A stretch of 64,000 nucleotides of DNA, taken from Paraphysomonas bandaiensis (Eukaryota > Protista > Chrysophyceae). Positions 1-64,000 of the stretch are shown piece after piece (within the stretch, counting starts at the first letter, position 1; each line of letters opens with the position of its first letter). The notes beneath the pieces were generated by a model that made no database searches, had not been told where the DNA came from, and saw nothing but the letters and a program-made list of their open reading frames with translations. The translations under genes were made by a program, and so were the position numbers. The stretch lies in NCBI GenBank assembly GCA_965644295.1, contig CBFFRP010000202.1, positions 63,793-127,792 on the forward strand, in the 5' to 3' direction.

Positions 1-1031
1 CAGAAGTATGGGACGCAACAAATTTCTCAGATTTTTGGCTGCGCGCTCAGATCGAATTAGCTCTGACTTAGGAATCTAAACAAAAACCATGACTGAATAT
101 ACGCAGAATAAATACTCTAAACGTACCCTTGGATCCTGACCAGCTACAATTGGTTCTACAAAAGCTGATTTGAAGTGATTTTTAGTTCCCAAAATTGCTC
201 CTTTAGTCGCCCAGTCGACAAGTGCATACAGCTCCATCAAATTATTTTGAATAGGAGTTCCTAACCAACAAATAAGGTTGTTGTAAAACATTATAATTGA
301 ATAACCTGTCAAAAGAAGACGATGGGTCGATGGTAGAGAATGGACTGCTTTGGAAAGTTTAGTACTAGGGTTTTTTATTGTGTGGCCTTCGTCAAGAACA
401 ACATAATCCCATTCCCCATTACCAGAAAAGTGGTCAACCATATTGGAGAGGAGATTGTAAGAAGTAATGACTATACGACATCGGCGCACCATAAACACCT
501 CACTGCATGAACTATTCACTTATATGTAAATAGGAAATCTAACGTACCTACCGCAAAAGTCGCTCACGCTTCTTTTTAGGGACATCAGACCCTATTACTT
601 CAGTTACAACTCCTTTAACATATGGCTTCACAAAATCATTCACTTCACGAAACCAACTCTGCATTACAGACACTGGGCATACTATTAAAACCCGCTTAAT
701 TGCTTTCTCGCACATCAAGCCACAAAGTAAACAAACAACTTGAAAAGTTTTCCCCTATGAAAAACATTGAAAGTAATTACTATCTTATAAGTATATAAAT
801 CTTATTAGAATATACCAGTCCCATATCATCCCCTAATATCCCTCCTAATCCAGTTTTATATCGACTATACATCCAATTAATTCCTTGTTTTTGATGATGA
901 AACATTCTATGCAGTAATGTAGGTGGTATATGTATGACCTCATTCTCAATATATGAATTATTATCATGATCAGATATGTTATCAAATTCATTATAAGAAT
1001 GAAGATAATTCATTTGAATTGAATTAATCAA
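1..1031 (-). CDS. ERCC6L: SNF2-family helicase/ATPase, ERCC6L/PICH-Rad26-like (5' part; multi-exon, continues beyond left edge; true start uncertain)
   Basis: Spliced exons give HQKQGINWM, GGILGDDMGL|GKTFQV (motif I), VLIVCPVSVMQSWFRE, WDYVVLDEGHTIKN (motif II) and RLLLTG|TPIQNNLMELYALVDW (motif III). Subfamily assignment is tentative. Confidence 0.85.
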
Positions 1032-1429
1032 GTAGTTATAATGATCTATGGATATATATGTATGTATGTATAGATGGATGGATATGTATGTATATACAGT
1101 TTATTATGTATGTATATACTTATAAACTGCTCTATGAATGATTTAATAGAGATGATAGATATAAGAATGATATGATTAGGGTTCGTAATAATGAATAGAT
1201 TGTATATATTGAGTTATCTTTATGTATGTATATATATGGAGGGTACTATGAGTTGATGTCCTTCATGTATATGTATATGTATATGTATGTATGTATATAC
1301 AGTGCATGTGTATGTAGACATCCATACATAGATGTACATACTACTGTATAGAAGTAGTTGGTATTCCTATATATAAAAAGTAGACGTTAGTAGATTGTAG
1401 GAGTTTAACGTCTATTTCTATACACAATG

Positions 1430-1640
1430 CTCTATACTGTCCCTGTACTGCTGCTCTATACTCTGTACCTGTACTGCTCTATACTGTAACTGTACTGCTC
1501 TATACTGTACCTGTACTGCTCTATACTGTACCTGTACTGCTCTACACTGTACTTGTACTGCTGCTCTATACTGTACCTGTACTGCTCTTATACTGTACCT
1601 GTACTGCTCTATACTGTACTTGTACTGCTGCTCTATACTG
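1430..1640. repeat. Minisatellite, ~21-bp unit (CTCTATACTGTACCTGTACTG), ~10 copies
   Basis: Visible tandem copies in the divergent intergenic region between the SNF2 gene and Nopp140. Confidence 0.9.
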
Positions 1641-2175
1641 GAGTACTCCCACAACAACATAGACGTACATATCCATTCATACTCTGTATCTGATATGTAT
1701 GATAATATACCGTATTTTCAGTATTTTTTCTTAAATTGCAGATTTTTTAGGTTCTTTCTTTCCATTATTTCCAGAATCTGGAAGTTTCTGCATATATCCT
1801 ACACAAAAAATGATGGAATCGTAACCAATCATCTCCATACTCTTACGATCCTATCCTAGACTATCCTGATATCTAAATATCCGAATATTTCATCAACAAA
1901 TCTCTATTTTTCTATCATATCTCAAAAAACTTATAACTTTTCTTTATTTTTTTACTATAATATCCTTAATTTTTATAGTTTATAAATTTAATGGTGGATA
2001 ATGCTGTAGTCATATCATCCATCATACTGTCCAAACATTAACATATAGAAATCACTGTACATACCCTCATCTATAGACACACTCTACTTACATACTCCAT
2101 TCTATTCATTCATATCATTATTAAACATTTAATTGGTTTTAAATCATTTCATTATTATCATTTATCAAGATTTCA

Positions 2176-3802
2176 ATGGCTTGTGCATCAGATATCTATC
2201 CATATATCTATAATTTCTTAGTGGTAATGTATACATATATATATATATATATCCTTATAATTCACATGTATATAGACTTCTGGTCATACAAAAACAGCAA
2301 AATTATTTCTTAAAGAAGCTAATATTACAATTGATGATAAAGTTTCAAAGATTAATTTATTAGATATGTTTAAAGATTATATAAAACCAACTGTATCAAA
2401 AGATTCTGATAGCAGCTCAGTTTCTGACTCAAACAGTGATTCTGATAGCTCAGACAGTGATAGCGATGAAGAGGTTGCAAAGCCTACTGCTGTTACTGCT
2501 GACTCCAGTTCGTCAGAGTCTGAATCCAGTGATTCTGACAGCTCGGACAGTGATAGCGATGAAGAGGTTGCAAAGCCTACTGCTGTTACTGCTGACTCCA
2601 GTTCGTCAGAGTCTGAATCCAGTGATTCTGACAGCTCGGACAGTGACAGCGACTCAGATAGCGATGAAGTTGTAGCAAAGCCTACTGCTGTTACTGCTGA
2701 CTCCAGTTCGTCAGAGTCTGAATCCAGTGATTCTGACAGCTCGGACAGTGATAGCGACGAAGAGGTTGCAAAGCCTACTGCTGTTACTGCTGACTCCAGT
2801 TCTTCAGAGTCTGAATCCAGTGATTCTGACAGCTCGGACAGTGATAGCGACGAAGAGGTTGCAAAGCCTACTGCTGTTACTGCTGACTCCAGTTCGTCAG
2901 AGTCTGAATCCGGTGATTCTGACAGCTCGGACAGTGACAGCGACTCAGATAGCGACGAAGAGGTTGCAAAGCCCGCTCCTGTTGCTGCTGACTCCAGTTC
3001 TTCAGAGTCTGAATCCAGTGATTCTGACAGCTCGGACAGTGATAGCGACTCAGATAGCGATGAAGGTGTACCACTCCAGGTATGTTGTTTCTCTGATTTA
3101 TGTATAGAATTTTACGGTGATTTCTAGCGAACCAAGCGTTCTCGTGAGAATGGAGAATCTGCAGATGGCGCGGCATCGAAGAAAATGAAAGTTGATTCTT
3201 CTTCCGAGTCTAGCTCTTCTGGTAGTGATGACAGCGACGATAGCGAAAGCAGTAGTGATGAGGAGTCTGACGATGAGGAAACTGTCGCGAGGAAACTGAA
3301 ACAGCGAGAGATGGAAAGAAAAGAAAAGGCCCGACAGGCTGCCGCCGCTGCTGCTGCATGGATGGAGGTAAGCCTTTTGCTCTATGCGTTAATACCAATA
3401 ATGCCTCGAATAGAAAGCGCCAACAAACAGTGGTTCAAAATCAGCACCTAATTCTGCTGCTAAATCTCCGGGTGTTCCTTTCAAGCGTGTGAATTCCGAA
3501 ATATGGGGCTCCCAAATTATAGCTGGCTTAGAAGATAATTCATGTATGTAAAATGCGCTTGACATTTCGCTTCTCATGTATAGCAGACGAGAAGGCGTTC
3601 GGAGATGATGGATACGGTGCTAAAGCGAGTAATGTATTAATGCAGGTGTGTAACTTTTTTATTTTGGAATGTGTTCGTTTATATACAATTGATGTAGGTG
3701 AGAGGAAAAGATTTTCGTCACGAGAAAACGAAGAAAAAGCGAGGATCTTATCGTGGTGGTTCAATAACTCTAAACTCAAATTCATTCAAGTATGAAGAAT
3801 AG
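2176..3802 (+). CDS. NOLC1: Nopp140/SRP40-like nucleolar phosphoprotein (multi-exon)
   Basis: N-terminal LisH-like segment (IYPYIYNFLV|TSGHTKTAKLFLKE) and a central S/D/E-rich repeat region. C-terminal SRP40_C motifs after splicing: PFKRV, DNSYEKAFGDDGYGAKASNVLMQVRGKDFRHEKTKKKRGSYRGGSI..NSFKYEE*. Confidence 0.92.
2435..3066 (+). repeat. Coding tandem repeat (~100-120 bp, ~6 copies) encoding EEVAKPTAVTADSSSSESESSDSDSSDSDSD
   Basis: Near-identical units differing mainly in the number of SD pairs. Confidence 0.9.
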
Positions 3803-4262
3803 TACTGTGCTTAAAGTTACAGATTGGCAACTTCTGGATTATTATTAGGCAAATAGTATATACTCATAATAAATATGGACACCAACTATTTTAACTTCAA
3901 TATTCCTATATACATGTACCTTCCTTTGCAGCATTAATGAAGGCCTAAAGTATCTTGAATAGTCACTATATTTCAGTTTCAGCTATATAGCTATACAGTA
4001 TTTTGAGTACGTACTACAGTTTTCACATTGTATTTAACGAATAATACAATTTTATCTTAGAGGGACATACGTATTCCAAGAGCATGCCAAGGGCCAAAAT
4101 GATAACAAATACAGAAATGATGCCTAAATACTAAATACAACTGCATTAAGTCGTACGTAACTTCGTAAATGTAATCCTAACTTCGTAAACAGTATCCAGT
4201 TAACGAATACGCGACACTTAATCACTACACACTTAATAATGAAAACAATTACTGATAAAATA

Positions 4263-7200
4263 TCATACCAAATCATTCTTATCTTCAGCGGAATTGTTCT
4301 CTGGCTCAAAGTCCTCGCACTGAACATCGGAATTGACTCGCGGTACTATACTAGATGTGATGTCATTATACGAGATACTACCAGTGCCGTGACAGTCTAG
4401 ATCATCAAATCTATGTTTGATAACCTGAAGCAGCTCTGGCCGCAAAGCGCCAATTCGTACAAGCATTAATATAATATATTCACTGCAATCCAGATAGCCG
4501 TCTGAATCATCTATACCTATGCGGTTGGCCATATCTAGCTCTTCTTCAGTTAAAAAACTGTTAACTTTGGAAGAAAGCTCCGCAGCTTCTCCCAATGACA
4601 TTAACGCGTGAGCCATCATACCAAAAGTGACTGCCATAACTGAAAAAAATTGAAGTTAGATTTCACGCAATATACAACTCTCGGAATATACCTGCCATCC
4701 CAGAGCATGTATAAATACCAACAAGCACAAAGTACCAATCTGGGGAGTCATCTGGGATTTTAGAAAACCCACCAGTTGACATACTTGACCATGCAAAGTA
4801 TAACCCGTCCACAAATGACCATCCAATCGAAGAACAGCTCCACGCAACTCCAAAAACCGAATATAATACGAAAATAATATGAATTTTGTACTTGGGAACA
4901 TAGAATTTCAAGGCAGCCACAATGTCATCCGCATATCCCTCTGACTCTGCCGCAGCTTCCATTTCTTGTATTCTAGCTGCATCCGAATACCTATTCATGA
5001 ATTATAAGAAAATAGCATCAAAGAAATGCGATAACTTACCAGTTGGTTTTACTGTCAGCAAGTGAGCTTGCAATCACTGCCATTGCCAAACCGATCATAG
5101 CACTCCCTAAAAGCAAATGAATTGCCGAGTAAGCTTTCGCAATGGCATCTAAATCAAGCGACTGCCAATAAATCCCCTGCTAAATGTATCAAAACATATA
5201 CCGAGCATTAAAAAAATCGTACATATCCAACTGATACGCTTGTATAGAAGCCACGGGATAAGGTCATTCCAACATAAAATGAAAAAAACATCGTTCCAAC
5301 AAATAGCCACAGCAACCTGCAGTGCACATCGCAATATTAGAGTAATTTAGGTACCGGGATTAAATACTTGCCACAAGAAAAAAGACTGCGCATATGGACT
5401 CAGTAGTGTATAGTATATTTTCATACATAATATTGACAAAGGCCCCCCATCAGATATCGATGACTCTCTTTGAATTAAGAGTTCCTTGGCCTGATGACGT
5501 TAAAAAAATAGAACACACAGTGGAAAATAGAACCTTAAATATTTTGGAAATATGACGATCGCTTACGATAGGGGTATCTACTGAAACTTGATTACTCTTC
5601 GGAATAGGACCTATAAATAAAATTACACCTCCACCACAATTAATAAAATAGCAGTACCGTACCATTTTCCAAACCAGATTCATTATCGGATAGCGTGGAC
5701 GGGGCTCGAACTTCATCATAATCTTTGTCGTCTACTTTAAAAACAAAATTCATGGTAATTCTTATACTGCTCACAACTGAAATACTTATACCTGATTCTA
5801 CATCCTCCCTCTCATAGCAATCTTCATAATTTTCAAGTTGAAGATCATCATCATCGAAATCTGATTTCTTTGTCTCGCATTTTTCCATTTCACTGCTTCC
5901 ACATTGTTCTTTCCTTCCAATGTCACTAGAAGTGCTAACATCGCACACTGGGAGAATCTGCCCTGGATGCTGAGGTGGTGCGAACTCGAGCTCTGCAGTA
6001 GCCTTATCTGGTGTTGATGCTCCAGGGTGCGGAGCCACTTGCTTAGATATTTTAATATCGCCTAATACCGGTAGCTCTAATACAGACTTTCTGCATTTTG
6101 CATTGCTCTCTGTAGACTTGCTTCGATTGCGGCGCACAACTACAGATCCATCTTTATACATGGAAACAGTGAATGAACAATATACCTATGTCACCATACG
6201 ATATTCTATCGCTGTTTTCGCGATCCAGTTCCTTGAACTTTTCTCTAAACTCTTTGATTAAAGTCGGTTCTACTGAACCGATGCGAACAGCAGTGAGAAT
6301 TATAAACTCCTTGACATCTTATACACAACGTTATTAAACCATGAATTACTATTGTCTTCACCCACCTATAGTTCCGTCGCCATCATCAATGTCAAACATT
6401 TTCATAAAGTTAATCTCAGCGGGAGTTATGTCAGCAACAATTTTATCGTATATGGCTTCATCCTCAGGGTTTTCTAAGAAGAAACTCATGAACAGACCTA
6501 TAAACACAATTATCGTCGAAGCAATAAATGCGGACTAACTACCAATAGCAATCACAGTTAACGGAACACCAGTGGTAGTGTACAGAGCACAAAGCGCAAA
6601 ATTCCACGTGTTTGACGTATCTGGAATATGTCGATATCCGGCACCAGATAAAGTTGACAGTGTGAAATCTGCAGCTACAGCTACTGACCACCCGTCGATG
6701 TATAAAGTTACAACAACACCAAGGAGTGCCCATATAACAAATAATATAATAATTTTCACTTTCGGAAAATACAAGTTCACGGCAGCCACAATATCATCAA
6801 ATATGCCCTCTGTTTCAGCAGCTTTAGCTATTTCTTCCTGCTTCATCACTTCTAACAGCCAACTGCCCTTGCTAGCAGATAATTCTTTAGCAATATAAAT
6901 CACAGGTATTCCAGTAAACATAACACCAACAGCGTTGTGATAAATAGAAAATAATTTACTCCATATATCGCTATCGTCATATGTAATTGGTGGTTGCCAT
7001 CCTATCGACCATCCAACATTAACACTCTGATAGAAACCAATCGCCCACCCGAATCCATCATATAGAGAGTAGAAAGCGGTTCCTATAATAATCCATAGCG
7101 CACTGTATGCATATATATGTTATATTACATGTATATAAGTGTGTATGTATGTGTATATATAAGTGTATGTATGTAACATGTATGTATATATGTATGTATA

Positions 7201-7404
7201 TTCAGACTGTTATGAACTCATATGTTTAATAGTTCTTTTATTCTATACTTACCATGCGATAATAGGAGCATAACTCACAGGTATATGTATGGAATTCTGT
7301 GATTCACGTGCTGCTTGTTGTAATTCTAATATTTCAGCTGCATTAACTTTAATTGATGATACAGCCCCCTTACGACGGGATTTTAAGGGTCTTTGATGTG
7401 TCAT
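4263..7404 (-). CDS. Tandem (double) TPK/two-pore K+-channel-like protein A: 8 TM, 4 pore loops, 2 EF-hand pairs, ~840 aa
   Basis: Manual splicing (about 12 exons, one GC-AG intron) gives one ORF from MTHQRPLK. It contains P1 GFYQSVNVGWSIGW, P2 DFTLSTLSGAGY, EF DDGDGTIDVKEFIILTAVRIG, an acidic linker, P3 GFYTSVSVGYGIYW, P4 GLYFAWSSMSTGGF and EF DDSDGYLDCSEYIILMLVRIG. Confidence 0.85.
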
Positions 7405-8543
7405 GATATGTATTAAATGAATAAGTACATGTGAATGAATGATTAATGGGGTGTGTATGTGTGTGTTAAGTATGTATATGTGTGTTAAGTATGTATGTGT
7501 GTGTTAGTATATAGAGAGTTATGTGTAGAGAGGTACATATATATATGAGTGTATACGTAGTGGGAAGTGACGTTGAATAGATCCCTTTTATATCGTACAG
7601 TACATACATAGGTACAAATGGGAAGTATAATCCCACTAGTATATAAGTGCGATTGTCTACTAGTATGTCCTGTACATGTTGATCAAAATGATGTATATAA
7701 GTACACATACACAAGTACATATAGCCGTTCAATACTTTCAACTTTCTAGAACTACGTATGTATAAAACGTATATGAAAAGTTGAAGAACTTTCTCCTATT
7801 CTGTATTTTATGGTAATACAGCGTATTCTAAATCAGTCGTTTCACATACTATACCCTGTGAGAGAGTTGTACATACATAAGTACACTATACAAGTACACA
7901 CCATACATATCCAGTACTAGTATACTACGACTTTTTACACTATACAAGTACATACCATTTATAGCACTATGTATACATATATCTACCCATACACATCTCC
8001 ATAAGTACAAAACCATATATACAAGTACACATCATATACATATACAAGTACACACCAGATATACATGTACATGTAGAGTACATCTCCAGTACATCTCTAT
8101 ACACAGAGTTGTATATATATACATACATCTCCAGCATCTCTCTATATATACACATACATCCCACGTCAGTTCACATCTTACATACAACTCTCACTCATAT
8201 ATCTCTTACTTCATACTATTGAATCAATCCAATCATTCTTCCAATCAAACATTCAAATCATACTCATATGATTCAATTAAATCAGTTCATAATATCTAAC
8301 TAACACATACATACACATACATATACATACATACACACAGTATGCTTCTAATATCACACTATTAACACACATACACACATATACACACACATACACACAT
8401 ACACACATATATACTCTAATTTACATATAAATAATAAGGGTTTTCTAACTTTTTATTATCATAAATACTCATTTTAGTATCATATTGTAGAATGTTTGTA
8501 ATAGTCATTCATTTCATTCATTAGATCGATTTGTATTATAAAC
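7405..8543. promoter_or_regulatory. Putative bidirectional promoter region shared by the two channel genes
   Basis: 1.14-kb non-coding gap between divergent ATGs. Low-complexity sequence flips from GT/TATG-rich (left) to CA/CATA-rich (right). Confidence 0.55.
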
Positions 8544-11500
8544 ATGGTAAGAAAACATTGTAAAAGATTACAAATGAGACGTTTACCAACATATGATCTT
8601 GAATGTATTCCACCATCACAAATTTTAGAATGGGAAAATGAAAATAAAAGAAAAATTAAAGTTGAAGATTTACTCAATTATATACCTCTAGTGGCATGGT
8701 AAGATGATGTCTATGGTATATGTATTATATAGAAACTAATAGAATACTACAGGGTATTTTGGATGTTTTTTGGTACATGGTTCTATGCAGTACATGATGG
8801 TTTTGGCTGGCCACTTGGTTTGTATATGTCTGTGAATATTGGATGGGCACTTGGTTTTGACATTCCGTTCACTGGTGACCACTACGGTAGTCAGATGAGC
8901 AACCTTTTCTCTCTCATCCATACTTCGATCGGTGTGATATTTGTCGGTGTGGCGGTCATATACATAGCGAATGTTCTTACCCAGACAAAAGATAGCTGGA
9001 TGGTTGAGATACTACGCAAGAAAGAGATGGAACGAGCTGCTGCCACAGATGGGGTGTGGGACGATATCATAGCCACAGCGCGTCTGTATGGACCGAAATA
9101 CAAGATCTTTTTCTTATTCTTCATTTGGATCATATTTGGTGTGGTTTGGGGTATAGTCACTGTACCAGGTTGGGGTTTCTTGTACTCCTTGGACTATACG
9201 TTGTCCACTCTGTCCGGCGGTGGATATGTAACATTACCTGCTGATGCACCAGATTGGCAATATGTTGTTTCTGCCCTCTACGCGACCACTGGTATACCCT
9301 TAATGGCTATATCTCTGGGTATGCTTCCTGTTGAACACTCTTTTTCTCTGTATTGTGATATTGATTTCGTAGGCCTGCTTGTCACATTATGCATGGACAA
9401 CCCGGACGATAGTGCCATATTCTCCAAAATAGTAGCAGACGTCACCCAGGAAGAGATAGATTTTATGAATATATTCGGAATAGATGGTAGGATAGTGTCT
9501 TGTGCAAGTCTAGAATAATATGTGCTCACGTTGTTTATGTGCTATAATTTTTCTGTCGTTATTGCTGTCTTATCTGAATACTGCGTGTAGATGGTGACGG
9601 CAGCGTGGACAACCGTGAGTTTATTATTCTTACTGTGGTTCGTATTGGAGCTGCCCCACCCGACCTGATCGTGCAAATCAACCAGCGCTTTCAAGAGCTG
9701 GACCGCAAGAGGCAGAACAAGTTACTCTACGATGACTTAATTTACAAGAGACGGAGAAAGGCTCCTACCTTGAGAAGCGTAGTACGAAGCAATGAATTCA
9801 GCAAGCTCATTATATCGAAGCGTTTATCGGAGGAACACAACCCAAACTCTAAGCGCAAGCGGAGGAGGCATTATTCTATAAGGCGGGAATACGAGATAGT
9901 CGAAGCGTCTCCATCATTGACTTCGAAGGAGGTGCCTGTCAAGGTTATGGTACTCTTTTATTCGTAATTAATTTTGACTAAACACTGTTACCTCAGAAAA
10001 AACGCGGATTTTCGCCAGTGCCATTTGAAAATAACAATAGCCTTGAGAGGGATTTATACGATATGTCTCTCAACTGTAGTGCTGATGAACCCGAATCTCA
10101 ACAGAGTTGTGGAAGTTATCGTGAAGGTACTAACTACCAGTCACCTTCACGCGTTAATGATATCGAGAGTGGGGAAGTCGGAGTCGACCTTGACGAAAGT
10201 GAAGTAAAAGACAGCGATATGGAATCGGATAGAGTGAGCTCAACGCGTCGCCGTGTATCTCGCATCGATTCAGAAGGGAGTGCTAGAAGCGCTACTATGA
10301 TGCTTGTAGCCAATGCTGCAATGGGATCGATGAGGCGCATTAAGCAAGAGGACGATATGGAATTCAACTCAAAAATCTCCGCTAAGATGTTAAATAAGCT
10401 GAGAAGCGTTGATGAGTCTTCTGGGCACCACATTCATCTCCCACCAGTACTTTCTGCGTTGTATTTGGCTATCGTGGATCCGTACTGCAAAGCTTTCATG
10501 GCATGGTATCAGACTCTAATTTCTGGGTTTTTGACGTAACCAATGGGACGCAGGGTTATTTGGATAGTTGCAGGAAGTGTTTTCTACTCAATTCATGACA
10601 ATGTGTCATTTATGATGGGATTCCACACCAGTGTATCTGTCGGATATGGTACGCCTATTGCTGACGAGCACATTATTGTCTTAAATATGTATTGCCATGG
10701 CCACAGGTATATTTTGGACAGAAATGCATTTTAACCCGGCCCTGAAGGCATTTACAATATGCTATCTTCTCATTGGAAGTACGGCCATCGGTGGGGCTAT
10801 GGCGGCTTTTGCAAGAGCACTTTCGGACACGAAAAGCAATTGGTGAGCACTGCTAATACTTGTATTACACACGGGAATAATTGCTTGTACCAGGTATGTT
10901 GACGCGCTTCGTAAAAAACAGCTGGCAGCTGCAGAAGACACGGAAGGGTACTGGGATGACATCGTAGCAATCGCTGCAATATACTGGCCAAAAGTGAAGA
11001 TACATGCGATATTCTTTGTTCTTGCTGCGTGTGGAACGCTCTGGAGCTGCCTAACTTTCGACTGGACGTTTATTGATGGTTTGTATTTTGCTCTCTCAGC
11101 TATGTCCGCTGGTGGGTTGGTAGAACTTCCGGACGGGAGTGAGGATTGGAAATATGTTTTAGTCAGTCTATATATTTGTATTGGTGTTCCTGTAATGGCA
11201 ATTGCTTTCGGGCTCTTTGCCCATCAAATTACAAGCTTTGGGGCATCCGATTGTTTGGAAGAAAAGCTTAACGCCAGATATACTGAAGAAGAAGTTGAAA
11301 TGATGAAGTCCTTTGAAATAGACGGTATGTTTAGCATGGATATTTAAAGGTCGTAGTTATTGATTCATGCAGATGGAGATGGGTCCCTGGATGCCAGGGA
11401 GTTCGTTATATTAATACTTGTTAGAATCGGAGCTCTGAATCCGGAGCTGATTAAAGTTATCAATGACCGATTTAGGGACTTTGATACTGAAGGAAAGGGA

Positions 11501-11647
11501 TTTGTGTCTTACGCCGCTCTGAAGAGCAGTAGGGTAGGTGTTGATACTGCAAGAGATATGGTCCACTCGAATATTCAAGGCAGTCGGCGACCGACCATGC
11601 GATTACTGGGGTTTGGAACAGCGAAAATTGGCACATTACATTCCTAG
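8544..11647 (+). CDS. Tandem (double) TPK/two-pore K+-channel-like protein B: 8 TM, 4 pore loops, 2 EF-hand pairs, ~880 aa
   Basis: Nine exons joined by in-frame GT-AG introns (e.g. 8699-8752, 9319-9372, 9487-9590, 9944-9996, 10506-10553, 10649-10706). Motifs: P1 GLYMSVNIGWALGF, P2 DYTLSTLSGGGY, EF DDGDGSVDNREFIILTVVRIG, P3 GFHTSVSVGYGIFW, P4 GLYFALSAMSAGGL, EF DDGDGSLDAREFVILILVRIG. Confidence 0.88.
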
Positions 11648-11879
11648 TATCACCTTGTAGTTTTGGATATATGATGTTTATTGCAGTAATTTGTATTTAC
11701 TTGTAGTTATTACTTAATGCCAGTAGTGCATGAGTGTGCGTATTGATGACTTACAGTGCGTTCAGATGATCTTTTTTTGTTATGATATGATGTGCAATCG
11801 TACTCTGTAGTATCATCTTCAGTTAACTCAATAATGGTATTATATTTTACATTTCGGAGTACGTGGTGTATAGCGTTCA

Positions 11880-12478
11880 GTTGTTTTGAGCAGCTATCTT
11901 TCAACGAATTGTTTGTGCTTCACATGGTGAGATCTAGAGTTTGACGAAGTTATATTAAGGCACCCGATTGTCGAGTGTCATCTGGGCGACAATGCTGCTA
12001 TTATTCATAACTCTGCTTTCTAAAAGGCAGTCGTGAAGGTTCAGTGTGGCAACGAAGCCGTGCTAACTAGGACAGAAAAGAATCAAATTAAAATATTTTT
12101 GCTCGATGAGGATGAAGAAGATTGTGACAGTGCAAGTGACGACGCAGCGCAATTTTGCTTTGATTGATGGTAGCAAGCTGCTTTGACTTAAGCAGCGAAC
12201 TCGTTACCGCAGGATGAAGCACTTGCATGCCACAAAGGTTGTTCAGTAGAGCTAAGATTGTTATGACGGGTTTGCGCAAGAGCTTGACTCCTTGACATTT
12301 AAAAGCTACTTATGTTTTTATGCATGAACCGTCGGCTCTGCAATGAAATGACAGTTAATGTAGCTATTTTAGTGCTAAATAATCGCAATAATTGAAATTA
12401 AGACAGCAAGTAATAATTGCTATTATAGTTGACTACAACCTGCGTCAATTAATTCACAATATTTGATACGCTGCCCTG
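11880..12478 (+). mobile_element. Degenerate hAT transposon 3' fragment with right terminus
   Basis: Broken translation HPIVECHLGDNAAIIHNSAF*KAVVKVQCGNEAVLTRTEK..RLFSRAKIVMT matches the C-terminus of the ORF at 46549-48249. Ends in GATACGCTGCCCTG like the copy ending at 49933. Confidence 0.8.
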
Positions 12479-13040
12479 GAGTCTAAAGATTCAGTATTTC
12501 GCAATATTCATGCATATAAAACAAACCTCAAGAGCACTTTCTCTTCAATTAGAAATATTCGTTTGTATTATGATGTGATCGGAAGACAGATACATGGATA
12601 AACTACTATATATTATATATATATTCGATTGATGTGTGTAAAGTGTAAAGTGTAAACTATACTTGAGATCTAAGGTACTGTGTACTGTTGAGCCCTGCTG
12701 TTGAGTGTTGAATATAGTCTATATTTGCCGAAACCCCATCAACTGCATTCTAGCCAGCATCTGGAAAGTTATGGTCCGGAAAAATAGAAGAAGCATCCCC
12801 CGAGGAGCAAGTACTATTACTCAAACAACGGTACATAATATTTTTCTTGCCTTGTAGTATACTTTTTTTTTTGTTCCTAATACATGCTAGCGAGTCGGCT
12901 ATAGTATAATTGTGATAGTGTAATACACGCAAATTTCGATGTTTCGACACACCCTGTCGACTATTGAGTTTCATTATTACTTTTATCCTGTTTCGTTGTA
13001 ACAAAATTGTTCAAATGGTTTTCACTAGTGCTCTCGCGTT

Positions 13041-14819
13041 TTACTTCTTGTTTTTCATTTGGCGTCTAACAGAATGAAACACAGCACCAAACACGAGGAC
13101 GGTCCCCAAGTATGAGTATATTGACATCTTATGCCCAAATATAACAGACGACAAAACCATCGAGAGCATCTGACGTGTGGTCATAATCACAGTGAAGACA
13201 ATCGGTCCAAACTCTTTAATGGTATAGAAGATAAAGAACTGGCCCGTTGCGCTAGTAACTGCAGTTACAATGTTATAAAGAACAGCTGTGGGATTGACCA
13301 TCAAAAATTCGAAAACCGTAAATATTTCCCCACTAAATATCAACGCGGCAGATGTCAATAGAACTGCCCAACTATTTACCCAAAACATCATGTGATATTG
13401 ATCAATCTTCCCATAGTTCTTGTAAAGTCGACTTTGCCATTGCGAAGTGAAGGAGTCGCTACAAACATAGGTAATCAAGAGGAGTACACCGGCAATGCTG
13501 GTCTCTGTATCGTTGCTTTGAGTAGCATTCTTTGACATTGAAAAAACTAACACGCCAGAAGTTATGGCAAGAGCTTCCACATACTCAATGAACGTATAAG
13601 TGACTCCTCTCAATAGCATTCCCATTAGCATCACTGGAATCACTTTCGTACTTTTAAAAATATTTTGCAATGGAAAACTGACATAATGCAAAGATGCATA
13701 TTGAGCCCATGAGGATGATGTATTTGATATAGCACAAGGTAAGAATGCATAGTATGGTGCAGTACAATATATTGTCCCATGTACAGTCCTTATAACTAGG
13801 AAAGATATAACTATCGCCAAAAAACGATTCGAAAACACACAAAAAGAGGCAGAAGGAAACATGCCGTCTGGTGAGGAGGCAGTTGGAGTGAATTTAGTGG
13901 TCATAATGAGTTCTTGCATCATACCCCATGTTAAATATGATACTTGTAGACCTAAAAATAGTATATATGATATTCATGTAGTACATGAAATAGTGTATGA
14001 GATGTTGCATATGATATTCATGTACGTTATATAGTGTATGAGATGTTGCATATGATATTTAACGTGATGTTGCATACGATATTCATGTACGTGAAGTAGT
14101 GTATTAGATGTTCCATATGATATTCATGTACGAGATATAGTATGTGAGATGTTGCATACGATATTCATGTACGTGAAGTAGTGCATGAGATGTTGTATAT
14201 GATACTCATGTACGAGATATAGTATGTGAGATGTTGTATATGATACTCATGTACGAGATATAGTATGTGAGATGTTGCATACGATATTCATGTACGTGAA
14301 GTAGTGCATGAGATGTTGTATATGATACTCATGTACGAGATATAGTATGTGAGATGTTGCATACGATATTCATGTACGTGAAGTAGTGCATGAGATGTTG
14401 TATATGATACTCATGTACGAGATATAGTATGTGAGATGTTGTATATGATACTCATGTACGAGATATAGTATGTGAGATGTTGCATACGATATTCATGTAC
14501 GTGAAGTAGTGCATGAGATGTTGTATATGATACTCATGTACGAGATATAGTATATGAGATGTTGTATATGATGTATACTATGATACTATATACGATAGTT
14601 CACACTGTGTTTCATATGATGTTACATACCTAAAAAACAATACAAGCCTTTATATATAAGTGCCATAGTATCTTTATTTGATTGTTCATTTGATTTCTTT
14701 CTACCTTCTTCAATAAGTGAAATTGATTCAGTTTCATTGTCTGATATATTGGAGTGTTTCGGTTTGGATTGAGAGACACTCATTGGTTTCATATCGTTCA
14801 TACGAGGCATGTTTGACAT
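13041..14819 (-). CDS. SLC35B2: PAPS transporter 1 / UAA-family nucleotide-sugar transporter (2 exons, intron 13952-14629)
   Basis: YCFL|GLQVSYLTWGMMQE, VFSNRFLA, SNTSSSWAQYASLHYVSFPLQNIFKSTKVIPVMLMG, DSFTSQWQSRLY, SATGQFFIFYTIKEFGPIVFTVIMTTRQ. Confidence 0.92.
13965..14572. repeat. Intronic minisatellite, 41-bp unit in two alternating variants (~14-15 copies)
   Basis: GAGATGTTGCATACGATATTCATGTACGTGAAGTAGTGCAT and GAGATGTTGTATATGATACTCATGTACGAGATATAGTATGT, each 41 bp, interleaved. Confidence 0.9.
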
Positions 14820-14996
14820 AGGAGATAGATAGGTAGGATTATTGTGATGAATAAGGTATGATTGTGGTGTGTATGGAGAGAGTGTGTTGTGTTACTGCAG
14901 GGAAGTAAATGACTGACTGACTGCACTGATTGCTGCATCTTATGTATACATACATACAGCAGTACATACCAACACAACCTGTGAAAATATGCCAAC

Positions 14997-15481
14997 CACA
15001 TACATACATACATACATACATACATACATACATACATACATACATACATACATACATACATACATACATACATACATACATACATACATACATACATACA
15101 TACATACATACATACATACATACATACATACATACATACATACATACATACAGACATACATACATACAGACATACATACATACATACATACATACATACA
15201 TACATACATACATACATACATACATACATACATACATACATACATACATACATACATACATACATACATACATACATACATACAGACATACATACATACA
15301 TACATACATACAGACATACATACATACATACATACATACATACATACATACATACATACAGACATACATACATACATACATACATACATACATACATACA
15401 TACATACATACATACATACATACATACATACATACATACATACATACATACATACATACATACAGACATACATACATACAT
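14997..15481. repeat. (TACA)n microsatellite, ~480 bp
   Basis: Directly visible, with occasional GACA interruptions. Confidence 0.98.
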
Positions 15482-15613
15482 CTGAATGTATTCCTATGTA
15501 CTGGTGTATGTGCGGCTGGTTCTGTTGGTGCTGTGTGTGCTTCTATATATACCTTAACAATCCTACTAAACATACACACTCACATATCCCTATAACTCTA
15601 TCTCTAGATTCCC

Positions 15614-15880
15614 ATGACCGAAGAAAACATTTTAAAAGTCCCTCGATTCTTTCCTAGGGCACCTTCAGCATGTCGTCCATCAGCAGATCCATTTTTTAAG
15701 TGCCTGAATGAACACTCGAAGAAAACAAGTGATGACGATGTAGATGCAAGTAAACGTGGATTAGCAGCATGTACGAAAGAAATGAAAGCATATGAAGAAT
15801 GTATGATAAAATATGAAGTAAAAAAACCAGAGCAAAGAATGAGAGTTCAAGAAGAGTATAGAATGAAAAGTTCAACATAG
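15614..15880 (+). CDS. Small twin-CX9C (CHCH-like) protein, 88 aa
   Basis: C-RPSADPFFK-C and C-TKEMKAYEE-C, both with exact CX9C spacing; clean intronless ORF. Confidence 0.75.
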   Translation: MTEENILKVPRFFPRAPSACRPSADPFFKCLNEHSKKTSDDDVDASKRGLAACTKEMKAYEECMIKYEVKKPEQRMRVQEEYRMKSST

Positions 15881-16436
15881 TTTTCTTAATAGCCATTGAG
15901 CAAATATATTTAAGACTGTAATAAGGAGGAATTATTTATCGCCTTGATGATATTTATGTTCCTAATTGCTCTGTGGCCGAACGCTATCCCAAGATGCAAT
16001 GACCCTAATGCCAGTTCACTTGCACTTAGAGTATTTCCACTTGTAGTGTGAATCTCCCAATATTCTGAGTATCGAGAGTAGTTAGGGAACTGGCTTAAAT
16101 ATGTGGTAGTAAATAAAATAAGCTTACGCCTATTAGTTAACGATTGTTTTGTTTGTGTGCCGTAACTAGTCTTCTTCTAAACGTTGGGCTTGTAAGTCGT
16201 AAATTGTTTTGATTTGCCAGTAATGACATGAACCTAAACTTAATCGAACCAGGTACTATTCATTTACTCTGTAGTATTATTAGTGGTGGACAACCTATGT
16301 TTTTTGTTATATATTATATAGCATATAGCAGGTCACCATAGGAGTCAAATCATGATAACTGTGTCTTAAATGTCCTACTAGAATCTACTGTAGTTGATTA
16401 TTGATTATCTACTGTATACGCGTATATGAACATAGC

Positions 16437-16816
16437 GAGGGCTAGGGAACAAAATATTGAATTGCAATATAATGTAAAATATTTGATTGGTGAACCTGAA
16501 GTATTGTGTCATGTCAATTCAAGATACAGAAGTTGAGCAGTGGTTGGCGTGAATAAAATATATTATCATGTTGTTGAAATTGTGTTTGCAATATAATATG
16601 TAGTTTGATTACAATAAACTTCTGTTAAGAACGATCTTACTTATGTGATAATGACCAATAGTCAATAGACCTACCAAATATTCCATCAATGTTGTATTTG
16701 TTAAAGTGAATCACAGTATTGCAATTTTATTGTTGGGCCGGTTTAAAAATTCCATCAATATTATTGGTGAGACGCTAACTAACAATAGTATTGCAATATA
16801 TTGTTCCCTAGCCCTG
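16437..16816. mobile_element. Non-autonomous hAT-like MITE (~380 bp)
   Basis: Left end GAGGGCTAGGGAACAAAATATTG vs right-end reverse complement CAGGGCTAGGGAACAATATATTG. TTGCAATAT subterminal repeats. No clear TSD. Confidence 0.8.
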
Positions 16817-16983
16817 ATATACACCACTTTGCTTTATCTCGATAAATATTTAATTACATAAAACTCACTACAGGTAAAGGACTTTGATACAACACCACTT
16901 CAAGGTGCCATGCAAATAGAAATTCCACGCAATCTACAACTCTTGGATTCTAAAAGGGCAATAATCCTATATATATACAAGCA

Positions 16984-18107
16984 CTACCTTTTAAGGAAAT
17001 TGCGGACTTTAGATGTCATACTTTTAGGAGCGTCAGTCTTGCTATTAACCTCGGGCCCATTTCGACTCGATGTATCTACCGCATTTGACTGATTAGGCGT
17101 GGATGCTGTAGTTGATGTTGTACTGCTAAGATTGGCGTCGGATGACGTTTTGGATTGGTCTACACCATTTAGCTCTGATTGCGCCAAGCAGCTTTCGCTA
17201 TTGTTCAATGAACCTCGAATGGATGACAGTGACTGATCGGTTACTTCCAATTTTTCAAGGAACTCTGTCTGATCTTGTCGTTGCGCTGGGTGAGAAGTGA
17301 GCGCAGCACAAAATCCCAGCAATCGTAAAGTAGAAGGGTGGCATTCAAACAAGTACGAGCATTTCGGTGGGTCAGAGTCGATCTGAAGTGTACTAAGAAC
17401 ACTGTATATAGCTTGACAACGACTCGCAGTATCAGAAGTTAGTTTCACGTGGAGATATAAAACGTCGAGATAGTACAATGGCAATTGTAGGAGGGGAATT
17501 TCCGTAGAACTTATTACGGGTTCCTGCAAAAACAATGCACATGTTATTATACTGCGCGAACTAAAACTTAAGTACGTAATCAGCATACAACAAAGTATTG
17601 CAAGAACAACACCTGATCTGATCTAGAATATATCAGTATACACCGATCAATAAACTTTCGACTACTTTGAGGAATGCGTTCTTTGGATTCCATCCATTCT
17701 CTCACGCTTTCAAATACAGTGTTCAAATTAACCACTTCATCACAAGAGGTTTCACGTCTGGTATTTATGTATGTAAGTGATTTTTCTATTTCACTTGTAC
17801 TGGATGTAAAATCTTGTTCAATTCTTACAGAATTAGAGTCAAATGTAGCAACCGCAAATTGATGTTGAATTGTTGAATGAGATTTCCTTTGAACTATAAG
17901 ATTAATCACTACATATATAAATCATTATATATATATATATTAATATAAAGAATACAAACTTTCTGTTATAATATCAAAACGTGATCTCTGTGAGTCCCAG
18001 TTAGTGTGTATCTCACTATAAGTATCTAATAGAAACAATATCCTCTCTGGGAGTACAAGTGATTGACGTAAAATACAAAATTCTTCTTTATCAATAAAAT
18101 TTGACAT
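16984..18107 (-). CDS. BABAM1: BRISC/BRCA1-A complex member 1 (MERIT40/NBA1)-like vWA-fold protein (3 exons)
   Basis: LPERILFLLD, K..HQFAV..DFTS, RCILIYSRS, YYLDVLYLH, YLFE and LTSHPAQR follow the MERIT40 motif order. Confidence 0.8.
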
Positions 18108-19373
18108 TATAGTAATAATAGTATAGATATTATGATACTATGACAAGTGAATTAGTAAGTAAGTCCATATCACGTTAATAGAGGAGGCAGGTGCATATGA
18201 TAGATAGGACAGGGACACTAGAAAACAGGGGTTTCAAGGATTTGAAGTAGTTTTCTATTACCTAGTATGTGTAAACCCAACTTTTATCAATAATTCTAGG
18301 AAATTTATAGCAATATCAATATTTTTCTGGCATGATTGATTGCATAGCACTTGTAGATGGGGACAATTTTACAAAAAATCTAGAAATTAGATGGATATTT
18401 TTACTAAGGTATACCAACCATCGCATACAAAATACTTTATGTAAAATTGGTAAAAATGAGGAAAATGTAAAAATGCATGTACGACGACACTGATAATGTA
18501 CACTGGATGTGGACATGGATGCATAGTAGAGCAATCCATTAAGCAAAGAAGATATCCCATACCTGTCTTGCAATGTATCCTCTAGCATTGCCCCTTCTGT
18601 AGGTTACCTGCATCATACTGCGCACTTCATTAAGCAATGCTTTGCTGCATACAAGGTAAATGAAGAGAACCTGCAATCGATGAGGTGATACATCTCAATC
18701 ATATGGTAATTAACGGTATTGTCTTGCTATTACTCTCTGGTTTTGCAAGATTTCGTTCACCTTGGTCATAATATATCGGAGTTTTTCAAGTTGATGAAAT
18801 CAAGATCTTGTGTCTGTGTGCTCACTGCATAAGATAAAGAACTTTCACTTTCGCTTTCCAACCTTGCCCCTTAATGTGGTTTCTGAAAGGCTATGCTGGT
18901 ATAAATGAGAGCCCCACTATACTATACATGATCATGGAATGTGTCAAAGAAAATGTACATACCAAACATGTACATGAAATCGTAAAGAAAGTAAAGCAAA
19001 ATGATTTATGATATTGCCCAGAAGCATTTGGGTTAGAATGTCTTTGCATTTGTATTGCCGGTCTACACGCAACAATATAAATTAGTAATAGAAAGTAGCC
19101 GATAAGAGCTTTAAAGTAGTAGGCTTATGACACGACCAGTCTTGCTCTATGTTCTTCATTGAGACAAAGGTACATCATTTTCTTTTTGCGACGTACAAAT
19201 TAAATTATAAAAAACATGAAAAATAACACAAAGCGAATAATAAAATCATACTAAAGTATTCATTAAATTATCATCAAATAAATTATGGTACCTTACGTGA
19301 TGTAAAGAAAATGAACCAGCCATAGTTGACGTAAAGCCAAAATTCTTCTTAAATATCAGCACTATTTCTCACG

Positions 19374-20795
19374 TCACGCAATGAATGCTTGGAGTGTGGC
19401 TCGGATACCGTTCTCGCATATTTGGTCGTAACAAGCTTGTATTTCTTCCACAACTTTAACATTTTCCACAATATTTCCAAACACCGTACGGTCAGCGAGA
19501 AACGCAGACGCATGGCCATTGGCATTTGATACAACAGATCGCAATTTCTCCGCTTCAGGATCGTCAAGAGGTGTTGAGTTGTCGCTATCACATGCAATAG
19601 TCAAGAACCGCATATAACTGGCAACCACGGCTGATACGCACTTCGAAGGCTGTGAGGATTCACATAACTCGCTGAGTGTCGGCACGATAAAACCAGGAAT
19701 TTTCGCCGAGCCATCTTTGCATAGGCGTAGAATTTGATCTTCAATGGCTGGATTCGCAAAACGATCGACTAGTGTATCCTGGTATGATCTAATGTCTACC
19801 CCTTCCACTGGGAGTAGAGTTTTTTCAACTTCGCTGAAGAAGGCACGCAAGTAAGATTGAAATAAAGGGTCCGACGACACTTCATCAACACGAGAGAACC
19901 CTGCAAGGTGTCCGGCATATCCCACAGCCATATGTCCACCATTGAGTAATCTAACTTTAATCTTCTCATACGGCTTGACGGACTCAACGAGTTGTACCCC
20001 CACCAGAGGCCAGTCGGGTTTGTCATTGCAATAGTTGTCCTCAATAACCCACTGCCGATAGGATTCCGATGTCACTGGGACACGATCCTCAGAGCGAAGC
20101 TCTTCTCGAACGTATGTCATCTCTGAGTCTGTCGGTGCAGGGGTAATTCGGTCTACCATACTGTTTGGGAAGGCCACATTCGCTTCTATCCACGAAACTA
20201 ATGACGGATATGCCAGCTGACAAAACTCGAGTAGTAGAGATCTCGTCAAGTCGCCATTGCCTTGAATGTTATCACACGACTGTATAGTGAATGGTTTTAC
20301 GGAACTATCACTTTCTTGCATTTTCTGTCGCAAGCTCAACCCTCTGGCCAGGTATCCGTACAGTGTCCTGGGTTTCGAATGATTGCTAATATCATTCTGA
20401 ATGTTTACATTAGATGTGTCTAAGCGCTTGGTAGAAGGGTCAAAAAAGTATCCGGCCTCTGTGACTGTAATAGTAACTAGCTTAACCTCTGGACAAACAA
20501 GCTTCTTGAATACATCCTCTGGATTGAGGTAACCATTCAAGATCTCTATAATGCTTTGTACTTGTTTGACTTTGACACCACTATTATCACGTTCAATCAA
20601 TGTATATTTGCAATCTTGTGCACGTAAACTCTCAAAAACATAGCTATCATTAGGAAGCATGCATACTCCACATATACCCCACTCTAGACACCCTTGTGAG
20701 AGCAAATCCTGGATATACAAAGCCTCATGAGCCCTATGAAATCTGCCAACACCAAAATGAACTATTCCTGTCTTTACCTCAGTGCGATTAAACAT
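19374..20795 (-). CDS. M2DH: Mannitol 2-dehydrogenase (long-chain polyol dehydrogenase family), 473 aa, intronless
   Basis: IVHFGVGRFHRAH, TITVTEAGY, SCDNIQGNG, FPNSMVDRITP, QWVIED, YEKIKVRLLNGGH, RFANPAIEDQILRL. Confidence 0.95.
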   Translation of the reverse strand: MFNRTEVKTGIVHFGVGRFHRAHEALYIQDLLSQGCLEWGICGVCMLPNDSYVFESLRAQDCKYTLIERDNSGVKVKQVQSIIEILNGYLNPEDVFKKLVCPEVKLVTITVTEAGYFFDPSTKRLDTSNVNIQNDISNHSKPRTLYGYLARGLSLRQKMQESDSSVKPFTIQSCDNIQGNGDLTRSLLLEFCQLAYPSLVSWIEANVAFPNSMVDRITPAPTDSEMTYVREELRSEDRVPVTSESYRQWVIEDNYCNDKPDWPLVGVQLVESVKPYEKIKVRLLNGGHMAVGYAGHLAGFSRVDEVSSDPLFQSYLRAFFSEVEKTLLPVEGVDIRSYQDTLVDRFANPAIEDQILRLCKDGSAKIPGFIVPTLSELCESSQPSKCVSAVVASYMRFLTIACDSDNSTPLDDPEAEKLRSVVSNANGHASAFLADRTVFGNIVENVKVVEEIQACYDQICENGIRATLQAFIA

Positions 20796-20879
20796 TTTCT
20801 TATAGTAATAGTGAAGTATTTATGATGAAATGTGTGGTTATTATTAAGTTCTGGTATATGTGCAATCTCTCTATAGACG

Positions 20880-21026
20880 TATCGGCAGTCAGCATCTTAT
20901 ATTTCGGGAATAAATTGAAGCAGATATTCTCTATGATACTGAAGTATAACTACGGCTAGAATACAGATAATTGTTGTCTCAATATTGGAGGCATCATGGA
21001 ACAAAAATATACAAAGGATGGCGATA
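20880..21026 (+). mobile_element. ~145-bp MITE-like dispersed repeat, copy 1 (ends TATCGGCA..TGSCGATA)
   Basis: Shares TATCGGCAGTCAGCATCTTAT..CGGGAATAAATTGAAGCA..TCTCAATATT.GAGGCATC with copies at 48371, 51059 and 51222. Confidence 0.8.
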
Positions 21027-21617
21027 CGGAAATCATGCCTAGCTATCCTCTACTTGTATTTGTATCATAGGGAAAGATACACTTATATACAGTGGTATAC
21101 AGCAGTATTTTGTATTTGTATTGTGGGGAGTTGTGGTATGTACAGTACCAGTATACAACTGTATATCCAGCCGTAGTACGAAGTGACATTATTGTACGAA
21201 ATAAAAATTATGTACCCAGATACTACATATAAACCAATCATTATATATCATCTTATAATCTAATCATATCATTGGTTATTGTATTCGAAAATTTGTGGTG
21301 GTGGACGAATTTTTCATTTTTGATTTTTTGTTTTCTATGTAATTTTTTTCATATACAAGAATCTTTTAATATAAAAAATTACAATTAAAAAATTACATCA
21401 TTGAAATTTTGTTATTAAACAGTTTATATATACATACATACACATATATATATATATATATAGCTAGCATATAGCAGGAATTACTATTACCAGAGTGACC
21501 TTTATTGATCTATTATGTCATTCATATAAACCCTCTATACATTAATAATCATATCTCTATCTCTATTATACATTAAATGTACAAAATTAGATATTAATAT
21601 ACATCATTATCTATAAA

Positions 21618-24600
21618 ATGAAGGGTATCAAACACGAGAATACTCTTCATAGTTTAGACGGTGATCGTACACGAGAGATTGTAGGGGATCTTCTACATAA
21701 AGTATGCTATATATATATAGAATGATAATATAATTAACTCTATGTATGTGTTTTTTTTATAGTTAACTAAAAGTAATGAGAGCAGAAAGCGTTTATCTCA
21801 TGAAGTTTCATACTTAACTAATAAAGTAGATGAGTTATCATCAGCATTATTATTAAGTAAAATGAGAATTGGAGAATTAGAAGCATGTAATGAATGTCTT
21901 ACTATGAAGTTAAATGATTTTTCTTCAACTACTACAACTGAAGATCTTCGTCTGAGAGTAATACATAACAACGTATCCTAATTGAAGTAAAATAGTTTTC
22001 AGGTAAAACGCGAGTTGAGTGAAAAACACGACATTCGAATGCTTTTGGATACTTCACTCCGTCAAGTTGAGTCACTTTCGAAGGCTAATATAGATTTACA
22101 AAACAAATTAAATGAACAGGTTTGTTTGCCGATTGGATGCATATTTATGATTTCAGCGATTATAGGTCATCCCCAAACGTCAAGCCTCCAGTGATGGCCT
22201 CAAGAGTGCAAAGATTGATGAGTTAAAGACAGCACTAGATAATTTGAAATGGGGATTCAAATTACGGTAAGTTTTCTATTTCACTATTTGAAGTAGCTAA
22301 GTTGAGTCGTCCAGAGAAAGGCAACTTCAGTCAGAGCTTGGAGAGCACAAGAAATTGATAGAAGCGATGAGACTTTCTCAACAACGAACTAGAAACGTCG
22401 TTAGGTAAAATCCACTTATATGCGCCGCTCGGTTATACCTCATGCATGTGTGTGCACATGCTATTAGGAACATCGCCGAGGTGGCTTGTAACGTTATAGA
22501 TGAAAGCGATACAACTACCAATGGTGCTAAATCTAGCCAGACACACGATATGCTACCCTCCTATCCTGATGCTGCCTTGGTGAATACTCCAATGCTTGAA
22601 TCAGCCTCAGGACAGGCCCTCGATTTTTCTTCTCCTCTAACGATGCCGCAATATGAAGAAGAGGATGATGGAAGTGGGGACGACGGAGACCATGTGATGG
22701 ATGCTGCAAGCGCCGATCATAAGCTAGCGTTTTTGGAGAACGAGTTGCGGGAAGCTCGTGAGGAGTCACATACTAGTAAAGTACATAACGATCATTTGCG
22801 TGCTCAGGTGGAGGATCTATTAGCTGTGATAGGTGAAATGGAATCTTCACTGCGTTGTGGCCTGGATAGTTATATTTGCATGGATGACAGCGAGTTTAGC
22901 GAAGCTTTTGAGGAATCACTAAAATCACTAGATGAAAGCTTGACGAGCAGTCACCTTGATCGACTCCAGCGTACATTTGCTGATGAGGTTGGCGTGCTAG
23001 TTCGATGGTTGGATAAATTGCATTGTCAGAAACCTGCCGTATCCGCCGTAGAAGGTTCTAATGTGGATAGATCCGACTCCACTTTCCCGGCCACTGAAAC
23101 TCCTTTACTGGAAGACAAAGAAAGTGAGTTGCAGCAACACCTACAGAGATTGACTAATGAATGGGAATCACGCTTTAAATCTTTGCAATGTGAAAAAGAT
23201 GTAGAAATACAGAATTTCAAAGAATTACTACGTGTATCAGAATCAAAAGTTGAAGATAACGAAAGCCGTATAAGTGAGCTAGAAGCACAACTATACACTC
23301 TGAGAAATCAGAATGAACAAATGCGTGAATCTGAAATTAAGCAAAGACATGAGCACCAACAGGAACTTGCTGTGTTAAAGAGTGGGGCCGAGCAAGAGGC
23401 TCAGGAGGCCGCGGAGCTGAAGGAAGGTGAATTGTTGCGACAGATTCAAGAGCTAACAGAGGCCCTACGTGAGTCTGACTCAATAGCTGAGGCCCAACGA
23501 GAGTCTTATGAATCTCGCGAGCGGGATTTGATGGATGAGATCAACGACCTGTCTGATCGCGTCAGTGAGGCTAATGGTGCACTTCAAGAGATAGATATGT
23601 TGAGGGGCACAGTGTCCGCGCTGCAGAAAGATAAGGATTCGATGACCCAAGAGCTCGAAAATGTATGGGCTGAATTTGAAGAATCGATGAGGGAAGCAGA
23701 CAACTTGAAGGAAGAGATTAAGGAATTAAAGGGTGTTGGTGTGAGTACGTCAGAGAAATCAAGCCACTTAGAAGCTGAAAGGACTGAGCTAATTAACCGT
23801 CTAGCCGCACTGCAGGAAGAAAAAAGTTGTTCAGATGCGAAGGAGCAACGTTTGATTGACCAACTTGATAGCTTGCAATTCCGATATGATGAGCTTCAGT
23901 TAGCAGCTACCAGTAACGAAGACCAGGTATCAGCAGAGCAGCAATTACGTAAGGAGCTTGATTCTTCGCGTGCGTCCGAGCAAAAGCTTGTCGCCGACCT
24001 TCAAGCGTTGACTGAAGAAAGAGATAATCTAGTTACAGTTATCAAGGACTTAGAGTCGACTTTAGCTGAGCTTAGGAGCCAATGCGATGATTACGAAAAA
24101 AATATGGAGGAGTTACAATCCAAAGACGAACTTATTGCCCGATGTGAACAATTTGAATCTGATATACGTGATTTAGAGCGTTCTATAGAATCTAAAAGCA
24201 CTGAATTGGAACAGGAACGTGCTGTAGTAGCTGATCAATCTATTGTAGTGAACGATCTTCGCAACCTCCAGCATGACTTAGAAGAGAAAATTTATATTCT
24301 CGAATCCGAGTTGCAACTGAAAGAGAAAGACATGAGGGACAGCATTGCAACCGTAGAAGCTCTACAGGGATCAGTTGACAAATTGTCTTCCTGTAACCGG
24401 GAGCTAGAAGGGAACAACGATGAATTGCGTTCACGGTACATGGAATTAGAATCTCGACATATAGCTCTTCAGAGTGAAGTTGAAAACATCACTTATGCAA
24501 AGGCGAATGAGTTGGATTCACTGATGGCACGAAATGATGAATTGTCTGCTGATGTTTCGGAATTACGAAGTACTTTGCATCAAAAGAAAGAGGAAATGAA

Positions 24601-27600
24601 GGTAAATCTCAAAGCCATTGAAGAGCTACAAGATAGTGTTGAAAACTTGATTTCACGCGAGAAGTACCTGTCAGATAATAACAGTAACCTTCAAGCGAAT
24701 TGTCAGCATTTGGAGCGTCGTATTGACGAACTCAATCTTGCAATAACATCTAAAGAAGATGAAATGTCGACTATTCTTGCTCGAGAGGAATCACTGCAGT
24801 CCGAAAAGGAAGTGCTACAGTCTCGTTGCTCAGACTTGGAATCTCTTGTTGTAGAAATGCAGTCTAGTGGCAGACGCGATGACTCCGATGTCAGTTGTGG
24901 TAACGGTGATGAAACTACGATTTCCACCCTGTCAGAACGCTGTTCTGACCTAGAGTCGATCGTAATCGAATTACAGAAATTAATTGCGGATAAAACGGAA
25001 GAAGTTCAGGTTGCGAAAGCTAGTGAGAATGAGTTAAAAATGGAATTGGAAGAGATGTCTGTTCAATGTGAAGAGTACCTCCGTGTTATTGATAGTCTGC
25101 AGGAAAGCAATAAAACTGAGCAGGTAAATTCTATTAGAGAAGTGTCGTTGTCAGAGAGTGCTTTTGGACCTGCATCTTTGTTGGAAATGGCCGAAAATGC
25201 ATCATTAGAAGTTGAAATGGCGGATATGAGAAGTCGGCTGGATGATGTTAATGCTGCGCTGGAGGATGCCCTGTCGTCAAAAATGGAGTTAGAGGAGCGT
25301 TGCGAAACCCTACAGAGCAGTGTGGACTCTCTTCAACAAAGGCTTGTGTCTGCTGAGACCTTATCGAGAGAATCTACCACTCCGTCTAGGGGTAAAGGTC
25401 GCAATCCCGCTCTCACGGCTCTGGAAGGTCGTGTGGCCCAACTTTTGGAAGATGTCCATAATGCTTCTGCCCGTGAATCGGAGATGCGAGATGAGCTACA
25501 TCAACTGCGAACAACTAATAAGAAATTAGAAGAGTCTAAGGACTCCTTAGAGCTCAGAGTAGCGGAGTTACAAGACTTGGTTGCTGAGATGTCGGAGGCG
25601 CTACAAGTGGTTAAGCTACAGTTCGCTGAGGGCGAGGAGAAGATTAGGAATTTAGAGAATAGTCTACGACAAACGACAACACAACTGAATGATTCACAAG
25701 CTGACCTATTGGTGGAACGTGATAGAAGTGAAGCCTTGGAGTCAAGAGTTAATGAGTTGGAAGAAAAAGGACTGAAAAATATTGCTGAGTTAAAGAAGCA
25801 GCAGAAAGTCTTTGATTCTAGTGATAGTAGATGCACTAACGGGCCCCAACAACCGAAGGCTGGGGCGAATTGGTGGTCTATTGATGGAGATAGCGATACA
25901 GAAATGGATGCTTATTCCAATGGTTCTACCCCTCCTCGACCGCGTAGTCATGATAATTCTGTTCCAGATTCACCTCATGGTGGAAAAGGTGTGGAGTTAA
26001 AACGCCTCACTTCTGAGATATCAAGTCTCAAAACAACCATTCAAGAGCTGACGGCAGCTTGCGCAGAGAAAGATTCTGTACTCGATATGTACTCAGACAT
26101 GAACAAATCACATGAATCGGAGCTTGAGCAATTGAGAAATAAACTTCAATGTGCTTATGATGAGCACTCTTCTTGTTCAGTAAAGATTAAAGATCTGGAG
26201 TCTGCCCTACATGCCGCGAAAGATAGTGAACTTCAATCAACAACCCAAAATGCTATGTTGTTGGATAGTAAATTTGATTTGGAGCGAGCGAAGGGAATAT
26301 TAGAGGATGAAGTTAAACTCTTACGAGCAACCATGCAGACGGAAGAAAATTGGAAATATACACTTGAGGAACAACAGCGTCGCATTTCCGAATTAGAAAG
26401 CAAGTTGCAGGGGTGTATGGACGAGGCAGATATCTCGGAATTAAAAAGTAAATATAGTAAGTTAGAAGTTGTCAATAAGAGTGCCTCAGATAGTATTGCT
26501 GAGCTTCAAGTCGCTCTAGAGGAAGCTCATTCCCAAAAATCAATGGCATTTCAACGGGAAAATGAATTGCGTGATGAATTGTCACAGTTACGAACGGAAA
26601 TGTCTGGTCTGCTAGCGGACAAGCAGGTTCTCTCGGATACAAGTGAGTCTTTACGAAAAGAAATTGAATCCTTGACACAGAGAATTGAAGAATTAGAAGG
26701 TTTGCTAAGCTCTGAAAAGGAGGCGTTTGAGCAGGAGGCAGTTAGATGGAACAGCGATTTAGCTGCAGCGCAAGAGAATATCGAGACTTCGGAGGAAGCT
26801 AATGCACGACTATCGGAGTTACTTGAAGAGGCCGAGTCAGAATCTGAAGTACAAATATCACAATTAAAATCTGAGCTTTCGTCGGCATTAGTTCAATGTA
26901 AAGAATTACAAATAAGTGTCGATGAGTTGTCTGGACGGTTAGATGCGTTAAAAGCTGAGAAGGAGTTATTGTTTACGGAGAAAGAGAGTCTTCGATACTC
27001 TCTGGAGGAAGCTGTTGCGGCTCACAGCACTCAAGCAAGTGAAAGAGTACTGGCTACTGAAGAATCGAATAGGAAACTGAAGATGGAAGTCGAAGATATT
27101 CGTAGCCAGCTTCAGATTGCGGAGGATGCATTGGTAGCCAGCGAAGAGAAGGCAACCCGGTTGCAATTAGACCTTTCTGCTTCGTCTGATATGTGTCGAA
27201 AAATTGAAGCGGAGCTAGCGAAAGAATCTTCCCTGAAAGAAGCTTTACAAGACCACTTTACATCTACGTTAGAGAAAGTTAATGTTATTAATTCACAATT
27301 AGAGGCCAAACTCGAGCGGTATAATTCCAATATATTGGGGCTGGAAATGGAGATTCGGTCTTTACAAGAGTCTCTGGATTCTTCCCGAACACAATGTGAT
27401 TCTGCAGAGGAAGAGCTAATGGAGGCCCGTCAAGAGAGTAAGGAGCTACAAATCGCGTTGGATGATGCTCATACACAACTTGAGATCGCTCGTGATTCTC
27501 TTTCAGCACAAGGTGCGTCAGCAAAAAGCGAGAAGGATGCTTTGGAATCTACAATGAAGGAAAATTCTGATCTTCGGCTACAACTCTCGGAGCTTGAATT

Positions 27601-30600
27601 AGTACTCGATGTATCAAAACAGAAGGTAGTTGGCTTGGAGCATGAACTGGCGACACGATTGAAACAGTTCGCGAGTACTGATGCGGAGCTTAACGACCAT
27701 CTTCGTTGTATCCTTCAAAAAGTAGACCGATTAGAGCAAGATATATGCTCACTGACAATGGAGAAACAAGTGCTGGAGAACTCTTTACAATCCTCACGAC
27801 ACGAGTGTGATCGTGCCGAGGAAGAGCTTGTTGAGTGCTGTCACAAAGTGAAGGACCTTCAAGAGCAAGTCGACACCCTTTCTGCGGACCTTAGAAATAA
27901 GGAGTCCGACGTACATCGCCTCAATGAGTGGGTGCTAGAACTTGAATCGAATGCAGATCGTATCGTCCAGCTTGAAACTGACCGAAAAGAAATATGCGAA
28001 GCACTTGAACAATCTGAAAGCGATAAATCGTCTTTGGAGTCGAAGGTACACGCTCTGAACGAAGAGTTAAGAGAGTCGAAGTGCCAGTGTGAGCTATTCG
28101 AAAGTGATGTTATTCGTCTTGAAGCTTTGGTTTGTGACATAACCAGTGAGAAGAGTGCGTTGGCTTCCAAATTGTGTGAGATCAACGATAAACTTACCAA
28201 TTCTGAAAATAAATGTTTATCTCTTGTCATCGAGTTAGAAGCGGCAAATATATCCGGTGACGGCAGTGTAAACCACTCTGCAGCGGAACAGGAGAGATTG
28301 ACAGAGGATAATGTGGAATTATCTGTAAAAATTAAAGAATTGGAGAGTGAAAATGTGACATTATTGGAGTCGCAGCGAAATTTGCGTTCAGAAATAAGTG
28401 ATCTCACTGCTGAAAATGAATCCTTAAAACTCTCGCAACACGACGATGATTCAAAGACGATTACTTCTGCTCTGGAGCGACTACAGGTGGAGCTAGACCG
28501 TAAATCCAAGGACCTTGCGGATGTGTATGCTGAGATGGAGCAGTTACAGGAATATCTTGAGGTTGTGGAGTCAGAGAAATCTGACCTTACAATTCGGTGC
28601 AAAGATCTGGAGAAGCAACTATCAGATACTAGAGATGAGCTGGAGGAAGCTGTACTTTCCGCGGCTAGTGACAAACATGATGCCGAGAAGTATAGAGCAG
28701 AAGTAGATGAGATGACACAGAAGCTCTTGTGTTCGGAGAAGGAATTGGCAACTGCGCAGCTGCAATTACAAAAAGCTCTTTCGTGTGGCAGTGAAGAGGA
28801 AAAGACTTCCTACGACCCTCCTGGAGCTGTATCCCCTGTCCCTGGTACAGAAGATGATTTGCAAGGTGTTTTGGCATTTGTGCGAAAACTAAATGGTTAT
28901 ATGTACGATGCTGCTTCCGTTCTCGTACCCGACATTGTCAATGATGATGACCCAGAATATTACTCTATTCCTATGGGTACGGCGTTTGATGTACACAAAA
29001 CGATATCCAATCGCAGTGTACATGCTTTGCAAGTGGCCACGAAACAGTGTAGCGATCTGAAAAGAGAACTGCTTCAAGCTCGACATGATTTAGAAGAAGC
29101 AGAGCAGCAGGCAGCAGACACAAATGAAATGTTACAGTTCCAAAAGAAAAAGATAGATAATCTTAAAGCTAGCAAAAAGAAGCTATTGGAGGAAATCGAT
29201 AGTCTTCAAGCACAAACGAGTCAAATAGACTCTGCTCAATTTGGTACTGATTCATCACGTCAACAAGTGCTTACTCACGGGAACCCCATGGAGTCAGAAT
29301 TATTGCCAAAAGAAGAAGCTGCCCAGAATGGCTCTATAAACAAGGTCACCTCACAGTTTGATAACGTGGCCGATGATCAAGAGTCCCACTCATTGTCCGA
29401 AATAGTTCAAAAACTCCAAAATGATAACGAATCCCTGAATATAAGTACAGTAAAATCAGCTGTGGAGAAATTCCAGAGTGAGAACGAGTACTTGAAGGAG
29501 CAGATGACTATTTTATCATCAGAGAACGAGTCATTGAGAGAGCAGAGTATAGCTTCTGAACCGTTGATCAGTGAGTCCGATCTCGGTGTCTTGAAGTCGG
29601 CTGTGGAGAAATTCCAGAGTGAGAACGAGTACTTGAAGGAGCAGATGAGTATTTTATCGTCCGAGAACGAGTCATTGAGAGAGCAGAGTATAGCTTCTGA
29701 ACCGTTGATCAGTGAGTCCGATCTCGGTGTCTTGAAGTCGGCTGTGGAGAAGTTCCAGAGTGAGAACGAGTACTTGAAGGAGCAGATGAGTATTTTATCG
29801 TCCGAGAACGAGTCATTGAGAGAGCAGAGTATAGCTTCTGAACCGTTGATCAGTGAGTCCGATCTTGGTGTCTTGAAGTCGGCTGTGGAGAAGTTCCAGA
29901 GTGAGAACGAGTACTTGAAGGAGCAGATGAGTATTTTATCGTCCGAGAACGAGTCATTGAGAGAGCAGAGTATAGCTTCTGAACCGTTGATCAATGAGTC
30001 CGATCTTGGTGTCTTGAAGTCGGCTGTGGAGAAGTTCCAGAGTGAGAACGAGTACTTGAAGGAGCAGATGAGTATTTTATCGTCCGAGAACGAGTCATTG
30101 AGAGAGCAGAGTATAGCTTCTGAACCGTTGATCAGTGAGTCCGATCTTGGTGTCTTGAAGTCGGCTGTGGAGAAGTTCCAGAGTGAGAACGAGTACTTGA
30201 AGGAGCAGATGAGTATTTTATCGTCCGAGAACGAGTCATTGAGAGAGCAGAGTATAGCTTCTGAACCGTTGATCAGTGAGTCCGATCTTGGTGTCTTGAA
30301 GTCGGCTGTGGAGAAGTTCCAGAGTGAGAACGAGTACTTGAAGGAGCAGATGAGTATTTTATCGTCCGAGAACGAGTCATTGAGAGAGCAGAGTATAGCT
30401 TCTGAACCGTTGATCAGTGAGTCCGATCTCGGTGTCTTGAAGTCGGCTGTGGAGAAGTTCCAGAGTGAGAACGAGTACTTGAAGGAGCAGATGAGTATTT
30501 TATCGTCCGAGAACGAGTCATTGAGAGAGCAGAGTATAGCTTCTGAACCGTTGATCAGTGAGTCCGATCTCGGTGTCTTGAAGTCGGCTGTGGAGAAGTT

Positions 30601-33247
30601 CCAGAGTGAGAACGAGTACTTGAAGGAGCAGATGAGTATTTTATCGTCCGAGAACGAGTCATTGAGAGAGCAGAGTATAGCTTCTGAACCGTTGATCAGT
30701 GAGTCCGATCTCGGTGTCTTGAAGTCGGCTGTGGAGAAGTTCCAGAGTGAGAACGAGTACTTGAAGGAGCAGATGAGTATTTTATCGTCCGAGAACGAGT
30801 CATTGAGAGAGCAGAGTATAGCTTCTGAACCGTTGATCAGTGAGTCCGATCTCGGTGTCTTGAAGTCGGCTGTGGAGAAGTTCCAGAGTGAGAACGAGTA
30901 CTTGAAGGAGCAGATGAGTATTTTATCGTCCGAGAACGAGTCATTGAGAGAGCAGAGTATAGCTTCTGAACCGTTGATCAGTGAGTCCGATCTCGGTGTC
31001 TTGAAGTCGGCTGTGGAGAAGTTCCAGAGTGAGAACGAGTACTTGAAGGAGCAGATGAGTATTTTATCGTCCGAGAACGAGTCATTGAGAGAGCAGAGTA
31101 TAGCTTCTGAACCGTTGATCAGTGAGTCCGATCTCGGTGTCTTGAAGTCGGCTGTGGAGAAATTCCAGAGTGAGAACGAGTACTTGAAGGAGCAGATGAG
31201 TATTTTATCGTCCGAGAACGAGTCATTGAGAGAGCAGAGTATAGCTTCTGAACCGTTGATCAGTGAGTCCGATCTTGGTGTCTTGAAGTCGGCTGTGGAG
31301 AAGTTCCAGAGTGAGAACGAGTACTTGAAGGAGCAGATGAGTATTTTATCGTCCGAGAACGAGTCATTGAGAGAGCAGAGTATAGCTTCTGAACCGTTGA
31401 TCAGTGAGTCCGATCTCGGTGTCTTGAAGTCGGCTGTGGAGAAGTTCCAGAGTGAGAACGAGTACTTGAAGGAGCAGATGAGTGTTTTATCGTCAGAAGT
31501 CGATCGGATGAGGAATAATAGGTTTGGGAATGAGGATCTTATTAGCGCAGAGGATTTGAGTGCACTGAATTCATCTTTGAAAAACATACGGAATGAGAAG
31601 GAGCTGTTAGAGGAGGAAGCAGAAGTTCTTCGTGCAGAGAATGATTTACTTAACACACGAGTTGATGAAATTGAAATTTCTCGAGCCGAATTGAGTCGGG
31701 AAGTGCACCGTCTCAAGGAGTCTCTCTCCGAACTTAACCATTCTAGTGATGAAGTTGAGAATTTGGAGATGAGAATTAGTAAGTTACAGCAGCAACTGAG
31801 TGCTTCGAAGAAGCACTCTGCGTCACAGGAAGCCCGTTTGTATGAACTTGAAGCCATGTGCGCGGATTTGAGACATACGAATATGGATCAAGCTGGTACG
31901 GTAGATACACTACAGAAGCAAAACGCTGAGTATGAAGCTACTATTAAAGATCTTTCTCAAACTATTCGCTATCATGAAGCCAAAATTGTTGACCTCGAAG
32001 GAGAACTTGAAGTTGCTACCGGACAGACTTTTGGTTCGGAAATTAAAGATATTAAGTTGCGAGACTTAGAGAGTAAAATTCAGAAACTGACAGGTGTGTA
32101 CGTGTTTTGGACATTTATTTTTTAGTTTATATACCCTAGTGGAGCGAGATAACCTCGAGGCGGAATTGAATAACAAATCTGAGAGTCTGAAAGCACTGTT
32201 TGATAAAGAAAAAGAATCTCTTGAAACAGAAAACTCTAATTTACAGCGAAAAGTGGAGGTAGGTGTGATGTTTGTATTGTTTTATGATATCAGCGATTCA
32301 CAATGAATCCACAGGAGTTTGAGGAAGAGAGGGCGGGATACCGTGAAGCTGTTAGTACTGCCTACGAGGAGGCGAGTCGAATGATCAGTGCTGCCGATAC
32401 AAAGCAAGACAGCAGTTCATCCGGATCGATCATTGCCAATGTAATGGGCTCCACTAAACGGCAGGCGGAACAGATATCTAGCTTGAAGAGGCAGGTGAAG
32501 GAGCTGAAGCATCTTGAGCAATTGCGCCCCCAGCTATTGGATCTTCAACAGCAGTTGAGTGCAGCGAATCGAAATACGGAAACGCAAAAAGAAATCGCTG
32601 ACGAGGAGATAGCGACACTCACCGACCACAACCAACAGTTAGCTGCGGCGGTTATAGAGTACAAGCAATCTACCGAAAGACTAGAATCTGAAGTCAGTGA
32701 GGCACGAGCCCTGGTAGTGCAGCTCACTGATCGTGTCAAGCATCTAGAGAGTGAAGGCAGACAGCTCGTGATCGATCTCGAAGATGCCCGGTACGAGACT
32801 CAACAAATACGAGAGGCATCGGCTGACCCAGTGATTGTCAACGAGCTGGAAGCTAAAGTTCAAGAGTTGGAAAGTAAGATTTTCTTACCTGCAGTACCTG
32901 TTGTAAATGATACTTGGTAGACGACAAGGGGTTTTGGCAGAGAAAGGCACAACATCTCTCTAAGGATATTGTTCGACTCCAGACCAAAGGAAAAGATATA
33001 TCCGAACTTAGTGAGGAGAACCTGTCGCTGAAGAAACGTGTAGAGGTTTGTGACAGGAGATTAATTTCATTTATGTACATTCAAAATAATATTATTGAAA
33101 TCATGTGTATGTAATTCCACTAAAACGTGTTTGCAGGAGCTTTTGGTCGAGAGAGATGCATTCAAATCTGCTCTAGAGCAGACAATAGACGAGTCGAATC
33201 CAGTAACCCCTGCTCGTAAAGGTATTTTTGGACGGAAGAAGAAGTAG
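21618..33247 (+). CDS. Giant coiled-coil protein (~3600 aa) of unknown function; several short exons flank one ~9.6-kb exon (22468-32093)
   Basis: 3227-aa ORF with continuous E/L/K/S-rich heptad patterning. GT-AG exons upstream (MKGIKHEN...) and downstream (...PARKGIFGRKKK*). No catalytic motif recognised. Confidence 0.85.
29453..31497 (+). repeat. Coding tandem repeat, 141 bp (47 aa) x ~14.5
   Basis: Unit KSAVEKFQSENEYLKEQMSILSSENESLREQSIASEPLISESDLGVL. Unit starts at 29453, 29594 ... 31427 (14 x 141 apart). Confidence 0.97.
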
Positions 33248-34639
33248 TACTCTAGGATTGAAGAGCGCCAATTCATCCCGTGTTAGCAATATTTTGTGAT
33301 AGTTGTGGTTTGTCTGAAGCTTCCTTGTGATATTCTGTCTGATGGTAAATGTTGTTTGCACCGTGATATATTTCTATATTGCTTAGATTTGCTGGTACTT
33401 GACTTTCAAGACACCATTCTAGTATGTTCATATATAGTTTTACTACAACGTTGAATTTATTATTATTATTTGCTAGTGCTGTCGAGTAATTCCTGTGCAC
33501 ATATACTGTGCAGTAGACTTCTACTTCTACTTCTACTTCAATATTCTGTTGCATGCGCTTCGAGACTTTTGACAGTCTACATAGTTACGCTTCCGTACTG
33601 GAGGATTATCTACTTCTGAGACGGACGATTACATCGTAATTGTCCGTTTATATCGTAAGTCGTTCCATAGATCATTCGACGTTCTAATGTGAAGTTGGTA
33701 CTTTGCAATTAGCTTAGTACAGGCTACACAGACTCTAAAAAATATTATATTGAGTAGTGGCTGGAAAGGAGATATACAAGTATAGTGCATAGTAAAAATG
33801 GGTAGTTTCTTGAGTTATTATGATGGTACAAGAATAAGGTAGTATGATAATAGTATAGGTAGTTAAATCAGAAGATATCACTGTTAGGACTGCATATAGG
33901 GTTGGAATTTGGAATGCTCTTAGGCTATCCGCATATACGAAAGCAACGGATGTTTATGGTAACCTATATATGAAAGTCCTATTATTAGCAATAGGTGGTG
34001 TCGAGAATCAGCACCAGATAAGTAGTAGATGAAAACTGATCAAGCTAGATTGACTTCTACCTGTAACTAACTTGTACAAATCCTACTATATAACGCTACG
34101 AAAGCTGCTTGTGCGTCGCCAAGGTGCGACCATCTCCGCTCTTGCATGTGAGCGAGAAGATCTCTATTACCATGTACACAGTAGTTGGGTAGAAGTATAT
34201 ATAGGTAGTCTGTAGGGTGATAAGAATAAGAAATTTGTAGGGTTTACAAATTTCTACCTGGAGAACTATGCGTATGTTGTACATATGTACATATATATAA
34301 TAGTTATGGATTTGGGATTGATTGGTAATTTTATATTATAAACAAATATCAAGGAGAACAGATGCTTATTGATAGGTTGATAGTTATAATTCTTTCTTGA
34401 AAGTACGTTGTGTGCTATACGACCTTACTCTCCAAGACTGCCTCGCAATTTGTTAGCTTTTTCAGCGAAATGTTGCCAGCTTTACTTAATATATCCTTCT
34501 CTGCATAAAATTCATAATTGTCTCCAGTTCCTGTTTTATAGGTTTTTGACTCCTTTTCCATTGGCCTGATCAATAATATGTGTAAATCCTAAGCGAAACT
34601 CAGCATATACATAAGCAATTAATGACACTGGAAAACAAC

Positions 34640-34867
34640 CAGGGCTAATAATTGCAAATGGTTTTTAGCAATTATGAGTTATAGCTCGCGCAATTATAAA
34701 TGCAATTTAATTGGCAATTATAGTCTAATTAAATGGGTTACTCATTACAAGCACGATTAGCATCTTCAACTGTACTTGCATTCCACAGAAGTCTATTAAA
34801 GCGCAAGATAATTGCCAATTAATTGCAGCTTTCCAGGAGCAATTCAATTAATTGTTACGCAGCCCTG
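34640..34867. mobile_element. hAT-type MITE with 8-bp target-site duplication
   Basis: Termini CAGGGCT...AGCCCTG; flanks AAAACAAC / ATAACAAC (7 of 8 match); GCAATT subterminal repeats. Right end resembles the hAT ends at 12478 and 49933. Confidence 0.8.
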
Positions 34868-35193
34868 ATAACAACATACATGTCTACTCCATAAATATTC
34901 TGGCACAGAGTCAGGTTGTTGGAGTTGAGGATGCTGCTTGTACTGGAGTTATAATCAGTAGTCCAGTAAAGTCAAGTTGACAATTTGGATTATATATATG
35001 ATACTAATACGAATACTGCAGTATACAAAGCTTTACAATAGTTGCTGATGGATAACTACTATACATATTTTCTTTTTCTGCTGTATCCTCTTACTGTAAT
35101 TTCTTAAATACAAATTAGAATGGCATGATGACATTCCATTGTTTGATGCTGTATGCAAATAAAATAATATAGACGAATATGTGTGTATGAACC

Positions 35194-36379
35194 TTATTGT
35201 AAACTCTTCATATTCAGTGGGCCCAACGTACTACCTTTCCCAGAAACATTCTTATTATTGGCCAGGTGTGCTCGTATTTCAATCTGTTTGGTACGAAGTC
35301 TCTGAGGCGGGGCATGGTTAACTCTATGACTTGGGCGGATTCTACTTGAATGATACATATGTGTGCTATTTTGTATCACAAACGATGTCTCGTTCTGTAC
35401 TGCGGATGGAATCTGCATTCTGCTCGCGTTGCTGGCAATCCATTCGGCAAAACAAAATTCCCGCTGATGAAATGCATTTAGACTTCTATAGAATGCTATA
35501 GTTCCGGAAGTTCCTGACTGGTAGGTGCCACGGAAGAAGCCGGCATAAGTAGCTATAGCCATTTCGACGACCTAAAACACAATTACAGAATCCTAGTCTC
35601 AAAAGAAACATATATACGATATGTCATACAAAAAATTCATATCAATTTTCAATATCTTGTACCGTAAGGAAAAGCGATGTGCGGTTGGTCTGTCTTACAC
35701 CATGGAGGGAAATGGAGTAAGGAGGAGGCAGAGGGCTGTCCTCGAACTGATGGAACACTAATATCTTAGGTTGCTCCCCCCTTTTCCTATCTCTATTATA
35801 TCTATCCAAAAACTGCCTCTGCGTGTGAGGATCATCAGTCATAAGGTACACGCTACGCCACTCAGGTTGTTCCTCTACAAAGTCAAAATATATAGTATTA
35901 TTTCTCCCTTCGTGGTGAGGATAACGAGTATCGAGATCGGTATGTCGAACGTGTAGTGCAGCAGCAGCGCATATATGATGAGTATGCACAAACTCTAGAA
36001 CCGTTTTGTTTACCAGTGGAACAAAACTAAATGATTGTATAATATTCAGTCTATCAATCTCTGTTGCTAAACTGACATTCACAGATTGAAAGTGTTCCAT
36101 AATTTCACTCCGATGAGAGTGATATGTTCCATTAAAAAATGCAACTGCTCCTGAAACAAGATATACTGCATCTTTATCTTGTATAAATGTTACATTGGGA
36201 TGAGGTTCGTATACTTCAAGTATATGTCCCACACACGCATGATTTGTGTCCCATGAATAAAACAAGTGAGACTTATATGCATGCTTAGCTGCATACATAT
36301 ACAAGATTAAATTCAACATACGAGCATTAAATCCTGATACAATTCCAGTGACGAGGATATATGGTATGGTAGAGTCCAT
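35194..36379 (-). CDS. Putative GT-B fucosyltransferase-like glycosyltransferase (2+ exons; 5' end may extend upstream)
   Basis: SGFNARM, ALHVRHTDL, VYLMTDDP and spliced RTSLFLT|VVEMAIATYAGFFRGTYQSG resemble the three conserved alpha-2/alpha-6/O-fucosyltransferase motifs. Confidence 0.7.
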
Positions 36380-36947
36380 ATTATGTATGTGATTCTATGA
36401 GGAGATGTGTATATATATATATGTGCTATAGGTTTTATTGCACTGGTATTGGTATAGTAGATGGTGTTATGCATGGAATGATTGCCATACTAGTTAGGAT
36501 GATAGATAGTGTGTATCTGAGTGGCTAGAGATGAATGATTGTGTTAATGTGGATATCTATCTATGTATCTATATGGCTGTCTGTGTTCTTGCTTGTAGTT
36601 GCAGTAAGGTGGGTGTTGTGTACTTATACAGTACCTTCAGTGTACTTATATAGAGAACTTGTAGGTACATATAGTAACACAGATCTCCTATGAAGAGTAC
36701 TTCTATAATCTTTCAAATGTACTTGTATACCACACACTCTATCTCCTATGGTACAAGACTGTATAGTAGGCATCTCATATACACAGCAGTACACACACCC
36801 ACCTTCTATTCTATATTCTCGACAAGTACATGTGTACATGTACCCCTCTATGCATTCTTTTCTCATAACTCTCTACTCTACAGGTACATACATACACATA
36901 CTCTGTATATACAGTACATACACATCTCCCTATATATGCATAGGTAC

Positions 36948-37086
36948 ATACATACTGGACTCTCCCTATATATAAGTACATGTATATACTGGACTCTCCC
37001 TATACACAGAATATTTAAGTACATGTATATACTGGACTCTCCATATATATATATAAGTACATGTATATACTGGACTCTCCATATAT
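36948..37086. repeat. Imperfect ~35-45-bp tandem repeat (TATACTGGACTCTCC..AAGTACATG) x4
   Basis: Four visible copies in a divergent intergenic region. Confidence 0.8.
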
Positions 37087-37179
37087 AACACTGTCCACAT
37101 ACCACACTCTTAAACACCCTCTACATCATACATACCTCTATATACAAACACTTCTACTATAACACATACATACATCTAC

Positions 37180-37885
37180 ATGGAAAATAACAATCATTAT
37201 CAAATAGCTTTGAGTAATACATGCTGTAATGAGAAGAAGATCACACCTACATGGATTAAAGTATCTGCTACTCCATGGTAACATATACATACATATATCC
37301 ATATATATACATGTATATTCATATATATACATATCTATAGGACAGGAAAAGCGGCTTATCATCGTGGATATGGACGTCGTTGTATTGTAATAAGCTTATA
37401 TTACCATACCTTCCTATGTCTTATATATACATATAGAATGCTTCGTTGTCAGACGATATGCCAAAACATTTCACGAGGACTGAATATTTAGCACGACCAG
37501 AGCCATTGAAACCATCACCTAAAGTTAAAGTAGGAAGTAAATATAATCCTGAGGCTGCTCTTGTCCTACCTGGTGGTGCTACTGAACAAGACCGACCAAC
37601 TCACGGACACCGCTACCAAAAACTTATTCATGATAAACAGGTACACATTGCATGGTATATCCAATGGAAGTGAATTTACTTTGGAATTCTCAGCTGTTGC
37701 TTGAACCAGTAGTATCTGATCGATCTGGTCGTTCAGATATCAAGTGGGGTAACTCCCCCTACCGAACTGACATGGATAGTCAGCGGTTCTCAGGGAGATC
37801 TGGTCACTCTGGTGAAAACGTACGCACATTTAGATCAGGAAATAACCATGAGAGCCTGTCACGACGATCGAATTTATCAAGCTAA
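37180..37885 (+). CDS. Hypothetical protein (~190 aa, 4 exons)
   Basis: In-frame GT-AG joins give MENNNHYQ..VSATPW|TGKAAYHRGYGRRCI|NASLSDDMPK..IHDKQ|LLLEPVVSD..NLSS*. No family recognised. Confidence 0.6.
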
Positions 37886-38169
37886 GAGAGTACTTCTTAT
37901 TTACGATATATAACACTTTGCGATCAGTGTTGTATTCGATTTTTTAGACGTTTTTGTATAGTATTTGTGATTAGAAGTGCTTGCTACATAGATATTTAGA
38001 TATTTTTTATAAATGCGATAGATGTTTTCTTGTAACGATAAGTGTGGTCTGGTTAATACATTTGTTCTGTTACTAAGTGCCACAATTAGTTGTGTCAGGG
38101 TAGAGGATAGAAGTAGCTAAAACGCTAAAACTTCGTGCAGCAAAGCTATTCCCGAGTATTGTTCATATT

Positions 38170-38850
38170 CATTGGACCTTTACATTAGTTTACATGGGAA
38201 TCATAGGTTAGTATTGAAGGAAATGTGCTTTGAGTTAGTTGTACGTACATCGGATATTTTACTTAGGGCTACATCAACAGTGCTAGTGTTGATAAAACAG
38301 CAATGTATAGTTTCTATTAAAACCCCGGCGTATATTTTGTGTGTCGGCACCAAGCAAGCTCCAGCTAGATCTATGCTATACTTGCATAGCTCATATGTGA
38401 TTACGAGAAAGCCCACGCATTCTGGGGGAAGAGGGGCTCAGCGTACCTGTTGCACATATAATGTACGATCACATATCTTGGGGAGAGTGATATAATAGTG
38501 TTGAAAAATGGCTCTCTAAAGTACTTAAAGCATTTGCTAAAGCCATTTTATCTCTAGGCATGATGATTGTCGAAATAGGGACGCATTCATTTAGGAAAGG
38601 TGTGACAACGGCATTAGCTAATTGCCCTGGAGGACCCAATGCCATTAAAATATGATATCGAGCTGTATAAAGTTTAGGACCCGTTCAGATTCGATACAGG
38701 GCAATTAGCTAAGGCTTTTGCAACATTTTTCCTTAATGAATGTGTCCCTATTTATGCAATCATTATACCTAGAGATAAAATGGCATCAGCAAAAGTTTTA
38801 AGAACTTTAGAGAGCCATTTTTCAGCACGATTTTTGAGACCTTCTTGGGT
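38170..38850 (+). pseudogene. Crypton (tyrosine-recombinase transposon) remnant with an inverted second copy
   Basis: IMYDHISW and IGTHSFRKGVTTALANCPGGPNAIKI*YRAV*SLGPVQIRY match the HSxRKG...RAGW-SLG-VQ-RY catalytic region of stramenopile Cryptons, with in-frame stops. Inverted copy at 38697-38828 reads IGTHSLRK. Confidence 0.8.
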
Positions 38851-39465
38851 TCCCATGAAGACACCTATCAGAGCCTTCATGATGATGGCCTTGAGTAAAT
38901 ACCCATCATGATGATGATGATGCATGAACGTCAGTTGACATATATATATACATACACAGCAGTTGATACAACAGCACCATGCAACAATCTAGAAGCAACA
39001 AGCGTGTATATATAGTCCCAAATTATACCTTCTTTTAGACTCCCAACCGTTCAAAATCCCTAATTTCCAGAATAAAACAGGATTTCTAGTGCTCTAAACT
39101 GATATTTTCTCCAACAAGAATGGATTTAGAGCATTATTATTCAAAATCCCTAATTTTCTGAAAATATAACTATAAAATCCTTGATTTTAAGTAATCCAAA
39201 TCTATAATATGGTAGTTTCTATATTCAACGGATGACGTGATGGGCAGCTTCTGCAGAACAGTGTGGACATTGAAGGCAACTGCAGTGAGATGCACTCCGA
39301 GTGCCGCCACGTTTAGTCGAATTTTCTAAGAATGTGAGATCTAGTTTGATACTCTCCTCATCCAGATCATAATTATTTGCAATCTGAACGCAATAGAGTG
39401 AAGTTATTCAATACAAAGTGTACTCAACGAGCCTCATAATCAAAGCCGTATCTTAATAAGAAACG

Positions 39466-39726
39466 ATGGAAACTGTAAAGGATCACTACAATGCTGCAAA
39501 GGAGACTGTATCCAATGCAATCGGTGATTATTCAGACAAGGTTGAGCAACAGAAGAATGAGAGGGAGACTCAGGAAAGGGCCGAGGAGCTGAAGGATAAG
39601 GCGAAAGACACCGCACAGAGTGCTGCTGATACAGCTAAAAAGACTGTCGAGTCGGCTACAGACAGAGCAGCGAAAACTGCAGCATCTGCGGAACAAGCCG
39701 TTGGTGCTGATAATAGTGGGAAATAA
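39466..39726 (+). CDS. Small hydrophilic LEA (group 3)-like protein, 86 aa
   Basis: A/K/E/D/T-rich with no C, W, F or P; 11-mer periodicity AEELKDKAKDT-AQSAADTAKKT-VESATDRAAKT. Confidence 0.75.
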   Translation: METVKDHYNAAKETVSNAIGDYSDKVEQQKNERETQERAEELKDKAKDTAQSAADTAKKTVESATDRAAKTAASAEQAVGADNSGK

Positions 39727-39951
39727 AGTTGTTGCCAGAAATATTTTCCAGCTGAAAAGTGTAGATATTATTCGACGATTCTGAGTTGTATACACCATTC
39801 CGATAATGTGGCTAGTGTAGGAGGTAGATAGATATAATCATAGACTGTAACCACAATAAATAAAACGATATTTTGACATGATTACGTATTATTGCGTGAC
39901 TAAGTACACCAATCTAGGTATCCATAGATACTATGGTTGCATGAGATAGAG

Positions 39952-39990
39952 CAGGGATAAGGAACAATATATCGCAATACTATTGTTTGA
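39952..39990. mobile_element. Solo terminus of the hAT-MITE family at 16437-16816
   Basis: CAGGGATAAGGAACAATATATCGCAATACTATTGTT vs CAGGGCTAGGGAACAATATATTGCAATACTATTGTT (reverse complement of the 16816 end). Confidence 0.7.
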
Positions 39991-40630
39991 TAGAGTACCA
40001 GGATGATGCACAATTCAATTGGTAAGATATACAAAACTGTAGTATTCTAAAGTATTACACAAAGTGGAAGTATTTTGAAAAACACGGCTGAAGCTTATAT
40101 TCCCTCATGTGTACTGACTTGTTCTGCAGTCACACGGTATTTCGTATTTCGATCAGTTCATTGGACACATCATACTCTCTAGATACCCTACAACACAGAA
40201 GACGTATTTCTATAAACAAACTCTAATTAATGGTATATATGTATATATATATATGAAGAAACTTTACCCATTTGTCTATGGATAATGAGTTTATATTTTA
40301 TATACTCCAGAAACGTTAACTGTAGTCTAGCAATATACTCAATCAGTTGAATTTCAAGTAGCCACCCGCCCTCTCTACCAGCGATATCCTTTCCCTTTCC
40401 TTGACAAAGAACAAGGCTAACGCCAAAAGAAAATATACTTGCAATGTGTTATTGATTAACGTGCATGGTAAAATGTTAACATGGTTGAGCTATAATACTT
40501 CCGGCACCGAAATAACCAACAGTTGCAACACTAGCTACAGAGACCATCGCCGCATCAACTCGCATATCATAACATATCGCCGATACTATCACAAGGCATC
40601 TACAGCTATTAATAACAGTAAAGCAGATAT

Positions 40631-41461
40631 CTATCCCTCCTTGCCGAGAGCAGGGAGGGTCTTGGCGAATGTAGCAGGGCCCTGGATAGCTCCCAGGCAG
40701 TTGAAGCCAATCAAAAGCACAAAGAACATAAATAAGCCCGTCATAAGGCCAGTAAATATGTCCGGGGTGAGGTAGAGGTAGGTGTTCTGAGAGTATATGG
40801 AGAATTCGGTACCTTCTGGCAGGTAGTCGTCGCCCTCAGAGATGTCACTTGTCAAAAGACGATGGTAGTTACCGGGTGTCTCAGGGGCAACGCCAGCAGG
40901 GTTCTGAAGAGCAACGAATAAGGCATTACCTTGAGAAACAGAAAGATCAAGGATATCCTTGTACGTGGCTTCCGAATTGACGTCACTGGGTACATTAACT
41001 AAAAACGAATCCAGCACACCATTGCTGAGAATATCTTTCGACTGAGATAATAAATCCACCATCTCCGATGGAGTTACACTCTTCATATTCTGCAAGGAAT
41101 CAGATTCGGCAAATCTCTGGCAAATGCTTTGTTGAGTATTATGAACCGCATGATACACATTCGGTAATATGGTCGCATCACCAGATTGTTGAATACTTGC
41201 AGATAATGCCGACTGCTGATGGAAATCATTCGTTTTCTCATTATCTGAACAAAACATCACAAGAATTTCTTTTTTAGATGCTTCATTATCAAGTAATTCA
41301 GCTACTTTATCAGTAGTAGTCGTTTGAGTGATGTATGTAGCTGGTTTAGTAGACGGGCTGGTATTAGGGGACCATAATATAGCTCTGCCTGGTGCATTGA
41401 CCTGTGCACCATACACGGATACAGATAATAGACAAGCAGTTACTGTTAATGCACGAATCAT
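40631..41461 (-). CDS. V-ATPase accessory subunit Ac45/Voa1-like type I membrane protein, 276 aa
   Basis: N-terminal signal peptide, luminal domain, and C-terminal TM segment YLTPDIFTGLMTGLFMFFVLLIGFNCLGAIQGPATF typical of the Ac45-VOA1 TM motif. Confidence 0.75.
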   Translation of the reverse strand: MIRALTVTACLLSVSVYGAQVNAPGRAILWSPNTSPSTKPATYITQTTTTDKVAELLDNEASKKEILVMFCSDNEKTNDFHQQSALSASIQQSGDATILPNVYHAVHNTQQSICQRFAESDSLQNMKSVTPSEMVDLLSQSKDILSNGVLDSFLVNVPSDVNSEATYKDILDLSVSQGNALFVALQNPAGVAPETPGNYHRLLTSDISEGDDYLPEGTEFSIYSQNTYLYLTPDIFTGLMTGLFMFFVLLIGFNCLGAIQGPATFAKTLPALGKEG

Positions 41462-41786
41462 TGGAACAATGGAATAGTAATGTAATATAGTATAGATTGC
41501 AAAAGAGTGGTAGCTAACTGTGTATATATGTGCAAGTATATATATATATGCAGTCGTCTATATGCATCAGAGCATATATGTATGTATATATATGTATGCA
41601 TCTAGATATAGACATAAACACACGTATATACAGTGAGGAGGCTACTGCTGTATATTTACGTCACAAAAAAAACAATTTGTGAAAAAAAATATGTATTTAG
41701 CATCCATATCTTTAGTGGTCAAAAACTGAAAATACAACTTATCTTCCTCTACACAACTACAAGATACGTATTCCAAATATGATATA

Positions 41787-44700
41787 ATGGTATCTTCAAA
41801 GGTCATCACTGAATATAATACTATAAATATAAGGGTACTATCTGCTACTCGTGATGATACAATTAATCGTTTTACTCTCAGACTCTCCCATGTATGTATG
41901 TATGTATATATATGTATGTGTATGTATGTGTATGTATGTATAGGCAGATCTCTTAAGGACAATATATAGATAGATAGATTGATATTACGGGCCATTGAAT
42001 GCCTATTGGATTATTCTTATCATGTCTATAGTATTGTAATTACTCAATTTCATGTACTGAATATACCATTGACTCAATAACTAAGTAACTGTATAGATAT
42101 CTAGATATATACATACATATCGCTAAATATGTATAGAAACAACGATCACGACAGTCAAAACATGCCTATGAACAGTCATAGATCGGTATAATATATCTAT
42201 TAATGATTTTATTAATAGTTTCTAATATATGTATGTATATGTATGTATATGTAGGATGTATCCGCACTCAGTCAACACTTTAATGAAGAAGACAATGAAG
42301 AATATTCTCTTATGACAGATGATGCTTCATTGAATTCAACTATGCCTGATTTTCAAAGTGTTCATAATACATATACACGGGGGTTATTGAAAGGACGGCA
42401 TCCTCGTTCATTCCCTCGTCAGTCAGAACTCTGGCATCACTAGTTGAGTTGCACGCTATAAACTTATTATGTGGCTCAAATGTATTATACAGCAAGTCGT
42501 CATCTAAACGATTAGAGCGTGTTACCAAGGGGCATAAATTGTGGAGTGTTATTGCCGAATCAGAAGAAGATGTTCATGCCACCGCGTCGAAAATGAATAC
42601 TGAACTCAACCAACAGAAGCGAAATACATCATCGAAGTATTCCGAAGTGGGCTCCAGTTACATTCCAAAGGAGCCATTGCATGGCCTTCATGTTGATTTG
42701 AAGGTTTGAGTTTACTACTATGCAGCTGTCTCCATTTCAGATGCTTCTCACTATATAGGGGTCATTTCGCATGCATTATGGAATGAATATAGTCTTAATG
42801 AACTCGCTGGATGAAGTACTCTGTGTAAATCAACACCACGAAGTGATGTGTAAAACTGAGGACCAGCTTGAATACGGCGACGAAATATGCTTTAAATTAA
42901 TCGATTTAACAGAGCCCACAAACCCAGGTGACAATACTGTATTGGATTCGCTATTGCGTACCTCTGACCAATACATATAGGTCCTATAGCATATGGTAAG
43001 CCTGTGTGGCTGCAGGCTTTGAGGTCTGAGGGCGATAATAGCATATATTATGGTTTTGTTGTGGGCGCTAAGGTGATGATTCATCTACTATATTTAATTG
43101 CATATACTGATGTGTATTCAGCTCTTTGGACCACCGGAAATGAAATCGGAAAAGTTTTTTGAGGTATGGAGAGAAAATGATGAATGCAAAAGAGATGTCA
43201 CATTGATGTAGTATACTAAACGGAAGTCTGCGAAGCCTAGTGAGAGTGAGAAGAAATCGCCACAAACTAGTAACGTTACACCATATGGCTCTCCAGTGTC
43301 TGAAAAAGGTGACACGAGTCCGGAAGATTCGAACGGAATGATGGAATCCACTATGTTAACGGAAGGTACATATGTATTTTGGTGAGATATTACACCATCA
43401 CATTGATCGCAGTTCCACCTTCAACTGGGGAAGCTATGGGTAGTAATGAGACACGTACTTCGGAAGCAAGCGGAGCTGATAACTTACCTAGTAAATATTC
43501 GCGTAAGAAGAACACAGACAAGGCGGAGTTAAAGAAAAAGAAGAGTGGAAAGTCGACAGAGCAGGCTGAAATATGTGGCGCATTAGGTACTTTACAGGCT
43601 TTTAGTGGTAGTAAAGATGAAAAGTCTTACGGCATGCATCAACATCAACTCCATCAACAGCAACAAATGCAGGTCGAACACTGCATATACATTGGATATA
43701 AAGTATAAATTCGTGTTGTAGGGGGATGATCAAACTAGATTTAAAAGCAGACAAGCTTCGTGAGTAGCGTTTTTTGTTTGTGTGTAATATGTAATGTATT
43801 TCTGCAACAGACATCTTGCCATGTGGACAGTTCAGTCGGCGTTAAAGAGTGGTGCACCAGGTGAGACTATGTGAAATGTTATCTTCATACTGTGGAGTAA
43901 TAAGCGATCTGACAACAGAAAAGTTTGTTACAAGCTGCACACCTATATACCTTGAGCAGGATCTTTATTGTCTGGCCACATCACACGGCAATACGTAAGA
44001 AATGCAACTTCAATCTTTTGCAGAATTACCTAAATGTGACCCATTGCAATACAGCTATAATCCCTGGCCACGTACTGTTGAGGTAGACATAGTATCAGCT
44101 GGAATAAGTCGGAAGCAAATGATAAAACAACAACAAGCTTTAGCGTCAAAAAAGAACACTCTCTTCGATACTCTAAATAGCTTTCAGAGTGCTTATTCTC
44201 CAGGGGGGCATGAAACTGATGCTTTTAATAATACATCGACTAGCACAGCAAGGTGAAATGCTACTATTCTACTCCGTGAGATAATAACTTGAATTAGTGC
44301 TGCTTCTGTGGATACTACAACACAGCCGGCCAAAGCCTTGACAACATTTACCCATAGTCTTCCACATGGCTGTCTGCGAAGAGTAGTTAAAAGGGTACAT
44401 TTATCTATTGTTATATTAATAATACGTAACCTGTATTCATAGGGTGCACCATATGAGCACTTGGTTGATAGGAGGTACGTTATGCACTAATTAAAATGGT
44501 GTGCTGATAGATACATATTCAACAGATGCGTGTGGAAATTCTGCGTTGTTGATAACCCTAGGGATTTGAAGTTACTCTCTGTGAAGGAGCAACGAGCCCA
44601 GAAGCTCTTACGAAAGGTATTGTAACTGCATGAAAAATTTCAAGCGTAGTAAACATCTACTTCTACGTTAGGCCAGAGCTGGACTGAACAAATCTAAGCA

Positions 44701-45860
44701 CAACAGATTAGGTGGTCGGGTTCATGAGGGTAAGCATGTGGGGGTGCTTATTTGGTTGTATTTGGTTATTTACTGGCTTCATAGGATATGTATTACCTGA
44801 CGGAGAAACGCTTACTGGTGGTGAAAAGTTCCCTACAATGTTGAGGACAATTGTTTCTACAACAACTTTGCGAATGGAGACAGACGACATGATATCGAGG
44901 CGTCAGAAAGTTAGTTTTTAAAACTATTTGTCGGTGTCTTGTGGTTTACAGTGCCATTGTAGGAAGAAGATATTGCGTCACACATCAAGGATATGTTTAG
45001 GGGGTGCAATGTGGATGAAATTGAGAAGTATGCCGATGGGACACTGTCCGTATCGTCCTCTGCCAAAATGAGAAGGAAAAAATCTGAGCGTGATATTAGT
45101 ACTCCAGGGTCACCTGATCCTCGTGCACAGAAAGGGTACTACATACTAATTCATATTTTTCATTGGTTATATTTTCGGCTTAGAAGTGGGTTTGCTGCAT
45201 CAACAAGAGGGCCTCGCAGAGCTGAAATAAACAGATTAAGATCGAAACCTGTGAGCCAAACCGTTTATATAATATAATTTTTGCCTTAATTGCGTTTCGT
45301 TTTAGGAAAAAGCAGTTGATGAATCTGCACCTCGGGATCTAAAAAATTTTTCTTTTGGAGGAGAGATGTTAAAAATTCATCAGTCATTTGCTGCTGTCAA
45401 CGCTAAAGTCACGGTGTGTCAAATTTCCTATTGTCAGGCGGTGTGATGACGATGTATCTGTAAAACACAGGGTAGCTTGATGACGAGGAGCTACATGAAC
45501 TCTTATGAAGGAGGAAAATATCAAACACAAAGTGTTTCTGATAAGTCTAATTCGGGATCACCTGTGGGATCCGAATCCACGTTTCCGTCACTCAGTAATA
45601 GCAGTATTTCAAATTCTAATCCATCATTGGGAAGACTATCACATAAAATGGAGTTATTGGCACAAGAAGATCAACGAGTTTTACTGGTATAGTATTTTAC
45701 ATAGGGCAACGATGAAATTAACTATTTTATTACTTAGGCATTAAGGCACAGAGAGCAGATGAGCAAGCGTACGGATATTGGATCACTTTTTGATGACCTG
45801 GTAGGTGAAGATATATACTCTAAGAATAGCCAAAAGAAGCATCACTTTTCGTCGGGGTAA
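41787..45860 (+). CDS. Large multi-exon hypothetical protein (5' exon structure unresolved)
   Basis: A chain of coding-like segments separated by short GT-AG introns (LHVDLK|GSFRMHYG..PTNP|GPIAYGKPVWLQ..|..KKHHFSSG*). The first exons could not be put in frame with confidence. Confidence 0.55.
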
Positions 45861-46163
45861 ATGTGAATCGTAAAATCACAATACCACTTAGGATAGTTTG
45901 TTGTGGACTTTGTGTGTAATGCGTCGTGTTCGTGACTTCGTGTGGATAATAATGAAATCATCTTATTAGAGCTCGGGTTTTTTAAATTTATGGTTAGCAT
46001 AATTTCTAGCGAATAAAATATTCGATCACAATCAGAATGAATACCATTTCGATTCCGCTAGAATGATAAAAGTGACAAATTCATTTAAGTTAATTTTACG
46101 ATATACAGTTAAATTTGGCATAGATATACGTTAAGTGCTGTTATATTGATTCTTAATGTCTAT

Positions 46164-46378
46164 TTATACACAATGCTTCTACTTTTCTTAACACTGCTTT
46201 CGAAAAGACAGTCGAAAAGATTGAATGTGGCAATGAAGCCGTACATACTCGGATCATATTAAAATATTTTGCTCGATGAGGATAGAGAAGATGATGACAG
46301 TAAGAGTCTAGTTCAGAATGACAATGCAACGCAACGTTAGATTGATGGTAGCAGACAGTGGAAGCGATCACGTCTTAA
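46164..46378 (+). mobile_element. Degenerate hAT fragment (left copy of a ~215-bp direct repeat)
   Basis: Aligns by eye with 49438-49658 and with ~11990-12190. Confidence 0.75.
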
Positions 46379-46548
46379 CAGGGGGCGATAATAATATTTT
46401 TATGACCAATAATAATTAACAACTATGTTGCAATATATTAATATATATTAGGCACTAAGAAGAAATGAGCTCGATCGGTAGTAGTAACGTAGTAATTAGT
46501 TAGTAGAGGTTACAACACAATGATGACTACCCAATAGCAATGGGGCAA

Positions 46549-48249
46549 CTAGTACTGTAAGTGTTCCAACTCTTCGTCACTGTCGTCCTCATTCTCGTCC
46601 TGATCGGACGGTCCATCATCGATGACCTGTTGCACTGTCTTTGCGGTCCACAAGTGCTTGTTGAAGCGAAGGAACAGAAATAGTTCGAGGCGTCGTGTGG
46701 TCATTCCTTGTCGCAAGTGTGTCGTGATAATCTTGGCTCTGCTGAACAAACGCTCCACAACGTTTGTTGTACAGTAAACGTGCTTGGTCGATCGATACTT
46801 GGTGTCAAGCTGTCGTCGTAACTTCTTGCTGGCTCTGTGACTTTCAAAAGCAGCAGCAGCGTTTCTTACATTTTCCACTTCGACTGCACTATCCAGTGAA
46901 TCAGCTTCTTCTGCATTCATTCGAAATCTCGCAACCGCATCTCTCTCTTGACGAGTCAGAGATTCCTCGTATCCATTCTGAATCTTCACAATGGCCTTTT
47001 CGAAGGTAGGGTTTTGAACGATATCAGCATCTACGGAGAGGTGGGAAGCTGTGACAGGGAATTTTTCTATGAGCATATCAAACTGATGGCGAACCTCACT
47101 CATGTCCAACTGCAGGTCACCTTCTTGTTGTAACAGCATAGACACGCAGTTAAATTCCTTCAATTCTTCCCGCAGCTGCAAAATTCGTGAATGCTCCGCT
47201 CTCGAAGGGATCAGCAGCAAAACTTTATCATCCAAGTTGCAGTCGGGCAGCTTCTCTTCAATCTCCACATAGCGATTGACCATAGCAAATAAAGAACCCC
47301 ATTCTGTGCTGCTGAGAAGAGCCTCCTTGACCCCTCGTTTCCTCAGTTTACTGCTGTTCTTGAGTGTTCTCAAAGCTTTAGAAAGAGTTGATATTTTGTT
47401 GATGAGTCCTTGATAATGAGTGTCAATGAAAGTCATCACTGCTAGATTTAGCCTGTAAGAAGCGCAGCCAACCAGAGGAACGACTTTTCCAATCTTAAGC
47501 CCAATAAGTCTTGCCAATTTAGGGTTAGTTGCTGTGTTATCGCCTGATATAAATTCGATGGAGTCAAAGTTATGGCCAACCGAAGTAAGTTCATCAAGGA
47601 TATAATCACCCAGCGATTCCGCAGTGAGGTCGATATTTGCTTCGTCCTCGTCATCAAGTTCATCTTGAACGCAACAACATAATAATCTCCTCTGAATCTT
47701 ATCAGTCCCATCAGTCCAAGAAGCGAAAATAGCAAAGTAATGCTCGTGATCACATGAATACCCATCAACAATCAGACCAAATGTTTTGGGTAAATCTGAC
47801 TTTAAATATGTTTCAACTTTCTTACCAATTGCATCCATATATTTTAATAAAGTTCTTTTAGAAATTAATTGTAATGTACTATAATTTCTAGTTAATGAGT
47901 TATGAATAAAATTAAATGAAAGATCATCCATAATGATCCATTCTAACCATCTATAAATATTACTAGCTTTAATTGATATTTTCCTTGAATAAAAATCAAT
48001 GATTGTATATGCTTTTGTTGTTGTTGCTGCTGCTGCTGTTGTTGCTGTTGTTGTTGTCTCTCTATTAGAAGTATGAATAATAGATTCCCAGTTGCGATAA
48101 GTCTTCACATGATTAAGGAGGTTACTGTAGCCTGTTCCTTGACGTTGTATATATGATTTCAAACAATAATTACATAACCATTTATCAGAATCATCAATAT
48201 GTTGAGTATAAAATGATTGAATGATATGTTTTGTTGATACCATTCTCAC
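46549..48249 (-). CDS. hAT-family transposase-like protein (BED finger, RNase H-like DDE core, C-terminal dimerisation motif), 566 aa
   Basis: WLCNYC..YSNLLNHV (BED-like), FGLIVDGYS, ISGDNTATN, LVGCASYRLNLAV, TEWGS, TTNVVERLFSRAK..LELFLFLRFN. Confidence 0.9.
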   Translation of the reverse strand: MRMVSTKHIIQSFYTQHIDDSDKWLCNYCLKSYIQRQGTGYSNLLNHVKTYRNWESIIHTSNRETTTTATTAAAATTTKAYTIIDFYSRKISIKASNIYRWLEWIIMDDLSFNFIHNSLTRNYSTLQLISKRTLLKYMDAIGKKVETYLKSDLPKTFGLIVDGYSCDHEHYFAIFASWTDGTDKIQRRLLCCCVQDELDDEDEANIDLTAESLGDYILDELTSVGHNFDSIEFISGDNTATNPKLARLIGLKIGKVVPLVGCASYRLNLAVMTFIDTHYQGLINKISTLSKALRTLKNSSKLRKRGVKEALLSSTEWGSLFAMVNRYVEIEEKLPDCNLDDKVLLLIPSRAEHSRILQLREELKEFNCVSMLLQQEGDLQLDMSEVRHQFDMLIEKFPVTASHLSVDADIVQNPTFEKAIVKIQNGYEESLTRQERDAVARFRMNAEEADSLDSAVEVENVRNAAAAFESHRASKKLRRQLDTKYRSTKHVYCTTNVVERLFSRAKIITTHLRQGMTTRRLELFLFLRFNKHLWTAKTVQQVIDDGPSDQDENEDDSDEELEHLQY

Positions 48250-48278
48250 TCTCTCTCACTCTCACACACACACACACA

Positions 48279-48320
<42 letters not shown>

Positions 48321-48370
48321 GCATATATATGTATGCTATACACACTTGTTGGTTAAGACTAAGAGATACG

Positions 48371-48517
48371 TCTTGGCATCTTTTGTATATTTTTGTTCAA
48401 AAATGCCTCTAATATTGAGATAATAATTATATGTAGACCAGACGTAGATGTATGTAGGTAATATAGAGTATATTTGCTTCAATTTATTTCCGAAAAATAT
48501 GATGCTGACTGCCAATA
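48371..48517 (-). mobile_element. ~145-bp MITE-like dispersed repeat, copy 2
   Basis: Reverse-complement match to 20880-21026. Confidence 0.75.
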
Positions 48518-49437
48518 CTTACGAAGTAAGAGAGATATGGCTGGGATTTTGCTATTGAGAAGAAGAGAATGATAAAAAACCAGATTTACATGTATGTAAA
48601 ACTAAAAGCAGGATTTTCGAGAGTTATTTTCTAGAATCCCCTGGTTTTTCACTCAAATATGTCACAAAACTGCACATTTTCAAGATAATAATCGGCATAT
48701 TGTCTACAGAATCCAGAGACAGCTTCACATACAGGATACGATGCGATACTTCTAGTAGTAAAGAGGAACGCAGGCTGATATGATCATAACCTCACTGGGA
48801 ATACATGAGCTCATAGTTCTTTCATGCTACATGCTGCTGATTGTTGATTTAGCTGGTGAAAGGTATGGTGAAGTGGCAATCATACAGGAGAGTTGGTCTA
48901 TTACGCCAATCGAAGGGATCGATCGTGTATGCTAGTCGTGGCAGTCTGTAAGCTTCTTCCTGTTAGTTCAAAGACAGAGATAGCAGAGTTGATTCCATGA
49001 CCATGACTGTCATATAGCACCAGAGGACATTCAGGAAATATGATCGGATGATATTGTAGATATATTCAATTGAGTGGTTCGAAACAGAGCATATGAATAT
49101 ACTCATACTGCAGAGCTGATCGTCAGAAAGACTCACATAAGAATAACTCCACTAGCTCCCAATCACCTGCTAAGAAGCAGAAGCATTGGGCACTTCAGAT
49201 GTCTTCACCGCCAATCTGAGTTCGTCCAAGCCATCTTAAACCGACCTTAAAATCGAAATAAATTCTGAAGTACGATACTGATACAGAATTTATTTTCTAA
49301 GACACACTAGCATGAGCAATATATATATATATATTGCAATATATTGCGAGGCCAAATTTTGCTAAAATAATAATCAATATATTGTATCAATCAAAACTAA
49401 ATTATATTGTAATCCAATATATTGTTGACTGGCCCCG

Positions 49438-49933
49438 TTATACACAATGCTGCTATTTTTCTTAACGCTGCTTTCGATAAGACAGTCGTAAAGATTTAAT
49501 GTGGCAATGAAGCCGCACATATTCGGACGGAAAAGGTTCAAACTAAAATATTTTTGCTCGATGAAGAAGATGATGACAGTGAGAGTCTAGTTCAGAATGA
49601 CGACGCAGCGCAACGTTTGATTGATGATAGCAGACAGCGGAAGCGAGCATGTCTTAACCAGCAAACTCGTTACCGCAGCATGAAGCACTTGCATGCCACA
49701 ACCAATAAGGTTGAAAGGTTGTTCATTAGAGCTAAGATTGTTATGACGGATTTGTGCAAGAGTATGACTCCTCGGCATTTGGAGCTACTTATGTTTTACG
49801 CTATATACGTACATAGGTCCGTAGTTTAGTGTTTAACGTCAAATTTATTGCAATAATCGAGATTGAGACAGCAAGTAATAATCGCAATTATTATTGGCTA
49901 CAACCTGCGTCAATTAATTGATACGCAGCCCTG
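49438..49933 (+). mobile_element. Degenerate hAT 3' fragment with right terminus
   Basis: Encodes TRYRSMKHLHATTNKVERLFIRAKIVMTDLCKSMTPRHLELLMF and ends GATACGCAGCCCTG; same family as 11880-12478. Confidence 0.85.
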
Positions 49934-50036
49934 ATATATTACATTCCAACACTTTTGTTGATTGTGAATCAACAGCAATGCCAAAAATATGGAACGCACA
50001 CCCAATCAAATATCAAATTTCACTTTTACTACAATC

Positions 50037-50951
50037 CTAATTTGTAGGAATTGCTGATAACTCTATAAATTTGTGCACAACGTGACTATGCAGCACAGCT
50101 TCCGCGGCAACACATCTCTTACTCTTTATGAGGGCAAATGCCTCTTTTTCTGGAAGTCCTTCAGCTATAAGAAAGCACAGGGCAACAGTAACAGCTCTCC
50201 CACGACCTCCTTTGCAATGAACAAACACACGACTCTGCGGATTCTTCTTAATAAATTCTTGCATAAAGCGAACTGCTCTAATAGTATCAGTAATATCTGG
50301 TTCCCATATGTCCATTGTCGGCAAATGCAATTGCACAATATCGCTTGCCGAATAGAGTTCTTTCGGTCCACTATACTCCCAGCACATATTCACAACGGAG
50401 CGAACGCCACGTTCAAGTAAGACAGGAACGTCTGATGCCAATGGAATAGATCCCAGACTTACATTATCAGTAATTTCAGAGTAGAATGGCTGTAGATATG
50501 TAAGAATACATCAATAGTATAACGATATAATAAAATCTACCTCTAGAGCACGTCGGCCTATCAAGGACATTATATGGATCCATATCATAATCGGTATTTC
50601 ATATAGTAAACACTGTACAATTAACATAACTAGTGAAGGTTGACCTTTTGTAGGTTTAGTTAATATAAATACTAGAGGTGCATAGAGACCAAGAAACATC
50701 CATTGCCATCCAATTATAGTCAATGGACTAAAGAGAAATAACAACCATATACCCCATATAAGTGCTGCATATATACCATTAATAATAGATGTATGTATCC
50801 CTTTAATACATAAATATATGAATGGTATGACAGATATGTATATATACTCAGAAAAAAACAAGAGTAATAAACAAGTAACAGTTATAGAATAGTATATAGT
50901 AGAATAAGAATGAAAGACATGTGAGGATATACTTTGATTAGTATGAGACAT
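50037..50951 (-). CDS. PTPMT1: PTPMT1-like dual-specificity / phosphatidylglycerophosphate phosphatase with hydrophobic N-terminal extension (2 exons)
   Basis: Spliced RALE|PFYSEITDNVSLGSIP, GVRSVVNMCWEY, QLHLPTMD and P-loop VFVHCKGGRGRA. Orthology tentative. Confidence 0.75.
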
Positions 50952-51058
50952 ATTGTATTATGTATGATTAAGTGGAATAAGAGTGAAGGAATGGGTAGGA
51001 TTGCTGCCTGTGCTTACTATGCATGATATGGAGACCCATGTATGGATAGCATAAAGCA

Positions 51059-51353
51059 TATCAGCATCGTTTGTATATTTTAGTTCCAAGATGCCTCTAA
51101 TGTTGAGACAATAATTATGTGTATTTCATCTGTATATGTATGTAATTATTATAGAAGATTTTTGCTTCAATTTATTCCCGAAAAATAAGATGCTAACTTA
51201 TCGTCTCCATATCATGCATCCTATCGGCAGTCAGCATCTTATTTTTCGGGAATAAATTGAAGCAAATATAGTCTATATTACATACATACAAGTACGGCTA
51301 GAATACAGATAATTATTATCTCAATATTAGAGGCATCTTTGAACATGCCGATA
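51059..51353. mobile_element. Two back-to-back inverted copies (51059-~51200 minus, 51222-51353 plus) of the ~145-bp MITE
   Basis: Copy 4 has perfect 8-bp ends TATCGGCA...TGCCGATA; copy 3 is its diverged reverse complement ~20 bp away. Confidence 0.8.
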
Positions 51354-51512
51354 CACACATATGAACAGCATAAAAGTTAATCCTTTCTGTAAAATGTGGA
51401 AGGTACCGTACTCAAGCCCGCACCATAATGGTGTGGAACTATATAAGTGGTGATGATGAGTGACCAGTGGTATGTATGGTGTTGCTGGTGAGTAATAGAT
51501 CCAGGGAGGTGG

Positions 51513-52142
51513 GTGTTGAAGGAGGAGCTCTCTCATCACAGCATGGTATCATACATACAGAACATAATAACAGCGAGAACATATCATAGTAGCATGGAAT
51601 CAACTACCACGGAATCAACTACCACGGAATCAACTACCACGGAATCAACTACCACAGGGGGCATTAGAAAAGTCGGTGATGGGGAAACCAAAAATCGTAA
51701 CTCCTCTGCGTTAGCTCAGTTTGCGAAGTACTTGGAGATGCGGTTCGACGGGAAGAAGAGGTATAAGGAACTCATAGACAGTGATATAAATGTAGAACTA
51801 TTTCAATGTTTCGGTGGCTTTTTGATCGATCACGCCGTCCATGGAACAACGAAGAAGCCTTTGACCCTAGGTACTGCTTGGCAGTATTTGTCAGACACGA
51901 AGACTGCGCTGACGAAGCGATTTAAAAGAAATGAGTTATTAAGCAGCTCCAATGAGCTGTGGTACAAAGATGTGAGAGCGGCAGTATCAAAGCATATTAT
52001 CAAGCGGTGTATCGCACAAGGAGTGCGTATATCAGAGAAAACAAGTCCAGTGGGGAAAGAACTAATGAAGCGCATAGGTGAATACATTATACATCGGGCA
52101 TCTGATTTCTCCGGTAAGTGGACATACTTCACATATCTATGA
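51513..52142 (+). pseudogene. Probable truncated Crypton-like recombinase N-terminal (core-binding) region
   Basis: ALAQFAKYL..FQCFGGFLID..LTLGTAWQYLSDTKTALTKRF..WYKDVR..IIKRC resembles the helical domain upstream of stramenopile Crypton recombinases. No catalytic motifs follow. Confidence 0.45.
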
Positions 52143-52492
52143 TTTACTGTATACCCTATGGTAGACAACGTCAACAAACAGAAAAAACTAAATCGAGTAT
52201 TGACTAAAGGACTCGGCCTATTGTACGATGACGAGAAACGTTTTCTTGATGAGCCGAAACCCTGTATGGCAAGTCAGTCTACTTCGTACAGAGAATGGAA
52301 GAGTAATTTAAAATGCATAGCTGAAAAGGTTGAATTGCGTGTTATTGTTGATTTATTTGGTCAGGAAAATTACGACAAGTTTCACCCCAAAAAAAAGCCT
52401 CTAAGAAATACATAAACAGTATATATGATGCAATGAGTGCACGAAGGGACAGTGATGGTAACATTATTCCAAGGACAAAGAAAAGGAAACTT

Positions 52493-53420
52493 CAGTCTGA
52501 TGTTAGTAATCTGTAGAATGCCAATATATGTATTCATTTATAACCACTCCATCAACTTTTTATAATGTACCCTTATAATTAATGATTCATTAGTAATTGG
52601 AATACATCGTATCATTATTTACAGAGCATACAACAGTATAATCAACCATTACAGCGTTCAGCATTTTATTATTCGACACAGTCTGATGTTAGTAATCTGT
52701 AGAATGCCTATATGTATTCATTTATAACCACTCCATCAACTTTTTATAATGTACCCTTATAATTAATGATTCATTAGTAATTGGAATACATCGTATCATT
52801 ATTTACAGAGCATACAACAGTATAATCAACCATTACAGCGTGCAGCATTTTATTATTCGACACAGTCTGATGTTAGTAATCTGTAGAATGCCTATATGTA
52901 TTCATTTATAACCACTCCATCAACTTTTTATACTGTACCCTTATAATTAATGATTCATTAGTAATTGGAATACATCGTATCATTATTTACAGAGCATACA
53001 ACAGTATAATCAACCATCACAGCGTTCAGCATTTTATTATTCCACACCGTTCAGAATTCTTATCACATACAGCCATACTGCATACCCTTACACAACATGA
53101 CACATATTCACTGCAAGATGGAACAGGGGCAGCCGGGCGCTTGTGTCGCTTAGGCATCCCTCTTGCACCGGTAAGTATAAACGTCATTGCGCCTACAACA
53201 GCATAATAAACCATCACAGCCTTCAGCATTTTATTATTCCACACCGTTCAGAATTCTTATCACATACAGCCATACTGCATACCCTTACACAACATGACAC
53301 ATATTCACTGCAAGATGGTACAGGGGCAGCCGGGCGCTTGTGTCGCTTAGGCATCCCTCTTGCACCGGTAAGTATAAACGTCATTGCGCCTACAACAGCA
53401 TAATAAACCATGACAACATT
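52493..53420. repeat. Two adjoining tandem arrays: ~185 bp x3 (52493-~53040) and ~197 bp x2 (~53013-53420)
   Basis: Units start CAGTCTGATGTTAGTAATC at 52493, 52679 and 52863; the second array starts ACCATCACAGC at ~53013 and ~53210. Both share the motif CAGCATTTTATTATTC. Confidence 0.92.
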
Positions 53421-54322
53421 CAGCATATCATATACCATCACACAACATAGTGCATGCATGATATACAGCCTTCTATTCCTTCAAATGTACCACTTCTCAT
53501 CTCTCTACATACCTGACACTTTAAATAGGATGATGGGAGCATGATGCTCCCACCTGGAATTCAATCATTGATATCCATATCAAATCACTTCATACCATAA
53601 TATACAGCCCTTCACAGTTCCTCTCCATACAGCCTTATAAACCTCGTCCAGTAACTGCATATCTCATCTCACAGTTTCATGAAATAAGATGGTAGCAACA
53701 TGTTATCACCTATCATTCAAGCACTCATTAACGTGTATCTGCTGCATATGGCTGCCTCGTCATATTACTATATACATATACTCGATGCATGTGATATGAT
53801 GCACTATGCTATGATGCACTCTGCTGATTGGATCACTCGATGGGCGCACTTGCTGTGCGGCCTTTGTGTAAAAACAAGGGTGCGGGATCCCGCACCTGCG
53901 GTGCGGGCTAAATAATTTTTCTATCAAATTTAGAATTTCTTAGGTGGAAATATATGAAAATACATGATTTTTATCACAAATATATATTTTTTACTTATAA
54001 ATGTATGGTTTTTATATATATATATTGTACATTCCTGAAGATTCTTATTGTAACACTGTTATTATTAAGTCATTCCTACTCTATGATCTTATAGACATCT
54101 AGAACTACTCATAGGATATATTATATGATCTAAGATTTGGTGTGGATAGTACTTACAGTGTGTTTCAGTCAGTGGTAAAAGGAATTACACTATTAATCTT
54201 TAGATATTGAATAAATTAGTACTATATATATACGTATATTCATACTGGAAAATATATTGAATTAACAAGAGTGGTGTGAGTTAATCCATCCTGGTCATTA
54301 TTCCTGTAAAGAAGACTCTCCC

Positions 54323-56956
54323 ATGTCACATTTTCTTATCGTTCATGCTCAGAGTAAGTGGGATATGTATATATATACTCATACTTATGTGTAGTGTGCA
54401 TACCTAAACATGTATAGTGTATACCTGTATATGGAAGGTTCTTATATGCACTTATATATATATGGGTATACAGAAACCGCTAGAGAGCACGAGTTTACTG
54501 AGATATTTGGCAATCAATTCTTGTACTACGAGAAGTCGGATGAAAAACCGAACCCCGATGTATGGCAGTGTATCATGATCGGAATACCTGCTGAAATGAC
54601 TCTTGATGTGAGACTGCCAGTGGACACTATTATCGTACTAAATATGTGGCCATCATGTATATTTAGGAATGTCGACTGTTTTTTGAACCTTATGGCAACG
54701 ACATTTACCACATCACCGTGATTCATGATTCTGTTATGCATGGGTGCAAGGCCGCGGTAATCCAATTTCATTTAAAGGTATTGAACCCATCAGTGCTACA
54801 GAATTCCTAATAGTACTTCAGGAATCGATGGAGTCGTTCTGCCGACTGTATTGCCACTTGCATTTTCCTGCGCATTCGTAAGTATTATAGTTCCGGCAAT
54901 GTGCGATAACGTCATATATATTAGTTCCGCAGCGCCCTGTTTAGTGGTGCCCCTTCAAGATTTTGTGGTTATTGATGACAACTCTTCCCCAGCTGTTGAG
55001 AACAGCCCCTCATCTGCGAATGTGATGCCTACCATCCCTCAAGAAACGACAGCAGCATCCATTCCAAGCATCCCTGATGATTCGAGTGGCTCTGTCCTCT
55101 CCCCACCACCCCCGGCGCATCTGCAGCTACCAAATTGCCCCGTATGTTTGCGACGTATTTCTGATAAGGCTTCTGGTGTATGTGCAACGCAAGATGTTAT
55201 TGTGGGACCAGATTTCACTGGACATGCTGATAGGTATGAGCTTCGCATCTCTTGAATAAGTTAGTATTGAAATGGTAATGAGTCAGGTGCCCAGTGTGCT
55301 TCATTGTCAGCGAGGATGGAAGAGATGTGCGTTAACTTTGTTCATTCATCGATGTTTTAGTAACTGTTATTAACGATAATAGCGAAGACACTGCGCGGTT
55401 TGTGGATTGAAGGAAAACCTATGGGTATGTTTACAGTGTGCTTATACTGGGTGCGGAAGATATACTTCCCAGCATGCCAAGAAGCATTTTCATGACAAAG
55501 GTATAGGCTACCCTTAATATTGATACACCCTAAAATATTTCCGTTTATAGGCCACCCGTTTAGCCTGGAGTGTGCAACTGGCAGGTTGAAACAGTGTTAC
55601 CAAGTATCACGCGATATGGTAATACTGTTTTGCAGGTTATGGGACTACGTACACGACAAGTTTGTGCATTTAGGTGAGGTGTATTTGACGGTGGTGAGTG
55701 CTTAATTAACGATACTATTGCATTGCTAGACCCGTTTACTATATACACCAAGAATATTGCATCTCGTGAAATGCTGGAAACGTCTAGTATCACTTCCCAA
55801 CAGGCATATCCCGAGCCTTCTCCTCTAGTTCTTCAATCCAGTGGACCTGTATGCAGTGCTAGTCTGGAAGACAACGGCGAAAAGGAAGCGACGTGGACAC
55901 TGGAGAAACCTATTGCAGAGGATATGTCCCAAGATGAAATAATCAAGAGCCACCTAGATAATGGAGTAGTAGACAAAATTGGAAAGCTACAGCAAGATTA
56001 TGAGGTTGGTGTTCTCATACAAATCCCTGGCCAATTCTAAAAATAAATAGCAATTACTCGTATCTCAATTGAACGACCAGCGGTTGCATTACGAAAAGGT
56101 GTGATCGTCACTGAATTTAAGCCTGTGGTGATGTTGTCATTTTCAGCTTCTAGCACGTGAAACGGTTCGGTTACTGGAGATGGGATATGATGTCAAAGGA
56201 GTGTTTAAGGAAGCCTCATCAGATTCTGTATACATCGAGAGAGCCGATGCGGCAATGATCCCATGCCCAGGAGCTAGCGGAGAGTCCAAAGTTGCAATTG
56301 ATGAGAACATGTCGATGGATGGCTCGCTGGACTCTGATATGGCACAAATCGAACAGCTTAAAATGGATATATCTGGTGCTTCATGTAATATTGTCGTGAT
56401 TTAACCTAATGTTTTTCTTTCAAGCAATCGAGCATGAGTACAATGGCATATTGCAGCAGATACATTCAGTGACGGCGTCCACAGTAGAGGTTAGAAAAGA
56501 CAACAATCGACTATTGAATGCCCAGAAAGTTCAGGTGTGCTTTATTTTACCAGTGGTTCAGCATGAATTAATTTCGTATAATTTGCTGTAGAAGCAACGT
56601 ATCGCAGACTATACGGCGAAAACAGAAACAATTAGACAAAAAGAAAAGGACGAGGTAAATCACATGTTTTCATGTATTATATTCTATGATTTATTTTCAT
56701 TTTGTATAGGTTGCCAATCTTGAGCAACAAATCAGAGAATTAGAGTTTTACTTACGGTTAGTTAGATTCATGCTGTCCTACAGTCGTAAATACATTGACG
56801 TCTGTGTCTAGAACACAAGAACAAATAGGCGCATCCCCACTAAGAGATGAAGTGCAAGGAGGTGTTATGATTGTTCAGGAGGGACAGCCCACTAATAGAA
56901 CTAACTCTAGGGTGTCGGCCTCGACACGAAGAAAAAAAGGTGGTCATAGTAAATAG
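54323..56956 (+). CDS. BRAP: BRAP2/ETP1-like protein (RING-like, zf-UBP, coiled coil), multi-exon
   Basis: WQCIMIGIPAEMT, QLPNCPVCLRRI..R|CPVC, zf-UBP CAVCGLKENLWVCLQCAYTGCGRYTSQHAKKHF|GHPFSLE..RLWDYVHDKFVH, then LLVSQLNDQRLHYE and LEQQIRELEFYL. Confidence 0.85.
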
Positions 56957-57770
56957 CTTTGATCATCATCTGTGTTATCTGGTAATAAGTTATTACCAAA
57001 CGACTCCAGTCAAGGGTATTGGAAATTGCTCATTTGAAGCTAGATCACAGAGAGAATTTGTCGTAAGACTAGATAGATTTATTAATATCGTTTACACGAA
57101 GTTGTGATAACCAACACTAACTCATTTTTATCCATGCATAATATCCTACATATGCGAACCTCTCGTTACTGAACATATCTTGAAAGATCAAACTATTTCA
57201 GTTTCTCAATATCATCACAGCATTTGTACATCACTATATTTCACTGTATTCTCGTACATTGCCTTCAAGTGACATACTGAATATACTAGAATAAGATCCA
57301 TATTCTAATAAAGGGATTGTTTTGCAGCGTAGGCATATAGCGCTAAGTCAAATAATATATTGTACTAAAGTTCCTAGTTTCTGTCACAGTAGCCTGTAAA
57401 AGTTAAACTTAGTATCCGAAACAGTGTTTAAAAAATGAAGCATTTAATTTCCTGCAGACAAGTAAAACTCAACAAAGCTAATAAGCAGTGAATAGATATT
57501 CATTATAATCCTGGCGTAGTATTTCCGTGTTGCGTCGAGCAATAGATCTACACTATACTAGTATGGTTCATACATGACAACCAGACACCCATATATTGTA
57601 AGCAGTCATTCATAGTCATGAAAAGCTCCTTGTTGGCCATTACGCCATTATAAGGGATAAAGAGGTCGATATGACCCTACTAGAACATACATACATAAGT
57701 CATACATAGCTATGATAGTGCACGAGAACATGATGGCTATGAACCATCAGAGGAATGACGAAGGAAGGAT

Positions 57771-58304
57771 TTAGAGGTACAGTCTCCTTGATATGCCACA
57801 TGACCACATGTATACCGAAGACCATATTGAGGAGGTGGACATCATATGACCCAACTGTATATGTATGTATACATGTATGTATTGTGGCATGAAACTCTGG
57901 GTTTCAGGGTTTTGAGGTTTCGGTCCTTCAGGGATCGTTGGGTTTCCCTTTAGGATATGACTGATGAGGCGGTGGAGGATTACATCGAGAAATGTCGCCT
58001 CTATTTCCACAAGCGTGGTGGGAGAGAGAGGTAGACCGATCGTTGATCTCGGCCAATGTGGAGCCATCTTGCGAAGAAATGCATAGAAATCCTCTGAATA
58101 TAACACTTCAGGATTCCTCCAGTCGTCAACCTTCCCGTTGACGTCACCCCTCAAGAAGTCAATCTTGGCCGAGATCAACGATCTGTCTACCTCTCTCTCC
58201 CACCACTCGATGTAATCCTCCACCGCCTCATCAGTCAACGCGACTAGTGGAGGAACGTCGTTCGAAGTGACCAGGAAACTGGAGGAGCTAGCCTCCTCTG
58301 CCAT
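57771..58304 (-). other. GC-rich orphan ORF (177 aa), possibly a mobile-element-derived fragment
   Basis: Coding-like composition over the first ~130 codons; ATG directly abuts the (CATA)n array; no motif recognised. Confidence 0.3.
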
Positions 58305-58305
58305 C

Positions 58306-58920
58306 GTGTATGTATGTATGTATGTATGTATGTATGTATGTATGTATGTGTATGTATGTATGTACGTATGTATGTATGTATGTATGTATGTATGTATGTA
58401 TGTATGTATGTATGTATGTATGTATGTATGTATGTATGTATGTATGTATGTATGTATGTATGTATGTATGTATGTATGTATGTATGTATGTATGTATGTA
58501 TGTATGAATGTATGTATGTATGTATGTATGTATGTATGTATGTATGTATGTATGTATCCGGCATGTATGTATGTATGTATGTATGTATGTAGGTATGTAT
58601 GTAGGTATGTAGGTATGTATGTATGTATGTATGTATGTATGTATGTATGTATGTATGTATGTATGTATGTATGTATGTATGTATGTATGTATGTATGTAT
58701 GTATGTATGTATGTATGTATGTATGTATGTATGTATGTATGTATGTATGTATGTATGTATGTATGTATGTATGTATGTATGTATGTATGTATGTATGTAT
58801 GTATGTATGTATGTATGTGTGTATGTATGTATGTTTGTATGTATGTATGTATGTATGTATGTATGTATGTATGTATGTATGTATGTATGTATGTATGTAT
58901 GTATGTATGTATGTATGTAT
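58306..58920. repeat. (TATG)n microsatellite, ~615 bp
   Basis: Directly visible, with a short CCGGCA interruption near 58558. Confidence 0.98.
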
Positions 58921-58990
58921 CATATGTGGCTTGTGGTTATCTTGACTGTGTATATTAATAGTCTCAATCTATCTCTCTTACCATCCCATC

Positions 58991-60150
58991 ATGCAATACA
59001 AAGCTGCAATGCTTCGTTTATATCATCTAGAGGATCCTACCCCCTCTCCTCCATCCCCTCCCCCTCCCCCTGCAGCTCCTCCTGTATGGACCCGTTACTT
59101 CTATCATAACAGTCATCTGATATTAGATGTATTGGTCCCTATAGGATGGTCCATATTATTCATACTATTAATGAATAGAAATACATTTATATCGAATAGT
59201 TATATGCCATTTCTTGGTATATTAGCTGCATGTATCGCTAATGCAGTCCCTCTAGGAGGGGGCATTGTATATATACCTGCATTAGCTCTATTAGGCGTTG
59301 ATTTGAAATTAGGTGTTAGTTTTACAGTTGCAACAATGTCATTTGGTAATGGATTATTTGGATTTTTAAGATGGTTACAAGCTGATCCTTCTCTTATTAT
59401 ATGGGAGTCTTTTCTGTATACTGTTTTACCATGCTGGAAAGGATCTCTTATTGGAATATATGTACTTCCAACACCGAGCACTACATCAGTGAAGTTTTTA
59501 TTTGCTTGCTTTTGTGCTGTGGTGGCTGTCCTTGTTGCGTATGCAGCTTACAAAGGTGGGGTCGATAAGGTTTCATTCAAAGATACATCAGCAAACACCA
59601 CAGCATTGCCTTCATCCCAGCCTGCACCCACACCTTCTCGGCTGTCCTGGCTACTTCTTGCTGTCGTGTCTTTTTTTGGTGGGGTGTATTTGGTTCCTAA
59701 TATTGGCGTCGGCCCTGCTCTCACAACTTATCTGGGTCTGGTGATTATGGGCTTCCCAGTGCAAGCCGCAGTAGTAACTGGGATAATCACAGGAGGGTGG
59801 GTTTGCATCCTCCCGTTCGCTCTAAATCTTACAACTGGTGATGTACCAATGACTTTGTGGTTAATGGTTATACCAGGAGTATACCTTGGGGCCAAGGTAA
59901 GATTGTAGACTCGGAGTAGTTCTCTACTCTATGTATATAGGAATAATGTAGTAGTACAATATGGTCGATAGTATAATGTTTTGCTGTGTGCATATTTGTT
60001 ATTAACCTGAGTAGAAAGCGACACTGCCTAATGTGGAATTTGTTGCAGTCTGCTCCTCTTGTACATGCCTACTGCGGAATGCAGGTGATTCTGGGTGCTT
60101 TCGCTGTACTTCTCCTATTCAATGCGGCCCTCTTTACTCTATTTAGCTAA
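58991..60150 (+). CDS. TauE/SafE (TSUP) family membrane transporter (2 exons)
   Basis: GILAACIANAVPLGGGIVYIPAL and a second-repeat GGVYLVPNIGVGPA; multiple TM helices; spliced GVYLGAK|SAPLVH..LFS*. Confidence 0.8.
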
Positions 60151-60728
60151 CTGAAACGAACAGAAGGTGCATTTTGATGGAATACAGAATGCAGAGATTA
60201 TTATATCTGTGAAGTAAGTGGACTATATTTTTATGTTGCATAGTTGGTGCACATATTTTCTTTACTCTTTCCAATCACTTGTTGTTTGCTAATGTGTCAC
60301 ATGTGTAATAAGCTGGTACATAAATCGGAACCCCTTTTTTTGATGAAGTAGAGACTTTGGATATATTTCAGGCGTGATCTTTATTCCCTATATTATACGT
60401 TCAGCGTAAAATAAAAAATAATGTAAAGGAAAATTAGTATCCTATTCCTTAGTACTTACTTAGTATTAGGATTCAGCTTAATACATGATTGTATCTGTGA
60501 GTTATAATGTTCAATGAAATACACCATAAACTGAATTAGAGAGAGTATCTGTCGAAGATACATGATCGTCATCATAACGTCGTCATTATCAGTTACACTT
60601 CTAACTATTCCGTTGTGCATGATAGTACGTCCTATATTGTTATTCATAATTTTCACTCTATCGTGTTCATTACTTACACTCTAATAATCACAACATTGTT
60701 TTACTATTATAAAGATCAATTCTTTATT

Positions 60729-62366
60729 TGGTAGCGAGTGATAGTTAAAGTTACAAGTTACGACTCAACCGACTCGGATTCAACAACCGAAAAACAGAAA
60801 GACTCAATGCCAAAGTTCGACGCGAAGAACTTCTCCAAGTGGCAGAAGAAGTGCCGTGCATGGTTTTACAGAAAGCCCAAGATCGTTTATACCCTACAAA
60901 ACGATCATCCAACTGAACCTGAAGAAGGAGAGATTTCAGATGACGAAGATTACCAATATCGACTCGACCAGTATCACGAAACGAAACGATATTATGATGA
61001 AGGTAATAATTACCTATGGTCTGTCATTTCGAGCGCTGTCATTGGTCAGGATGAAGAGGCCGAAGGGATTTTGGAAAACGTCCCCGATGGAGACGGAAAA
61101 ACCGCCTGGACCGATCTGCTAGCCCACTTCAAGGAAAAAACGACAAATGACGTAATCACCGACCTGATTGGTCAATTTCAGAGCCTAAAAATCAAAAAAG
61201 GTCAGTCAATAATCAACTTTCTTGACGCTATCGAAAAACTCAAAAACAAGCTTATCAATTATGGTCATCGGATCAACGACCAAGACTTAATATCCCGAAT
61301 ACGACAGGGAATTGTTTCAGAAGATAACATGGTTTACCGAGAATTGGCAATTAATCTGCAGCTACATCCAATTGATGATTATAAAGTATTGATTCGCAGA
61401 CTTCGCGGGTTAGGAAGCTCGTCTGTTGGAACGCTCCTATCATCCAACAATGAAGGCACAAAAACTGACAGTAGTCACCTCGCAGCATCAAAAACCCCAT
61501 TTTCCCGCAGCAAAGTCAATTTTAAGCGAAAAAGAGGGACATCTTCCAAATATCGCTCCAATAAACAGAAACATGATAAGAGAACCGATAAAGACATTAA
61601 GTGCTTCAGATGCGGAGGAAAGGGGCACATTGCATCGGAATGCAAGCACTCCTGGGAGAAGATTCAAGAGATGAAAAGCTCCTACGACAACAAGTCATCA
61701 ACAAGAGGAAAACCGAAGTTCAAGAGAGTGAAATTCCAGACTCAAAGTAACGAATATTTCCACGACCACTCTGATCAACTTGCAAATTATGAAGACAGTG
61801 GTCCATCGTCAGATTATCAAAAAGGACGAGACTACGGAGGAGTTGCTTACACACCAAGCGATGAATCACACTTCGTTAGTGATCAACAGGCAGGAATGGG
61901 ATCTCTTGACTCGGGGTGCACAGTATCAATTACATCAGAAGCAAGCTACCTTACGGACTACACTGATTGCCTCACCGAGATTCAAACAGCCAAATCAGGG
62001 TCTACAATGATATCCTCAGGTCATGGAAGACTTGGAATCATCCCCAAGTGCAAACACGTGGACCAAGCGTCTAGGACCCTCATTTCTATTAGCCAACTGG
62101 ATGACCTCGGACATGAAATCATATTCAGAAACCAGTCAGTGGAAATATTTAAAGACGGCATATTGCTATCGTATAAACAACTCAGGTCTTGCAACCTAAG
62201 ATCACTGAAAAGATATGTGAAATGGTTGTTTGTCGAAACAACAAAACAGAAAACTATAATAATAACTCTTGAAGAAACCAACAGCCAGAAACACAAGCTC
62301 CCCTGTATCCTGCAATCTAAAGCTCCCAATAGACAGATCAGTCAACCAACTATGTTAATTTCATAG
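60729..62366 (+). mobile_element. Truncated Ty1/Copia LTR retrotransposon (PBS-like site, gag, zinc knuckle, protease; no integrase or RT)
   Basis: TGGTAGCGAG at 60729; NFSKWQKK, DGKTAWTDLLAHF, CFRCGGKGHIASEC (CX2CX4HX4C), LDSGCT, TLISISQLDD. Similarity is lost after ~62170. Confidence 0.9.
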
Positions 62367-62558
62367 AGAATTATTATTAAAACTAAAGTTACAAGCCAAA
62401 CGAAAGACAGACCCCTAGTCTAAAGACTCCTCCTCATACACAGGACATTGAATGCAACCACAACCGTACAATATGCTCATACATGTACTACACTACATAC
62501 GATTCATATCCTACATCGTTTATAGTCAAAAACGCCCTGAAATACGCCTAAATAGGTC

Positions 62559-63217
62559 CTTTCCAAAAAACTCCGATTTTCGAGCCCCAAAAACCCAAAA
62601 ATCCCCAATTTTTGAGAATTGCAGAAAATCGCCGATTTTCGAGCCACAAACACCCAAAAATGACTGATAGTAAACGTACGCATAAAAATACTCTTTTGCT
62701 TCAAAATCTCTTGAAAAAACAGCTCATGTGTATTCGGCCGCACTGATTTCCAATCCAGTGGCTTAAAATATCTCAGCGCGTATCGCAAAGTCTCAATGAA
62801 CTCCACTTTGGACAACACCTTGGTCTCCTTAGCCATCAGCTCACAGAATTTCTGAGCACTCAACTTAACAAACATTTTATCCGTCAAGCTATTGTTGAAC
62901 ATAAGCAGGTTCCGAACACGCCTGCTAACTATCTGGGCTGGCTCATCAGAAATTCTGTGAGCTGATGGCTAAGGAGACCAAGGTGTTGTCCAAAGTGGAG
63001 TTCATTGAGACTTTGCGATACGCGCTGAGATATTTTAAGCCACTGGATTGGAAATCAGTGCGGCCGAATACACATGAGCTGTTTTTTCAAGAGATTTTGA
63101 AGCGAAAGAGTCTTTCCAAAAAACTCCGATTTTCGAGCCCCAAAAACCCAAAAATCCCCAATTTTTGAGAATTGCAGAAAATCGCCGATTTTCGAGCCAC
63201 AAACACCCAAAAATGAC
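62559..63217. repeat. Nested repeats: 106-bp direct repeat (62559-62664 / 63112-63217) enclosing a 166-bp inverted repeat (62690-62855 / 62946-63111)
   Basis: Direct copies look identical; the inverted arms differ at one visible position; 90-bp spacer. Confidence 0.93.
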
Positions 63218-63598
63218 AATATTCGAATCCACAAAAATTGCAAGCACATTTCATGACAACTGCAATCACATTTCAACCCGTTAAACATCGCCATTCCTGC
63301 GAACCAGTGTACAACAGACCTAGCCATCTATACATAGGGAAATTTTACCATCAGCATGCCTAGAACGCCTATGCATCTGCGCCCAATGGCACCCTACGAA
63401 TTCCTCCCCATTCCACAGAAAATCGACGGTGTGTGATAATGGGAAAATAATCGTATATCATAGTCCGGAACGATGAGCAAGCACATAGAGCTGTTCAAAA
63501 CCATCAGAAAGCTTCTCATAATGATGAATGGACTACGAATATCGCACATGCGGTACCAACCCATGCTTCCTAACTCAAACGCTATGACACCGACTACC

Positions 63599-64000
63599 GT
63601 ATGGATATAGGCGTAAACCAACGGGTAGCAATCGCGTAGATCAAAGAAAACGTGTGTTCGAGGGTAAATCCTAGTTGTCTGCCGTCTTGCCCTCGTAATA
63701 ATAATCTGTATCTCTTGTTGTCATCAATCTTATACAAAACAAGCTACATATACCCTACATATTATGTTATCATATCGTTATTGCAGTAATATAGTTATCA
63801 ATATTATTATGATGATGTCATAAAACGTGTAAAAGGGTGTTATAAAAGCCCAGTATGGATATAGGCGTAAACCAACGGGTAGCAATCACAACGTAGATCA
63901 AAGAAAACGTGTGTTCGAGGGTAAATCCTAGTTGTCTACGTCTTGCCCTCGTAATAATAATCTGTATCTCTTGTTGTCACCAATCTTATACAAAACAAGC
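63599..64000 (+). repeat. Tandem LTR-like direct repeat (period ~254 bp; runs off right edge)
   Basis: 63599-63745 is repeated at 63853-64000. The first copy ends CCCTACA (63759); a new unit starts TGTTAT (63765) with TATAAAAG at 63841. Confidence 0.65.

Follow-up and report, generated by a model that had tools for sequence, protein, structure and literature searches.

A natural single-chain tandem of two K2P/TPK-type modules with four unlike pore loops in the flagellate Paraphysomonas

K2P and TPK channels are dimers of 2P chains (PMC8619664, PMC13715775). The plant TPKs (AtTPK1) and the algal two-pore K+ channels are built from a 4TM/2P module (four transmembrane helices, two pore loops) with a C-terminal EF-hand pair, and have neither voltage sensor nor cap (PMC8619664, PMC13715775). 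Four pore loops are found in one polypeptide in the Trk/Ktr/HKT proteins (SKT), which are 8TM/4P, lack a sensor and form one central pore (PMC7067972), and in tetraKCNG, a single-chain four-repeat K+ channel with voltage sensors (PMC8835908). NaKTs is a cation channel of the non-selective kind, and its filter is non-canonical (PMC5052707). The proteins described here have the TPK module, the EF-hand pair and the lack of sensor and cap in common with TPKs. However, a TPK channel is a dimer in which each chain has one module and the filters read GYGD, whereas these proteins carry two modules per chain and have GYGD in no filter.

The window analysed is a stretch of 64,000 nucleotides from Paraphysomonas bandaiensis. 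It contains two intron-rich genes, A (4263-7404, reverse strand) and B (8544-11647, forward strand), which are read divergently, head to head, from either side of an AT-rich, simple-repeat spacer (7405-8182) that presumably holds a promoter region common to both. Splice models were made with GT/GC..AG sites set by coordinate, and most of the introns are 43-58 nt long with a lower G+C content than the exons. Gene B has nine exons, and removal of its introns (8699-8752, 9319-9372, 9487-9590, 9944-9996, 10506-10553, 10649-10706, 10843-10893 and 11325-11372) leaves 877 codons with no internal stop. Module 1 (aa 46-331; 8679-9748) runs M1-P1-M2, two amphipathic helices, M3-P2-M4 and an EF-hand pair. 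The linker (aa 332-559, 228 aa; 9749-10485) is mostly disordered, with predicted helices at its end; after it comes module 2 (aa 560-839; 10486-11530), which is again a 4TM/2P unit with an EF-hand pair. The intron at 9944-9996 (GT..AG, 53 nt) lies inside the linker and is in phase 0, as stated in the first-pass annotation of this DNA.

Gene B is one mRNA with one ORF. A profile-free search with its exon 2 as query retrieved full-length two-module proteins, in clusters that name their source as MMETSP1103, Paraphysomonas (taxid 36769), a sample that we take to be P. bandaiensis. One of these transcript-derived proteins, P0151, has 877 aa and differs from the gene B model by a single residue (M564I). 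The JGI transcript contig L026 aligns to the window at 97.7-100%; its alignment gaps coincide with introns 1-7 of gene B, and so it lacks both introns of the linker region, 9944-9996 and 10506-10553; its 5' end defines a transcribed leader (8183-8543, forward strand) that is a lower bound for the 5' UTR. Since P0151 and the spliced L026 cover both modules, there is one transcript across 9940-10560, as the first-pass annotation expected, and this B transcript does not end after the first EF-hand pair. L026 (2293-3238) retains the last intron, 11325-11372, which is spliced in the MMETSP protein; with this intron retained the protein would stop within EF1 of module 2 (783 aa), and the retention represents either incomplete splicing or a regulated isoform.

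The model of gene A has 12 exons and encodes 836 aa, in 836 codons with no internal stop. Module 1 (aa 44-328; 6144-7275) is followed by a linker of ~199 aa (aa 329-526; 5398-6143) spread over four exons, and by module 2 (aa 527-808; 4350-5397). Introns are placed, in reading order, at 7252-7103, 6542-6498, 6365-6318, 6185-6152 (or -6140, in the same frame), 5791-5735, 5662-5611, 5533-5491, 5371-5317 (GC-AG), 5222-5177, 5039-4991 and 4691-4640. No gene A transcript was found with exon queries, and the linker requires four introns (6185-6152 or -6140, 5791-5735, 5662-5611 and 5533-5491) plus the GC-AG intron 5371-5317; we therefore infer the joining of the two A modules from the gene model. The claim that in-frame splice junctions join the modules in both genes is thus borne out by transcripts for B, while for A the frame is open and the join probable from sequence. 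Four runs that are only guessed to be RNA contain 56-62% of the words of 4263-11647; gene B alone could account for 37% if spliced or 47% if unspliced, and A and B together for 67%, so that gene A is probably expressed.

A phase-2 intron occupies one alignment column, at the start of the M1 helix, in all four modules of the two genes, and within gene B both modules also have a phase-1 intron in EF1, as expected from internal gene duplication. At the start of filter 3 an intron falls in the same column in both genes, in phase 0 in A (5222-5177) and in phase 1 in B, a shift of one base. The two modules of one gene are 35-38% identical to each other, and a module of A is 46-48% identical to its counterpart in B. 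Both linkers are charged, as first described, and of about the 200 aa then given; they are also Ser-rich, and the A linker has no likeness to the B linker. An inter-pore signature had also been proposed; it is real, although the pattern as first written matches none of the four modules, since the Tyr is preceded by four residues rather than three, and the first Ala is not kept in B module 2. Of the 26 modules in the two-module clade 13 have its core, E/D-G-x2-DDI, against 0 of 50 single-module relatives.

Elsewhere in the window, a Ser/Asp-rich protein of repeated units is encoded just past the 3' end of gene A (2366-3451, forward). Other genes encode a UAA nucleotide-sugar transporter (13041-13922, reverse), a V-ATPase Ac45/VOA1-like subunit (40631-41461, reverse), a TauE/SafE exporter (58991-59908, forward) and, without introns, a mannitol dehydrogenase of 473 aa (19374-20795, reverse). 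A single open frame of 3227 aa (22442-32125, forward) has no convincing Pfam match, is overlapped by long antisense ORFs, and at its C-end has a weak coiled-coil-like match to ATG16. A frame of 542 aa (60738-62366, forward) resembles the gag/zinc-knuckle/protease part of a Copia-type retrotransposon.

The architecture, which the first-pass annotation proposed to look for in protist proteomes, is not confined to A and B. Ten loci in the genome (62.6 Mb) have a module of the first type followed ~2 kb on by one of the second type, and single-module copies are found on two contigs (C281 and C210). At four loci one frame without stops leads out of module 1 and across the linker as far as the start of module 2 (517 codons on C127, 594 on C374, 407 on C288 and 464 on C319), so that fusion there needs no splice inference; the chance of 400 stop-free codons is about 7e-13. 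Full-length transcript proteins exist for five more paralogues (C412, C363, C127, C288 and C407), and for these, as for B, one transcript encodes one chain. Two-module proteins are also found in P. imperforata and on Logan contigs, and metagenome DNA contigs (up to 305 kb) carry two-module genes without introns that encode 998-1054 aa. Three two-module genes are clustered on one 378-kb contig. Two near-identical two-module genes lie inverted, head to head, at C363:150000-160700, a pairing also seen in A and B and in two genes on L031. The genome has at least 63 pore-domain matches in all; on C146 and C386, pairs of Ion_trans_2 matches ~1.6 kb apart within frames of 1200-1400 aa belong to other tandem K+-type channels.

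Relatives with one module per chain, from a diatom (Seminavis, P0089) and another chrysophyte (Chlorochromonas, P0191), belong to the same family and represent the source of the module. In a quick tree of modules, with identical and partial rows left out and SH-aLRT as the only support measure, first modules form one clade (100) and second modules another (94); the two are sisters, and single-module proteins stand apart (97). Since first and second modules fall in separate clades, the duplication predates the split of these paralogues and species, and the order module 1 then module 2 is kept in every member of the clade. Two further two-module proteins, P0017 (on L029) and P0037 (on L030), lie outside the Paraphysomonas clade. 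The two modules of P0017 group together (SH-aLRT 100), which indicates a separate, younger and independent duplication in a second lineage; P0037 may represent a third.

Pfam Ion_trans_2 was matched in 56 of 69 family modules, and EF-hands were also matched, in agreement with the domain content first proposed. The module profile best matches TWIK-1 (E 2.5e-9, the best channel), THIK-1 and NaK-type pores, while its EF part matches calmodulin (E about 1e-8 to 1e-9). The best fold matches of a single-module model are TWIK-2 (Z 13.5) and, by Foldseek, TREK-2. Both fold and profile place the module nearest to NaK-type and K2P pores. Some helices escape detection by hydropathy alone, and the count of eight TM helices and four pore helices comes from the AlphaFold model of full-length P0151 (pLDDT 75.7 and pTM 0.72, despite about 200 disordered residues), in which pore helices and loops are modelled at high confidence and the linker is disordered at 353-512. 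There is no extracellular cap, the pore helix beginning four residues after the M1 helix. Nor is there an S1-S4 voltage sensor, for which the A and B sequences leave no room and the B model has no helices, so that the sensor-less 8TM/4P layout read from the sequence stands.

The same model predicts that the four pore domains of one chain surround one axis, making the chain an intramolecular pseudo-dimer around a single pore. From residue 42 to about 762 the model can be aligned to four-domain pores of one chain, over 334-378 residues, best to Nav1.7 (Z 17.6, 363 residues, 4.5 A), followed by NALCN (Z 16.4) and Cav1.2 (Z 15.0). K2P chains (THIK-1 and TASK-2) also span both modules of the model, which is, on our reading of the aligned ranges, as expected if the swapped M1 helix falls on the partner module. 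A complete asymmetric pore made by the monomer, as suggested earlier, is therefore what AlphaFold predicts from one chain, a setting that would favour the pairing of homologous halves regardless of what the protein does in vivo.

With the register set by alignment to NaKTs and TWIK-1, the residues at the TxGYG positions of B are ALGFD (8847-8861), GGGYV (9216-9230), GIFWT (10648-10720, without both glycines, its first codon split by intron 10649-10706) and AGGLV (11108-11122). Those of A are SIGWQ and GAGYR in module 1, and GIYWQ and TGGFS in module 2. None of the four filters is TxGYG in either gene, and the signature TxG(Y/F/L)G in both pore loops is absent. A 'VGYG' in module 2 was considered as a GYG filter and rejected, as it aligns with the end of the pore helix. 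Among 13 two-module proteins, loop 1 is mostly G-W (Gly in 11) and has lost the second Gly; loop 2 is always G-Y and lacks the Thr; loop 3 has Phe or Tyr in place of the first Gly in all 13; and loop 4 keeps T-G-G in 11 and the filter Gly in 13. Single-module relatives (n = 50) have S-I-G-W/F-G and T-G-G-L/H-x, and the young duplicate P0017 still has SIGWG in both first loops. By these alignments the filter asymmetry is fixed, module-specific and kept across the clade. With four unequal, non-TxGYG loops, a K+ filter of the canonical four-site kind is not possible. The pore had been called K+-type; its filters are not K+ signatures, the term fits the fold only, and K+ selectivity is a candidate property. 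The best profile match of pore 1 is NaKTs (5CBF, E 3.6e-8).

Each module does end in a C-terminal EF-hand pair, as noted earlier, although the loops are non-canonical. In most modules EF1 has D/E-3, D-5, G-6, D-9 and E-12 with a hydrophobic position 1, and Asp at loop position 1 is lacking in all 26. EF2 loops are variable and often degenerate, and B module 2 lacks the acid at position 12. The P0151 model has helix-loop-helix pairs here, with the EF1 loops just after M4. Putative Ca2+ binding by these loops, and regulation through them, are plausible.

Each module is a 4TM/2P unit with the pore fold of K+ channels, as in K2P and TPK channels, but the chain has two such units where those channels have one. 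Animal K2Ps (TWIK-1/2, TREK-2, TASK, THIK-1) are the best fold matches of the module, from which the family differs in lacking the cap and the M1 swap, in having EF-hands and non-canonical filters, and in being a natural single-chain tandem. Engineered K2P concatemers exist; no description of a natural 8TM/4P K2P/TPK tandem was found in the open-access literature. Trk/Ktr/HKT proteins likewise have four M-P-M repeats per chain and no sensor. However, the alignment of KtrB covers a single module (Z 10-10.8), the A/B family has EF-hand pairs and a long linker, and the Gly (or Ser) found in each of the four Trk/Ktr/HKT filters is replaced by Phe or Tyr in loop 3. TrkH (PF02386) is absent from the best 25 of 29 families listed for the 69 modules (E 0.1), and no Trk/Ktr chain is among the best 60 PDB profile matches. 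TrkH ancestry, considered because of T-G-G-F-S and one Atlas structure match (TM 0.45), was rejected, and judged by these tests the A/B family is not SKT-derived.

Nav, Cav and NALCN channels and tetraKCNG (CNGK) also have four unequal pore loops per chain, which for the A/B family surround one axis in the model only; they have 24 TM with S1-S4 sensors, whereas the A/B family has no sensors, and with a sequence identity of 8-10% the likeness is one of convergent geometry. NaKTs of Tsukamurella and NaK have the pore-helix end V-S/N-V-G in common with pore 1, but NaKTs is a bacterial 2TM homotetramer with Ca2+ in the filter and no EF-hands; the match being distant and the Ca2+ site lying in the filter, this likeness is an analogy. 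Fungal TOK channels have 8TM and two pore loops rather than four, and match one module weakly (E 1e-4). The first-pass annotation did not recognise the A/B family as a described channel class. No published description was found, but sensor-less single-chain 4P proteins are already known in Trk/Ktr/HKT, so that the novelty lies in a natural concatemer of K2P/TPK type with four different filters. The most apt description is that the family works as a covalent K2P/TPK heterodimer would, without counting as a standard member of those channels.

We regard it as probable, with considerable room for doubt, that one chain makes one asymmetric, voltage-independent and weakly selective cation pore, Ca2+-gated via the EF pairs below M4; conduction, selectivity and gating we infer. 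The two modules would come together as a pair of K2P/TPK subunits does in a dimer, but with neither cap nor M1 swap, and the linker would be a flexible tether. By fusion a heterodimer would have become permanent and its loops free to diverge one by one: the second filter Gly would have gone from loop 1 and the Thr from loop 2, loop 3 would have changed its first Gly to Phe or Tyr, and loop 4 would have retained T-G-G. As a canonical K+ filter is impossible, a voltage-independent, weakly selective cation channel is the most likely outcome, and cytosolic Ca2+ would probably gate it, acting on the EF1 loops that directly follow M4. At a guess by analogy with plant TPKs, the protein might sit in an endomembrane or vacuole.

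The Phe/Tyr-Trp of loop 3 tells against conduction, since it could close the pore. The same monomeric fold might then conduct barely or not at all, as a pseudo-channel acting as a Ca2+-sensing scaffold or regulator, a reading that gains from the absence of any canonical loop and from the first Gly of loop 3, kept in 50 of 50 single-module relatives and replaced in 13 of 13 two-module proteins. We nevertheless think it unlikely, although the strongest of the alternatives: the pore helices and loops are modelled with confidence, the filter changes are conserved and module-specific, unlike random decay, the filter Gly is present throughout in loops 2 and 4, and the family has expanded to ten loci and is expressed. 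Slightly less likely still is pairing between chains, whether as a two-pore dimer (M1:M1 with M2:M2, or swapped M1:M2') or as higher oligomers. A flexible linker of 200-600 aa would permit it, single-module relatives must dimerise between chains, and the AlphaFold model covers a monomer only; on the other hand, tethering keeps the partner module at a high local concentration, two Gly-less loops would meet in an M2:M2 pore, and the order of the modules is constant across the clade. The double-barrelled dimer is thus a less likely option than the monomeric pore.

A monomeric pore that is K+-selective through a non-canonical filter, like Trk/Ktr proteins with fewer sites, would suit the K2P/TPK ancestry and the KtrB alignment, and loop 4 of gene A, T-G-G-F-S, recalls what we take to be a TrkH loop. 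Trk-type K+ preference depends on one Gly in each of four loops, however, and with loop 3 lacking its Gly and no TrkH match among those best 25 Pfam families, we consider this reading improbable, slightly more so than pairing between chains. That two tandem single-module genes were wrongly joined, or that a precursor is cut in the linker, is very improbable, and for B separate genes are refuted at the RNA level. Gene A lacks a transcript and needs its four linker introns, and in P. imperforata one isoform (Transcript_5181) consists of two ORFs, of 856 and 307 aa, but that isoform has a full-length sister and breaks within module 2, and against separate genes stand the full-length transcript proteins of B and five paralogues, the stop-free frames over the linker and the homologues without introns.

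Returning to the monomeric, Ca2+-gated cation pore, we put forward more tentatively, at somewhat less than an even chance, that it represents an undescribed channel class: monomeric, sensor-less, derived from a fused K2P/TPK heterodimer, its four unequal, non-GYG loops giving a selectivity other than that for K+ (for Na+, for Ca2+, or none). If true, the family would provide, from 2P to 4P, a parallel to the origin of Nav and Cav channels, and one that has arisen at least twice within it. An empty slot in pore-loop architecture is filled by a covalent heterodimer made by evolution, where K2P and TPK channels are dimers. Single-module relatives, a recent duplicate with near-identical filters (P0017) and an old duplicate with four different filters coexist as a series, which makes testable the proposal, also made for Nav and Cav, that joining subunits in one chain allows pore loops to become unlike and to alter selectivity, in a natural protein in which each loop can be changed separately. 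The family further draws attention to ion signalling, unstudied so far, in this abundant bacterivorous flagellate of the sea.
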